Positions 1 through 64,000 of a stretch of DNA of 64,000 nucleotides are shown piece by piece. How positions within the stretch are numbered: position 1 is the first letter of the stretch; every line of letters begins with the position of its first letter. The position numbers and the translations under genes are program-made. A model generated the notes under the pieces. The model saw only the letters and a program-made list of their open reading frames with translations, did not search any database and was not told the origin of the DNA. The stretch is from Rebecca billardiae RCC1528 (taxonomy: Eukaryota > Protista > Haptophyta): NCBI GenBank assembly GCA_965240325.2, contig OZ251235.1, positions 2,058,503-2,122,502 of the forward strand. Direction: 5' to 3'.

Positions 1-128
1 CCCGCGCGCCGCGCCGGCCGTGTCGGCCAGCGCGCCGCGCCCGCGCCCGCGCCGCGCGCTCTCGCGCGCGTCCGCGCCCGCCAACGCGCCACGCCGCGCC
101 CCGCCCTGCCGCCCGCGCGCGCACGCAG

Positions 129-1769
129 TGCTCAACGAGGTGCGCGCGGACACGGAGATCTCGTCGGGCACGCGCGGGGAGGAGCGCCCGCTGCAGGCGT
201 GGGTGCAATCGGACGACGGCACGCCAGGATCTGCCGCACCGCCCGCCGTGCCCCTAGAGTGCGCGCACGCGCGCGCACCGCTTGCCGTGGAGCTGGGGCG
301 GCGGCGCGAGCGCGCGCGAGGCGCGCCGACCCTCACACGGCGCCACGCACGCGCGCCTCCGCGCCGCGGCGCTCCGCAGCGACTGGGACGACGTGAACCG
401 CAAGAAGCAGTTCGCCGGCTGGGACCAGTTCACCGTGAACGAGCAGCAGTTTGGCGTCAAGTCGACATATGACGAAACGCTGTACACGACCGTTCTGGAC
501 AAGGGCAAGGTGAGCCGCGAGCAGGAGGCGGTGGCGAACAAGCTCGCGGCGGAGATCGAGGGGACGGCGGCGACGCACGCGCACATCGCGGAGGAGCGCG
601 GGCAGGAGATCGAGGGCAACGACAAGTACGACGAGGAGGCGCGCTACTCGACCGTGCTGCGCGCGGGTGAGGAAGGGATACAGGCGGTCGGCGCGGGGGC
701 GGGCGGCGGCGGGCAGGGCGGTGGCGGCGCACAGGGCGCGGATGGCAGGAGCGGCGAGGCGAGAGCAGACGCGAGCGCGAGCAGCGGCGCGCCCGCCGCC
801 GAGCCCGCCAAGTCCAAGCTCAACCCGAACGCCAAGTCTTTCGTCTTCAACCCGAAGGCGAAGGCGTTCGTGCCTGGCGGGAGCGGCTCTGGCGGCGCGC
901 GGCCAGCCATGCCGGCTGTCGCGGGGCAGTATGGCTGCGCGGGCTTCCCGGCGAACGCGGTGCGTGCGCGCGGCGCAGGGCCCCGCCGCGCGCCGAGGAG
1001 ATACGCCGTCGTGCACGACCGCCGGCCGGCATGCCCGGGGCGTTCTTTACCCCGCGCCCTCCGCGGCTGCGGCCGCGGCCGCGGTTGCGCTTCTGCGGTC
1101 GGTGCTCACACGAGCGGCACCTGTGCACGCGCGCTCCTCCCCTGCGCTGTCGTTCGCAGGGCATGATGTACCCGGGTGCGGCGGCGGGCATGGGCGCGGC
1201 CCCGGGGGGGATGCCGGTGAGCCCCGGCCCGTACCAGCAGATGATGCGGCCCGGTGCGCGCCCGCTGCGCGCGCCCGCACTGCGCGCACGAGCAGCGCGC
1301 TCGCGCCGCGTGCTCGCACCGCGCCGTATCCCGCCGCCCGCGCGCCTGCCTGCCTCTTGTGCGCATCTCAAGCAGCACCCGGCATGCTCCCTCCTCCCTC
1401 GCTCACTCTCTCGCCCGCGCAGGCAACCCGCAGTACATGCTGGGGGGCGCACAGGGGTTCCCGTCCGGCTCGCCGCCGCAGATGCCGATGGGGAGCATGG
1501 GCGGCGGCATGGTGAGAGCACCGCCAAACTACCCGATGCCGCCGACACCGCCGGGGCAGGGCATGTTCCCGCCCGGCGCTGCGCAGATGGCGGCCATGCG
1601 CGGCATGCAGGCGGGCTCGTTCGCGCCCTACTCGATGATGGGTGGCCAGCCGCAGGGGATGACCGTGCCGAGCCCCGGAGCGCCCGGGCGCTTCCAGGGA
1701 GCGCCGCCGAGCGGCTTTGGCGGGCCGCAGCCTCCCCGCCAGGCGACGTACCAGCCGCGGATGGGCTAG
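129..1769 (+). CDS. ATXN2: Ataxin-2/Pbp1-like RNA-binding protein, 3' part (LsmAD, PAM2, Pro/Gly/Met-rich tail); 5' end lies outside the window
   Basis: LsmAD motif WDQFTVNEQQFGVKSTYDETLYTT...IAEERG...DEEARYSTVLR; PAM2 SKLNPNAKSFVFNPKAKAFVP. Frame-consistent exons 129-258, 380-959, 1160-1253, 1423-1769 joined by GT..AG introns. Confidence 0.88.
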
Positions 1770-2115
1770 CGGTGGCGCCTGCTCACTCGTATCAGTTCGC
1801 ACAACACTCAGCAGCTCGCTCACAGCGCCGTCGCCGGTGGCGTGGAGGGACTGGCGTTGGACGGGCAGTTGCCAGTTGGTGTCCCGTGTTGGAAGTTGGC
1901 GCGGGAGTCGGCCGTTCCGCGCCGCGGCTCTCGGCCTCCGTGACCAGTCTGGCGTCTGGCTTGTGGCTGCCCGCGCTCGTCGACGTCATGGGCGGCTGCC
2001 TGGGCCTGGGCCGCGCTGGCGGGCTGGCAGACTCACGACTTGTGTCCGAAGGCGTATTGCCGTGGATGTGACATCATCATCCGTGATAATGTAAGACGAC
2101 GACCGTCACTAGACT

Positions 2116-3831
2116 TAGGGGGGCCAAACCGCTCATTTAAAAAGAAAATCAAAGCCGCGGCGCATTTTCGCTCCTCCTTCGGCCTTTTAGGGTGGCGCGG
2201 AGCCTTTTTCTCGGACCCCGCTCGAAAACCGAGCTCCGACGCGTTCGGGCGCTCAGAGCTCGGTTCCGCTCGAGCACGAGCGGCCGGAGGCAGTGGACCG
2301 CCGCGCGCTCGCGACCTCTGAGACGCCGATATGGTCTCGGGTGCGCGCGCGCGTGACGCTGGTGGGCGCTACTGGCCCGTGCCTTTGCGCCACCAGCGGC
2401 TCACCACCCGCTTCTTGGCCACCTCGCGCCGTGCGCGGCGCGCGTCGGCCGGCTTGAATTGGTGCGCTGCGTACGCCCGCTACGCTACCGCACGGTGTGG
2501 CGCATGATCAACTCGGACCAATGAGATCGATGCTCGGACCAATCGTCCATGTATGTCTGTGAATGCCAAGCTCGCCTAACCTGCCCTACTGCGCCGGAAT
2601 CGCCGTCAGCAGACCGGCGCGAGCTCGCGCACAACACCTCCGCGGAGCTCGCAACTGTCATGTTCCGCTTGTAGGGCCCGTGTTTGCACCTGCCGTGGCA
2701 CTTGCGATGGTCAGTACGTTGGGTATGGGTCACGTGTGCCCGCTGATGGCGTCGGGGCGCCTCCCATTCGCCTCTCAGGACGTCGCGGACGTGCTCGCAG
2801 GCAGCGGTTGGCTCATTCGACAGGTCCGACGTGCACTCGACCGTGCCTGCAAGCGCGCCCCTGTGACGCTCATGCCTGCAGAAGCAGATGCAGATGGGCC
2901 CCCATGCACCCTGGTGCGCCCAAGACCGGCGGGAGCGTCAGAGACCTTCTCAATCTTGACACCTTGCACACGCCGGCGCTTGCCGTTGGGCTCTGCGCAG
3001 CCAGCCAGGAGCGCCGAACAGCGCCGGATCAGCCTCTGTAGGCCGAATATCCGCCCCAAAGCCCAGAAATAGCGCGGAACAGGGTAGGGCATACCTATAT
3101 GGACCGATCCCATCCAGCCTGGTTTGGTGCAGAGACGCCAGCCACCGCCTGGAGCAGGCGTTTGCTGCCGAATCGCATGCTCGGCACTGTGCCGCACTGC
3201 GACGACGACAGATTTGACCTGCCTCGTAGGTCTCGGCCAGGGAGCGGTGACGGTTGGCTCGAGTGACTTTAAACCTTGACTATGACCGAGAGCACTCCCG
3301 GGCTGAGGACGTGGGGCCGGTGCTTTGGGTCTACTATGTCTGCAATACGCCGTACGCGTGGCCGTATACACAGTCTGAAAACGTATCTCGCAGCTCGAGA
3401 TCAGACGAGACTGTATTCATCAGCATGGCGCCTATATACACGGTGGGTATGTAACGACCAGTGGCTTCCAGGAAACTACATATTTGACAGCCTGCCAGTA
3501 CACCGCCTATATCGCATGTTGGGACCTGCTGCTGCTGGGGACTCAGAACGATCTCGCCGAGATGCTCTATCAAACTGAGGTCGACATGGTCTATATGTCA
3601 CATATAGGACGGCCGTTACATGCCGTTTCCAATAAGTTCAGGCTCATTCTAATAGGTAAATATGGTAGCCGTTACGCCCTATAATCAGGGTATGTGCACC
3701 TGATTTTTTTACATGGCCGGCCCAGACCCCTCCAGAGGGCAAATGATCCAGCCCGAAATCAGCTCTAAACACTCGCTAGGACCCGCGCTCGTGGCCGTCA
3801 GTAACGCTACAGTGCCACTTTGGCCCCCCTA
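2116..3831. mobile_element. Non-autonomous DNA transposon, ~1.7 kb
   Basis: Perfect inverted TAGGGGGGCCAAA (2116-2128) and TTTGGCCCCCCTA (3819-3831), readable as an 11-bp TIR plus TA target duplication. Interior has lower GC and broken ORFs. Confidence 0.6.
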
Positions 3832-4078
3832 GACTCACTAGTCACGACGTGACCCATTAGGGTCCCCTCTCAGGATAGTTCGGCCAGCAGTAGTGGATAC
3901 TCGATCTCATTATAGCTGCTACTTGCTAGCCTGCTAAGCGCCGTGTGTCTCGACCAACTACTGCAGCAGGCGGGGATGCTGCATGTCTAAGTCTTGCGTG
4001 TGCCACAATAATTCACAAATCTGCTCGATCGTGCCGCGTGCTCTCATATGCACATGCACTGGTTCTCCTTGGCGGCTG

Positions 4079-4578
4079 CACGGCACCATATTCAAAGTGC
4101 ACACCGGCCTTCAGTCAGACGCTGCAGGGCAGCTCATGTAGCCGCATGTAGTGCAGTCACGGTGCGGAGCTCGGGTCCGCTGCTGCCAGCGGCCCACTAC
4201 CTGCTGATGGGGTGTGCCCTGGCGGCTGGCGCACAGGCCACAGCACACAAGGCTCCGCCGAAAATAATGAGCGGCGCGCGCGCAGTTGTGCTACCGTTAC
4301 AACTGCCGTGTACAAGATGGGACCCAGTAAAAGAGGCGTGGGAGCCAGCCGAGAGCCCGTGTCGGCCACACCGTCACGCCCGAGCTGCCGGTGTCGCGTG
4401 CTGCCCTGAAGACAGAAGAGGCCTCCCATTGTCGGCTGAACCGCTGAAGTCATTAGATGGGATTGATGGGTGGGGGCCAACTCCACCGAATCGGTGGACT
4501 GACTGGGGTGACTGCACTGCATGCGGCTACAAGCTGCCCTGCGCCTGACTGTAGTCGTGCACTTTGAATGGTGCCGTG
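4079..4578. repeat. Inverted repeat pair (~70-80-bp arms)
   Basis: 4079-4160 (CACGGCACCATATTCAAAGTGCAC...GTAGTGCAGTCAC) is the reverse complement of 4508-4578, with small indels. Confidence 0.75.
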
Positions 4579-5261
4579 GAGCTCGGGTCCACTTCCCTGT
4601 GCGTGCCACTGTGGTTTCTGTTCAGGCGGTGTCGCAGAGCGATCCTACCGCAGGCTACTCTTAGGTCGAGGCCCTGCGCAAACTAAGGCGGCGCGGCGGC
4701 GGCCGACCAGCAGCGCCAGCTACTTGCAGCAGTAAATTGTCAGTACGTAGTCTTGAGCAGCAGTAGAGTGGAGCCTAGCTAGCATCATACGGCGCTCGAG
4801 CCGCGCCAGCAGCTTCATCGTTCACGGTAGCGTGTGCTCACATGCTACGACTGCCGGCCCGCCCTGCCGCCAGAGGTAGCACGCACTTGTGCAGGCCGTC
4901 GGCTGAGCCAGGTGCTCCCGAGGCTGCGGTTGGCCGGCCGGGCGCCAGCGGCGCAAGCGTGCACAGCGGCCGCGAGTAGGCGAGAGAGAGCTGGCTGGCG
5001 GAGGCGACGTTAAGCGCCGGCCGAGTCGGCACTAGCCAGTGACGAGGCGTGCAGCGCGCGGCGGCGGCGCGCGTGCCAAACATCAATAAGAAGCTGCCGG
5101 CAGGGACCACGCCAGCCCGCTCGGCATGCGCGCCGTAGCGGCCGCATCACGAGCCCCTGGTGGGGTCCACCTCCGCGCTCCACTGCGGGACCGGAGCGGC
5201 GGTCACTTTTATTGATGCTCTCCGCGCTTGGCACCTATAGCTGGGCGCATCCTGCAGCCAC

Positions 5262-5264
<3 letters not shown>

Positions 5265-5292
<28 letters not shown>

Positions 5293-5323
5293 TGATATTG
5301 ATATTGATATTGATATTGATATT
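5265..5323. repeat. (TA)n followed by (ATTGAT)n microsatellite
   Basis: Read directly. Confidence 0.95.
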
Positions 5324-5687
5324 GGGCCCGGGGCCGGGTGTGAGACTGTGACTCGGTCGTCAAGCCGCATGCGGACTCAACTGACAACTGTGTCTGTGAT
5401 GAATAAACTGAGCCAGGCGCCGGCGGCTCGGCGGCTGCCAGCAGCGGCCAGTCGCCAGCTAGCAGCCACGGTCAGCCCAGGCCGCGCGGCCGGTCACGGT
5501 GGGCCCACCGAGGGCCCACCGGCCAGTCCGGTTGGGCGGTGGCTGGCTGGTCACGGTGGGCTGGTCAGGTGGCGCAGCGGCAGCAGCACAGCTCGGCACC
5601 GCAGCTCGGTCCGATCAGGTGTCACAGGTGAGGGCGGGCGTCCATGACGACAGAAGGGCGCAGTAGACTAGCGCCGGACGATCCGCC

Positions 5688-6170
5688 TCAGTGCGCTTCA
5701 CGCACGGCCATCGGCACGAGACTTGATGCACCACCACCCCGCAGGATGTCGCCCAGGTGCAGCGTTCTGGCGAATGCCTCCTGGGCATCGCGCCCACCTA
5801 GCGGCGCGCTGTGCACAACGATCAGGAATGAGTGCGAGAGGTGCTGGACCATGAGTGTGCTTCTGGCGATGCTCTCCAGCGGCAACGCTTTCCGAGCTCC
5901 CGACACGCCCATGACGAAATCGACCTCGCGGCGGACGATGGTGTAGTGCCGATCGTTGAAGCCGACCGCGGCAGGCGCGTCTTCCTGAAAGCACGCGGGC
6001 AACGCGCGCCACGACTCTGGCCGGAGGCGCTGGAGCGACCCATGCGCGGCGATGCATTCACCATCGGGGGCGATCAGCGCGGCCCCATTGATGAGATCTC
6101 CACCGCGACCGCGGAGGTCCAAGTGAACCTCGATCAGCTCAGCCCACGGAGCATGCGGCGCAGTTGCCAT
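5688..6170 (-). CDS. Divergent profilin-like protein
   Basis: Collinear with the profilin pattern: WAELIEVHL (cf. WQAYVDDHL), AALIAPDG (AAIIGHDG), FNDRHYTIV (LGGTKYMVI), FLIVVH, HLGDILR (RLGDYL). ATG at 6170. Confidence 0.72.
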   Translation of the reverse strand: MATAPHAPWAELIEVHLDLRGRGGDLINGAALIAPDGECIAAHGSLQRLRPESWRALPACFQEDAPAAVGFNDRHYTIVRREVDFVMGVSGARKALPLESIARSTLMVQHLSHSFLIVVHSAPLGGRDAQEAFARTLHLGDILRGGGASSLVPMAVREAH

Positions 6171-6269
6171 CGTGAGTTCGACCAGGGGGTCAGAAGTAGC
6201 CAGCGCCCGCCCTTTTACCTGTGCCAACGGCCGCGTCGCCACCCCACCGGAAGCGGCTGCTGGCGCGGT

Positions 6270-6866
6270 GGCGCCTGGCGGCTGTTTCCCGGGAACAAGT
6301 TACTTGGTCCGCCAGCAGCCCTCCCGCCCCGCCCTATCAATTCTGCTTGCACCCACCGCTGGCGGCGCTCGTGGCGAGGCCCGCTGGCGGCCCCGCTCGC
6401 GCCTGGCGACAAATACGTACTCGCCCGTAGCTATGGCGCTTGCAGAAGGGCCGCCAGCAGCTCTTCCGCCCCGCAAAATCAATATGCCTTGCACCCGCCG
6501 CTGGCGGCGCTCGTGGCGAGGCCCCGCTGGCAGCCCCGCTCGGGCCTGGCGACAAATACGTACTCGCCCGTAGCTATGCCGCTTGCACGGAAAGGCCGCC
6601 AGCAGCCCTTCCGCCCCGCAAAATCAATGACAATATGCTTTCACCCGCCGCTGGCGGCGCTCGTGGGCGAGGCCCCGGTTGGCGGCCCGCTCGCGCCTCC
6701 AGGGCGACAAAGACATACCGTCTCGCCCGTAGCTACTATCTATGCCGCTTGCAGAAGGGCCGCCAGCGGCCCTGCTTCCGCCCCGCAAAATCAACTATGC
6801 TCGCACCCGCCGCTGGCGGCGCTCGTGGCGAGGCCCGCTGGCGGCCCCGCTCGCGCCTGGCGACAA
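6270..6866. repeat. Tandem repeat, 4 copies of a ~142-164-bp unit
   Basis: Anchor GCTGGCGGCGCTCGTGG recurs at about 6358, 6500, 6650 and 6812. Confidence 0.9.
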
Positions 6867-7065
6867 TATGCAGGCTATGGTCCGGTAGAGGGCGATGGAG
6901 CTGATGAGCGGCACTGGCGCCTGGCGTCCGTGTCACCGTCCTCTTTACTCTACTTATAGTATAGTAGTTAGACAATCACCAGTTATTGTACCAATAACCC
7001 CACATATAGCTACTAGGCAGCACTGCCTCGGAGCAATGCCTCCAATGCTATTCTTATAGCATTGC

Positions 7066-7068
<3 letters not shown>

Positions 7069-7146
<78 letters not shown>
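7069..7146. repeat. (TA)n microsatellite
   Basis: Read directly. Confidence 0.95.
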
Positions 7147-7150
<4 letters not shown>

Positions 7151-7181
7151 CTATGCTGCAGGCGGCGTGGAGCAGTTGGCA

Positions 7182-8441
7182 TCAGTCTGAGAGTGAGTGG
7201 GCCAAGGGCAGCCTCTCTAGAGCTTCCTGGTCAAATGCGCAGTGGAAGGGCTGTCCCTTTGCGAGTGCGAAGATGTCCTGGCCATTGGTGCACAGGGTGG
7301 CAATCAGGCACACCTCGAGCATGAAGACAATCCTCCCCGAGTACAGTTGAGACTCTGTGTACCGCGACTCCGACACATCAGTGAGGAGCATGCGAGTCGA
7401 AAGCTTGGCTGGCGGTGTCGCAAAGACGATGCCTGCACCTCTAGTCTGGCCTGGCAGCGCGTTGAGCAGAGCACAGCACGTCCACTCGAGGTTGTGGCAG
7501 ACTGTGTACGGCGGCAGCGAGCCCATCAACCAAAGGATAGCAAGGCCTGCTCGTTGGCATGCCACTGAGGCACGGATATGGCAATGAGTGGGCATCTCCG
7601 GGTTCAGCTGGCGATTGCAGTATTCTCGGTTGTGCAGGTCAAATCCCAAGAGCGCACGTACAGGCTGCTGGGCAGCGTGCTTATGCCCAGCAGCAGCTGT
7701 GTCAGGGTAGAGCGGCAGTTGCTCAGCATGCTCACACCCCGGACTCCCTTGGTTCCAGTTGCGCGCGCACACGTCGCCGCGTGCCATCGCTGCTCGCCAC
7801 GCGGGCAAACGCGCGCGCGCCGGAAGGCAGTTGCGCCTCGTAGTCCGCACAAAGCCGACTGAGCCCCACATGTGCCAGAAGGTGTGATGCCTGTCTGCAA
7901 TGAACGCCTGGCATACTGGGCGAGAGAAGTTCACGTCCACGCCAAAACGGCTGGCAGCCAGGCGCGCCTTGCGGAGCCGCGTCCGGTCGAATGGCTTGTG
8001 AACGCTGCGGTTGACAACCTCGTTCTCCCATGGATTCGCCGGCGCCGACCCACCGCTTGGCTCAAAGGATAGCGCGCCTTCCCACCCTGGGATCTGCGGC
8101 CGAGCGCATGACATGTTTATATCGAGAGCTTGACGACCACTGGAACCGCAATGCGGGAGCGGCGGAAATTGGGCTGTCGTCGCACCGTCGGGTCCACCCC
8201 AAAGCCATCTCCACCAGCCCGATGCTGCCGAGGACTGCAAGCTGTGCCCGGGAGGGCTCGGCCGCAGCTCGCGGGCGCCGAGTCGTTTTGAGCTCCGCGC
8301 CGGCTGCTCATCTGCTGCGGGGGCATCCGCTAGAGGATGAGATGAGTGCTGGCACGCGTGCTGGCACTCGTCGCCGAGGCTGACGCACACATGGTTGGTC
8401 GCCACCAGCAGCATGACTGCGCTCGTCGCGCCGGCACGCAT
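7182..8441 (-). CDS. Secreted Cys-rich protein of unknown function
   Basis: Intronless ORF with a hydrophobic N-terminus (MRAGATSAVMLLVATNHVCVSLG) and a globular C-terminal half (CARNW..G, ALLGFD, PYTVCHNLEWTCCA, LPGQ, FMLEVC). Confidence 0.7.
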   Translation of the reverse strand: MRAGATSAVMLLVATNHVCVSLGDECQHACQHSSHPLADAPAADEQPARSSKRLGARELRPSPPGHSLQSSAASGWWRWLWGGPDGATTAQFPPLPHCGSSGRQALDINMSCARPQIPGWEGALSFEPSGGSAPANPWENEVVNRSVHKPFDRTRLRKARLAASRFGVDVNFSRPVCQAFIADRHHTFWHMWGSVGFVRTTRRNCLPARARLPAWRAAMARGDVCARNWNQGSPGCEHAEQLPLYPDTAAAGHKHAAQQPVRALLGFDLHNREYCNRQLNPEMPTHCHIRASVACQRAGLAILWLMGSLPPYTVCHNLEWTCCALLNALPGQTRGAGIVFATPPAKLSTRMLLTDVSESRYTESQLYSGRIVFMLEVCLIATLCTNGQDIFALAKGQPFHCAFDQEALERLPLAHSLSD

Positions 8442-8784
8442 GCTGACGACGAGTGCCACGGCTCTCGAGGGCCGTCGCCAGGATTCAGCAGCGGAAGGTA
8501 CTGTACATCAGAATGATGAGCTGATCGTATTACAGTACCCCCATACGCCCGCGCCGCGCCCGCAGGACGTATTGCAGTACTGGCAGCCACATCTGAGGCT
8601 GCAGCCAAGTTCGTATTATTTTGGACCAGAGCAAATAAACTTTACTCAGCAGTCCGGCTGGAGGCTTCGGCCGCCAGCCTGATCACCCGGAGCCCGTTAT
8701 AAAGGGGAATTTTAAAAAAAAAAGTCCATCAGTAGACTGTATCATACTGGTACGGGTAGCCGGCCGCACCAAGCCCGCGTCACG

Positions 8785-10446
8785 ATGGGCATGGCGTACG
8801 CAAGGGCGACAGCCGCAGCGGTCCTGCTCGGATGGCTCACCGTCCATCGCCCTTGCGACGCTGCCGGCGCGATGGACGGCGCGACAGGGGCAGAGTGCGC
8901 GAGGCGCCTCGCCGCTGCGTCGGAGGCAGCAGCCAGCACCATCGAGCAGCGCCTGGCGACGACAGGCATCGTTTCACACGCCATCGAAACGTGCGGCAAG
9001 CTCACGCCTGATCCAGCTCCTGACCCCATCCGAAGCAACGAGTGCCTGAACGCCCAGCTACACTCGCCCTCGGCCAACCGCTCGGTGAGCTACCTGCACA
9101 TTGACCTGCCGCAGTGTGCGTACATCCAGGCGGCTGTTGGTGTTGGGCTCGTGATAGACGCAGATGCAGTCGTCAAAGGCCCTGCCTGGCCGCATGACGT
9201 GTGGGCCCTGCCCCGGACCCATCGCCGTTGCCTCGCCGGACGAGGCCCGCCCTGCATTCCGCCGCTTGTGCCGTGCCAAGCCAGCACAATGGGCCCAGGC
9301 ACATACGCGCGACTGCGCTACGAGCGCTTGACGATGCAATTTTTCGAGGAGGTGAACAAACTGTGCCCACCTGAGGACTACTCACGGCTGGCAAGCTTCT
9401 CGAGGGCGCTTGGAACTCAAGGAAAAGATGCCAACCTTAGCGACGTGAGAAGCAGCACTCGTCCGCACACCACCCCTGTCGGCAGCATCTCCACTGCCTG
9501 CTGGAACCCAAAGAGTCCATGTGAGGAGAGCCTCACAAGTGCTGTTTATGAGAGGTTTGCTCATGCCCTGGACACTTCGTGCTACCACCTGGACTGGGCT
9601 CAGGCTGTGCGGTACAGCAGGGCTTTCTATGAGCACCTGCGCGCACGCGGCGCGCACTGCACAATGCACCCCTTGCAGAACCACAACGAGTGCCTCTCCA
9701 GGTGGTCAGCACTGGACATTCTGGCAGTATACTACACCCCAAACCTGGTGCAGTGGGCATGCTCAGGCTATGCTGCCACAAACACAAGCTGTAAGGCAGC
9801 ATTGGGTGTGGAGCAGAGCCTTCTGCAGCGTGCGCTGCACGTGGCCCATCGAGTTAAGCAGCTGCGTGTCGCAGAGCGCAAGAGATCTATGCTCAGCAGG
9901 AAAGGCAAGGCACCTGGTAAGCAACCTATTGGTGGTCATCTGAATGGTGTACCTGTGGTCCAGGGCTGGCCTAAATCCGAGTGCCTGGACATGTCCGCCT
10001 ACCTTGCACGCACATCAGCTGGCCCAAGGACACAAGCGGGGCAAAGGGAAGAATCTCAAGGCTCTACTGGAGCACCCAGCATCACTGCTGTGCAGAGCTT
10101 TGTTACTGGCTGGTGGGAGCAGCCCTGGCATCCCTCAAAGCCATCGTCACTTCACCAGAAACCGCTTGGTGGTGCTAATGATGCTCGTCGTCATGACGAT
10201 GTGCTGGGCAAAATATCGAGCAATATGGCACATACAGCACGACTTGATGGTGCGCTCCGTCAGCACGTACTTCTACATCAGCGCAGTCATCCAGCCAGCA
10301 TGGTATCGTCGTCCTTGACGACAATGTTCACCCCAGTGCCGATTGCAGAGCTTGCTGCTGCACTTGACGATGCAACTTGCCAGCCTCACAGCTTCCCACC
10401 TGCTCAGCAGCCGACCACTGCTGGGAATATACGACGAGTTAAGTGA
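8785..10446 (+). CDS. Secreted Cys-containing protein of unknown function (553 aa)
   Basis: Long ORF in moderate-GC DNA with a signal-like N-terminus (ATAAAVLLGWLTV) and complex amino-acid composition. Divergent from the 7182-8441 gene. Confidence 0.72.
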   Translation: MGMAYARATAAAVLLGWLTVHRPCDAAGAMDGATGAECARRLAAASEAAASTIEQRLATTGIVSHAIETCGKLTPDPAPDPIRSNECLNAQLHSPSANRSVSYLHIDLPQCAYIQAAVGVGLVIDADAVVKGPAWPHDVWALPRTHRRCLAGRGPPCIPPLVPCQASTMGPGTYARLRYERLTMQFFEEVNKLCPPEDYSRLASFSRALGTQGKDANLSDVRSSTRPHTTPVGSISTACWNPKSPCEESLTSAVYERFAHALDTSCYHLDWAQAVRYSRAFYEHLRARGAHCTMHPLQNHNECLSRWSALDILAVYYTPNLVQWACSGYAATNTSCKAALGVEQSLLQRALHVAHRVKQLRVAERKRSMLSRKGKAPGKQPIGGHLNGVPVVQGWPKSECLDMSAYLARTSAGPRTQAGQREESQGSTGAPSITAVQSFVTGWWEQPWHPSKPSSLHQKPLGGANDARRHDDVLGKISSNMAHTARLDGALRQHVLLHQRSHPASMVSSSLTTMFTPVPIAELAAALDDATCQPHSFPPAQQPTTAGNIRRVK

Positions 10447-11417
10447 TGATATGCGATACTTTTATATATATATGTCTAGCCGTTCTCGAAGCGCCTGCGC
10501 CATCCAGATGCAGCGAGGAGGTGAGGCACACGCCGGACAGGGAGGAGCCACGCTGCGAGATGCCAGACTTTATATATACTACATTGTATCAGATGGGATT
10601 TTTGTTCGTTCCTCGGAAACAACGTGCAAGCGGCAGCCAGCGCTCGGACCGATAGAGCGCGCGGCATGACGGGCAGCTCGACGCCGAGCGCGGTGTGACA
10701 GATGGATCCGCAGACTGAGAGAGCGCGCAGCATGCTAAACCGAGGAACCGAGGTCGATGGGGCGCACCGCGCCGACACAGCGGCAAAAATGCCAGGCAAC
10801 AAGCTGTCAACGACAACAGCAGGGGCGGGCGGGCGGGGCAGCTTGGAAGACGCAGCCCGAGGGCCGCCAAGCCACACGAGAGCGAGGCACGAAGGACCAT
10901 GGCCATCGTGCACAGGGCGCATCGGAGCTGCAGGCCGCCGGAAACAGCTGCAGCCATCAGGACTGTGGGCGCTTCCGAAGGGCGTTCGCTGCGAGTGAGC
11001 GAGAGGCACGCAGCAGCTCATCGGTTGGCTCGGCGCCTGATGAAAAACCCAGTTCACCAATTGGCCGTCCTGACCGCCATGCCAACCTCGCCTATTATTA
11101 GCCTAATAAGGCCCAGGAGCATGCAGCGCAGCGAGTAAGCCGTTCTAGGCAATCGTCCATGCGCACCGAGCAGGCTCGAAAGCCCTCGTGGCACGAGAAG
11201 AGGGTGGCTGAGATGGCAGCCGGACCTGAGCTCGGCCGCCCGTGGCTCATCAGGCCGAATGGCAGGCAGGTGTTGGTATGGCGCATTGCGCTCCCACCGT
11301 CCTCTTAGACAATTATAGTTATTGTGCCAGTTAATACCCCATAGGCGCGGACGCATTCTATGTGTCTGTTGCACTCTTGAGCCTGACGCTTGTCCGATGC
11401 TGCCGCCACGTCGTTAA

Positions 11418-11531
<114 letters not shown>

Positions 11532-11640
11532 CTTACGACATATATATCAGACATATCATCAGTCTTACTTTTTATAAGTGAGTCTGCTGCGCGTTCGGTA
11601 ATCGGTTCCTCAGGTAACCAGTGCACCCGAAAGTTGCTCG

Positions 11641-13464
11641 TCATCGCGGCGCCGATCGCGAGCCGGGCCCGTCAGGATTCAGCAGGGCTGGACACGCCCA
11701 GGAGCCTTTCTTCATCCCGCCGAAGCGCTGCAGCCGCATGCGCTGCATACACAGCCGCTTGCGCACGTCGGGCCCTTCGTCGCCGCCTTGCCGCCGCGCG
11801 TCCTCGCCGCCGAGCCGGAAGCTGTGTGCCAGGCGGTCGCAGCACGCAGAGTTGAGATTCACAATCTCCTGCCCGTGCAGGCACGCCATCTCGGAGACCT
11901 TCAGGCCGTACCCGCCGCCGCCGTAGAAGAAGCGCTCGCCCGCGTGCAGCGCGTGCACCAGCTCGTCGTCCGGGTGCCCCCCCAGCCGCAGCGCGACGGT
12001 GGCGCCGCGCGCCTGGAAGTAGCGCCGGAGCGCGAGCACGTACAGGCACGACTTGGTCACACTCTCCTGGACGGCCGTTACGTAACGGCCGTCCCCAAGC
12101 TCCAGCGACCCGACGCCGCCGGCGTGTGCAGCGGCCATCAGCGTGAGGTTCTTGCCGGCCACGCAGTCCAAGCTCTGCAGCGGCAGCACGTACGCGTTCC
12201 ACACCCGTGGACCCGCGCGCGGGTAGAAGTATGTCTGCTGCCGCAGCATCTGTGCGAGCGAGTCCGGGGCCTCGTCGATCACGTCGCCGATGCGCAGGTG
12301 GACAGTGCCTGCCGGCTGTGCGGGCGCGCGGCGGGTGGCGCGGGTGGTATCGGGCTGCAGGCGGAGGCTCGCGAGCCGATACAGCGCGCGGTGGTCGGCC
12401 CAGCTCCCCGCCCACGACGGCGCGCTCCGATTGTGCCACGCCTCGAGCTGCGCTACGATGAACTCGGCCGCCAGCGAGCCGTTGAAGTCCGCGCACACGC
12501 GGCCGCAAGTGCGGTTCTTCCAGGGGAAGTCCTTTGCGATGAAGTCAGAAAGGCGATAGCGCTCCCAGCCGCTGGGCGGGCGGAAGCGGCGCAGGAACGC
12601 CTCGTCGTAGCACGGCGCGCTCTCTCGCTGCACCCGCGCGGCGGTGGCGCACTCGGCGGCGACGTCGGGCCAGCCAGGCGGTCGCTGCGCGCCGAGCGCA
12701 CACGGCAGTGAGGTGTTGCCGCGGAGGGACCGTGTCTGGTAGCCGCCGTCGGCGAGCGCGCGCCAGCGCTTTGAGCGGCCAGACCGGGCGAAGGCGAGTG
12801 TGCCCGGGTGGATGAAGCTCAGCAGCTCCCTCCCCGAAAGCACGACCTCCTGGCCGACGCCGCAGCACGAGGCGGCAAAGGAGCACGCGCACGCGAACGC
12901 TGAGCGTTCCGTGCTGCGCAGCAATATTCCGACGTGCTTCAGCCACGCAGGCGCGAGGCCGGTGGGCGAGCCGAGCTCGGCGACGATGCGCACGTCCACG
13001 CGTGCCAGCGACGCCGCGCTCATCAGCGCACGCAGCGGCCCGATTTGGCTCGGGCACCTGAACGCGATGACGCTGGGCTGTGTCGCATTCGCTCCGCCCC
13101 GCCACGACCGGATATGTGCAGGAAAGCTGAGGAGGCGTCGCGAGAGCTGCGAGGGCGAGACGTCCTGCTCGGCGAACGCGCTGGAAAACCTGGTCACGTA
13201 GTCGGGCACCCACGCGCACGCGTCGCACTCCGTCATCAGCTGCACCCAAATTCGCACAGCGTCGGTGAGCACGCACACGTATCGGTGCCGCAGGGAGTAG
13301 AATGCCTTCGGGGCGCGGTGAGCGTCGTACACGTCAGGGTCCGCCGCGAGCTTTGCCGGGTCGGCCCCCGTCGGCCTGGGGTCAGCGGGGGCGACCCCTT
13401 GCAGTCCCCACGAGATGCAGAGCGCGGCGATGACACCCGCGCCTCGACCAGCTCGCGCGGCCAT
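11641..13464 (-). CDS. Secreted or membrane-anchored protein with a C-terminal fucosyltransferase-like (GT11-type motif) domain
   Basis: Signal-like GVIAALCISWGLQG. C-terminal VHLRIGDVI (HxRxGD) followed by RLGGHPDDE...FFYGGGGYG, resembling GDP-fucose-binding motifs. Strong GC3 bias. Confidence 0.6.
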   Translation of the reverse strand: MAARAGRGAGVIAALCISWGLQGVAPADPRPTGADPAKLAADPDVYDAHRAPKAFYSLRHRYVCVLTDAVRIWVQLMTECDACAWVPDYVTRFSSAFAEQDVSPSQLSRRLLSFPAHIRSWRGGANATQPSVIAFRCPSQIGPLRALMSAASLARVDVRIVAELGSPTGLAPAWLKHVGILLRSTERSAFACACSFAASCCGVGQEVVLSGRELLSFIHPGTLAFARSGRSKRWRALADGGYQTRSLRGNTSLPCALGAQRPPGWPDVAAECATAARVQRESAPCYDEAFLRRFRPPSGWERYRLSDFIAKDFPWKNRTCGRVCADFNGSLAAEFIVAQLEAWHNRSAPSWAGSWADHRALYRLASLRLQPDTTRATRRAPAQPAGTVHLRIGDVIDEAPDSLAQMLRQQTYFYPRAGPRVWNAYVLPLQSLDCVAGKNLTLMAAAHAGGVGSLELGDGRYVTAVQESVTKSCLYVLALRRYFQARGATVALRLGGHPDDELVHALHAGERFFYGGGGYGLKVSEMACLHGQEIVNLNSACCDRLAHSFRLGGEDARRQGGDEGPDVRKRLCMQRMRLQRFGGMKKGSWACPALLNPDGPGSRSAPR

Positions 13465-13478
13465 GAGTGACGAGCCTA

Positions 13479-14109
13479 CAGGGGGTCCCAGATCGGAAGT
13501 TTCCCACTTCGGAAAGGAAGCCATGGCGGGCGTCTGATGCCCGTCCCACGGCAACCCAGCGCCATGGCCGGGTCACCGGGGCGTGGCGTAGGCAGGTTGG
13601 TGCGGTCGTACGAGCGCATGAGCATGAGTGACAGCTTCCTTTCCGACTTTTCGACCACTCTCACGTCCACGTCCACGTCCTCGTGCGACCGGCGCGCGCG
13701 TGAGGCTGCGCATGGGAAGAATGGGAAGTAGGGGCCAGGATCACTGTTCCGACGGCCATGCCGACCTCTTTGGTATGCCTTGCGACGGTGCAGACCAGTC
13801 AATGTTCCGTCTGACCCAACAAACCGCGAGTCTGACGATCAATGTTGACTGCGCGGTAGTCGTGCGACCGCCGTCCGACACGGCTGCCGTGCGAATACGT
13901 GTGCAGCGTGTGCGCGCCTGTCAACGGCGAGGCGATCATCGACCGACATGGCTAGCGAGCTGATCAGGACTAGTAACAACCTTGTCTGGGACCACGCCAC
14001 GCCATTTGGCGACCTCGCCACCGCGCAATGCCCGTCCAGAGGCACGGACGTGCCCGCGCACTACCTGGCCAGCCACCGCCAAAGTGGGGCCCACCATCTG
14101 GACCCCCTG
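13479..14109. mobile_element. Tc1/mariner-type MITE, copy 1 (631 bp)
   Basis: TIRs CAGGGGGTCCCAGAT...ATCTGGACCCCCTG with TA on both sides. Homologous along its length to 53489-54121. Confidence 0.88.
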
Positions 14110-14635
14110 TACGGTACTACAGGTACGGTTCGGTACAGGCAATCGCGGGCAATAAGGAGCGATTGGCTGGCTCGCTATACACATAGTCACACTAAGAAAC
14201 CGGGACTACGTCGTCGCGGCTGACGTCTGACGAGTGGTCCGCCGAGGCGCAGTGCCCGTGGGACGCGACGCGCAGCGCGACTACGAGTACAGGCCAAGTG
14301 CCGACTTCTCCTGCCGACTGACTCCTGGCCAGTGCAGCTGAGTCACTCAGTGAGTGCACCGCAGCATCCATGCAACATCATGCCAGATTTGCTCCGGCAA
14401 AATGGCCCAAAAGTTTCGTCGGCCTCTCCGGCCGGGCCTAAATCTGACTCAGCGGGGGGCTCTGGCACCCCCCTGCGCCCCCCACGCCTGCGCGGCGGGC
14501 GGACCTAGCTAAGAAACTGAGACTCCGTAGGCGCTCGGGCTACCGAACGGCTAAGAAACCGAGACTAGCCGTGAGATCTCTGACGACTTCTTATTGCCCG
14601 CGCCGATTGGCGATTGCCTGTACTCAGATGTCCGA

Positions 14636-14684
14636 TATATATGATATATATATATATATCATATATATATATATATATATATAT

Positions 14685-14751
<67 letters not shown>
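14636..14751. repeat. (TA)n microsatellite
   Basis: Read directly. Confidence 0.95.
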
Positions 14752-14753
<2 letters not shown>

Positions 14754-14926
14754 CTGGGACGCAGGGCGGGCGCGGGGCGCAGCTTACCGCAGTTACAGTT
14801 TATAATAAATATTTGCTTTAAGAGCATACTGTTTTAACGTGCGTAAGGCTCACGGTGGCAGGTTGCCGCGCCATCCTTTATCGCACGCTCTCCGAAGAGT
14901 AGAGACCTGGAAACTGGTTATAGCGC

Positions 14927-14960
<34 letters not shown>

Positions 14961-14982
14961 TATAAAGCCTGCGCTAATATAT

Positions 14983-17900
14983 CACAGCGCAGGATTCCGG
15001 GAAAAGATGTCGTAAGCCCCCCCCGCCGCGCGCGGAAATTCAGTATGGCTGCCGACGACGCGGCGAGGGCGCGGCGACGCGCGCGCGCGATCCCGGACGA
15101 CTCGAATGAATTTCCAAACCGGCGCTGGGCAGGCCCCAGCCATCGCTCGTCGCGTTTTGGCCGTGTTGCAACTGGCCCGCGGAGCAGCCGACGAGCAACG
15201 TTGTCAGCCGGTGAGGCGCTCGTGCACGCGACTCAGATGTGCCCACTGCATGCACTGGCCAAGACTTGGGCGTGGATATGTGCGAGACGTACCAAGTGTC
15301 TCAGCCAGCCACCGTGTACCACGGACAGGCCTGGCTCAGGGCCCTGCCGAATTGATTTCAGCGTCGCGATGAGCTGCGCGGTGATCGCTGCTCGGCTCTG
15401 GCAGCCAGTTGGTTCCACGTCCTCGTCAACGCCGGCTCATCTGCGTGGTGGAGAGCTTCTTAAGGGCACGTTCGTGGTCAACGGATGCGCATGAGCCTGT
15501 AGGGCCCCTTCGTCCGTCTCGCCCCGCCGTTCAAGCGCTCTGGCCCTGTTCGCGCTCGTGCTTGCACTCGTCGGCAAAGGAGCCATTGCCAAGGTGATCG
15601 TGCACGTGTGCGCGCGCGCGATGCGGCGCACGAGGCTGACCCTCGCGATGATATTCTAGCTGCGGCCCTGCAATTAGGCCGAACTCTGAACTCACCGTCA
15701 ATGCGTGCCGTCCATCGCGTGCTCCGCAGGTTCGCAATCACTCGCGGCAGCGGTGAATGCAGCACTCAATCCGTGATTGCGGTAGCGTGGAGCATCTGCT
15801 CGTCTCGGCTGAGCTCCGCTCGGGACAGAGGGCGAACTCACGATGGACGAAGCTGGACACGTCCAGGTGAGCGTACGCAGGTAGCCACCGTTGCGTGCGA
15901 CAGCCCCGACCAACCCGCTCCAGCCGCTGTCGGCCCGAGAAGAGCCCTGCCGCGGCGCAGACGATACGCGCTGCGGCGGGCGCTCTGCCTTGCTCAGCTT
16001 GCGACTCGCCTGGCTCCTGCCTCACATGGCGGTGGGCGCGCCCAATACGCGCAGCAGGCGGGTCGGCGCAGGTGGCCTGTCGCCTCTGGCATCGCCCAAG
16101 CTGGCAGCCCTGCCACCGCCCCATCAGCCCGCCTTCGGCGCTGGCCGTCGGCGGCGGGCCACACGCGCGGCAGTGGGCCACCGCTGGCCGCGCTCGCGCG
16201 AGCGCGCAGCAGGTGGCTCGTCAGCGTCGGCGGTCTGCCGCTGCAGCCCGCCTTCGAGCGGTCTGCCACGCCACCGCAGCACTGCGCGCCGTCGACGCTG
16301 GCGGCCAGCTTCTGCCCAACAGAGCTCAGGTCGGCACGCCGCCGTTGATGGCACTGGGTCTGGAGTGGTCGTCGTCGACGCGGGCGACGGTGGGCGCGGT
16401 GGAGGCTACGGCGCGATTGGCGGCGCCGCTGCCGAGCGAGGCGGGCGGGCTCGCGCTGGCGGCAGACTGTGACCGTGACTGCCGGATGGCGCGGCGGGCT
16501 CGGCGGCCGAGTCGGCGGCGCCGCCGCACGGCGATGGCAGCGGCGCGGTCCGCGCCTGCGCGCGGCCGTCGTCATTCATATCCGCGCAGTCGCGCACCGT
16601 CAGCGGCCGCGGGCCGCGCCGTGCTCGGTGCTGCGCGCGTGATTCGTCGTGTCTCGTGAACGTCGTCAGTCTCAGCAGTCGGACGACGTGCCAGCACGCT
16701 GACACAGACTATACCTGACTCTGACGACCTGACGGCTGATTTATGCCGCTGCCCGGCCGCCGCCGGCTGGCCCGCGTGGCTCGGCCGGCATCGTGGCCCC
16801 GGCCGGCGGGCCGCGTCGCCAGCGCGCCGCCCGCGGCCGCGGCCGCGCGGGGCCGGGAACCGTGGGCAGTGCGTGTGGCTGCGCCAGCGGCAGCGGGTCG
16901 TCATCTGCGGTGCCAGTGCGCGACTTATTAGCGGATGCGCTCATCAGCAGTGACGACCTGGGCGAGTCTTGAGTCTGATGATCGACGACGAGTCTGGTCG
17001 GGTGCTGACGACTATACTAATAATCCGCGGCGCGTCGACAGCTTCCCTCCGCGCCGAGCCGAGTGCCTGAGTGATTACCGCGGTGCCCGAGTCACTACTG
17101 AGCCGAGTCACACCTGGGTGCCGAAGTCGTAGGCGCGGCGAGCACGCAAGCATGCGATGCGTCTTGTCCACCGCCCGGCCTGCGTGCGCCATCGCCGTCT
17201 TTGCGCGGCCGACTCGAGCTGTCTGCTGCGCGGTCGCACGACCAGCATGGCCGCCTCGCTGCTAGAGCCAGACCGGTGCAGCACCACGGCAAGTGTGCTC
17301 GCACAACACTCGCAACGATCGAGTGCGGCGATGGGCGAGCTGCGCCTTGGGTATGGCTGCGACGTTGAAGAGAGTGCCGTGCCCCATCACAGCCCTCGTG
17401 CCGAGGTACACGCGCCCGTGAATATGCGCGCTCTCGGTCATCGGCATCTCCGCGCGCTCGAGACAGCGGATGCGCTGGCCGAGACCGGATGGACGTGTGC
17501 AGCCAGGGCTCCGTCAGCTGCAAGTTGTCAACTGCGCGCACGACACGCGGGTTTCGGGCGAGAATTGTCCATAAGTCGGTGATGCTCTTGCCATGGCAGA
17601 TGCGCCGCATGCCGTCCAGCGCATCGTCGCCGAGCCGAGGGGTCGCTGCGCGCGCCACGACGGTCGAGCGACTGCCGCTGATCATCAGGTGTAGGCGCCC
17701 ATGGCACGTGCGCGCGTCCACGCGGTGCAGCGAGTGCCCAAGGTGCGCCGAATGGCCCGATCGAGGCGGGGTGCACTCCTCTGGAGGGTACGTCACTGCT
17801 CAGCCGCAGAGCCGCGGGCAGCTCGTTCGTCTCCACCCCGTCCCACCGTCAGGTACTCGCTCGACTTGATCGTCGACTCGTCGCTCTGCAGCAGCGCAGC

Positions 17901-18580
17901 TGTGTTGCGCACGCGTCTGGAACCAGCACGCATGGTCTTGGTGCCGGTTGGCGTCGATATACCAGAGCCCACATCACGTGATATGCGCCGCACCAGTCGT
18001 TGCCCGCCAGGCCCTCATCCGGCTTCGCCATGGCCTGCGCGACGGTCGGTCGGATCGCGGCGAGCGGTTGGGCGGGGGTGGGGTCACTCGACGTTTGTGT
18101 CGTGCTTCGTGCAGTTTTTGCGCTGTAGGGCGCGCGGACCACGGCAATCGCATGGCAGCCCTGACCCCAGCAACAACCACTTATTCACCGAACCCCGCCA
18201 GATACCAGCTTCTCGCGCCGCGCGTGTCGCAAGCCGCACACCAGCCATTTCTCGAGCGGTCGGTGCACGCGTGGGCACATTGGCCGATCGACGAGCCGGT
18301 GGCGAGCCTCTACCGCGGGGTAGTAGTGGGGAACACAACCGCACACATGCACATCAACAGCGATCGATCGAACGCGCCGGCGCTGGTCGGCATCGCCGCC
18401 GTCTTCGCTCGCCCCAGGGTCGAGAAGCCCGTCGGGAGCGCACTTTCGCGCGACGCCGCCGTCCGAACGCGCCTCGTCGCGACCGTTCGGGCGACCGGAG
18501 GCCATTTCGGGCTAGACCATTTTCGGCGATTTTCCCGGATATTACCTTACGACACTGGAAAATCGGATCCCTGCGCTGTG
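14983..18580. mobile_element. CAC-terminated non-autonomous TIR element (~3.6 kb; CACTA/Transib-like ends)
   Basis: Left end CACAGCGCAGGATTCCG..TGTCGTAAG (14983-15016) matches the right end reverse complement CACAGCGCAGGGATCCG..TGTCGTAAG (18546-18580). TATAT flanks both sides. Confidence 0.72.
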
Positions 18581-18859
18581 TATATTAGTCGCGTCGTAGT
18601 ACCGTTAATGATTCTGATGCAGCCGCGTTACGAGTGCCATTCCCGCAGTATGCCGCGCCGCTGCTGTGACGATCGACTCACGACTCTGTCGGACCGAGTG
18701 AGCGACTGGCACGGCGTGCCGACCGACACTGACATCACACGTAAGTCATCGGCGGAGTAACGTTTCGCAAGCTAATAACGCTTCATGAGTGCAGTCATCG
18801 CACTCGTTGCCGGCCTGCCGCGCTGGCTGAGCTGGACCGCCCACTGCACTTGTTCGGGC

Positions 18860-20352
18860 TCAGATGGCCGTGGTTGGGTTGAGAGAGGAGAGCTCGATGT
18901 CCTGCGTGCTGTAGAACTCAGCCAGCAGTCGGTAAATGTACGACGCGTGCGTGCCGCCACTGCGCAGGTGGCACCATCCGGCGTGCACGCCGCCGGGCGC
19001 GCGGTGTGTGGAGTGCGTGAGCGGAGGGTCTGCGGGAGGCCGCCGCCGAGCGGGCGCAGCGCGCGCACATATTCGTGATGAAGAGCGAGATCAGCTCGGG
19101 CGCGATGTAGTCGAACGCCGGGCTCGGCGAGTCCGCGGCGAACACGCCCGCGCCCGCGCATTCCCGGCCGGTCGAGTGCGGCTGCCGCGCGCCCTCCGCG
19201 GGCGCACCGTGCTCGTCAGCGCGCGCGCTCGCGTCGAGCTCAAGCGCAGCCGTGTCCTCGTAGGCGAGCACAGACGCGGGCGAGAGGAGCACGTTGAAGT
19301 CGTCCGCGTCGGACGGGAAGATGGGCGTGAGCTGCGGGATGCCCGCGCACACGACGAACGGCACCGAGTGGTGCTGCGCCGCGAGCGCGACCGCGTGTGC
19401 GCCCGCGGGTGCCAGCAGCCCGCCGTCCGCCATCACGGCGTGTGTGCCGATGATCACCTTGTTGATGCGCGCCATGAGCGCGAAGACGGCGGCGTCGGTG
19501 ATCAGGGTCGCCTGTATGCCCGCCTCGGACAGCCGCCGCGCCGTGTCCGCACCCTCGTAAGAAGGGGCCGTGTCCGCCACGATCACCTCGAACGGGCGCT
19601 CCGTGCGCGCCACCCGCTTGAGGAACGCCTCGACGATGCGCGAGCGGCCGAGGGTGAGGATCACCTCGCGCGCGTGGATGTGCTCGGGGGCCTGCTCGGC
19701 GATGTTGACGACGAGCGTGCTCAGCTCGTCGATCAGCTCGTTCACCCCGTCGATGATCGGCTGCTTGATGTCGTGCACCGCGCCGCCCGCCAGGCCGCCA
19801 CTCGCGCCGCGCGTCGCGTCATTAGGCCGCATGTCCGCAGCCAGCAGGTTGTGAAGCGACGGCGCGGTGGAGAAGGTGGCGGGCGGCTGCGACGACGGGG
19901 TCGTGGGCTGCAGGGCGTGCGCGGCGCCGGCATCGCCCCGTCCGCGCTCCTGCTCGCGCGCGAGCCCGTCTATCTCCTCGCGCACGATGTGCAGCACGCG
20001 CCGCACAATGTTGCCGATGCAAAGCTCCTGCGGAGCCGCACGAACCAGCTCGGCGCCGACTGCCTGAAGCCGCTCGATGAGCTGCGCGGGGGTCTGCCAG
20101 CGCGTCTGCACGACCACGCTTCGCATCAGCTCGGCTGTACGCGGCGCCGTCTGGTGGAAGCCCGAGAGCTGCCTGCGCATCGGACGGCGCGCGCGCAAAC
20201 GAGCCGCAGCGCGCGTGCCAGGGCGCGCGTGAGCTGCGAGTCGGCGCGATGGGCAGCGCGCCCTGCTGCGGCCGGGCGCCAACAGCGGCGTACCGTCGCT
20301 TCAGCTTGGTCGTCAAGACGGCGATCTCACGGTCCAGCGCAGCCGATGACAT
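18860..20352 (-). CDS. EIF2B2: Translation initiation factor eIF2B subunit beta
   Basis: Motifs IGNIVRRVL, EHIHAREVILTLGRS, ITDAAVFALMARINKVIIGTHAVMADGG, PAFDYIAPELISLFITN and GGTHASYIYRLLAEFY. Exons 20352-20294, 20172-19069, 18959-18860. Confidence 0.95.
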
Positions 20353-21289
20353 GTCGACGGCGACGAGTCTACGACCACGAGGGCGTGCACGGGTACGATG
20401 GCGGAAGCAATGGCGACGATGGCGGCTCCTCACCAGAACCCCAGCCCCCAAGGCTTGAGGTCCAGTAAGGTCTGGCGTTTGCCACTGGCGACTGCACACG
20501 GCAACAGGGGCGTTTGCGCCCTGTTGTCGTGTGCACACTGGGGCGCAAAAGGGGTCACCCTCAGGGGGTTTCGCACTGCTGTTGCCGTGTGCACCGGCCC
20601 GCTGTGGCCGTGCACACGGCAACAGGGCGCAAACGGCCCTGTTGCCGTGTGCAGGCGTGCATGGCTTGCGATGGCAGCCAGCCGTCAGCAGGGCGCCACG
20701 CCCACTGTTCGTTGGTAGGCTGGCCCGATGGCGTCGCGGAGCTCACGCGTACGGGGGAGGAGGGCATCGACGAGGAGACGACCAAGGGCGAGAAGCAGCA
20801 GGGGGCACGCAGCACGGGGCTCGGAGCATGCCGCGAGCACGCGTGCCTCCACACCGTCGCACATCAACCTTGCTCGTAGCTGTGCGCTGTGCTGCCACTC
20901 ATCTCACCATCGCCCATGCTACGGGCGCGGCCGGGTGGTGGGCATCTACCTGTCGGCGCAGCACTGGCACCGGTGGTCGCCAGACACTCCTCGACTTGCT
21001 CTGCGCGTCACAGCAAGGAGACGGCAGCGGCACAGCTGTGTGAGCTCGCAGATGAAGTGCTCCTCTGCTTTGCGAGGCTGAGAGGCTGAGCACGCGTGGC
21101 GAGCGCTGGCATTCCCCCGCATTCATGAGACCAACAGGTACATAGCCGTGCCCAGGAGCGCAGGACCAACCGCCGGGTGCTGCTTCAAACACCTGCGCCC
21201 CACTCTGCCGGCAGAATGAGGGGCGCTCTACTCTATGCTGCACGCGGCAGCAGCAGCTGGGCCGCTGGGATGGTCCTGCACGGATGACG

Positions 21290-22860
21290 GCGGTCGCCGC
21301 GGCTGACAGCTTGGTGTCACTGGTTCGAAGGGCCTGGACGACGGACGCGCCGAGCGTGGTGACGCTGCTCGATGCGCCCACGGCACTGCCAAGCGCGCTG
21401 GAGCCGCTGCCTCGAGCACTACTGTGCCCGCGCCCAGCTTGGGCAGCAGCAGCTGCGCTCAACTCCACGCCGCGTGCCGTGGCAGCAGCAGGGATGGTGC
21501 CACGGCGGCCGGCGGCGGTCGACGGAGCTGTCGGCTCGGCGGTGCACGCCCGAGGGGCCTGGGCGCTGGGCGCACCGAACGCGGTGCCGCTGCTCGCCTC
21601 GCCCATGGCGCTGGAGCCGCTGCCATCCGACGCTGCTGCGCCCGCGCCCAGCTTGGGCAGCAGCGGCTGCGCTCGACTCCGCGCAGAGTGCGGCGGCAGC
21701 AGCAGGGATGGTGCTACGGTGGGCGACGACGGTCGCTAGAGCTGAAAGCTCGGCGGTGCGCGCCCGAGGGGCGTAGGCGCTGGACGCACCGAACGCGGTG
21801 CCGCTGCTCGCCTCGCCCATGGCGCTCGAGCCGCTGCCATCCGACGCTGCTGCGCACGCGCCAAGCTTGGGCAGCAGCGGCTGCGCTCGACTCCGCGCAG
21901 AGTGCGGCGGCAGCAGCAGGGATGGTGCTACAGTGGGCGACGACGGTCGCTAGAGCTGAAAGCTCGGCGGTGCGCGCCCGAGGGGCCTGGGTGGTGGGCG
22001 CACCGAACGCGGTGCCGCTGCTCGCCTCGCCCATGGCGCTCGAGCCGCTGCCATCCGACGCTGCTGCGCACGCGCCAAGCTTGGGCAGCAGCGGCTGCGC
22101 TCGACTCCGCGCAGAGTGCGGCGGCAGCAGCAGGGATGGTGCTACGGTGGGCGACGACGGTCGCTAGAGCTGAAAGCTCGGCGGTGCGCGCCTGAGGGGC
22201 CTGGGCGCTGGGCGCACCGAACGCGGTGCCGCTGCTCGCCTCGCCCATGGCGCTGGAGCCGCTGCCATCCGACGCTGCTGCGCCCGCGCCAAGCTTGGGC
22301 AGCAGCGGCTGCGCTCGACTCCGCGCAGAGTGCGGCGGCAGCAGCAGGGATGGTGCCACGGCGGGCGGCGGCGGTCGACGGAGCTGTCAGCTCGGTGGTG
22401 CACGTCCGAGGGGCGTAGGCGCTGGACGCACCGAACGCGGTGCCGCTGCTCGCCTCGCCCATGGCGCTGGAGCCGCTGCCATCCGACGCTGCTGCGCCCG
22501 CGCCAAGCTTGGGCAGCAGCGGCTGCGCTCGACTCCGCGCCGCGTGGGGCGGCAGCAGCAGGGATGGTGCTACGGTGGGCGACGACGGTCGCTAGAGCTG
22601 AAAGCTCGGCGGTGTGCGCCTGAGGGGCCTGGGCGGTGGGTGCATTGAGCGCGCTGACGCCTCTCGCCTCGCCCGGCGCGCTCGAGCCGCTGCCATCCGA
22701 TGCTGCCGCGCCCGCGCCCTGTCGCGCCGAGTGCGGCTGCAGCATCAGGGATGGCGCCACGGCGGGCGGGCGGCGGTGCATGCAGCTAGCAGCTCGGTGC
22801 TGCACGCGCGAGGGGCCTGGGCGGCAGACGCGCGCAATGCAGTGACGCTGATGCACGCGT
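21290..22860 (+). repeat. 214-bp tandem satellite array, about 7 copies (left arm)
   Basis: Anchor GAGCCGCTGCC at 21401, 21614, 21828, 22042, 22256, 22470 and 22684. Confidence 0.95.
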
Positions 22861-23639
22861 CAGGCGCGCTGGCCAGCCCCCGGAGCTGTTGCTACGACAC
22901 TTCTTCTGTCCTGCTGCGAGCCGAGCCGCCAGCAGGTTCCGGGGCGGCGGGCAATGCCGGTCAGCTCATATTCATAAGGCCGGCGGCGCAGACCAGTCGT
23001 AGCCCGGCAGGTAGGCGATGCAGAAGTTATCAGCAGCATATCATGCATCGTCATCACTACATCAGCATCCGCCTATAGACGAGTACTACGTAGTATAGAA
23101 CTGCTCTTTATCCGACTAGCCGTTCAGAGCGCGCGCAGTATATACTCCGACTATATACCGGTCGATGCATTATAGCCAGCCCCGGGGCGGCGGCTGTCCG
23201 ACACTCTGCCGTCATGTGCGTATATAAGTGACTCTTACTCCACCTAGCGGTCTATCCGGATCGGTACCCTGGCGGCGGTGTTGTCGTCTGTCCGCCGTCA
23301 CAGCCTGACTCGCGCGCGTAGCTAGTCACTTATCAGTGATGTGATGGTCTCGTCGTCTGCGTCCGGACCGTGTCGACGACAAGTCGTGCTGGGCCCGGCG
23401 GCTCACAGTGTAATAAGTTAGTAGTAGCTAACTCATATCAATGCAAGAGCATCAGTAGTGAGCAGCAGCAGTAGCAGCTCGACTGCTGGCGTCATCACCG
23501 TGCTACACTCCGGCGCGACACGGTCACGGTCAGCTGGTCAGCATCAGTCCGTATACTTACGCCGGGACCGTAGTACTGTAGTTGAGTACGTAGTATACGT
23601 AGTTTTAACGACGCGACCGGTCGGCGCGCGTGCCAAGCA

Positions 23640-26300
23640 GCACTCAGCACCGCCCGACCACCGCCGCCGGCCTGGCCGTGGCACCTCCCTGCTGCTACCA
23701 CCGCATGCGGCGCGAAGCCTCCGGAGCGCAGCTGCTGCCAGGCCTGCCAGCTGCAGCCGTGCAGCGGCGCCGGGGCGCGGGCGCAGCGGGCATCGGATGG
23801 CAGAGGCTCGAGCGCGCTACGGAACGAGGCGAGCGGCTACACCGCGCTCGGTGCGTCCAGCGCCCACGCCTCTCGGGTGGGCACTGCCAAGCTTTCAGCT
23901 GCTGCGGCCGCCCGCCGTGGCACCATCCCTGCTGCTGCTGCCGCACGCGGCGCGGAGTCGAGCGCTGCTGCTGCTGCCCTGGCCGGGCGCGGGCGCAGCA
24001 GCACCGGATGGCAGCGGCTCCAGCGCTATGGGCGAGGCGAGCAGCGGCACCGCGCTCGGTGCGTCCAGCGCCCACGCCCCTCGGGCGTGCACCGCCGAGC
24101 TGCCGGCTGCAGCAACCGCAGCCGCCCGCCGTGCCACCATCCCTGCTGCTGCTGCCGCACGCGGTGCGGAGTCGAGCGCAGCCGCTGCTGCCCAAGCTGG
24201 GCGCGGGCGCAGCAGCGTCGGATGGCAGCGGCTCCAGCGCCATGGGCGAGGCGAGCAGCGGCACCACGCTCGGTGCGCCCAGCGCCCAGGCCCCTCGGGC
24301 GTGCGCTGCCGAGCTTCCAGCTGCGTCGACCGCCGCCGCCCGCCGTGGCACCATCCCTGCTGCTGCCGTCGCACGCGGCGCGGAGTCAGGCGCGGCTGCT
24401 GCTGCCCAAGCTGGGCGCGGGTGCAGCAGCATCGGATGGCAGCGGCTCCAGCGCGCTGCGGGAGGCGAGCGGCGATGGCGCGCTCAGCGCGTCCGCAGCA
24501 CAAGCCCCTCGGGCGTGCGCCGCCGAGCTTCCAGCTGCGTCGACCGCCGCCGCCCGCCGTGGCACCATCCCTGCTGCTGCCGCCGCACGCGGCGCGGAGT
24601 CAGGCGCGGCTGCTGCTGCCCAAGCTGGGCGCGGGTGCAGCAGCATCGGATGGCAGCGGCTCGAGCGCGCTGCGGGAGGCCAGCGGGGACACCGCGCTCG
24701 GTGCGTCCAACGACCAGGCCCCTCGGGCGCACACCGCCGAGCTTTCAGCTCCGTCGACCGCCGCCGCCCGCCGTGGCACCATCCCTGCTGCTGCCGCCGC
24801 ACTCTGCGCGGAGTCGAGCGCAGCTGCTGCTGCCCAAGCTGGGCGCAAGCGCAGCAGCGTCGGATGGCAGGGCTCCAGCGCGCTGCGGGAGGCGAGCGGC
24901 GATGGCGCGCTCAGCGCGTCTGCAGCCCAGGCCCCTCGGGCGTGCGCCGCCGAGCTGCCGGCTGCAGCAACCGCCGCCGCCCACAGTGGCACCATCCCTG
25001 CTGCTGCTGCCGCACGCGGCGCGGAGTCGAGCGCCGCTGCTGCTGCTGCCCCAGCTGGGCGTGGGCGCACCAGCACCGGATGGCAGCGGCTCGAGCGCCA
25101 TGGGCGAGGCGAGCAGTGGCACCGCGCTCGGTGCGTCCAGCGCCCACGCCCCTCGGGCGCACACCGCCGAGCTTTCAGCTCCAGCGACCCACGCCGCCCG
25201 CCGTGGCACCATCCCTGCTGCTGCCCCCGCACTCGGCGCGGAGTCGAGCGCAGCCGCTGCTGCCCAAGCTTGGCGCGGGCGCAGCAGCGTCGGATGGCAG
25301 AGGCTCGAGCGCCATGGGCGAGGCGAGCAGCGGCACCGCGTTCGGTGCGCCCAGCGCCCAGGCCCCTCGGGCGCACACAGCCGAGCTTTCAGCTCCAGCG
25401 ACCGCCGCCGCCCACCGTGGCACCATCCCTGCTGCTGCTGCCGCACGCGGCGCGGAGTCTAGCGCAGCCGCTGCTGCCCAAGCTTGGCGCGGGCGCAGCA
25501 GCGTCGGATCGCAGCGGCTCGAGCGCCATGGGCGAGGCGAGCAGCGGCACCGCGTTCGGTGCGCCCACCACCCAGGCCCCTCGGGCGCACACCGCCGAGC
25601 TTTCAGCTCTAGCGACCGTCGTCGCCCACCGTAGCACCATCCCTGCTGCTGCCGCCGCACGCGGCGCGGAGTCGAGCGCAGCCGCTGCTGCCCAAGCTGG
25701 GCGCGGGCGCAGCAGCGTCGGATGGCAGCGGCTCCAGCGCGCTGCGGGAGGCGAGCAGTGACACCGCGCTCGGTGCATCCAATGCCCGGGCCCCTCGGGC
25801 GCGCACCGCCGAGCTGACAGCTGCGCCGACCCACGCCGCCCGCCATGGCACCATCCCTGCTGCTGCAGCCAATGCGGCGCGGAGTCAAGTGCAGCTGCAG
25901 CTGGGCCCCAGCTGGGCGCGGGCACAGCAGCACCAGATGGCAGCGGCTCCAGCGCGCTGGGCAGTGCCGTGGTCGTGTGGAGCAATGTCACCGCGCTCGG
26001 CGCGTCCATCGACGAGGCCCCTCGAGCGAGCGACACCGAGCTGTCATCTGCGGCGAAAGCCGTCATCCGCCGCGGGACCATTCCAGCAGCTGCTGCCGCA
26101 TGCAGCGCAGACTCGAGCGTGGCTGCCGCTGGTGTTGGCGGCCCGGATGGGCGCGGGTGCAGCATCATCAGGTGCCCGCGACCCCATCGCGGCGGGCGCG
26201 ATGGGCCAGGTCGCTGCGTTTGGCGCGCCATTGCCCAGGCCGTTCAAGCGAGCACCACCGAGCTGTTAGTTGGAGCAACTGCTGCCGCCCGTCATGATAC
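23640..26300 (-). repeat. 214-bp tandem satellite array, about 11 copies, reverse orientation (right arm)
   Basis: Anchor GGATGGCAG or a close variant at 23795, 24006, 24220, 24434, 24648, 24862, 25078, 25292, 25506, 25720 and ~25935. Confidence 0.95.
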
Positions 26301-27178
26301 TGTACGTACTGCTGCTGCAGCATCAACAGCGCCGCTGTTACCAGCAGCGCTGCGCTCGTGTATCCGAAGCAGCACCGCATTGATGGTCCTGCGGTCTGAG
26401 TAGGGGAGTATGCCAGTAGCTCGCATGTACCTGGAGTGCAGTCCATGCCTGTACTGCCTCGCCGAGTACTACTAGAGTAGTAGGACCTCATGTGCTCACG
26501 CAGCTGAGCCGCTGCCGTCTCCTTGCTGTGACGCGCAGAGCAAGTCGAGGAGTGTCTGGCGACCACCGGTGCCAGTGCTGCGCCGACAGGTATATGCCCA
26601 CCACCCGGCCGCGCCCGTAGCATGGGCGATGGTAAGATGAGTGGCAGCACAGCGCACAGCTACGAGCAAGGTTGATGTGCGACGGTGTGGAGGCACGCGT
26701 GCTCGCGGCATGCTCCGAGCCCCGTGCTGCGTGCCCCCTGCTGCTTCTCGCCCTTGGTCATCTCCTCGTCGATGCCCTCCTCCCCCGTACGCGTGAGCTC
26801 CGCGACGCCATCGGGCCAGCCTACCAACGAACAGTGGGCGTGGCGCCCTGCTGACGGCTGGCTGCCATCGCAAGCCATGCACGCCTGCACACGGCAACAG
26901 GGCCGTTTGCGCCCTGTTGCCGTGTGCACGGCCACAGCGGGCCGGTGCACACGGCAACAGCAGTGCGAAACCCCCTGAGGGTGACCCCTTTTGCGCCCCA
27001 GTGTGCACACGACAACAGGGCGCAAACGCCCCTGTTGCCGTGTGCAGTCGCCAGTGGCAAACGCCAAACCTGGCTGTGAGGTCAGGTGCAAGCCGGCCAG
27101 TCCGGTCGTCGTCGGAAAATCGATGGCGTCGGCGGCCGAGCTCGTTTGAATCCGGCTCGCGCTTTTGCTCGGGGCAGC

Positions 27179-29563
27179 ATGGTGCCCAGCCAGGCGCGCT
27201 GGGTGCCTGCGAGCATGCTGGGCGAGCCACCCGCCCCGCTCGTGTCGCACACCGCGACGCTGTGGCGCGACAGGTCCATCATCATCATCGGCGGCGGCCG
27301 GCACACGCGCTCGTCGAGCGATGTCGGTCTGTGGCACATGTCTGCGGCCGTGCACGCGCTCGAGCTCGAGGCGATGCGCTGGGCGCGGCATGAGGTGGGC
27401 GGCGACGAGTTCGTGGGCCGACGTGGCCACTGCGCCGTGCTCTTCGCGCACGCGGACGCCATCGTCGTCTTCGGAGGCGTCGACTCGCACGGCCCGAGCG
27501 GACACGAGCGCACTCGGTGTGACGTGAGCGTGCTTGCGCTCTCGGCGGATGGGCCGTGGACGTGGCGCACCTTCGACGCGTGCGCGAGCTCGCCCTCGCC
27601 CCGGCGCGGCCACTGCGGCTGGCTCTCGCACGACGGCGCCTCGATGCTCGTCTTCGGCGGCTTCTGCGCGCACGGCGCGCACGCCGGCGAGCCGATCGCC
27701 ATTGGCTGGCACGATGCGCAGCTGCACGCGCTGCGCGCCGAGTCGGTCCTTGGGCGTGCGGCGAGTCCGGGCGCGCGGCCGGCGTGGGCGCGGCTCGAGA
27801 CGACGGGTGAGGCGCCGCTCGTCGCGCTCGCGACCGTCGCGCTCACCCACGACCGCGCCCACGCCGTGCTCTGCGGAGGCATCCACCAGCGCGCGGCGGA
27901 CCGTTTTCGCTGCACGGTTGCGGTGCTCGAGCAGCGCTCGCTGGCGTGGTCGCGGGTGCTCGTGCCCGGGCGCATGCCGGCGCGGTACTCTGCGGCCGCG
28001 GCGTTCGTCGGGGATACGCTGCTCCTCTTCGGCGGCACGGATCTGCCCATGTTCGAGAGCGAGCTCGCGCGCCCCGACCACGCGGACATGCGCGCGCTCG
28101 AGCTGGGCGCGGAGCTCCGGGCGGTGCCAGCAGCCGCAGGCGCCGCCGCCTCGGGGGCTGGGGCCGAGGGTGAGGCGGCGCCCTGCTGGGTGCAGCTGGA
28201 CAGGCGGATGGCGCCGCCGCCGCCGCCGCCGGGCGCGGGGTACGCGCCGCACGACGCGCCTGAGCCAGGGGGCGCGCGCTCGCGCGCGGCTGAGGCTTCA
28301 GCCGACGCGCCGGCCGAGCCTGCCTCTGACGCGCCTCAGCTCGCCGAGGACGCACCGCTGCAGCCCGCCCTGACGCTCGAGCTGGGCGGGCGTGTGTACG
28401 CGGCAGGCAGCCGCGACGCCGCGCCCTCGCCGCGTAACGGGATGACGCTCACCGCGGTGCGCGGCGGCGCGACGCTCGTCGTCGTGGGCGGGGGCGTCTT
28501 CCGCGCCGAAGGAGGTGAGTACTTTGACGAGGTGTGGCTCTTCCACATCGGTCCGGACACCGGACTTTCCCGCGCCGGACCCACCGGACCGGAGCCGTTG
28601 GCGCGCGGGCCGGCGGCCGAAGGGGGCGCGCTCTCGACGGGCGGCGGCCGCGCGCCGCCTCACGCCGACGGCGGGCTGAGCGAGGACCTCGGCCGCCTGC
28701 TCGCGAGCGCGCGCGGCGCGGATGTTTGCTTTGAGCTGGACCGGGGCGAGCGCGTGTGCGCGCACGCCCTCGTGCTGGGCGCGCGCTGCGACTACTTCCG
28801 AGCGCTGCTCAGCGGCGGGTTTGGGGAGGCCTGCGCCGGCGGCTCGGGCGCCGAGCGTGTCGTGCGAGTGCCGCACGTGCCCGCGCGCGCGTTCCGCGCT
28901 GCGCTGCGCTTCCTGTACACGGGGCGACTGCCCGGGCTCGAGGGCGGCGCGGAGGGCGCGGGCGCAGACTGCGGCGCGGAGGGCGCGGGCGCAGACTGCG
29001 GCGCGGAGGGCGCGGGCGCAGACTCGGGCACTGGCGCGGCTGCGGAGGCGGCGTGGGCGCAGCTCGCCGCCGAGCTGCTCATGCTCGGCGACATGTGGAC
29101 CTGCGCCGCGCTGCGCGCCGCGGTGCTCGCCCGCATCGAGCGCGCGCTCGGCGCGCGGCACCTCAGCCTCGCGCGCGCGCTCGAGATCGGCCGCGCGACG
29201 GGCGCCACCGAGCTCCTGACCCTCGCCGCCGAGCGTCTCGTCGACGCGCTGCTCTTTCCCGTCCCGCGCGCGGGCGGCGCCGGCTGCGCCGCCGACGGCG
29301 ACGAGGCCGACGCCGCCTCCTCCGACTTGACGCCGGGCGGGGGCAGTGGCGAGGCAGAGGAGGGCGCGCGCGGCGCGCGGCGCGGTGCCGCCGCGGTGCT
29401 GCAGCCGGCGACGCGTGGCGGCGGCGACGCGGACACGCAGCTCGTCCGCAGCGCGGGCCTGGCCGCCGGCGACGTGGGCGACAGGGCCTTTGCTGACGAG
29501 CTGGAGGCTGCGCTGCGGCGTATGGGCTTCCGCCCGACGACGGGCGCAGGTGGCTGCGAATGA
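27179..29563 (+). CDS. Kelch-repeat plus BTB/POZ domain protein (LZTR1-like architecture)
   Basis: Kelch repeats (RRGHCAVL..IVVFGG, PRRGHC..MLVFGG, ARYSAAA..LLLFGG) followed by BTB (ADVCFEL...AHALVLGARCDYFRALLSGGF.E...FRAALRFLYTG). Confidence 0.9.
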   Translation: MVPSQARWVPASMLGEPPAPLVSHTATLWRDRSIIIIGGGRHTRSSSDVGLWHMSAAVHALELEAMRWARHEVGGDEFVGRRGHCAVLFAHADAIVVFGGVDSHGPSGHERTRCDVSVLALSADGPWTWRTFDACASSPSPRRGHCGWLSHDGASMLVFGGFCAHGAHAGEPIAIGWHDAQLHALRAESVLGRAASPGARPAWARLETTGEAPLVALATVALTHDRAHAVLCGGIHQRAADRFRCTVAVLEQRSLAWSRVLVPGRMPARYSAAAAFVGDTLLLFGGTDLPMFESELARPDHADMRALELGAELRAVPAAAGAAASGAGAEGEAAPCWVQLDRRMAPPPPPPGAGYAPHDAPEPGGARSRAAEASADAPAEPASDAPQLAEDAPLQPALTLELGGRVYAAGSRDAAPSPRNGMTLTAVRGGATLVVVGGGVFRAEGGEYFDEVWLFHIGPDTGLSRAGPTGPEPLARGPAAEGGALSTGGGRAPPHADGGLSEDLGRLLASARGADVCFELDRGERVCAHALVLGARCDYFRALLSGGFGEACAGGSGAERVVRVPHVPARAFRAALRFLYTGRLPGLEGGAEGAGADCGAEGAGADCGAEGAGADSGTGAAAEAAWAQLAAELLMLGDMWTCAALRAAVLARIERALGARHLSLARALEIGRATGATELLTLAAERLVDALLFPVPRAGGAGCAADGDEADAASSDLTPGGGSGEAEEGARGARRGAAAVLQPATRGGGDADTQLVRSAGLAAGDVGDRAFADELEAALRRMGFRPTTGAGGCE

Positions 29564-30024
29564 GCACGACTGCTACACGGTGCTGAACAGAATGATGGCG
29601 GCCAAATGTCTACCGTTTACGGGCGCCGCCGCGCGAAGCGAGCCGGCGGCCTAGTAAGAACCCTGAGCCGGCGCGGACGGGCACTGCTGGCAGGTGCGCA
29701 AGCGCCCAATACATGCTCCGCAGACACCGCTCACCAGCCCCTGCCACCTCGTCTCCTCGTCTGTTATACTCATACTGCCCGCGACACGCGAACATGTCCG
29801 CCGATCGTCATCAGACTCATCAGTGTATCATATATATAGCCTGTATCATCATCTTTGAATCCGCTCGTCCGGCCGGGCCACTCTCTGAGTCTGACTCTCT
29901 CAGACTCAGACTCTCTGTCGCCGAGTTGTGAAGGCGAAGACGGACCGGTCAAAGAGGGGGGCACGCATGTGCGTCGGCGAGGCCTGCTTGCCAGCCCGCG
30001 CGGTGCAGCCGCCGCCGCCTGCGC

Positions 30025-30828
30025 TCAGAAGCCGCCCCCGCCGTCCGGCAGCGCGCACTCGTCCATCTCGCCGAGCTCCTTGGCGGCGAGGCACTGCAGC
30101 GCGTGCCAGTGGCCCTGCTCGTCGTCACGCACGCGCACAAAGACGTCGTACAGGCTGTCGAGGCGCGCGGGCGCACTCGGCGCGGAGCGCGCGCCCTCGT
30201 AGTACGCGCGCGCCACCTCCGGCACGGGCTGCGCGCGCAGCCGCTCCGCGTGCGCGCCGAGGAAGGCGTCGTAGGTCGCGAACGCGTGCGCCTCGATCAG
30301 CTCGCTCAGGTGGTACGCCTGCTGCGGGCGCAGGGCGTACAGCGCGGCGACGAACCAGAAGTAGAAGACGGCGAGGTGCTGCGCGACGAACCGGTCCAGG
30401 TACGCGTCCGCGCCGCCGAGCGCCTCCATGATCAGCAGGTGGTGCAGCTCGTTGTCCGCCTGCTCGTAGTGCACGTGCATGAACGAGACCATGTCGCGCC
30501 GCCCGAGCGTCTCGTACAGGTGCAGGCACGAGAGGAAGGCGAAGTACGGGACGCGCGCGACCGTTTCGAGCACGTAGAAACGCTCGATGTCGCGCCCACG
30601 GTACAGCACGTCGATCATGTGCTTCACGCCCGAGATCAGCGCCTCGTCGACAGCGATGGCGGCGGGGCCTAGCAGCGCGCGCTCGTGCGCCGGGTCAGGC
30701 TCGATGACGGTGGCGCGAGGCCCTGGCGAGCGAAGCCGTGCGCGCGAAGGGATCGAGTGCAGCCGCGCCGCGGAGCTCACGCGCACCGCTCCCGCGAGTG
30801 CCGCGACGAGCGCCGCCTTCCACTTCAT
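30025..30828 (-). CDS. PTOX: Plastid terminal oxidase (alternative oxidase family)
   Basis: RFYVLETVARVPYF, NELHHLLIMEALGG, LIEAHAFATY and LYDVFVRVRDDEQGH supply the di-iron ligands. N-terminus is signal peptide plus transit-like sequence. Confidence 0.92.
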   Translation of the reverse strand: MKWKAALVAALAGAVRVSSAARLHSIPSRARLRSPGPRATVIEPDPAHERALLGPAAIAVDEALISGVKHMIDVLYRGRDIERFYVLETVARVPYFAFLSCLHLYETLGRRDMVSFMHVHYEQADNELHHLLIMEALGGADAYLDRFVAQHLAVFYFWFVAALYALRPQQAYHLSELIEAHAFATYDAFLGAHAERLRAQPVPEVARAYYEGARSAPSAPARLDSLYDVFVRVRDDEQGHWHALQCLAAKELGEMDECALPDGGGGF

Positions 30829-31401
30829 CCTCAAACGCTCGCGTGGCCGAACGACTGCCGCGGCGCGGCCCGCCGCAGGAACGGGCGTACGATTGGACGC
30901 TCAGGGAGATCAGAATGAGAATCGCACCAATCATGGCCTTTTCCTCCGCGACTCGTCATGGCCGTTTAGCGAGCTTTGATTCCTCGTCCGCTCGAATTCG
31001 GCGCTCATCAGTCACTCCACGACTGCCCATGATTCATTCACGAAGAGACGACGACGAACGACGACGACGGGCCCACCACCGCAACTGGCGAGTCTATTCA
31101 TGAGTGATTGGGAGACGCTGGCGCCATCTGCTGATGTCGGCACAGCGCGCTGCTTCTCCGTGAGCAGCTGAGTCAAGTCAGACAGTCCACTTTCCCGAGA
31201 CCGGGCGTGTCGCGGCTGTCGCGGCCGCGGCTGCACAGCCACGCGCGCGCGCTCACGAGCTCCACGGGGGCGCACACTCCAGCGGCTCAGCCGCCCCCGA
31301 GTGGCCGCCTCGGATGCAAGCCGCAGCCCCACACACACCATGGTCATCCTTGCGGCCGGTGCAGCTCGGTGTGTCGCGCCGCGGCCACTGGTCGTTCTTC
31401 T

Positions 31402-34400
31402 TCACATCGCGAGCGCGCGCGGCGTCTGCTTGCGCGCCGACATGGGCAGCGCAGACGGCGTCTGCTGGTGCGCGGACGGGAGGGTCTTGATGCTGCTCAG
31501 CCGACGCGATCGGCGCACCTGCGGGCGAGCGGCGCGTGGTGACGTGCACAGGGCGCGCGGAGGCGTTAGTGGCTTGTGCGCGGCGCGGTCAGCATGGCCG
31601 CCGCGCGATGCCGTGGCACGGGCTCGGCGCGCGCGGTGCGCGCACCGGCGACTGGAGGCCATCGTCAAACTCGAGGAACGAGCCGAGGGTCGGCGCTCCC
31701 TGCTCAGCCGACGGCGCGCGGCCGGCGGGCAGCCCGGGGGCGGCGTGCAGCAGCCGCGCGACGATCGCGAGCCCGCCGAGCGCCGCGAGCACGATGGCGG
31801 TGGCGCCAAAGCCGTTGGCCGCCTCCGCGGCGCTGGTTGTCGCGGGCGGCGCGAGCGTGGCCTCCGCCTCGGTCCACGCGGTGACGGTGCACGCGCCCTC
31901 GGCGCTCTTCTCGCAGATGGCCACCCCGCCGCTCACGTCCGCCGCCGCATCGTCCGGCATGCCGTAAGGGCCGCCTGCCAGCTCAGCCAGAGGCTCGGCG
32001 GCGGCCTCCGCCTCCGCCGTGGGCTGCGGCTGGGGCGGCGGCGGCGCGCGCGCGAGGTTTGCCGCGACGCCGTCCAAGAAGGCCTTCATGGCGCTTGTCA
32101 TCTCCACGGCGCTCAGCTCGGCGGCGAGCGGCTGCTGCGGGCTCTCGGCCGGCGGCGCCGCCGGCTCGGGATCCGAGGCCGAGGCCGCGGCGTCGGCCGG
32201 CGCCGGCGCGGCCGCAGCCTTCGGCTCCAGCTCGGCGGCGACGTGAGCATCGACGGCGCCGTCTGGCACGGGAGGAGCGCTCTCGTCCGCCGAGGGCGCC
32301 GCGCTCTCGTCCTCGTCAGCGGCGTGCCGGTCCGGCTTGGAGCGCTCGAGCGCATCGATCAGCCCCTCCACGGTGCCTCCTGCCGTCTGCTCGGCAGCCG
32401 CGGCGGCGCTCAGGTGCCGGGCCAGTGCCGGAGGCATGACGCCGTTGAGGACGGCGGCGAGGAGCGGGCCGGGCACGAGGCTGGTCGCGGCGGCCCACGC
32501 GGTCGGCACCTCGCGCGCGCGAGGCGCGGCCGGCGGCGCGTGCAGCACCGCCCCTGCGACGAGCAGCGCGAGCGCGAGCGCGAGAGAAGGCAGGCTGGAC
32601 CGAGTGGCACGCGCGGTACCGCCCGCGGGCTTGGTCGGCGCGGCCGCGGGCTGGGCGCGCGCCTTGGGCTCGGGCGCGGCCGCGGGCGCCGCCGCGTAGT
32701 CGGGCGAGTGCGTCGAGTACGACGGCGGGTTGAGCGTCGGCGGGGTGGCCTCCTCCGAGCCCTCGACCGTCCGGATGAGCGCGCGAGGCGTCGGCAGCAG
32801 CGGGGTCGGGGTCGGCCCGGCGGCGCGCATCGACGATGGTACGCTGCTGGCGGGCGTGCCCGCGCGCGCGGAGGCGGGCGTGCGCTCGAGCGTCTTCTCG
32901 GGCTTGAAGAAGCCGTGCGCGAGCGCGCCCGCCAGCGTGCTGTCGCCACCCGCCTCGGCCGCGCCGCCATGGCCGGCGAGCGCGCTCGCGACAGCCAGGT
33001 CCAGCGGCAGCGTCGGCTGCGTAGCCGTGGCGATGGCGGAGCTGGCGTGCAGCGCAGAGTGCGCGAGCTCGAGCTTGTCCTCGGCGGAGGCGGGCGCGGC
33101 GCGCGCCACGCTGGCGCTCTCCGCCTCATGGAACCACGGCGTCGCCTCCGCCACCTCGTGCGCCCACGGGGTCGCCTCGCCAGCCGGCGCGGGCGGCGCG
33201 GCCGCGGCGCTCATCTTGCTCGGCTGCGGCGGCGCGGGTTGCGCGGCGGCGAGCGCGGCGGCGGGCTCGGTCTTGGTGGCGCTGCCCTGCTTCTTGGGCT
33301 GCGCGCTTGCGCCGTGCGGGCTGTCCTCCGCCAGCCGGTTGCTCTCGCCCAGCATCGCGCGGATCTCGAGGAAGTTCGAGAGCTCGGCCGTGGGCACGCG
33401 CGCCGAGAGCTCGGCAGCGAGATCGCCGAGATCGAGCTCGGGCGCGAGCTCGGGCGCGACGCCGGCCATGGGCGTGTTCTGCGGCGCGGGCGGCGCGTTG
33501 CCCGGGCTGAAGACCATCACGCCCGGCGGCGCGGGCGACGCCTCCATCGCCGCGGCCGCGGCCTCCAGCTTGGCCCGGCGCAGCGAGGCGGGCGTCGGGC
33601 GCGCGCGCGCCCCCTCGGCTGACGCGGGCGTGCCTCGCGCTGGTGTTGTGCTGCCCTCGGGCAGAGGGCAGTGCGCCTTGAGCACGGCGAGCGTCTCGCA
33701 GACCGCGTCGCGCACGGGCTTGGCCGGATCGGTGCGCAGCTTCCACATCAGCTTGTGCAGCTGCCGCCGCGTGACGCTCGCGCCCGCGGCGGGCGCGTGC
33801 TCGGCGCCCGCGCCCGCCGAGACGGCAGACGACGGCGTCGAGCCGCGCGGCTTGGTGTCGGGCGTGGCGTGCGGGTCGTTCTCGTCGGCGCCGTCGTCCG
33901 CGCCGCCGGCGAGCGCGATCAGCTCGCCGTGCCGCGCCGCCACCGCGCCGATCAGCTCGACGGCGCTCTTCTTGGCGTGCCAGTCGTCGGTGCCCGTCAT
34001 GCCGCGCCGCTCGCGGCCCAGACCGTACGCGTCTTGCACCGCGCGCGCCGCGAGCGGGGCGAAGGCGTCCGGGGCGATGGCGGAGATGGCGCGGACGACG
34101 CCGAAGACGTTGGCGGGGACGAGGGTCTGCTTCGCGCGCGCGAGCGAGAGCAGCTTGTGCACGAGCACGGGCAGCGCGTTCTCGACGAGCGGCGAGGGCG
34201 CCATGGAGACGACTTCCACGATGCACGCGCACGCGCCCACCTGCTGCTCGCGGATCTGGCAGCCGAGCGCGGCGCTGAGCGGGGCGAGGATGGGCGCGAG
34301 CCGCACGCCCTGCCACTGCACGGGCGTCTCGTCCGCGCGCGGCGTCGCCGGCCACTCGAGGCACACGCCGAGCGCGCCGAACGTGGAGGCGGCCGCGCGG

Positions 34401-34952
34401 TGCACGCGCGCGTCGTTTGTGCACAGGGCCTTGAGGAGACTGCGCGCGCGGCGCGTGGCGGAGCGGGCGCAGGGCGGCGCGGGGCGTGAGCGCGGTACGC
34501 GCGGCCCGTGGTACGCGCACACTCACCGCCGCGCACTCCGCGCCCGCGCGCGACGCGCGCGCGCACCAGTGCACGACGTGCGGCAGCGCGGGCGCAAGGT
34601 GCGACGTCTTGTGAAGGCGGACGGCGTCTCCGATCAGCTCGATGCACGCGACGGCGGAAGGGCCACGCGCCTCGGGGAGCTGGCGGAGGAGGTTCTTGAT
34701 GATCATGTTCAGCTCGTGCACGATCTGCCGCTCGTTCGGCTCCGTCGCGAGCGTGGCGAGCGTCTCCTGGAGCTCACCGGTCGCGACGCGGCGCGTGTCG
34801 TCGCACGCGAGCCGCTGCACGAGCTCGAGCATCGCGATCTCGTGCTCGCGCTTGGGGGTGAGGCCGATCACGCGCGATGGCGTGCCGTGCTCTCGCGGCT
34901 GCGACGCTCCGTCGCGTTGGGGGCTCACGGCGCGGCCGTGCGCGGTCGGCAT
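31402..34952 (-). CDS. TORTIFOLIA1/SINE1-2-like HEAT-repeat protein with low-complexity linker and two hydrophobic segments
   Basis: N-terminus LVQRLACDDTRRVATGEL...DWHAKKSAVELI...LRTDPAKPVRDAV resembles TOR1/SPR2 HEAT repeats. Exons 34952-34567, 34439-31646, 31518-31402 are frame-consistent; further introns are possible. Confidence 0.7.
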
Positions 34953-36739
34953 CGGGGACGGCGGGCGGGTGAAAGCGCGATCGATGCAAGGCGTGGAAGC
35001 CGGTGAGCTCCAGCTCTCACGCCCGGCTTCAAACGCCGGCCGTTTCGGCGCCGGTCGGCACGTTTGACGTTTCGACCTTTTCCCGGGCTGTCCCGGGGGA
35101 GGAGGAGAAAATTCAGACGAGTCCGGCCAGCGACAACGCCGCCTTGCCAATACGGTAGGGCGCCGGACGCAATAGGGAAGTGACGTCTGTGGGGTCACTT
35201 CCGCTGTGCGCACGAAAGTGAGGCCCCAGAGGTCACTTCCCTTCCCCCTCTTATTGGGGCATTTCTTCTAAGTAGCAAAGTCCGGACGCCCAGCTGGCGA
35301 CCGGTGGGTGGCCACGATGGCGGCCACGCCCGCCACGTGGTGTGGGCGGGACCTTGCAAGATCAATCAAGGCGGATACAAGTGGCGGAGACTTTGATCAT
35401 CGGCTAGCCCCCGTGCAGTGTGCTCTTAGCTACACACTTATCAGAGCTGGCTCGTCTCCTCCCTCAAGACCCGCTGCTCTGTCTAGATTCTGGGTGAGCA
35501 TTGCAGCATTCGCCTGATCCTCATGCGAGGGACGACGACAACTGGCGAGCCGCTAGGCTGCTCAACGGTGACGAAGGCAGCAGTCGAGCTGCCAAGCAAA
35601 GGTCGACGCAGTGTACCTGTGCATGCGATGCGCGGGGCAGCGCGCGCCATCGTATCGCCCGTCGCCGTCGGCCACGCAGCTGCTACCGGCCAGCTGACAT
35701 GATGACGCAGGGCCAGCTGAGCAGCTGCTGTGCCGAGGATCACATGGGTGCCAAGGGCTGGCAGGTGGCGTCATCACGGCGTATGCTGCGTGTGCTGCTC
35801 TCACTTACCGTGGTTGACCGGCTGCTCTGCCAGCGCGTGCCCGTGGCTGTTGCTGGGCAGGCAACGGCGCTCCTCCAGCCCGAGACAGGCTGCGCGCGTG
35901 CTGGTGAGCAGCCAACCTGCAGCTGATGTACAGGCGGCCGCAAGCTGGCATGGCCGAGGGCACGCGGTGGCATGGTGTCTATATTAACCCACGAGCTGCC
36001 GGCCGCGCTCGCACACGCCGTGCAATCGCCTGCCGCTGCCGGGTTTGGGCACACTCGCGGGGGGGGGGCGCTCACCAGGCATTGGTCACACGCCCTCGGC
36101 GCCTCTGCCTAGCTAGCACTTGCAGACACACCGTGCGGCAGCCCAGCGGCCACCATCCGCAGCGGTGGCTGCGAACTGGCCGAAGCTACGGGCGCGCGGC
36201 TGCATACTCTCCTTATTGGAACGTGCGCTGTCAAGTGTGATCGAGCTGACGGCGGACACGCCGGTCGGTGCTGTGTTCTTGCGCTCTCGGGGCCGGTGGT
36301 CATCAGGCGGTGGATACGCAGCCCGCCGCCACGGTGCGCCAGCGCCGCAGCCGACGACTGCGGCTGCGACCAGTGTCGCGCAGCGGCGGCTGAGGGCTGT
36401 CGCGGCGGATGCGGCGACGGCGGCGGCGGCGGCGTGGTCTGGGCATGGGCTGCCGACGCCACGCGCGCACGCTGAGCGCGTGCAGCTCAGGCACAGCGAC
36501 TTCGCGCGCTTATGACCGGCTGTCACCAGGCGGTGGACACGCGGTGCGCCGCCACGGTGCGCCGGCGCGGCCGCAACCGACTGCGGCCGCCGACTGCGGC
36601 CGCGACCAGCGTCGCGCAGCGGCAGCTGAGGGCTGTCGGGGCGGAGCGCGCGTGGCTGCGCGGCGGCGTGGTCTGGGTATGGGCTGCCGACGCTGCGTGC
36701 GCACAGGCGTGCGCACCCAGACCGGCGACGCTGATCGAC

Positions 36740-38460
36740 GCGCCCATCGCGCTGGAGCCGCTGTCATCCGACGCTGCTGTGCCCGCGCCCAGCAGCGCTC
36801 GACTCCGCGCCCAGTGCGGCGGCAGCAGCAGGGATGGTGCCACGGCGGGCGGCGGGCGCTGATGCAGCTGACGGCTCGGCTGTGCGCGCCCGAGGGGCCT
36901 GGGCGACGGGCGCGCCGAGCGCGGTGACGCCTCTCGCCTCGCCCGTCGCGCTGGAGCCGCTGTCATCCGACGCTGCTGCGCCCGCGCCCAGCTTGGGCAG
37001 CAGCGGCTGCGCTCGACTCCGCGCCGCGTGCGGCGGCAGCAGCAGGGATGGTGCCACGGCGGGCGGCGGCGGTCGACGGAGCTGCCAGCTCGGCGGTGCG
37101 CGCCCGAGGGGCGTGGGCGCTGGACGCACCGAGCGCGGTGCCGCTGCTCGCCTCGCCCATCGCGCTGGAGCCGCTGCCATCCGACGCTGCTGCGCCCGCG
37201 CCCAGCTTGGGCAGCAGCGGCTGCGCTCGACTCCGCGCCGCGTGCGGCGGCAGCAGCAGGGATGGTGCCACGGCGGGCGGCGGCGGTCGACGGAGCTGCC
37301 AGCTCGGCGGCGCGCGCCCGAGGGGCGTGGGCGCTGGACGCACCGAGCGCGGTGCCGCTGCTCGCCTCGCCCATCGCGCTGGAGCCGCTGCCATCCGACG
37401 CTGCTGCGCCCGCGCCCAGCTTGGGCAGCAGCGGCTGCGCTCGACTCCGCGCCGCGTGCGGCGGCAGCAGCAGGGATGGTGCCACGGCGGGCGGCGGCGG
37501 TCGACGGAGCTGTCAGCTCGGCGGTGTGCGCCCGAGGGGCCTGGGGGGTGGGCGCACCGAACGCGGTGCCGCTGCTCGCCTCGCCCATCGCGCTGGAGCC
37601 GCTGCCATCCGACGCTGCTGCGCCCGCGCCCAGCTTGGGCAGCAGCGGCTGCGCTCGACTCCGCGCCGCGTGCGGCGGCAGCAGCAGGGATGGTGCCACG
37701 GCGGGCGGCGGCGGTCGACGGAGCTGTCAGCTCGGCGGTGCGCGCCCGAGGGGCGTGGGCGCTGGACGCACCGAGCGCGGTGCCGCTGCTCGCCTCGCCC
37801 ATCGCGCTGGAGCCGCTGCCATCCGACGCTGCTGCGCCCGCGCCAAGCTTGGGCAGCAGCGGCTGCGCTCGACTCCGCGCCGCGTGCGGCGGCAGCAGCA
37901 GGGATGGTGCCACGGCGGGCGACGGGCGCTGATGCAGCTGGCGGCTCGGCGGTGCGCGCCCGAGGGACCTGGGCGACGGGCGCGCCGAGCGCGGTGACGC
38001 CTCTCGCCTCGCCCATCGCGCTGGAGCCGCTGCCATCCGACGCTGCTGTGCCCGCGCCCAGCTTGGGCAGCAGCAGCAGCGCTCGACTCCGCGCCGCGTG
38101 CGGTGGCAGCAGCAGGGATGGTGCCACGGCGGGCGACGGGCGCTGATGCAGCTGGCGGCTCGGCGGTGCGCGCCCGAGGGGCCTGGGCGACGGGCGCGCC
38201 GAGCGCGGTGACGCCTCTCGCCTCGCCCATCGCGCTGGAGCCGCTGCCATCCGACGCTGCTGTGCCCGCGCCCAGCTTGGGCAGCAGCAGCAGCGCTCGA
38301 CTCCGCGCCGCGTGCGGCGGCAGCAGCAGGGATGGTGCCACGGCGGGCGACGGGCGCTGATGCAGCTGGCGGCTCGGCGGTGCGCGCCCGAGGGGCCTGG
38401 GCGACGGACGCGCCGAGGGCGATGACGCCGCCTGCTTCGCCCAGCGCGCCGAGGAGCAGC
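36740..38460 (+). repeat. 214-bp tandem satellite array, about 8 copies (same unit as in 20468-27071)
   Basis: Anchor GAGCCGCTG at 36755, 36954, 37168, 37382, 37596, 37810, 38024 and 38238. Confidence 0.95.
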
Positions 38461-38898
38461 TGCTGCCGTTACTCTGACGAGTCTACGTCTACTGAGATGA
38501 TGGCGTCTTGCAGTACGACAGCATCATATACATCTATATATATATGCTGATATATAGCTATGATGCGCGCAGAGTTCTGAGCAGCTCATGCCGCTGCAAT
38601 GACTCTCAGATCCGCGCTGCGGGCCTGACAAGGATGATGATGCGCGGCCTGCGGCCTGCTGATCGGAGGCGATGACGCCGATGCTGACGATGACGTGCGC
38701 CCGGCCTGTCGATACTCGATGGCGGATCGGACGTCCGAGTCATCATATCGATATCGATATCATCATAATATAATTAATGACGCGATGCTGACACGGCTGA
38801 CTGCTATCATCAGCATATCGATCAGCATCGTCAGGATGACGAACATATCAGTCAGCGACAGCAAGTGGCCTGCGGTGCTCATATATATATATATAGCT

Positions 38899-38930
<32 letters not shown>

Positions 38931-39266
38931 CTCTCTAGTCTCTCTCTCTCTCTCTCTGGTAAGTAATATATAGTATGGACCAGTCGACGGACTGCTAGCT
39001 GCTGCTGCTGATGACGACGGTCGTCGTCCGCAGCAGATGTCATCAGCTGCAGCTATTAGTATATACGTACCAGTACGTACAGTATATACATTAGATTTCT
39101 AGTGCCGTCTCGGGGACGCACCGCTGTCCGCTCCGCCGTGTGATCCGATCCGCCGACCGTCAGTGGCGACGCGCGCGAGTATAAGCTGCGCGCGCGCGTG
39201 CGCTATACTAGCCGGCTGAGTCTCAGTGATGTCCGGTCAGTCAGCAGCATATATATACTGCTCGCC

Positions 39267-39385
<119 letters not shown>

Positions 39386-39440
39386 TGTCAGTGCGTGTCA
39401 TTGATGCTCGCGCAGAGCTCATGGTCGTGGCTCGGTCACG

Positions 39441-39775
39441 CGATGCAGCACATTGCGCTGGTGCCAGGCCGCCACGCGCATGGCCGGACATGGTAACGCG
39501 TTGTACCATGAGTGCACTCGACTGCACAAAGGAGCAGCGGGCCCAGAATCCTACGCATAGCGAGCACGCACGCGCGCAGAGCTCAGGGTGGTGGCCCGGT
39601 CACTCGTCGGATGACGTGAGAGAGGGAGAAGCACACGATGCAGCACATTGTGCTGGTGCCAGGCCGCCGCGCGCATGGCCGGACATGGTAACGCGTTGTA
39701 CCATGAGTGCACTCGACTGCACAAAGGAGCAGCGGGCCCAGAACCCTACGCATAGCGAGCATGCACGCGCGCGCA
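39441..39775. repeat. Direct duplication of ~137 bp (period 195)
   Basis: CGATGCAGCACATTG...GAGCA(C/T)GCACGCGCGCAG begins at 39441 and 39636. Confidence 0.9.
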
Positions 39776-41829
39776 GTGCTGAAGGTCGTAGCCGTCGGGT
39801 GATGACACGAGAGAGAGAGGGAAGCCGGCAAGCATGTGCGCATCTGTTGGTTGAGGCGTGGGCCATGGGCGCATCTTGCTTCAAACACGCACGTATAAGC
39901 ACTCGTCGCCGCCTCCCCGGTCTCGTTCGAACCACAAATGAAGTGGAGACTGCAGGCAGCGAAGAGACGACTGACAACTTCACGCCGGGGATATGACGGG
40001 ATGCTGATGGGTGCCATGGTAGCAACCAAGAGTTCAAGGTTGTCCTGCCATTGCAAACGCTTACAGTACGTGTGGTGTGCATGCCCAAGTGCCAGGCACG
40101 ATGGATCAGTGTCGCTGGCGCCATGCCGCTTGCTTGGTCAAGCTGCACGTCGATCCACACGCGCATGCGCACGCGTCGGGCGAGCGCGCGAGAGACCATC
40201 TGGTTGACGCCAAGCTCAAACATGCACGCTGAGAGCTGCAGAGTTTCAGCTCATGAGGTCCGCAATCCGCATCCTCTTTGAGCACTTGCATCGCCATTGA
40301 GCTCGGGGGAGTCGCGTCCTGGCAACTCGACGCAGGCGATCGGCATCGCTCTCGACACGGGCCCAAAAGTCGGCGGCTTCGCGCCAGGATTCTCATTTCA
40401 TCTCGTCATTCTCATCATTCTCATCATTCCCGGCCCGAATTTTGTTCTTCCCGTCTAGCTCTTTCATCGATTTTCGTCCGCGCCCCTGCCGGCGGGTGCA
40501 AAACACCCTCGCCATCACGCGCGCCGACGGCTCGCCGGCAGAGATCGCATGACGGTCACTCGATGATCAGGCGCGCCTGGTCGCTCACCGCTGAGGGCTC
40601 GCCGTGCAATCGTGCCTGAGAGTGACCTAGGGCTGCCTGAGAGACGGATGACATGGTCAGTAGAGGGATGCCCGAATATTGGATCGAGCAGAATAGTAGG
40701 ACGCGAGTTACGACTTATGCTCGAGTAGATAAGATCACTGATCACCTGGGCAATCCAAGGGCGCCACCAATAGACTGCTCTCGATGCCCAGCTGCTCGAC
40801 ACAGCAGCTGCCCGCATCCAGGTAGACTTTCGGTGTCTCCAGCATCAGAGCCTCAGATTCACACCAGCAATAGCTGTTCTGACCGCCGGCAAAGCAAGCA
40901 ATGGCTGAATGGCACTCTCGGCTTGATCAGGATCACTCCGATCAGTCTTACTACTAGGCTGAGATTCCGACGACGATCCCACTAGCCGAAGACGACTGTG
41001 TGGACTACGCGTGAGGAATCAATCTGCGCCAATCAGCGCGTGCCAATGCCTGCTCCCCCAGAGCAAGCAGCCAAGAAGTCTCGCATGTCACGGCTGCAAT
41101 CACTAAGTGAGCGACTCCAAGAACTCACGTTGAGCCCGAAAGTCTCACTCTGGCAGCTGCCGGATCGATCTCCATGATGCTAGGCAGCCCTTTGAAAACC
41201 ATTCCTTTACGAGAAGCATTCCTGAACGAGGCGTTGAACGAAGGTCGTCTACTGCCATTCCATTGCATCCGCGCATTACAGCAGCAGTGAAGAAGTGGTC
41301 GCCACCGTCACGACGAGCAGCGCCTGTGTGTGACGAACCAGCTGCCCGCCAAGGCACACATGGCGATACTCGTCTCTCGGCAGGAGGAGAGATGCTGTAG
41401 GAGGGGACCACCGCTGTGCGGGAATCGGCACACTCCTCGGGCGTGTGGGATCATCCTGTTGTGGCCTGCCCAATCTCGCTGGGAAAGACATGATGGGCGA
41501 TGGCGGCTCCGGCGACCATTTATTGCAGCAGAATCTTCCGTAAATACGGGCGAGGTACGCGAATCTTCAGAAGCCGCTAGCCGATAAACTACACTGGAAC
41601 AAGGGCGGTACTGGAAGCTCCCGCAAATACGATCAGAGTACGCAGAACTTCAGAAGCCCGCTGGCCAATAGTCGGTCGGAAGCCTTCGCAAATACAATTC
41701 AGTGTACACATCCTGAACCAGAAGAGTATCAGAAGCCTTCACAACCGAGGGCGGGGCTTGACGAGAGCCTGCCGCCCTTGCCGCCACCTTCACAGTCGCA
41801 GTCGCTGACACCGAGTTCGCAGGTGCCCT

Positions 41830-43700
41830 CACCGACGCCCTCGCTGCAGCCCTGATCGCATCCGCCGCCCCGCTGCCACCGCAAACGTCGTCGCCACCGC
41901 CCGCGCAACCGCCCTCGCCCTGGCCGCCTACGCGGCCGCCTCCGAGCCCGTCGCCCGTGAGCCCGATTCAGGCCGCGCCGCCCTCGCCACTGCCGCCACC
42001 ACCGCTGCCCGTGGCGTCGCCAACCTCGTCGCAATCTCTGCTACTGCCACCCTCGTCGTTCTTGCCACCACCTCCGTCGCTCTCGCCCTCGTCAGGCCGC
42101 ACTTTTGCTATGCTACCACCGAGCCCGCCGCAGCAGCTGCCGCGCCGCCGCACCAACACCGCCGCCCAGGCTGCCGCCCTTCCCGCCGCCTCGGCGACCG
42201 CTGGCCGCGGCGACGCTCTCGCCACAACCTCAATGACTGCCACCCCCGTCGCTGCCACCCTCGCCACCTCGCCAGCGCCAGCGCCCCCGCCCTCGTCCTC
42301 GCAAGCGTTGCCGGGCCTGCCACCGCAGCTGCCGGGCCACAACCACCGTCGCCCAGGCCGCTGCCCTCACCGCCGCTGCCGCATCCGCTGACTGCACCGC
42401 TGCCGCCCTCGCCGCCAATTCAGTCGCCACCCCCATCACCGCCCTAACCACCGCCAGCCTCGCCGCGCTCGCCCTCGCCAGCGCCGCCTACGACGCTGCC
42501 GCCGAGCCCGGCACCCGAGCTGCCGCCGCCGCCGCCGCTGCCGCCGCCGCAGCCTAGGCCGCCGCCCTCGCCGCCGCCGCCGCGTCCGCGGGCCGTGCCG
42601 CCCCCGCCCTCGCCACTGCCTTGGGTGCCACCGCCCTCGCCGCCCTCACTGCCGCCAGCGTTGCCGCGCTCCCCAGCGCCGCCTATGCAGGCCGGGCCCG
42701 CCACCCCAGCTGCCGCCGGAGCAGCAGCTGGCGTCGCCCAGGCCGCCGCCCTCGCCGCCGCCGCCGCGCCCGCTTGCCGCGCCGCCGACGCCACCGCCAC
42801 CGCCTCCGTTGCCGCCGCCCTCGCCGCCCTCACCGCCGCCAGCGTTGCCGCGCTCCCCCTCGTCAGCGCCGCCTACGCCGCCGCCGCCGAGCCCGCCACC
42901 CCAGCTGCAGCCGCCGCCGCCGCCGCTGCCGCAGCCACAACCCAGGCCGCCGCCCTTGCCGCCGCCGCCGCGTCTGCGGGCCGTGCCGCCGCAGCCCTCG
43001 CCACTGCCTCGGGTGCCACCGCCCTCGCCCTCACTGCCGCCCTCACTGCCGCCAGCGTTGCCGCGCTCCCCAGCGCCGCCTATGCAGGCCGGGCCCGCCA
43101 CCCCAGCTGCCGCCGGAGCAGCAGCTGGCGTCGCCCAGGCCGCCGCCCTCGCCGCCGCCGCCGCGCCCGCTTGCCGCGCCGCCGACGCCACCGCCACCGC
43201 CTCCGTTGCCGCCGCCCTCGCCGCCCTCACCGCCGCCAGCGTTGCCGCGCTCGCCCTCGCCCGCGCCGCCTACGCCGCCGCCGCCGAGCCCGCCACCCCA
43301 GCTGCAGCCGCCGGCGCCATCGCCGCCCAGGCCGCTGCCCTCGTCACCGTCGCCGCCCCCGCCTCCACTGCCCTTGGGTGGCGCCGCCGCCCTCGTCGCA
43401 GTCTCAGTTGGTGCCGCCCTCACCGCACTCGCTACCGCCTCCTTCGCTCTCGCCCTTGTCAGCGCCACCCTCTCGCTGCCGCCGAGCCTGCCGCCGCAGC
43501 TGCCGCCACCGCCGCCACCGCCGCCCGGGCCGCCACCCTCGCAGCCGCCGCCGCGTCCTCTGGCCGCGTTGCCGCCGCCCTCGCCGCCGCATCCGTCACC
43601 GTCACTCTCGCTGCCATCACCGCCGCCAGCACTGCCGCCCTCGCCGCTGCCCTAGCTGCCGCCCTCGCCGCGTACACCGCTGCCTCCGTCACCTCCGCCC
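41830..43700 (+). pseudogene. Frameshifted Ser-Pro-rich (extensin/pherophorin-like) gene fragment with a ~397-bp internal duplication
   Basis: SPPP/PPSP peptides switch frame repeatedly. CCTATGCAGGCCGGGCCC occurs at ~42682 and ~43079. Confidence 0.5.
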
Positions 43701-44253
43701 TCTTTGTCGTCGCTGCCGGTCCCGGCTTCCTGTCTGCCACAGCCTGGTGTGGTGTGCACGCCGCGTGCTTCCAGCTCTCGCAGATGTGGATGGCAGTCAC
43801 AATTGGGCCTACCGTACGATGCCTGCAAACGCACCCCTGAGCCAGGTGCCGCGTCGAGAAGGGCGTGGCAGCCATGCCACCCCACAGGCGGGCCGCCATC
43901 GTGGCCGCCATCGTGGCCACCGGTCGCCAGCTGGGCGTCCGGACTTGCTACTTAGAAGATATGGCCCAATAAGGGAAGTGACCTCTGGGGCCTCACTTTC
44001 GTGCGCACAGTGGAAGTGACCCCACAGCGGTCACTTCCCTATTGCGTCCTGCGCCCAACTGGGCTGGCCTTGCGCCCTTGCTGCCTTTGCAGAGCTACCG
44101 GACTCTCCAAACTCACGCCCGGCCGCCGAGCGACCGGCCCGGGCGGCGCTTGCAGGCTGGCGCTAAGTCGATGACAGAGTCAGAGAGAGTGTGATTGGGC
44201 GCCCGAAGACGCCAACCTCGGACGGGCGCAGACTCGCAGCGGCTGGCGAGCGC

Positions 44254-45171
44254 TCAGAACTCGATGCGCTCGCCGTCCCACGCGAAGAGCGAGCCCGAGT
44301 GCACGGGCTCGATGCACTCGAGCACGTCGAGCAGCCGCTCGACCGAGAACGCCGTCGTGAAGAGCTTGTCCGGCCGGACATTCTTCTGGAAGGGCTTCGA
44401 GAGTCCGGTGTCCACGGTGCCCGGGTGGAGCGCGACGGCGAGCACCTTGCGCCGGCCGAGCTCGAGCGCCATGTTCCGCGTCGCCATGTTCAGCGCCGCC
44501 TTCGCCATGCGGTAGCTCCACCACCCGCCCAGCCGGTTGTCGCTCACACTCGACACGCGCGCGCTTAGGTTGGCGATGATGCGCTCGCGCGGCGTCGCGC
44601 CCTGCGCGGTGAGCAGCGGCATCAGCTCCCGCGTGAGGAGGACCGGCCCGATGGCGTTCACCGCGTACACCTGCTGCATCCACTCGGGGCTGCACGTCGT
44701 CAGGCTGCGCTCGGGCATGCGATCGGCCGAGCCCTCGTGCAGCAGCCCTGCGCAGTTGATGAGCATGTCGACCTGGGAGACCATGGCCGACACCTCAGCC
44801 GCCGCGCGCGTGACGGAGGCCTCGTCGGTGATGTCGACGGCGACGCTCCGCACTCGCGACGCGCCGTATGTTTCCCTCATCCGAGCCAGCGCCTCCGAGC
44901 GCTCGGGGTCGCGCGAGAGGGCCACGACCGTTCCGCGCGAGCGTGCGAGCAGCGCGTCGCAGAAGCCGGCGCCAATCCCGCGGCTCGCGCCCGAGATGAC
45001 GAAGACAGCGTCCGCGTCCGCGTTGCGCGCGCGGCTAACGTCGTTGGCCTTCAGCGAGAGGGGCGGCGGTGGCCCAGCCGCCGCGCCGAATGCGCGCCCC
45101 TGCACCGCAGGCCTTGCGCGGACGACAGCGCGCGAGAACATGCACGACAGGACGAGCAGCGCGAAGCGCAT
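44254..45171 (-). CDS. Short-chain dehydrogenase/reductase, CsgA/C-factor-like
   Basis: SGASRGIG Rossmann motif, LINCAGLLH, NLSARVSSVSDNRLGGWWSYRMAKAALN (YxxxK) and ALHPGTVDTGLSKPF. Confidence 0.93.
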   Translation of the reverse strand: MRFALLVLSCMFSRAVVRARPAVQGRAFGAAAGPPPPLSLKANDVSRARNADADAVFVISGASRGIGAGFCDALLARSRGTVVALSRDPERSEALARMRETYGASRVRSVAVDITDEASVTRAAAEVSAMVSQVDMLINCAGLLHEGSADRMPERSLTTCSPEWMQQVYAVNAIGPVLLTRELMPLLTAQGATPRERIIANLSARVSSVSDNRLGGWWSYRMAKAALNMATRNMALELGRRKVLAVALHPGTVDTGLSKPFQKNVRPDKLFTTAFSVERLLDVLECIEPVHSGSLFAWDGERIEF

Positions 45172-46657
45172 CGAAGGCTGTCGAGAGGCGAGGGAGCTCA
45201 GACACCAGTCCGGCACTCCGGTGCCGCCGCGCACTCGCGCGTCCGGCCGCGGGAAAATGGCGGGCCCCGCGTGCCTCACGTCCACGGCAACTCAGACCAG
45301 CCGCCGTCGCATGCCCGCAAAGCCGCCTCATGCGCGCATACGAACTCTCTCGTTGAGGGCCCCAAGGCGCATGCGTAATTGCGTGCTGATTAGATGAGCA
45401 GCGGTGCCGCACTGCCGACGCCTGCGCCTTCGCTGCGGCGGCCTCGGTGCTGGCGCTTACACGTTGCCAATGCCGCGAGCAGCATCCTCGAGCGAGTCAA
45501 TGCGTGGGCCGTGATGTTGACGAATTTACAAGGGGTTGCATACACGAGCCTGGTGGTCCTCTCCGCCACGCATCTTGTATCAGCGTGTGTACCGCGGCCC
45601 GACAAACCACTACAGGAAGCCTACGTATTCAAGACCAACTGCTCTGTATAGATGTGAGCAGACGCGGTCCTTCGCGCCGCGGCGGAATGGTGTCCGGTCG
45701 CGAGTACAAGGCATCGCGAATGCAGTGGCAGCTGCTTCCTTGGATATTCCTGAGCTCAGAGCGCTTGAACTTTGAAGGGTATGGATACTGAGCTGTCGGT
45801 GCGTCTTGTCGAAGGGAATTCGCGGAGGGGCAGTAGTGCAGTCACTGCCAGATGACGCGTCACGCGTCGTACGGCGTAACCGCCGTCGTCAGAAACGACT
45901 GCTGAGGATCGGGGCTCACGGCTATATCAGACAATTCAGTAGTCACAAGCTCCGAAGGCAGTTCAACTATACAACGCGCGGCGGCAGTACCGTGTCAGAG
46001 TCACTGATTAATCAGTCGTGATATGATGGTATCCATGCACAATATAACGCCTAGAACTCGCCGTCTGACACGGGCGCGTCCAGCGGGTGACCAGGGAAGA
46101 TGATCCGGTTCATCAGAAAGCTGAACCGCTGGGCCGAGGCGAGGGCGACGAGACGCGTCAATGGCGTCATTGGTGTCGTCGTCGGCGCGGCGGCACTACG
46201 GCCAGCAGTATGTACGCCCGGCTGCGGCCGTGGCCTGGCCGCGCAGCATAATTATATTCATGCTGCATGATGATGATGAGATGATGAGTCAGGATGGCGG
46301 AAGTCTCATCAGAGTCAGACGATTCGAATATTGGATGGAATTTGGCAAATATATATTCTGATGGCAGTCGTAGCAACGGTAAACTATGGAAAATTATTTG
46401 AGGCCCTATGATGCCAGACTGATGGCGTCAATAATTACAAATATACGCGGCGGATATTTCGACCGCGGCATGCCGGCAGGCCGCGGCACCGAGCCCGGAA
46501 TACTAGAGTGCGACTCACTATTGCTGAGTACTGCGCGACGGCCGTGGCATTGGCAAGCTGCTGGTCGTATCAGCCCTGGTCAGGCCTCGCCTCCTAAGTT
46601 TTGGCGGTTCGTGCTTACTATGACGACGATGTACTACTAGCATACTGCTGCTACTAT

Positions 46658-46662
<5 letters not shown>

Positions 46663-46746
<84 letters not shown>
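46663..46746. repeat. (TA)n microsatellite
   Basis: Read directly. Confidence 0.95.
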
Positions 46747-47444
46747 TGCATGACGCGGCGCCGGCTCGTCGCCCTCATCAAACGTGATACAGCCACGTAC
46801 TGACAGTAGTTCCGCGCGAGAGACTGAGATATTGTCGGTCATCGGCGCACAGCAGTCGCCCAGCGGCGCTCGCCCGCTCGCCCTCGCGGCACGCTGCGGG
46901 ACCCCTCGTCCCCTGCGCAGATCGGAAGTCCGTCGTAGCAACACGTACTGTATCATATTATGCAGTCGAAGTGAGTAGTGACCGTTATCATCGTCCGTTA
47001 TGGCGTAACTACGAATTCGTTATTTACGTTACTAGGCTGCGGGCTCCGGCTTCGGTCCACCCCCCTCAGTAGTCAGTCCGGTCACTGGAGCGTTATACAT
47101 CTTAATTGACACTGCAATGCCAATCGGCGGGATCGCCGCCTCTGATTATGATCTGCTACAATAGCTCATAGACCACCCCAGGCGGTCCCTTGGTCTCAGA
47201 GTTCAAGCCTTGGATCGACGATATTACGGCCAGATGGATTGCCAATGCCATCAGCCCGGCATCACCTCCAATATAGGTTTAGACTCTAGCATGATACCCA
47301 GTCTATAATTACATATTTCCAAGACCGGGTATCATTATTTTCGCATATGTATGCAGGTCGGTCCCGGAACGCTCCCTGACTGTGCAGTGTGCTGAAATCG
47401 ATCGGACGAGTAAGGGGTCGCTGGTAATTTTACATAGCTATTTT

Positions 47445-47446
<2 letters not shown>

Positions 47447-47485
<39 letters not shown>
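47447..47485. repeat. (AAT)n microsatellite
   Basis: Read directly. Confidence 0.95.
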
Positions 47486-47486
<1 letters not shown>

Positions 47487-48658
47487 GATAGCAAAAATAG
47501 CGAGTCTAGTGTAGCATTGATGATTGAACCGCCTATTGAGAGGTGGTCGGATACTCGGATATATGCGACATTTCTCACGTTGATTATTATAGCGTTGAAG
47601 TCATTAATCGGGGGTCGGAAGGCCGGGACTCTGCTGCTAATGCGCATATGGCGGCATAGTGACACAGTCACCGGCGGCGGCGGCGGAGTGAGTGAGTGAG
47701 TAATAGTGGTCCGCTTGGTTGACTTCGGCTCCGGGGGCCGCCGCAAGACGTAACGGATCGTCGAGCTGGCTGCTGGGGCGGGTGGCCAGGCCCGCCAGGC
47801 CCAGGGCCCACTGGGACCAGGTCTGGGTCGGGACCGCCGAGTGGCCGACGCGTCGTTCGTCACTCGTCGACTCCGCCGGCCGCCGGGTGAGTGCCAGCCG
47901 CCCAGCCAGGGTCCGCCCAGGCCTCGGAGCCAGCCGGGCCTGATGGCCGCCTGCCAGCCTGATGGGCTTCACTTGATGCGGCGTCCGCAGCGCGGACATC
48001 CGTCATCGCCACGCGATATGCCATGCGAATAACCTGGTACTAGCTATATATATATATATATACCACACACACACACACACTGACACACGTACTCATTGAG
48101 TATCACCATCCGCGTCGACAGGCAGGCGGCACCGCGCACGCCGAGTGGCTGTGCTGCCCCTGCCCTGTCGGCTGAGTCGGACACGGTCGTGGGCGCTCCG
48201 CAGAGGCTGATGACGCTGTCGCGCGTCGTTCCGTGCCGTACGTGAGTGTGGATCGCCCAGGTGTTTGCGAATGTGCTGCCACTGCAGTGCACGGGAAGTG
48301 TATACGCATCTTGACGTGGGGGCGAACACAGATAAATAAGCGTCGTGGCCGCTCGCGATCACGGGTGCGGGTGTGCATGCGCGGCACGGTGGGGATGTCA
48401 AGCGCAATGCGAAGCGCGATCGAAGCGCCCTGGCCGAAAGAGGGCATCCAGTTGTGCGCGTCGCGAGGTTGCGGGCGTGGCGAGGAGCGGCGCATCGGCG
48501 TCAGCAGCGACCCGCAAGAGCGAGTCGGCGAATGGCGCGGCGAGTGCGCGCGCTGCACCGCGCCCGCTGCAGTGGATGGTCGTGCGAGCGGCGCGCCTCT
48601 AGGTGCTGCGAGGACTCGAGGAGCGCCCGGCTGTGACGGCGTGCGCGCGCGGCGCGGC

Positions 48659-50365
48659 TCACGCGTCGGGCTCCGGGTGCTCGGTGCTGAGCGCTGCAGC
48701 CGGCCCCGCGGCGACGCAGCTGTCACCGCCCGCAGGCGCGTGCTCAGGCAGCTCAGCTGGCGCGCCTGCGCCATCGCCGCTGTGCGCGTCGGTTGCCTCT
48801 AGTGCGGCGGCTTCGCCGTCAGGGTCCGGCATCGGCGCAGGCCGACTGCCGGCGGGGCTCTTCGCGCCGTCCTGGTCGGTCAGCGCGACGAGCTGCTCGT
48901 ACTTGCCCAGCAGCGCGCTGATGCCGAAGCGGAGGTTGCGCGCGTTCGTGCGCTCGCTCTCGGAGCCCACGTGCAGCCCCGCCTGCCTGCGCGCACGCAG
49001 CGTGAAGAACTGACGATCGAGCGCGGCCGCCAAGTCCTGCTGGATGCGCCGCTGCTCGCTCCAGCTCGCGTCCTCCTCGAACGGCGCGGCGTGCGGCATG
49101 CGGCCGCTCGGCGACGGTGCGGCCATGAGCGGCTGCGGGTAGGCGCGCACCGAGCCCATGATCGGCGTCGCTGTGCTGTGGCCCATGCCGCTGTCGCTGC
49201 CGCCCGCGCCGCTGCCGGGCGCGCGCGGCCCGCCTCCAAACGGTTGGGAAGGCGGCGGCATCCGCATGTAGCCGGGCTGCGCCTGCGCGTTGTAGTAGGC
49301 ATTGGACGAGCCAGCGACTGGCGGCATGCCTTGCATGGAGCTCGGCGACTGCATCATGCCGCACGGGCGCATCTGCTGAGGCGGTTGCTGCTGCTGCTGC
49401 TGCTGCGGCTGCGGCGGCGGGATCTGCTGCTGCGGCGGCGGGATCTGCTGCTGCGGCGGCGGGATCTGCTGCTGCTGCTGCGGCTGCTGGTGGTGGTGGT
49501 GCTGCGGCTGGTGCTGCTGGTGGTGCTGCGGCTGGTGCTGCTGCTGCGGCTGGTGCTGCTGCTGCTGCGGCTGGTGCTGCGGCTGTGGCTGCGGCTGCTG
49601 CTGCGGGTTGGGCGGGCCCATTGCTGGCAGTGGCGGCACATAGTTCATGTTTTGCCCGTGCATCTGCCCCTGCTGCTGCTGCGGCGGCCCACCCTGCATC
49701 TGCTGCTGCTGCTGCGGCTGCTGCGGCGGCGGCGTGTTGCAGTACTGCTGCTGCTGCGGCGGCGCCATGGGCTGCATTTGCATCTGCGGCTGGTACTGCT
49801 GCTGGCCGTCGTGTGGCGGGGCGTACTGCGGCTGCGGCTGGTACCCCTGCCACATTTGCTGCGACTGCATCGGCTCGTTCGCATGCTGCGATTGCATCGG
49901 CATCACGGGCGCCATGGGCGGCGGCCCGCTCTGGTACGACGGCTGCGCCTGGTGGAAGTCCTGCTGCTGCTGCTGGTACACGGGCTGCACGGGCTGTTGC
50001 GCGCCCGCCGGCTGGGGGTATGGGTTGGCGTACATGCCGCCACCGCCGCCGCCACCGCCTGACTGGTTCTTGCACAGCGTGCGGTACTTCTGGAGGTGGC
50101 TCTTCACATTGGCCTTCGTCAGCCACGGCACGTCCATTAGAGACAGGATCGCCGAGGGCTTCGCGTTCTCGAAGCCGAGCTGGTTCACGGCCATTTCAAA
50201 GCGGTGGTGCAGCTCGGCCGTCCAAACGAGACGCTGCTTGGAATGCGCAGCAGCCGCCTCAGCGATGTTCGCGGGCTGTGGGCCGCCGGCCCCGTACACA
50301 GTCGCCGTCTGGTTTGGGACCGGCAACATCTCGCCCGAGGGCGGCGGCTGCCCGTAGACGTACAT
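48659..50365 (-). CDS. GARP/G2-like MYB transcription factor (SHLQKY class) with Q/P/H-rich region and C-terminal coiled coil; PHR1/PSR1-like layout
   Basis: KQRLVWTAELHHRFEMAVNQLG...AKPSAILSLMDVPWLTKANVKSHLQKYR, and distal SEQRRIQQDLAAALDRQ. Confidence 0.88.
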   Translation of the reverse strand: MYVYGQPPPSGEMLPVPNQTATVYGAGGPQPANIAEAAAAHSKQRLVWTAELHHRFEMAVNQLGFENAKPSAILSLMDVPWLTKANVKSHLQKYRTLCKNQSGGGGGGGGMYANPYPQPAGAQQPVQPVYQQQQQDFHQAQPSYQSGPPPMAPVMPMQSQHANEPMQSQQMWQGYQPQPQYAPPHDGQQQYQPQMQMQPMAPPQQQQYCNTPPPQQPQQQQQMQGGPPQQQQGQMHGQNMNYVPPLPAMGPPNPQQQPQPQPQHQPQQQQHQPQQQHQPQHHQQHQPQHHHHQQPQQQQQIPPPQQQIPPPQQQIPPPQPQQQQQQQPPQQMRPCGMMQSPSSMQGMPPVAGSSNAYYNAQAQPGYMRMPPPSQPFGGGPRAPGSGAGGSDSGMGHSTATPIMGSVRAYPQPLMAAPSPSGRMPHAAPFEEDASWSEQRRIQQDLAAALDRQFFTLRARRQAGLHVGSESERTNARNLRFGISALLGKYEQLVALTDQDGAKSPAGSRPAPMPDPDGEAAALEATDAHSGDGAGAPAELPEHAPAGGDSCVAAGPAAALSTEHPEPDA

Positions 50366-53038
50366 CGACGATGAATGAATGCACGGCTCGGCGCTGGTGA
50401 GCACGTGGGTAAACCTGCTCGCCTTGATGTTGCTCGCAGCTCGGCCTTCCTTGTCGGCCCCCCCGACGCTGCGACGGGCGTCCTCGGACCTTGGTTCAAA
50501 TACGACCAGCCATTTTAGTCATTACCCGCCTGCCGCGCGGTACTTTTTTCATTAGAGGCTACCCAGGTGACCCATTGAGAATGAGCGATCAACCACACTC
50601 GGCTTCGTCGTCCTCAATCCCCGTGGCTAATTACGTTTGTTAATTGAAGCCGTTGATAATATATTTGGTCATATAATCAGCATGTGTTCATCTTACTCCT
50701 CTGGTTCGGTAGGCCGCTCCAGGACCACTCCGTCGCATCACGGCGATTCCCGCCCTTTTTTTAGATGATTCGATGAATACTACTCAAAGGGGGAAAATAC
50801 CGGCGACGACGATGTGAAGAAACTACTGCTGCTTGATGAGCATTTTCTCGACGTCGTGAGTATGTGGCATCTTCTCACCGGAATGGCCCACTGTTCATCG
50901 AGATGCCATGTAAAATATTACTGACGATGTATTGACGACTTCTCAACCCTCGAAGATGCCGCTCACAGCATTTTATCAGTCGCGCCATGCGTTTTTTATC
51001 ATCTCACGGGGGCGCCGGTACCTACCGGTACGGGTAATGAACAGTGCCACTGGGTCGTTATTAATTAAACCCACAAGGGAAGATGTCAGCGAGGACGTGG
51101 GTGATGCGGCGCGAGTGCCGCCTCTGCGCCGCATCGGCATCAAACAGCGCCTCGACCGCGCCTGGCCGTCCGCTCGTCGACTCGCCAACGGCCTGCAGTC
51201 CCTCGCGGGCCAGGTGGATCATCGCGCATGAGAGGTTCCGTTGACAAGCCTCGGGCAAGAGCGGTGGGGCTTCCAATAGCTTGCGTAGCCGCCAATCGAA
51301 AGAGGTAGGCTATTGCGCTCATAGGCCGCACTCGACGAGTCGACGGGCGCTCCTGCGCCCACCACCACGCCGTGGAAGAGGGCCGCGGAAGGGGGGCCGC
51401 GGAGGCGGCATGGCATGCGGGCGGCGTGCCATCCGTCTGGGCGCGTGCTGGACAGAATGCAGCGCACTCCCAAGCAGCAGATCATACTTGCTGGCGCCTT
51501 TCTCACGCCTCATCCCCGAGGCCGCCAGCACATGCCGGGCGCAGCCGCTCGCGCCGCGCGGCCGCGGGTGTGGACGCGTGGCTGGCTGCAGCGCTGGCGG
51601 CGCTGGCGCTTCGCGCGCGCTGCGCGCTTGCTTGCTGAGCCGGGGCACCGGAATTGGTGACACCGGGGTGGGCTGGCGGCGCAGGCGGCGTCGAGAGCGG
51701 GCGGGGTAGCCCGGTCGCACTGCTCGCGCTGCTTCCGCGCCGTGCCGCGCCGCGCGTCTCCGAGCGCGCAGAGAGGGCGGCGACTGCGGGGTCGAGCTGC
51801 AGCGGACCGGCCGAGCGCGCACTCGCGCAGCCGGGCGCGTAGCGCCGGCTGCGCCGCAGCAGAGCAGAGTCGTGCGCGCCGCGTGCGCCCGCATGCGCTT
51901 GCGAGCGCGCGGATGGTGGTGCGCGGCCCGTGCGGCACCGATGGGCCCTCCGCGGAGCGCGCGGTGCGTCACCTGCGCTCGCCGCGCGCCCCGAGCACGC
52001 CGCAGCCCATGCCGGCGCGTGCGCGGGCCGCGGAAGTAGCTGGCTGGTGGCGGCCGCTCTGTGCGACACCCAGAAAACAACCCGGCCGCTGCTGCACTGG
52101 TGCAGACGTGGCGGTACGCGGCGCGCAGGGCGCGGTGGTGGCGCGGGCGATGGCAAGCACGCCGCTGTATGACGCGCTCGGAGGCGGCGGGCGCAGACGA
52201 AGCCAACTACTACTGTAGCCACCGAGGGTGCGCTGTGCGCGTGCATCAGCATGCGTGTGTGTGCTCGACGCGTTGCGCGCCGCGGACCGAGCGCTCGAGG
52301 GGCGCCGCAGAGGCGGCGGTGGCGGAGGCTGCGCGCGGGCGCAGCCGCGCGCGCATGGCTCGCCAGGCTGGAGGCGGCGGGCGTGCTTGCTGCCGCCGCC
52401 TGCGCGCGCCGCCGCATGGGCCTCACTCACGCGCTCTCAGCCGACTCAGCGACGCGTCGCGGCCGTCGCTCGCGCTCGCTGCCTGTGGCTGTAGGCCGTG
52501 TGCGCGGAAGTGCGTCGGCGGCGTCGCGCGTGTGAAGCGCAGGGCACTGAGCACTACTGACTCTGAAGTACTCACTGAGCGGAGTGATGAGGGCGGACTC
52601 ATTCAGATTATTATTCAGAATATCCGGGAGTAATGTACGACGGTAATAATAAGTATTATAATTTATAATAACGGCCTGTTTTATTTCTACCAGAGCCCAA
52701 CGGCGACATTCGCCAACGCGGTAAAATGGCGGCTTGCCCGCTGGTGGTGGGTACCGGCGCGATTGCGGAGTAGTGATGGCACGTCGTTGGCGCATGTTCG
52801 TACTAGGGCGCTGAGCTGTAGCTAAAGATCATGCCAATGCTTGCTGCTAAGCCTTGCCATGGTGCTTCGCCATGACACAGACGGGTCACTCGCAGCGCAC
52901 GGCAGCACGTGACGATCGCCGCGCCGCGGCAGCTGCCGGCAGCAAACCGCGGTTGCGGGCGCGTTGCAAGCTGCAAGCACTCTGCCTTAGCTTCGTCGCG
53001 CCCGTGTCAGTTGGTGAACCAGGATTGTAGAACGACAG

Positions 53039-53505
53039 ATGGACTGCAAACGATACCAGCTCTACTCGCTCCGCCGCCACTTCCTTGTCGAGCGTGAGAT
53101 GTTTGCGCATGCAGCTTGCCGCCTGCATTTGAACGTTGTCACGGCAGGTTGGTGGGCCGGTTGTTCAGGCCTCCTCGGCGTAGATGACGACAAGGTGCGT
53201 GCCCCGCGCACCCATGGCGCGCAGAAAGGCGTGCACACGCGTCATCGCGCATCTGGCAGGCTGCAGTCTTGGCCAAGATGATGAGAACAAGCCTGCCAGT
53301 GCCTCACCACGCGGGCGCGAGCGCGCAGAGAGATCTGGCTTCTGACCCGTGCTCTTCAGTGTACCTCGTGTGCGACGACGACGAGGCGGACGAGCGCCGC
53401 AACTGGATTCGTGCACTCACCGGTCACCGAGGAGTGCACGAATCGCATTCCTCACGCACGTGGGGGCCGCCATCGGCCGTGAGAGGTACAGGGGGGGCCA
53501 GATGA
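53039..53505 (+). pseudogene. Intron-containing PH-domain-like gene fragment inside the TIR element
   Basis: VYLVCDDDEADERRNWIRAL resembles the C-terminal PH helix. Plausible introns 53094-53168 and 53195-53259 join MDCKRYQLYSLRRHFLVE-RLLGVDDDK to it in frame. Confidence 0.4.
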
Positions 53506-54121
53506 AGTTTCCCACTTCGGAAGGGAAGCCATGGCGGGCGTGAATGCCCGTCCCAACGCGATCTAAGGCCCCAGCGCCACGGCCCGGTCACTGGGGCGTG
53601 GCGTAGGCAGGTCGGCGTCGCCGTACGAGCGCGTGTGCGTGAGTGACAGCTTCCCTTCCGACTTTTCGACCACTCTCACGTCCACGTCCACGACCCCGTA
53701 CGACCGGCGCGCCGGTGAGGTTGCGCATGAGAAGGATGGGCAGGTAGCGGCCAGGATCACCGTTCTGACGGTCATACTGCCCTCTGGAGCATGCATTGCG
53801 ACGGTGCATGCCTGGCAATGGTCCATCTGACCCTACAAGCCGTGGATCGGACGAGCAAGGTTGGCTGCGCGGTAGTCGTGCGACCGCCGTCCGACACGGC
53901 TGCCGTGCGAATACGTTTAGCGTGTGCGCGCCTGTCAACGGCAGGGTGATCAACGACCGGCATGGCTAGCAAGCTGATCAGGACTAGTAACAACCTTGTC
54001 TGGGACCACGTCACGCCATTTGGCGACCTCGCCACCGCTCAATGCCCGTCCAGAGGCACGGACGTGCCGCACTACCTGGCCAGCCACCGCCAAAGTGGGG
54101 CCCACCATCTGGACCCCCCTG
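53489..54121. mobile_element. Tc1/mariner-type MITE, copy 2 (633 bp)
   Basis: TA-CAGGGGGGGCCAGAT...ATCTGGACCCCCCTG-TA; homologous to 13479-14109. Confidence 0.88.
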
Positions 54122-54409
54122 TACACTGAACGGGGCGTGACACCCATTCCCACTGGCGGGCACGGGTTTGTCGCCGTGACATAGTAAATGGAATCTGGTA
54201 GAAATAAAACAGGCCTAACTAGCAGTGCTCCTAAGTTTCAGTCACTCGTCGTATCTGCGCCGCCCGTATAGCAGTTCACCGTCCGGGCTCGGCGACGACG
54301 ACCATGATTCGTCGAAACTGATGATAAATAATATTCGCGGACGTCCGACCGGCTCACGCAGTAACGCAGTTATGAGTTAATTCATACTAGCAAGCTGCCA
54401 AGGCAGCCG

Positions 54410-54871
54410 CTACGGCTCGATGTCCGGGCCGTAGCCTGTCACGCCGATAAAGCCGGGCGAGATGTGGGCTCTGTTGTAGGCATCTACTCCGATCGCGTTT
54501 GAAAACTGGGGGTTGCCCACGCCGTAGTTGAAGCTCGAGATGCCGTCCACCTCGAAGAGCAGCGCTGGCGAGAAGGCGTACAAGTTGAGGGCATTCACGC
54601 CGTAGATCTCAGCAACTCCGGGTGAGAGCACCTCGACGTTGCCAATGAAGCCACCCATTCCCTCGAGCACGCCGGGACATATTGTCATGATATTGGCGGT
54701 CCCCAGCCCCATGATGGGGACCACAGCGGGGCCAGCTGTGCACACATTTCCTGCGACCAGGCCACCGACCGTGACGATGCCTGGTAAGCCCGTCTGCTGG
54801 CGCACCTGCCCAGTGATGATGGGCTGGACCGATAGGACGGCAATGCCTGCATCGGTCTTCTTGTTGCGCAT
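54410..54871 (-). CDS. Small Gly/Val/Ile-rich protein of unknown function (~153 aa)
   Basis: ORF with coding-like codon usage and a composition unlike the GC-artefact ORFs. Start codon uncertain. Confidence 0.55.
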   Translation of the reverse strand: MRNKKTDAGIAVLSVQPIITGQVRQQTGLPGIVTVGGLVAGNVCTAGPAVVPIMGLGTANIMTICPGVLEGMGGFIGNVEVLSPGVAEIYGVNALNLYAFSPALLFEVDGISSFNYGVGNPQFSNAIGVDAYNRAHISPGFIGVTGYGPDIEP

Positions 54872-55181
54872 CGCCGGGCGCGGCGCGCCCGTCAGTGAGA
54901 CCACACCACGAGCACGGCGCCAGCTGAAGTGCGGTCTCAGCGCAGTGCTTCCCGCGGGCTGGTGCAGCCTTTGCTCACCGGGTTCACAGTTCACACGCAA
55001 AGCTGAGCCGAAGAACGATGGCGTCGTCGTCGTGGCGATCGAGTTTCAGCAAGGCAGCAAAAGATTGGCGGTTGAGGAAACCGGTGTGCATGCCCTGCAG
55101 CCGTCCGTCGTCCGGGTCGGCAGCGGCTCCAAGGGCTGTTCGTGGTTCGGCGGTGCACTGCCTCGTCGTTGACCGGCAGGC

Positions 55182-56764
55182 ATGTCGACGACGTCGGCGC
55201 GCAGAAGGGTGATCTCGCCGAGCCGGCGTGCGTCAGTCGCCTCCTTGGGCCGTGCGTCGTCTGTTGGACGCGCGCCCTCCGTCGGCCGCGCGCCCTCCGT
55301 CGGCCGCGCCCCCTCGATCGGGCGCGCGCCCTCGCTCGTGCGCTCGCGAGCCGCGTCCATCGCTCGGCCGGCCGCGTCCGCGTCGCAGGCGGAGCAGGTG
55401 GCGCAGCTGCGCGAGGCGTTCGCGACGCTCTCCGACGTGCTGGTCGAAGAGATCGACGCGCTGCGCAACGACGCGGCGCAGCGCTGGGAGCTCGCCGAGG
55501 CCCACCTCAACCGGCACGCGCAGTCGCTGCGCGCGCTGCGTGCCGAGATTGCTCTCGTCAGGGACGAGATGCAGACGGCGCAGCACGGCGCGCAGGCGCG
55601 CGCGCAGGAGGCGGCGGAGCGCGAGGGCGCGCTCGGCGCGCAGCTCGCGCAGCTCTCGCACGAGGTCGCCGCGAGCAACAGCGCGCAGCACCTGCTGCAA
55701 CTCGAGCTGGTCGAGCACAAGGCCGCGGCTGAGCGCATGGCGCAGCAGCTCGACGAGCGCTTCACGCGCGTGCAGCACGCGCTCGACGGCGTGGACCAGC
55801 GCGCGCTCGAGCAGTGCGCGCTTCGCGCCGCGCGCAACCACGTGCCCCGCGCGCATCCTCGCCCGCGCCCGAGCGAGCACGCGCGCGTGCACCATCGCGC
55901 GCGCGCGCTCTCGCCGCCTTCCAGTAGCCCCGGGGGCATCCCCGGACTGTCCGGGCGTTCCGGGCGCGTAGCTGACAGTCCGGGTGCCGCGCGCTCGCTG
56001 CTCCGTGTGCGGTGTGTGCCGCGCGAACGCAGGCGGGCGGAGACGGAGACGGCGCTGGCGGCGCTCGACCAGGACATCAACGGCGCCAAAGACATGGTCG
56101 GCCACGCGCGGCACGACGGCGCGAGCGCGGCCGACGCTCACAAGGAGAAGCTGCTGCAGTGTGCGCAGGCGATCGAGAAGCAGTGGGTGCACGGGAAGGA
56201 GCTGTCGCAGGTGCGCGGCCCCGCGCCGCCGCGGCTGCCCCCGCCCCGCGCGCGGGCGGCGCCCCTCCGTGCTTGCGCGCGGGGCGGGGGCCGCGCGCGC
56301 GCCTGGCGCTGCGGCCGCGGGGCGCCGCGGGCGGCCCGCGGGCGAAGCGGGATGCCCGCGGCGGCGCGCGGGCGCGACGCGCCGCGGAGCGCGCGGCTGA
56401 GCCGCGGCACCCCGCTCGCGCGCGGCGCGCGGCGCAGCGCATCGAGGCGGTGGTGGGCACGCAGTCGTTGTTACAGCAGCAGCTGCAGGAGCGCCTCGAG
56501 TCCGGCTCGAAGCAGCAGACGCGCTGGAAGGCTGCCATAGACGACGCGCTCCGGACGAGCGCGTCGGACGTTGAGGCGCTCCGCGCCGCGATGGGTCGGT
56601 ACAACGCGGACAGCCTGCTCGACGGGCAGAAGGCCGAGCTGCGGCGGATGCTGGACGACCGGGACGACGCGACCAAGCGGCAGCTCGACGCGCTCAGCCG
56701 GGCCATCCACTCGCTCGCAGAGAGCGTCAACGTGGCGAGCCCGCTCGCGCTCGCGGGGCGCTGA
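55182..56764 (+). CDS. Coiled-coil protein with N-terminal (SVGRAP)n repeat
   Basis: Heptad-rich sequence. Exons 55182-55813, 56033-56210, 56438-56764 are frame-consistent with GT..AG introns. Confidence 0.78.
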
Positions 56765-57384
56765 GCGCCGCAGGCCAACGCAGCCACGCGCGGCCGCTGG
56801 CGCGGCGCACCTCGGGCCTGCCGGCTGGCCGTGGGGAGGAGCGCGCCGCCGGGCCGGGAGCTGAGTCGCACTGCGCGCGGCGGGCACCCTCGAGGCGCGA
56901 GAGCTCGATGCCGCACGACCGTGGCCACCCCCGTCGGCTGAAGTGCGCCGCGCATCGATGCGCGGCCGCGTCGACCGTGCGGGGCAGGGGGCTGGGAAGT
57001 GAGAGCCGAGAGGGCGAGGCCGCGAGCGGTGGACAAGCCCGGGGCCGGCCAGACGGACAAGGGCCATGGGCAGGCGCCAGCACTGCTCACTCCGCACAGG
57101 CCCCCCGGTGCGCCCCATCCCTGAGTCCCCTCGCCGTGGCACTCAGCACGGTGTCAGCCGGCCAGTCCGGGCATTGTCGAGTTCCGCGCCGCAGGCGGGC
57201 GGCGCTGAGACTGAGAGTGAGAGTCTGATGACCGGCTGCATTATATACTGCTATACTAGTATATACGTTTGACACATTCACTGTCGGCAGTGTTGCCGGC
57301 CCCGTCAACGTCAGTCGACCGTCAGTGGCCCACTGGCACTGGCCACGACTCCGGGCCGCCGCGTCGCCCGCGGCCCGCGCGGGC

Positions 57385-60300
57385 CATTGCGTTAATCTGA
57401 GGTGGGCCGAAACGAGTGTTTGGCAGACGTCGAGGAAAAAACATGGCCGCCCCTGATTGGCTGAGGCTTTAACACCCTTCAATAGCGCTCGAGAGCGCAA
57501 GATTCCCGTAATAGGGAGGTCCGCAGGGACTCTTCAATCTTCCCATCGTCGCGCTTCGAGGACCAGCTCCAGGCTCCGCCTTCCGACCGAGCCACCGAGG
57601 GGAGGTGAAGCTGGCGCCCTGGCCTTTCCCGGTCGAACACCTGCTCGCTACTACAGCTCGGGCTGCGGTCCGAACACGGCGTGGCAGAATGGCGCCAAGC
57701 AGTAAGGTGATGGACGCGGCTGGGCGTTGACCGTTGCCCAAGACCGGCGGGTGCTGCGCGGTAAATTGCTCGTGCGCGGCGGGCCGGTCAGTTGGAGTCC
57801 GCGCTCCGCAGCGCGGAGCACGTGAAGCGAACAGAGTGTCCGCAGCCACAGATGCGGTGGTCAGCTCATGCAGGTTCGTGATCAACCAGTTCTCGCGCGG
57901 CCATCAACACCGCCACGCCCTGCCCCTGATCATCTCGTCGCTCGAGAACCCGCGCGAGCGGGAAATGGATGGGTCGGGCATGGCGGGCATCGAGTCCTAC
58001 CTCTTCTTGCAGTGCTCCCTGCAGCCGCAGTCACTGCTCGACAGCATGGGTGGTGCAGTCAGGTCGGGAGCACCGTCAGAGCCCATTGCCTTGCCAAGGC
58101 TGGTGTACTTTGACCGAAGCCACTTCTGCGCGGAGGCGGCTGGTGACGCCATCATTGCCAAGCGCGCCGGCCGCGAGTCACATTCAACACCGACGACGAG
58201 GCGAGGCGCGGAAGAAGCTGCGGTGGCTGCTGCTGTACAGGTCCGGGGTGCCCAAGACTAGGGCGATAACGGCCATCCCACGGTGCTGCCCGGTGAGAAC
58301 GTGCTCCGATGATCATCCGATGATCATAGTGTCTGTGCGCCGCGCCGACAGGCACCCCCGCCGCGGCACTATTCTCGTGCAGTGCTGCCCGGCGGTGAGA
58401 ACGTGCTCTGATAATCATGATAGCAGTCTGCGTCTGTGCGCCGCCGGGCACCGCCACTTTTCCCGTGCAGCGTCGAGCTAGTGGTTTTTAGATCCGTGCG
58501 CCCACGACGTAGTGCGCTGGCGTCGGGCTCCGCGCGACGGCCACGGCTGAGGCACCCAGAATAGCGGGCTCATCCGATTCGATCCTCACTCATACGTCTC
58601 ATCGGAGTCACTTCGATCTTCCGTTTCAATCACCATGCATGCCGTAGTCGTATAGTCGTGTATATTCCTGACAGGCTCATCAGCGCCTGCGGCCCTACGG
58701 TTAAGTGAATAGTACGTAGTACTGGGGCAGGGCACCCGGCGCGGAGTGACTCGGCGCGTGTGCCGTGACCGGCGGCGGCCCGCGGCGTCACGGCGTGCCT
58801 CACCCGGCGCGCGTGCCGACCGGCGGCGGCCCGCGGCGTCACGGCGTGCCTCGCATGGCATCAGATTCAGACAGCAGCAGACTAAATACGGTGACTCTGC
58901 TGCAGTGTAAGGCGGTTCTCCGCCACGCTGATCGAGTGATCGAGCACGTGCTTGCTTCCCGGCGAGCGGCGCGGGCGGCGGCGACGTGATCATAATCACA
59001 TCACAGTGTCTAGTGTCAGCAGCTATACTGACGATTACTGTCGTCTCGTCATACTGTAGTACGCAGCTCGTCAGTCAACGCCTGCTGGCGGCTCGTCAGT
59101 CGACGCCTGCTGGCGGCGCTCACCACGACTCACACCAGGCTTACTCGCGACGATTGGCATCAGCATAGTAGATCAATCATGCTGCAGCGTCGGAGTTCGT
59201 CACTACGTCGACGCGGCCGGGGACTCGGACAGCCGCCATAACTACATTGTTGTTAGACTTACTCGGCGGAGTCAGAGTCGTCGGAGACTAAAGTTACGGC
59301 GGCCGGACGCACTCATCAGTGTCGATCGACAATTGACGACATCCCGGACCATATCCGAACGGCGCGGCCCGCGCGGGCAGCACGGTCTGACTAAAGAGGT
59401 CATCGTCATCAGACTCAGCAGCCTCGGACGGCACGACGCAGTAGACGGCCACGGGGACGCCGCGGCCGCGCTGATGCTGCAAGTAGCGTAGTATATGTGA
59501 TGATGTAGAAAACGAGCCGTTGCGCTCGTCAAAAGTCCGAGGGCGAGGCCACCGCGCCCGCGGGACCGGCGTCGACCGCAGATCAGGTGTCGTCGGACAG
59601 CTGACTGACGGCGGCGGCGTGGCCGGCGCAGGCGTCGCCCGGCCGCGGCCTTGGCCCGCGCAGTCATTGACGGCACTCGGTCCCGTGGCATCCGAAGGCA
59701 GTGTCACAGACCATGATGGCGGCATACATCCGCGAGTCACACCTGCGGCCCCGCCGCCGTCCGCGTCCGCGCGCCGATGATGGCGGTCTGGCCGCGCGCG
59801 ACACGGTCGTTCTTCTCCGGCGGATCCCAATCATGCTGCGGTGGAGGCGGCGACGGAGGCGGTTCGAAGCCGCGTCTGCCAGCGTGGAAGCGTGGGGCGG
59901 CGCTGCGGCAGAATGTGGCTGCGCCACTCCAGCTGCCGCCCAATGCGCCGTGGATATGCACGCGCGCTCCTCATGTGCGCAGTCGCGGGCGAGGCTCACC
60001 GCCGAGCCGGATAAGCACCCTCCGCCTACTTGACTGTCGGCCTGTCGACATGCTCTGCACGAGGACCCCGCGCCTTGCGCGCAGATGGCCAGCAGGCACA
60101 CCGTTCCATCACCGATCACGGCGCCGCTGCTTGAGTGGCGAGCGCGAGCGCGACCGACAGCGCCGGCGCGCCGGGCCTGCGCCGTTCTGATGCCGCATGC
60201 AGCGCATGCGCTGCCACCAGCGAGGCCGTGGCGGGCTGCGATTGCCGCGCTCCAGCCGCCGCTGCACGCGGCACGGATGGCACAGCACGTGCCTCCACAT

Positions 60301-60864
60301 AGTGGTCGTGGCTGACGGTAGCCGCCTCGTCGGCCTGTGGCGTCGGCGTCCTCAAGTCCGCCTGCCGCAGTCGGCCTGCAGCAGCGGGCAGCGGAGAGGG
60401 TGTGGTGCAGCGCAGCGGTGACCGAGACGGAGAGGGCCACGCAGCCAGGCGCAGATAAGCATGGGTTGGACGCTCCCTTCGCCACGCTCATGAACGACGA
60501 CCTGCAACATCCCGCTGGCACTCAACGCCATCAATAAGGAAGCGTGAGCGCTCTCGTCTGACGAAATCGCGCAAAAGTGTTCCTCTGATACGCCGGACTC
60601 GTCGTCGCCCCCCGGCCTCCTCCCTGCAGGATCTACGGCTTTGGACGTGTGTGCCTTTGGCCTCTGCTTCGCTGACATGATTAGTGCTTTCGCGAGACTC
60701 TGATTCCAACCTGCTCAGTTTTCATTGTCTTTCATGGGACTTTACTCAAAATGTGGGTGACATGGTTCACTCGTTTCGGCCAATGGGAGCACTGCTTTCG
60801 TGATTTTCGAGAGCCTCCCTTTTTCGCGAACACTCGTTTCGCCCCACAAGAAATTAACGCAATG
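57385..60864. mobile_element. ~3.5-kb non-autonomous TIR element (36-bp imperfect TIRs)
   Basis: CATTGCGTTAATctgagGTGGGCCGAAACGAGTGTT (57385-57420) versus the reverse complement of 60829-60864, CATTGCGTTAATttcttGTGGGGCGAAACGAGTGTT. Confidence 0.72.
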
Positions 60865-61468
60865 CCGCGCGTCACCGGCCCCGGGCGTCACCGCGTGTCG
60901 AGACTCGAGTGTCGCCCGGTGACGGTGTCGGCCTGATGTTTACTGTAGCAGCGTACTCATAGTGTATATATATAGTATTCGACGCGGGCGGGTATATTCT
61001 GAGCGACTATATTATATATATATAATAACAATAAGTCGATATGATCGTCGCGCTTGAATATATTTAATAAAAGCACTGTCGAATATCTGCAAAGATAATG
61101 TGATTAATGATGACATGATTCGCGCAGATCTGGTAACTAATGACGATCGGAGCAACGACTAATTAATTGTCGACATTAAAACGCTGTTTGGCCGGGCATC
61201 CTTGTGAGCATAGGCGGTGTGCAGATGCAGGCACCACCGCACCGGCGGCGCGCGCGGGGTCGGAGCCTGCCTGTCTGTCGATTCGGTCGGATTATGGTGC
61301 CGCTCGCACGCATCGCGTGAATTTACGCGCGTGGATACGCAAAATCGCGCGACATTGAAAGTGCGGCCATCGTGCCGCGCGCGAACGCCATCGTCGTGCC
61401 CGCACTGGGCGAAGCGAACGGCGGGACGCGGAAGACGTCACCACGTGGCGGCCCTCCGACTGCTAAGG

Positions 61469-62260
61469 ATGGCGCTCGAGCCAGATCGGATCCCCGAGCT
61501 GGAGGCGCTGGTGGAGGAGCAGTGCCGCTCGGGCAGCTACGATCTGGACGAGAACCTGACGCTGCTCAAGCTCTACCAGTTCTTCCCCGACAAGGCCAAG
61601 CCGGCCGTGATCGCGCGCGTGCTGCTCTTGGCGCTGATGCGCCTGCCAGAGACAGACTACCTGCTGTGCACATACCTCATCCCGGACCGCATCACGGCGG
61701 AGTTGCCGGTGCTCACGGTGTGCGATCTCGCGAACAAGCTCGAGACCTGCGCGTTCAAGCAGTTCTGGGCCGAGCTCAAGGACGCACGCTCGGCGGTCGA
61801 GGGCGTTAAGGGCTTCGACGACGCGATTGTCGAGTGTACGTGCGCCGCGCGCGCGTGCGCGCGTTTTCTCGTATGCTCGCTGGAGGCCCGCGTGCGCTCG
61901 CGCGGCGTCTCAACCGAGAGCTCTCGCGCGCGTACCTTACGCCCCCGCCCGCGCGCGCGCGCGCGCCTCGCTTACCCCGCTGCCCTCGCGCGCGGCCCCG
62001 GCCCGCGCGCAGACGTGCTCGCCGTCGTGAAGATCACCTACCAGGTGCTCGACCTGCAGTACCTGGGCGAGCTGCTCAACACCACGGACGCGGCCGCGCT
62101 GGACAAGTGGGTGGCGAAGATCGGGCGGAGAGAAGGGAGCAAGGTGCACGTCCACCTGAGCGACGACAACCAGGCCAAGGTGAAGGAGCCGGACAATGCG
62201 CACGCGGTGCGCGTCGAGCAGCTCTCAAAGGCCATCCGCAGCATGGCCAACGCCTTCTAG
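61469..62260 (+). CDS. EIF3K: Translation initiation factor eIF3 subunit K
   Basis: LEALVEEQCRSGSYDLDENLTLLKLYQFFP...LLLALMRLPETDY.LC...LETCAFKQFW...VKGFDDAI. Intron 61836-62012. Confidence 0.94.
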   Translation: MALEPDRIPELEALVEEQCRSGSYDLDENLTLLKLYQFFPDKAKPAVIARVLLLALMRLPETDYLLCTYLIPDRITAELPVLTVCDLANKLETCAFKQFWAELKDARSAVEGVKGFDDAIVECTCAARACARFLVCSLEARVRSRGVSTESSRARTLRPRPRARARLAYPAALARGPGPRADVLAVVKITYQVLDLQYLGELLNTTDAAALDKWVAKIGRREGSKVHVHLSDDNQAKVKEPDNAHAVRVEQLSKAIRSMANAF

Positions 62261-62848
62261 GCCGCGCGCAGCGCGTGCCCTCGGACGCGCGTGGCGGCGG
62301 CTCGGACGGTCGCATTCTGCGGCGGCACGCGGCGAACACGGCTGTTGCTCTTGGCGTCGAGCTGTGTTGGCCGCAGCTGGCCCGCGCGGCTCAGTCGTGG
62401 CTCGGCACCTCCTCAGTGCCCTCGTGGCAGTCTGTGAGCGACATGGCTTCGCGCTGCGAGGCACGAGGGGCCGATGCCTCTGCGCCGACTGTGCGCGATG
62501 CAGCAGTGCCGTAGCAGTGCCAGAGGCGGTGCTCCCGGTCCCGCGGCCCGCCGCGGCACATGCTCCCCCGACTGACCGGGACTCGCCCCGGGCCCGATTC
62601 GGCGGAGGGCCAGCGGACCGCGAGCGGCGCCGCACGGTGCAAGCTGCGAGCGCTGACCTGCTCGGTAACTGTGACCATGACCATCACTCATCAGTATATA
62701 TATATATATATATGGCTCTGGCTCGGGTTGACCCCTGCCAGTCCGGTCATAGTCATAGTGAACTCAGAAACGGCGGGCGAGTACGCCCCGCGTACCGAAA
62801 ATGATAATTGATATATATATATATATATATAGTCATCATCGCGCAATA

Positions 62849-64000
62849 TGTTATAAGTTATTCCTGCCGGGCCGAATGATGACGAGGCGGTATGTCAGTG
62901 GTATTCTGAGCGCCCGAAGTGTCCCACACTCCACAGCCACAGCGGGCCCCAAGTCAAAGTGGGGTTGCTACTTGCTATGCGGATGGCCATGCAATAAGTG
63001 CCCAGGGTGTGAAAATAATCGGCAGTTTATTGTGTCTTGACTCTTGTGACTAGTTTGACAGCAGATTGTCAGACTGGGCACCAGTCCTCGAAGACACCGT
63101 TCCACAGGAGTCGCGGGTAAGTTTCCGCATCTACCCGCACGTACCGGCGGAGGCACGATCCGGCACTATCTCGGCCAGTCCGGAGCCCCAAACTGCTCCC
63201 TGGGAGTTTGGGGCTGCCTGACCCATCATCCGATGATGTGACCCCGTCCGCCTGCCCCTTCGGGGCCGGTCCTAGCCCCGCCTGGTCGCTTCCGGTGGAC
63301 CTATCGCCCACACGCGCGGTAGGGAGCACCCACGCTTCTTCTTCAGTCTAACATGGTATCGGAGTCAGCAACGAGACGCGCTCGTTACCGGATCCGACCT
63401 CGCTGGCGCAAGGAACGCGCTCGCGCGCATCGCGCGTTGCGAGCTCGCGAGACGATTCACATCCAAGTCGGATGGTCCAAGGCAGGCTAGCCCAACCGCG
63501 GCAGCCTTCAAGGAGGAGGTGTTGACGTACCTCATTCCGATGACATTCGCGTCGTCATCGTGCGCCGAGTCGCACGCCCTGCTCAGATGCAGGAGGAGTC
63601 TCGACACCGAGTCGATTGACTTCATGAATGCAGCCCTCGACCACCAAGATGGCCGAGCAGCTTGCAAGGAGGAGATGAGGCGCGATCTACGCGTTCACTA
63701 GGCGACAGCGGATACGATCACGTCGATCGACACCGCGCGCCGCTCGATCATCTCCGCGCTCGCTATGTGCAGCTTCTTCGTGACACACGGTTGCGAGGCA
63801 GCGTCATTCTGCGGCCGAAGCCGACACAAGGTTCTACGCGTGAGACCAGTCCATGTCCCATTGCACCAGCCCACACGCGGTGGTGCACCGTCGCCGTCGA
63901 CGCGACCCATCGAGGAGGAGCAGGCAGGTGGATCTCGGTAAGTCCACAGCAGCTGGCACGACCACACGATCACTCGATCAACTGCCTGGGGCACCACGCC
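62849..64000 (+). mobile_element. LTR retrotransposon, 5' part: LTR 62849-63353, tRNA-Met PBS 63354-63364, decayed gag-like region
   Basis: LTR bounded by TGTTA...TAACA and immediately followed by TGGTATCGGAG (cf. canonical TGGTATCAGAGC). Downstream frame is interrupted by a stop at 63699. Confidence 0.8.

Follow-up and report, generated by a model that had tools for sequence, protein, structure and literature searches.

A satellite-bearing foldback element in a divergent promoter of the haptophyte Rebecca billardiae: a probable non-autonomous DNA transposon

Galileo, a P-superfamily element of Drosophila, is flanked by 7-bp duplications and carries, within long terminal inverted repeats (TIRs), tandem repeats of ~140 or 210 bp whose numbers are unequal between the two arms; copies consisting of two TIRs without a transposase reach up to 9 kb (PMC4168063, PMC3573991). 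The Galileo families have ~40 terminal bp in common, and their binding sites lie further in and are family-specific (PMC3688188). Tetris of Drosophila virilis is a foldback element that carries the TIR-220 satellite; it has no ORF, and the units within elements are ~87% alike (PMC4079207). The P elements of the repleta group and BuT5 begin with 3-bp TIRs, which are followed by imperfect sub-TIRs (PMC3698922). Among MULE families, those with a stated length have 9-bp duplications, and the tabulated starts are A or G (PMC8290104).

Here, we analyzed a GC-rich 64,000-nucleotide stretch of contig OZ251235.1 of Rebecca billardiae RCC1528 (hereafter, the window) and characterized an element whose architecture is already known from flies and to which a haptophyte example is now added. 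We consider this element, at a probability of roughly 0.85, to be a non-autonomous cut-and-paste foldback DNA transposon like Galileo or Tetris that was inserted in a divergent promoter. It has the feature set of a non-autonomous TIR transposon (TIRs at both ends, an abutting duplication and no transposase inside) as well as that of the foldback class (long TIRs, inner tandem repeats unequal between the arms and a non-coding middle). It is apparently young. The coordinates of its parts, of a second element in the window and of the neighboring genes are collected in Table 1.

Table 1. Coordinates of the two elements, their parts and the host genes, in positions of the window
Feature	Position	Strand	Description
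First element, whole	20463-27076		6,614 bp; CAG...CTG ends
Target-site duplication, left copy	20456..20462		TGAGGTC, 7 bp
Target-site duplication, right copy	27077..27083		TGAGGTC
Left TIR	20463..21045	+	583 bp; begins CAGTAAGG
Right TIR	26494..27076	-	583 bp; from its end reads CAGCCAGG
Subterminal self-complementary block, left TIR	20492..20654	+	five copies of 15-bp motif
Inner continuation of left arm	21046..21200	+	normal composition; right-hand mirror degraded
Left 214-bp array	21200..22870	+	core 21395-22718; degenerate outer unit; inner unit with 27-bp deletion
Central spacer	22870..23650		unique; TA-rich, homopolymer-poor
Right 214-bp array	23650..26290	-	core 23773-25962 plus degenerate edge units; orientation opposite to left
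Degraded mirror of 21046-21200	26290..26493	-	z = 5.4; indel-riddled; spacer-like composition
Second element	35148..44066		GCCTTGC 7-bp duplication; ~170-bp TIRs; single array of 214-bp unit
eIF2B-beta-like host gene	18918..20352	-	Pfam IF-2B, E 6e-57
Kelch-BTB host gene	27179..29563	+	40% identity to Diacronema lutheri KFE25_007832

Self-comparison of the window returned an inverted match running from 20468 to 27071, the very ends given in an earlier note on this DNA. Outward extension moved both of them by 5 bp, to 20463 and 27076. Together with the alignment of the TIRs, the self-comparison confirmed the foldback build that the note had described, with long TIRs around opposed 214-bp arrays. 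The TIRs, which had been put at ~578 bp and ~99% identity, are indeed long and nearly identical, with measured values of 583 ungapped bp, 8 mismatches and 98.6% identity, rising to 99.1% from base 11 inward. Three of the eight mismatches fall within the first 10 bp (P = 2e-4), where the left and right tips are unlike at positions 4, 5 and 10. An exact 7-bp direct repeat, overlooked previously, flanks the element in register with the TIR ends. Among 20 symmetric registers it was the longest repeat, with nothing longer than 7 bp at the element ends, and the 5-bp and 3-bp matches found beside it are its own shifted sub-matches. The same register test ruled out target models of TA, TAA, TTAA, 8 bp and 9 bp.

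Long-TIR MULEs and Drosophila Foldback, the two parallels drawn initially, do resemble the element in having long, internally repetitive TIRs. The foldback-type, non-coding TIR reading stands. The MULE parallel fails because the duplication is 7 bp here and 9 bp in the MULE families with a stated length; the tabulated MULE starts are A or G, and this element starts with CA.

Inside each end, positions 30-192 form a strong hairpin made of the five motif copies, and the outermost 218 bp folded far better than shuffled sequences (z = -10). These 15-bp subterminal motifs are candidate transposase-binding sites. Further along the TIR, a stretch of about 120 bp chosen by eye (20720-20840 and its right mirror) gave a coding-like score of 0.059 in one frame, against 0.05-0.11 for controls. 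It is possibly a captured exon fragment; a Pfam scan of the interior frames and an Atlas search of the TIR frame returned no homologue of it, and the TIR reading frame had no credible Atlas match.

The insertion falls in the middle of the gap between two divergent genes, an eIF2B-beta-like gene and a Kelch-BTB gene. The start codon of the former, in a spliced model judged exon by exon, is 103 bp from the insertion, and that of the latter, likely the right one, is 95 bp from it. When the element and one copy of the repeat are removed, 205 bp remain between the two start codons. The element thus splits the shared upstream DNA of two genes, one of which encodes a core translation factor. As each start codon retains only about 100 bp of native DNA, either the core promoters are very short or some upstream function is drawn from the TIR. 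An exact database record of the Kelch-BTB protein was absent; its best relative, Diacronema lutheri KFE25_007832, points to a host that is probably Pavlovales-like but not D. lutheri itself. Upstream synteny is lacking at the D. lutheri loci, no DNA in common with either element was found there, and an empty allele was not seen. For the second element, the nearest start codon is a different one, 188 bp downstream. P inserts close to transcription starts, as does Mu (PMC7337890); two sites are too small a sample from which to read a preference for promoters or gene 5' ends.

The second element provides a comparison within the same window. Its GCCTTGC duplication places the ends at CA..TG, in agreement with the register of its TIR; this repeat was found by scanning ~2,250 end pairs, among which one 7-mer match might occur by chance. 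The body of its TIR (~170 bp) is unrelated to that of the first element, and its one array, at 36711-38463, consists of the same 214-bp unit. The tips of the two elements are alike at the left (first, CAGTAAGG; second, CAATACGG) and at the right (first, CAGCCAGG; second, CAGCCCAG), and the asymmetry between the left and right 10-bp tips is common to both. In the second element, as in the first, a hairpin contains a repeated subterminal motif, and this motif is specific to each of the two families. In the window, the tip patterns match both left ends, both right ends and a single unpaired site, a near-match to both patterns at 5524-5538 for which no partner end was found in the window; the patterns were built from these same four ends, and the result therefore shows their rarity and is not independent support. 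In this pair of elements, a single satellite is clearly seen in two families whose TIR bodies are unrelated, a situation relevant to the origin of satellites and their dispersal with transposons.

Further repeats were observed within the second element. A strongly C-skewed 397-bp repeat occupies 42119-43318, a 195-bp duplication lies at 39437-39793, and a duplication of roughly 220 bp is located near 36293/36516.

The 7-bp duplication and the like end grammar of the second element indicate a transposon insertion and not a local inversion. We therefore regard it as very improbable that a segment carrying the satellite was duplicated just once, in place and in inverted orientation, and never moved as a unit. 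Such an event would fit the absence of any other copy: the exact TIR of the first element recurred neither in the window nor in metagenome or viral contigs, and exact-pattern scans of public metagenome and viral contigs with the TIR tip and the monomer gave zero matches. However, it leaves the 7-bp duplication, the CA..TG ends and the grammar of the sister family in the window unexplained, and excision of the element with one repeat restores a compact 205-bp divergent promoter.

Among described systems, the closest forms of Galileo are the two-TIR non-autonomous D. willistoni copy 112 and the D. mojavensis F subfamily. Galileo resembles the first element in its 7-bp duplication, long TIRs, unequal tandem arrays, and conserved tips combined with a family-specific inner TIR. 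Its palindromic target GTANTAC, in contrast, is matched by neither TGAGGTC nor GCCTTGC, and because of this the element is not Galileo proper. In Galileo the binding motif is repeated in the tandem units, whereas here the candidate motif is nearly absent from the arrays (two matches for the first element, each with 3 mismatches and both in edge units). The asymmetric tips, the 78% GC of the unit, the satellite common to families with unrelated TIRs and the haptophyte host also set the locus apart. Tetris has the same order of parts as the first element, an outer unique TIR domain followed by a variable ~220-bp array and then a non-coding middle. Its duplications are 8-10 bp and its AT-rich units share 37 bp with their own TIR, whereas the first element has a 7-bp duplication, GC-rich units and no similarity between TIR and monomer. 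BuT5 and the repleta-group P elements likewise have about 3 identical terminal bases and then an imperfect sub-TIR, but they are about 1 kb long, lack a long TIR or satellite and have 8-9 bp duplications.

The satellite arrays bore out the earlier count of ~7 forward and ~11 reverse copies. The left core contains 6.2 copies with 91% matches and the right core 10.2 copies with 86% matches; with the further degenerate edge units, the totals are about 6-8 on the left and 10-12 on the right. A derivation of the satellite from the TIR was considered and found unsupported, as the TIR and the 214-bp monomer have no common word >10 bp.

Identity between the arms is tiered, at 99% in the outer TIR, 83% in the edge monomers and 96-97% in the closest pairs of core monomers. 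Both arms contain the outer variant monomer reported previously; its copies align at 82.7%, and their differences are transition-rich substitutions (ts/tv 1.7, with 1.4 gaps per 100 bp). An internally deleted inner monomer had also been claimed for both arms, and this did not hold: against the full monomer, a 27-bp deletion is seen in the left unit (22684) and insertions in the right unit (23809), and the two units are alike over only about 60 bp. In a monomer tree of 24 full monomers, built without the degenerate edge units and with most other forks weak, four left units group with the three outer right ones in a single supported clade (96/96), apart from the inner right units, whose divergence is greater.

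The occurrence of the outer variant monomer in both arms supports an old inverted duplication, and the part of the earlier proposal that posited one is retained on the strength of these mirror-homologous arms. The mixed left/right clade speaks against the simple independent array expansion that was to have followed. Taken with the tiered identity, this clade points to repeated exchange between the arms, or to recent reshuffling, after the duplication. An old mirror duplication with inter-arm exchange and unequal gain of units would fit these sequence comparisons better than two independent expansions. For 70% of left-arm bases, the 21-mer around them is perfectly matched by a partner in the right arm, a geometry that would allow a read-through transcript to fold into long dsRNA, as is plausible for such an arrangement.

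Two tracts, the central spacer and 26290-26493 in the right arm, differ from the rest. The spacer (about 22870-23650) matches neither the 214-bp monomer nor itself and is not self-complementary, so that the uniqueness attributed to it stands; its length, previously ~750 bp, and its sequence are doubtful, since its composition is an outlier. Its TA/(AA+TT) ratio is 2.07; over the window, the median ratio is 0.33 and the 95th percentile 0.89. No coding signal was detected in it, though its bases may be unreliable. A garbled satellite was tested as its source and was unsupported (z below 1). The comparison of 26290-26493 with 21046-21200 was also unlike the other left-right comparisons, with a ts/tv of 0.38 and 12 gap events per 100 bp. 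From the outlier composition and the transversion- and gap-rich mismatches, we infer that the spacer and 26290-26493 are low-quality consensus. The degradation of 26290-26493 is probably sequencing noise, and the spacer is possibly garbled consensus. If 26290-26493 is read in this way, the true TIR may exceed 583 bp. On balance, we favor a partial artefact in which the bases or the length of the spacer are wrong and the element itself is unaffected.

A spacer-like TA-rich, homopolymer-poor tract was also observed at 38460-39270, and by eye similar tracts occur near 3300-3900, 6920-7060, 16600-17100 and 18580-18800. This suggests that, inside repeats, the assembly has stretches where the consensus is of low quality, and findings located there should be read with caution.

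Whether the entire palindrome arose as an artefact of assembly or of reads, namely a fold-back chimera, is a different matter. The noise-like composition of the spacer and of 26290-26493, with like tracts elsewhere in the window, would agree with such an origin. A chimera would, however, mirror its flanks, which here are two different intact genes, and its arms would be near-identical, whereas those of this element differ by transition-rich substitutions and in unit number. The 7-bp duplication is present, and the tips match those of an independent second element. We thus give this explanation very little weight.

The earlier statement that no transposase is visible was borne out. In 30 interior frames of both elements, neither a transposase nor any other Pfam family was found; across the window, Pfam detected no transposase among 112 of the longer reading frames, all lying outside the arrays. 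No Rfam family was found in 20300-44200.

For the non-autonomous transposon that we favor, we propose the following mechanism. A transposase supplied from elsewhere would bind the family-specific subterminal motifs, cut at the conserved, slightly unlike left and right tips, and cleave the target with a 7-bp stagger. Copying of one subterminal region onto the opposite end may have produced both the long TIRs and the mirrored arrays. Later conversion or repair between the arms, extending short of the outermost 10 bp, would keep the arms alike, and satellite units would be gained or lost via unequal exchange. The 214-bp satellite would then be passenger DNA common to families and not a binding site.

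As to the enzyme, our tentative choice, held at slightly less than even odds, is a P-superfamily (Galileo-like) transposase. The 7-bp duplications of both elements are within the 7-8 bp range of the P superfamily and Galileo, and the closeness of both elements to a start codon (less than 190 bp) was counted for a P-like mover. Also counted for it were the ~210-bp tandem repeats in the long TIRs of Galileo, the combination in Galileo families of common terminal bases with family-specific binding sites, and the 3-bp TIRs with imperfect sub-TIRs of repleta P and BuT5.

A possible but unlikely alternative is that the same element was moved by Kyakuja (KDZ), its ancestral ends having been dissimilar and its long TIRs being secondary copies of subterminal sequence. 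Such secondary copying would account for the conserved asymmetric tips; judged by its TIRs, the first element is ambiguous in this respect, having long TIRs yet asymmetric first 10 bp. Kyakuja resembles the first element in its 7-bp duplication, CA..TG, dissimilar ends and large size (PMC12730594, PMC8290104). Kyakuja elements with 7-bp duplications and CA..TG ends without TIRs have been described (PMC12730594), and both elements studied here have 7 bp and CA..TG. In Marasmius, 7-bp duplications flank the Kyakuja families, some of which possess TIRs, and unclassified 7-bp families start with CAGTAAA, like the left tip of the first element (PMC8290104). KDZ elements are also large and present in algae (PMC12477816). 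Nevertheless, Kyakuja elements are without TIRs or have TIRs of up to 400 bp, and the tips diverge beyond 2-3 bases, the published starts CACATA, CAGGGC and CCCA agreeing with those found here only over the first two or three bases. No KDZ transposase was seen in the window, and neither satellite arms nor a satellite-bearing foldback form of Kyakuja appeared in the literature examined.

Movement of the same element by a 7-bp-duplicating hAT lineage (hAT7-like) appears less likely still. The hAT7 families have 7-bp duplications and a CAAC start but are known solely from rust fungi in the source that describes them (PMC12730594). CAG starts are found among hAT families, although in the tabulated families the duplications are 8 bp long and the TIRs measure 8-25 bp (PMC8290104). 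To a mover other than a P-like, Kyakuja/KDZ or hAT7 enzyme we assign only a slim chance.

It is also conceivable, though improbable, that the elements represent an undescribed haptophyte lineage that makes 7-bp duplications and is characterized by asymmetric 10-bp tips, swapped TIR bodies, satellite cargo and targeting of gene 5' ends. If so, a satellite would be spreading through promoters aboard several transposon families, and two divergent genes, including a core translation factor, would have gained near-identical upstream DNA.

Other repeats were noted in the window. Long frames at 7182-8459 (-), 8785-10446 (+) and 11641-13554 (-) have no Pfam match and lie in a repeat-rich region between (TA)n tracts. 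In the self-comparison, 6306-6866 contained about four copies of a ~145-bp tandem repeat unrelated to the 214-bp unit. A 630-bp element is present in two copies that are 87% identical (13479-14109 and 53489-54121); with its CAGGGGG inverted ends and TA duplication, it looks like a Tc1/mariner-like MITE. Finally, 4075-4160 and 4508-4582 form an 80-bp inverted pair that is 81% identical and may be the remains of a small foldback element.

What the first reader, a model, noticed from the sequence alone, without database searches (positions are those of the whole stretch)
35158..44056. The same 214-bp satellite rides in a second element with unrelated TIRs
Seen: this element's ~175-bp TIRs share no visible similarity with the TIRs at 20468/27071, yet it holds ~8 near-identical copies of the same 214-bp monomer. 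Inference: either the satellite is a mobile cargo module exchanged between TIR families, or it spreads on its own and prefers these elements. A satellite dispersed by several non-autonomous transposon families may be an undescribed system in this lineage.
Basis: partly seen in the sequence, partly recalled or inferred. Interest (0 to 1): 0.8.

Follow-up and report, generated by a model that had tools for sequence, protein, structure and literature searches.

The report
Satellite-carrying transposon, kin of the foldbacks
An 8.9-kb gene-less jumping element carries the same 214-bp tandem repeat as the neighbouring hairpin-shaped transposons. Its outermost 15 bases and its 7-bp insertion scar show it belongs to the same transposon group, so this is a known design (as in fly Galileo and Tetris), not a satellite moving by itself.

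Summary
The element (E2) runs 35148-44066, not 35158-44056. It has a perfect 7-bp target-site duplication (GCCTTGC) and imperfect TIRs of about 188 bp. Its array has 7 full and 2 partial 214-bp monomers.

The genome holds two more E2 copies with different flanks. Both carry the array at the same place, with 10 and 3 full monomers. So E2 has transposed with the satellite on board.

Apart from the satellite, E2 and the foldback element at 20463-27076 (E1) share no detectable similarity, and the TIR bodies do not align. Each E2 end matches at 13 of 15 positions (P about 4e-5 per end). The TSD length is the same, and one 'TA-type' and one 'CC-type' tip are paired in the same way.

I recognised five structural groups sharing these tips and this satellite: E1, E1v, E3, E4 and E2. 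Every one of about 37 array loci I could place lies inside or next to such an element. None was free-standing.

E2's array is a mosaic. Its edge monomers are private to E2 (at most 90% identical to any other). Its core monomers are 96-98% identical to foldback monomers.

No transposase was found. The scan had already noted this foldback family on other pieces of the genome, and this same stretch in another window. Verdict: a new member of a known kind.

The parts
35141..35147 (.). Left copy of the 7-bp target-site duplication, GCCTTGC
   Evidence: Identical 7-mer directly outside both ends.
35148..35162 (+). Left 15-nt tip, CAATACGGTAGGGCG ('TA-type')
   Evidence: Matches the tip pattern at a fixed position. 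The C1 copy starts matching exactly here. Its first 9 nt are identical to the E3 TA-type tip.
35148..35335 (+). Left terminal inverted repeat (about 188 bp)
   Evidence: Aligned with the reverse complement of 43880-44066: 93% over ungapped columns, with indels. Folds as hairpins, z -5.0.
35176..35240 (.). Three copies of the E2-specific subterminal motif GGAAGTGAC (one direct, two inverted)
   Evidence: Six matches in the window, all inside the two E2 TIRs; 0.19 expected by chance.
35336..36280 (+). E2-specific left-arm sequence between the TIR and the array
   Evidence: Found only in the three E2 copies and, at about 80% identity, in a relic at C12:1192221-1193258.
36281..36700 (+). Two decayed monomer-like units on the tip-side edge of the array
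   Evidence: Internal duplication at 82% identity. About 62% identical to satellite monomers under relaxed BLAST.
36707..36793 (+). Partial monomer (model positions 112-198)
   Evidence: nhmmer with the monomer HMM; present in all three E2 copies.
36796..38291 (+). Seven full 214-bp monomers, in the order A1 B1 B1 B2 B1 A2 A2
   Evidence: TRF, nhmmer, monomer typing and tree.
38293..38487 (+). Last, partial and diverged monomer at the inner edge of the array
   Evidence: nhmmer model positions 1-192. About 86% identical to its nearest non-E2 monomer.
38500..39400 (.). AT- and microsatellite-rich spacer, with (CT)n at 38897-38957 and (AG)n at 39270-39383
   Evidence: TRF and the sequence itself.
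39437..39793 (+). 195-bp direct repeat, 1.8 copies
   Evidence: TRF. Conserved in the C15 and C1 copies.
39800..41800 (.). Low-GC interior found only in E2; no recognisable gene
   Evidence: Only two places in the genome, the window and C15. No Pfam hit in its ORFs.
41800..43880 (.). GCC-rich block with a 397-bp repeat (about 3 copies); possibly a captured piece of a dispersed low-complexity family
   Evidence: TRF. 99% identical only in the C15 copy; 66-72% identical to over a thousand candidate places. No Pfam hit.
43880..44066 (-). Right terminal inverted repeat, with three GGAAGTGAC motifs
44052..44066 (-). Right 15-nt tip, CAGCCCAGTTGGGCG ('CC-type')
   Evidence: The C15 copy stops matching exactly at 44066.
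44067..44073 (.). Right copy of the 7-bp target-site duplication, GCCTTGC
20463..27076 (.). Comparison element E1: a foldback with 583-bp TIRs (99% identical), a 7-bp TSD TGAGGTC, and opposed 214-bp arrays at about 21223-22905 (+) and 23644-26323 (-)
   Evidence: Five copies per arm of its own subterminal motif GCACACGGCAACAG.

Best explanation
E2 (35148-44066) is a low-copy cut-and-paste DNA transposon with no transposase gene of its own. It belongs to the same transposon group as the satellite-bearing foldback elements of this genome. All of them insert with a 7-bp duplication and end in the same 15-nt tip (CARYMMRGTNKGGCG), with one 'TA-type' tip and one 'CC-type' tip per element. So they are most likely moved in trans by one enzyme or closely related ones (inferred; the enzyme was not found).

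In this group the 214-bp satellite is a subterminal module of the elements, not a separate mobile unit. It sits a few hundred to about 2,000 bp inside a tip and always has the same polarity when read inward from that tip. It travels when the element transposes. Its copy number then drifts by unequal exchange or slippage.

E2 is a lopsided member. It has short TIRs with their own subterminal motif, an array in the left arm only, and miscellaneous cargo on the right. Its array has been in the E2 lineage for a long time. The array's core shares monomer variants with the foldback arrays, either by retained ancestry or by occasional recombination between elements.
For: Shown:
- A perfect 7-bp TSD, and ends confirmed by two other copies with unrelated flanks.
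- 7-bp TSDs in E1 (TGAGGTC), E3 (GGCCAGT) and E4 (GTGGAAT, GCGGCAC).
- A tip pattern built only from E1/E3/E4 matches both E2 ends at 13 of 15 positions, P = 3.7e-5 per fixed end.
- The tip pattern has 175 hits genome-wide against 38 for the reversed control. A longer E3/E4 form has 30 hits against 0.
- TA-type and CC-type tips are paired in E1, E3, E4 and E2.
- The array is at the same position in all three E2 copies, with 7, 10 and 3 full monomers.
- Monomer polarity is plus in every left arm and minus in every right arm of 13 foldback loci, and plus in E2's left arm.
- All array loci I could place lie in or beside tip-bearing elements.
- The association is old. A-type monomers are private to E2 (at most 90% identical to others; clade support 1.0). 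The decayed edge monomers are E2-specific. A relic at C12, about 80% identical, joins E2 left-arm sequence to about 1.4 monomers.

Precedent: Galileo has tandem repeats of about 210 bp in its TIRs, 7-bp TSDs and chimeric copies between subfamilies (PMC3573991). Tetris and DAIBAM share TIR ends and are thought to use one autonomous element (PMC4079207).
Against: - No transposase was tied to these tips. ORFs of E2, of large E3 and E4 copies and of a 13.3-kb element gave no Pfam transposase domain.
- The only P-type RNase H hit in the genome has no tips, TSD or satellite nearby.
- E2's subterminal motif (GGAAGTGAC) and E1's (GCACACGGCAACAG) differ. This could mean different enzymes.
- The census is a lower bound. 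About 75 of 115 first-look candidates were never scored. For about eight E4-like loci only one tip was located, and I could not fetch them.
- The inner array boundary in E2 (about model position 170-192) is not at the same monomer position as in the foldbacks (195-196). So homology of the array edges is not shown.
Confidence: 0.7

Rival explanations
1. Lateral capture. E2 began as an element of the same group without a satellite. It acquired a block of monomers from a foldback array by ectopic recombination or gene conversion.
For: - Nothing but the satellite and the tips is shared between E2 and the foldbacks.
- Core monomers B1 and B2 are 96-97.6% identical to E1v and E3 monomers. In the tree each is sister to an E1v monomer (support 0.82 and 0.965), while the flanking A monomers are at most 90% identical to any other.
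- Chimeric copies produced by exchange between subfamilies are documented for Galileo (PMC3573991).
Against: - B1 and B2 differ from the non-E2 consensus almost only at polymorphisms common to all families (one private change each). Closeness to near-consensus foldback monomers is therefore expected without any exchange.
- The A-type edges, the decayed edge monomers and the C12 relic (about 80% identical) show that the array was already in the E2 lineage long before the present copies dispersed.
- The best multi-monomer match outside E2 is only 96%.
Confidence: 0.2
2. Autonomous satellite. The 214-bp repeat spreads by itself, for example through circular intermediates, and preferentially lands in these elements.
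For: The same monomer occurs in elements with unrelated bodies.
Against: - No array was seen outside tip-bearing elements.
- Polarity relative to the nearest tip is fixed.
- Position is identical in all three E2 copies.
- No Rfam family and no coding frame: 214 is not a multiple of 3.
- No target-site signature at the array edges; instead there is a gradient of decayed monomers.
Confidence: 0.05
3. E2 is not a transposon. It is a segmentally duplicated block that happens to be bounded by inverted repeats.
For: Only two to three copies exist, and no transposase is present.
Against: - A perfect 7-bp TSD.
- Tips that match the family pattern at both ends.
- Copies on three contigs whose similarity stops exactly at the tips.
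Confidence: 0.03

Closest known systems
Galileo (P superfamily, Drosophila): foldback-like subfamilies and chimeric copies
   Same: - 7-bp TSDs.
- Non-autonomous copies predominate.
- Tandem repeats of about 210 bp inside the TIRs, whose number differs between arms and between copies.
- Several co-existing subfamilies with different TIR sequences.
- Chimeric copies made by recombination (PMC3573991).
- The repeats were proposed to hold secondary transposase-binding sites (PMC3573991, PMC3688188).
   Different: - No THAP or P-type transposase has been linked to these elements here.
- Arrays are much longer, 7-19 full monomers per array.
- E2 has the array in one arm only and short TIRs.
- The host is a very GC-rich alga. 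Earlier scan notes call it a Pavlova-type haptophyte; I did not test this.
Tetris and DAIBAM (Drosophila virilis)
   Same: - A foldback element whose TIRs hold tandem repeats of about 220 bp.
- A second, structurally different element that shares only the final part of the TIRs and is thought to be moved by the same unknown autonomous element.
- No autonomous copy was found (PMC4079207).
   Different: - Tetris has 8-10 bp TSDs, and its repeats also form large satellite arrays outside complete elements.
- Here TSDs are 7 bp and no free array was seen.
- Here the second element (E2) also carries the satellite, which DAIBAM is not described as doing.
The foldback families of this same genome (E1, E1v, E3, E4)
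   Same: 15-nt tip, 7-bp TSD, pairing of TA-type with CC-type tips, the 214-bp subterminal array with inward polarity, and no coding capacity.
   Different: - E2 is not a foldback: a single array and TIRs of about 188 bp.
- It has its own subterminal motif.
- It is low-copy and older, about 97% identical between copies against 99-100% for E1.
- It has private A-type monomers.

Membership tests
This genome's CA...TG, 7-bp-TSD, satellite-bearing transposon group (E1/E3/E4) | 7-bp target-site duplication | tested here: met
   GCCTTGC on both sides of 35148-44066. Compare E1 TGAGGTC, E3 GGCCAGT, E4 GTGGAAT and GCGGCAC.
This genome's CA...TG, 7-bp-TSD, satellite-bearing transposon group (E1/E3/E4) | 15-nt terminal motif, with one TA-type and one CC-type end | tested here: met
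   13 of 15 matches at each E2 end to a pattern built without E2 (P 3.7e-5 per end). The left end is TA-type and the right end CC-type.
This genome's CA...TG, 7-bp-TSD, satellite-bearing transposon group (E1/E3/E4) | Subterminal 214-bp array with inward plus polarity | tested here: met
   Met in the left arm only. nhmmer finds no minus-strand monomer in E2.
Foldback elements (structural class) | Long TIRs forming most of the element, with the repeats in both arms | tested here: not met
   TIRs of about 188 bp in an 8.9-kb element, and an array in one arm only.
P superfamily (Galileo/1360/P) | 7-8 bp TSD | tested here: met
   7 bp. This is compatible with the superfamily but not diagnostic on its own.
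P superfamily (Galileo/1360/P) | Autonomous copies encode a THAP and RNase H-like P-type transposase between the same ends | tested here: inconclusive
   The genome has one PF21787 hit, a 1322-aa open frame at C21:1532845-1536810 (31.9 bits). It has no tips, TSD pair, inverted repeats or satellite within the 26 kb fetched around it. No transposase domain was found in E2, E3 or E4 ORFs. I did not search hAT, MULE or other transposase families in the genome.
Free-standing satellite DNA | Long arrays that are not part of a mobile element | tested here: not met
   All of about 37 placed array loci lie in or next to tip-bearing elements. The census is incomplete.
Known structured RNA or tRNA-derived repeat | Match to an Rfam family | tested here: not met
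   No Rfam match at gathering score in 20000-45000.

The most novel reading that the evidence does not exclude
The 214-bp monomer is a functional transposition module, for example a block of secondary binding sites for the unknown enzyme. Elements with otherwise unrelated bodies have repeatedly acquired and kept it because it raises their mobility. On this reading the satellite is a selected, exchangeable 'enhancer cassette' shared across families of an algal transposon group whose enzyme is still unknown.
Probability: 0.12. Interest if true: 0.6.

Novelty: new member of a known kind. Interest (0 to 1): 0.3.

Why it matters
The case shows that, in a little-studied GC-rich alga, one tandem repeat is spread through gene-rich DNA by a set of related non-autonomous transposons, not by satellite-specific mechanisms. 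It also gives a compact signature, the 15-nt tip plus a 7-bp TSD. That signature can be used to find the missing autonomous element and to annotate the whole group.

The foldback families were already noted elsewhere in this scan. What E2 adds is modest. The satellite is not tied to the foldback architecture. Its association with an E2-type arm is old. Array size changes after each transposition.

Tried and rejected
1. **'Each monomer contains the E2 tip motif.'** GGGCGNNGGACGCA occurs only in the two E2 tips and in six monomers. But local alignment of the TIRs against a monomer dimer is not better than chance (p 0.16-0.61). Dropped.
2. **Transposase in enlarged copies.** The 4-kb centres of C35:178573-192218 and C15:1773864-1787908, and the 6.6-kb left part of C16:635161-648467, gave no Pfam transposase. 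The two 4-kb centres are mostly unrelated to each other. One contains a copy of the window's 52673-54215 element.
3. **The P-type ORF at C21 as the partner enzyme.** No tips with a 7-bp TSD, no inverted repeats and no satellite in the 26 kb fetched around it. It is left as a candidate only.
4. **The pairs of CAGCCAAGTGTGGCG about 860 bp apart as satellite-free MITEs of the group.** Their outer 7 nt are reverse complements of each other and identical at two loci. The inverted repeat therefore runs past the motif, and these are not clean element ends. Not used.
5. **A shared inner array boundary as proof of common descent.** E2 ends at about model position 170-192 and the foldbacks at 195-196. 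Inconclusive.
6. **Recent transfer inferred from the closeness of B-type monomers.** Weakened by the consensus analysis.
7. **Fetching eight further array loci.** I placed them only by nearby tip hits.
8. **Organism identity.** Not tested. 'Haptophyte / Pavlova-type' comes from earlier notes only.
Full report
**Setting**

The window is G000:C18:2058503-2122502 of a 72-Mb, 41-contig, GC-rich eukaryotic assembly with many dinucleotide microsatellites. I did not determine the organism. Earlier scan notes call it a Pavlova-type haptophyte.

**Checking the observation**

- Tandem Repeats Finder reports a period-214 array at 36795-38449 (7.7 copies, 95% matches). It reports the same period at 21395-22718 and, in inverted orientation, at 23773-25962.
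- An HMM built from the E2 monomers resolves the E2 array into a partial unit (36707-36793), seven full units (36796-38291) and a last, diverged partial unit (38293-38487).
- BLAST of the whole element against the element at 20463-27076 (E1) finds only the satellite, at 36711-38463.
- Beyond their first 15 nt, the E2 TIRs give no better-than-chance local alignment with the TIRs of E1 or of two further families (p 0.16-0.71).

**True ends**

- The C1 copy starts matching at 35148 and the C15 copy stops matching at 44066.
- Directly outside these positions the window has the same 7-mer, GCCTTGC (35141-35147 and 44067-44073).
- The element is therefore 35148-44066 (8,919 bp).
- Its imperfect TIRs are about 188 bp: 93% identity over ungapped columns, with 27 gap columns.
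- Each TIR holds three copies of GGAAGTGAC arranged as hairpins. All six matches in the window lie in the two E2 TIRs, against 0.19 expected.

**E2 is a real, mobile, low-copy family**

Three copies exist.
- The window copy is intact.
- C15:2003044-2012494 is about 97% identical and lacks the first 125 bp.
- The C1 copy has its tip at C1:2949410. A 17.9-kb insertion flanked by a duplicated TA separates that tip from the rest (from 2967346). The copy is truncated after the equivalent of about 39777.
- Flanks differ in all three copies.
- An older relic at C12:1192221-1193258 is about 80% identical to 35270-36296. It runs straight into about 1.4 monomers.
- The interior 39800-41800 occurs only in the window and C15 copies.
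- All three copies carry the array at the same place, with 7, 10 and 3 full monomers. The element therefore moved with the array, and the array changed length afterwards.

**Relation to the other satellite carriers**

- E1 has 583-bp TIRs (99% identical), at least 15 near-identical copies in the genome and a 7-bp TSD, TGAGGTC.
- Following the monomer hits through the genome showed further structural families.
  - E1v: two copies about 90% identical to E1.
  - E3: eight copies of 9.8-15.4 kb with TIRs of at least 1.5-1.7 kb. The inner 444 bp of these TIRs is 94% identical to E1, but the outer part is different. One copy has the TSD GGCCAGT.
  - E4: C15:1896058-1905847 with TSD GTGGAAT, and C16:635161-648467 with TSD GCGGCAC. 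About eight further loci show one located tip each.
- Every family ends in the same 15-nt motif, in two forms.

| Family | TA-type tip | CC-type tip |
|---|---|---|
| E1 | CAGTAAGGTCTGGCG | CAGCCAGGTTTGGCG |
| E3 | CAATACGGTTTGGCG | CAACCCGGTTTGGCG |
| E4 | CAATAAGGTTTGGCG | CAGCCAGGTTTGGCG |
| E2 | CAATACGGTAGGGCG | CAGCCCAGTTGGGCG |

- A pattern built from E1, E3 and E4 alone matches each E2 end at 13 of 15 positions. These positions were fixed independently by the TSD. P is 3.7e-5 per end.
- Genome-wide the tip pattern has 175 hits against 38 for the reversed control. A longer E3/E4 form has 30 hits against 0.
- I derived the tips and TSDs before reading an earlier first-reader note on this stretch that says the same (s1-355055).
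- The subterminal motifs differ between families: GGAAGTGAC in E2 and GCACACGGCAACAG in E1, five copies per arm.
- So E2 and the foldbacks form one transposon group with diverged TIR bodies.

**Where the satellite lies**

- From the listed hits of two monomer searches and two tip searches I placed about 37 array loci: 15 E1, 2 E1v, 8 E3, about 10 E4-like and 3 E2. All lie inside or within a few kb of a tip-bearing element.
- This count is a lower bound. Only 40 of about 115 first-look candidates were scored.
- In all 13 foldback loci examined, monomers are in plus polarity in the left arm and minus polarity in the right arm. In E2 the single array is in the left arm, in plus polarity.
- Every array has decayed monomers on its tip-side edge. 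In E2 these are 36281-36700, about 62% identical to the monomer.

**Monomer relationships**

I compared 249 full monomers from 16 loci.
- E2 holds two kinds of monomer.
- A-type monomers sit at the array edges (units 1, 6 and 7 in the window). They are private to E2: at most 90% identical to any other monomer held, and at most about 90% to any scored genomic match. Their clade has support 1.0.
- B-type monomers form the core. B1 and B2 are 96-97.6% identical to particular E1v and E3 monomers. In the tree each is sister to an E1v monomer (support 0.82 and 0.965).
- The order is A1 B1 B1 B2 B1 A2 A2 in the window, A1 B1x7 B2 B2 in C15, and A1 B1 A2 in C1.
- B1 and B2 differ from the non-E2 consensus almost only at polymorphisms common to all families, with one private change each. 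A-type monomers also share some rare states with a subset of E4 monomers.
- The families therefore draw on a common pool of monomer variants. Retained ancestry and occasional recombination between elements both fit, and I cannot separate them.

**Coding capacity and enzyme**

- No ORF of E2 has a Pfam match of note.
- The right-hand GCC-rich block (about 41800-43880, a 397-bp repeat) resembles more than a thousand genomic places at 66-72% identity. It is probably a captured or convergent low-complexity sequence.
- No Rfam family matches in 20000-45000.
- Enlarged E3 and E4 copies gave no transposase domain.
- A genome-wide search with the P-type RNase H domain (PF21787) found one place, a 1322-aa open frame at C21:1532845-1536810 next to a Copia-type polyprotein. 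It has no tips, TSD pair, inverted repeats or satellite nearby.
- The enzyme therefore remains unknown. The 7-bp TSD is compatible with the P superfamily, but membership is untested.

**Mechanism**

- Shown: E2 transposes as a unit with its array, it shares tips and TSD length with the foldback families, and arrays change length after insertion.
- Inferred: one enzyme or closely related ones, supplied in trans, recognise the shared tips. The satellite is a subterminal module inherited within this group and possibly exchanged by recombination between arrays. E2 is a lopsided derivative that kept or gained an array in one arm and picked up other cargo.
- Rejected or unsupported: spread of the satellite on its own, chance inverted repeats around a segmental duplication, and the idea that each monomer carries the tip motif.

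**Comparison with known systems**

- Galileo in Drosophila has 7-bp TSDs and tandem repeats of about 210 bp inside the TIRs that vary between arms. It also has several co-existing subfamilies and chimeric copies made by exchange (PMC3573991).
- Tetris has 220-bp TIR repeats and shares only its TIR ends with the different element DAIBAM. Both are thought to be moved by one undiscovered autonomous element (PMC4079207).
- The present case repeats this design in an alga. It differs in three ways: the arrays are long, the second element type also carries the satellite while not being a foldback, and no free arrays were seen.
- It is a new member of a known kind. The scan had already recorded the foldback families on other pieces of this genome (s1-357937, s1-346320, s1-346305, s1-357901).

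Noticed in passing
G000:C21:1532845-1536810 (minus strand; L027:845-4810): A 1322-aa open frame with a P-transposase-type RNase H N-terminal domain (PF21787, 31.9 bits). It is the only such hit in the genome. It sits next to a 2229-aa Copia-type polyprotein (RVT_2) at C21:1525111-1531797. No tips, TSD pair, inverted repeats or 214-bp monomers within the 26 kb fetched around it.
   Followed up: partly
G000:C1:2949410-2967346 (L022, L023, L003): The C1 copy of E2 is split after its first 26 bases by a 17.9-kb insertion flanked by a duplicated TA. This fits a Tc1/mariner-type insertion. The inserted element was not characterised.
   Followed up: no
G000:C12:1192221-1193470 (L005:3221-4470): An old relic (about 80% identical) of the E2 left arm, joined directly to about 1.4 diverged 214-bp monomers. 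It has no tip and no array. It may show an early state of the link between arm and monomer.
   Followed up: partly
window 41800-43880: A GCC-rich block with a 397-bp repeat. It matches over a thousand candidate places in the genome at 66-72% identity, some as multi-kb arrays (for example C30:95099-100609 and C1:4279144-4286822). This may be a large low-complexity (Gly- or Pro-rich) gene family, or simply shared composition.
   Followed up: partly
G000:C3:2630225-2631103, C5:305703-306557 and at least six similar pairs: Pairs of the tip-like 15-mer CAGCCAAGTGTGGCG in inverted orientation about 860 bp apart. At two loci the outer 7 nt are identical and are reverse complements of each other. The inverted repeat therefore extends further out, and the true element ends were not found. 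No 214-bp monomers inside.
   Followed up: partly
window 5524-5538: A lone exact match to the tip pattern (CAGTCCGGTTGGGCG) with no inverted partner in the window. The same 15-mer occurs at C5:4376254. Either chance or the end of another family.
   Followed up: partly
G000:C15:1775001-1789000 (L008:4877-5785) versus window 52673-54215: The enlarged centre of one E3 copy contains a copy (83-97% identical) of the element at window 52673-54215, which another note calls a Pack-type element. This indicates nesting of transposons inside the foldbacks.
   Followed up: no
G000:C16:635161-648467 (L018, L019): A 13.3-kb unit with a perfect 7-bp TSD (GCGGCAC) and a CC-type and a TA-type tip. It consists of 6.6 kb of unique sequence with no Pfam hit, followed by a complete E4-type foldback. 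A composite element of the same group.
   Followed up: partly
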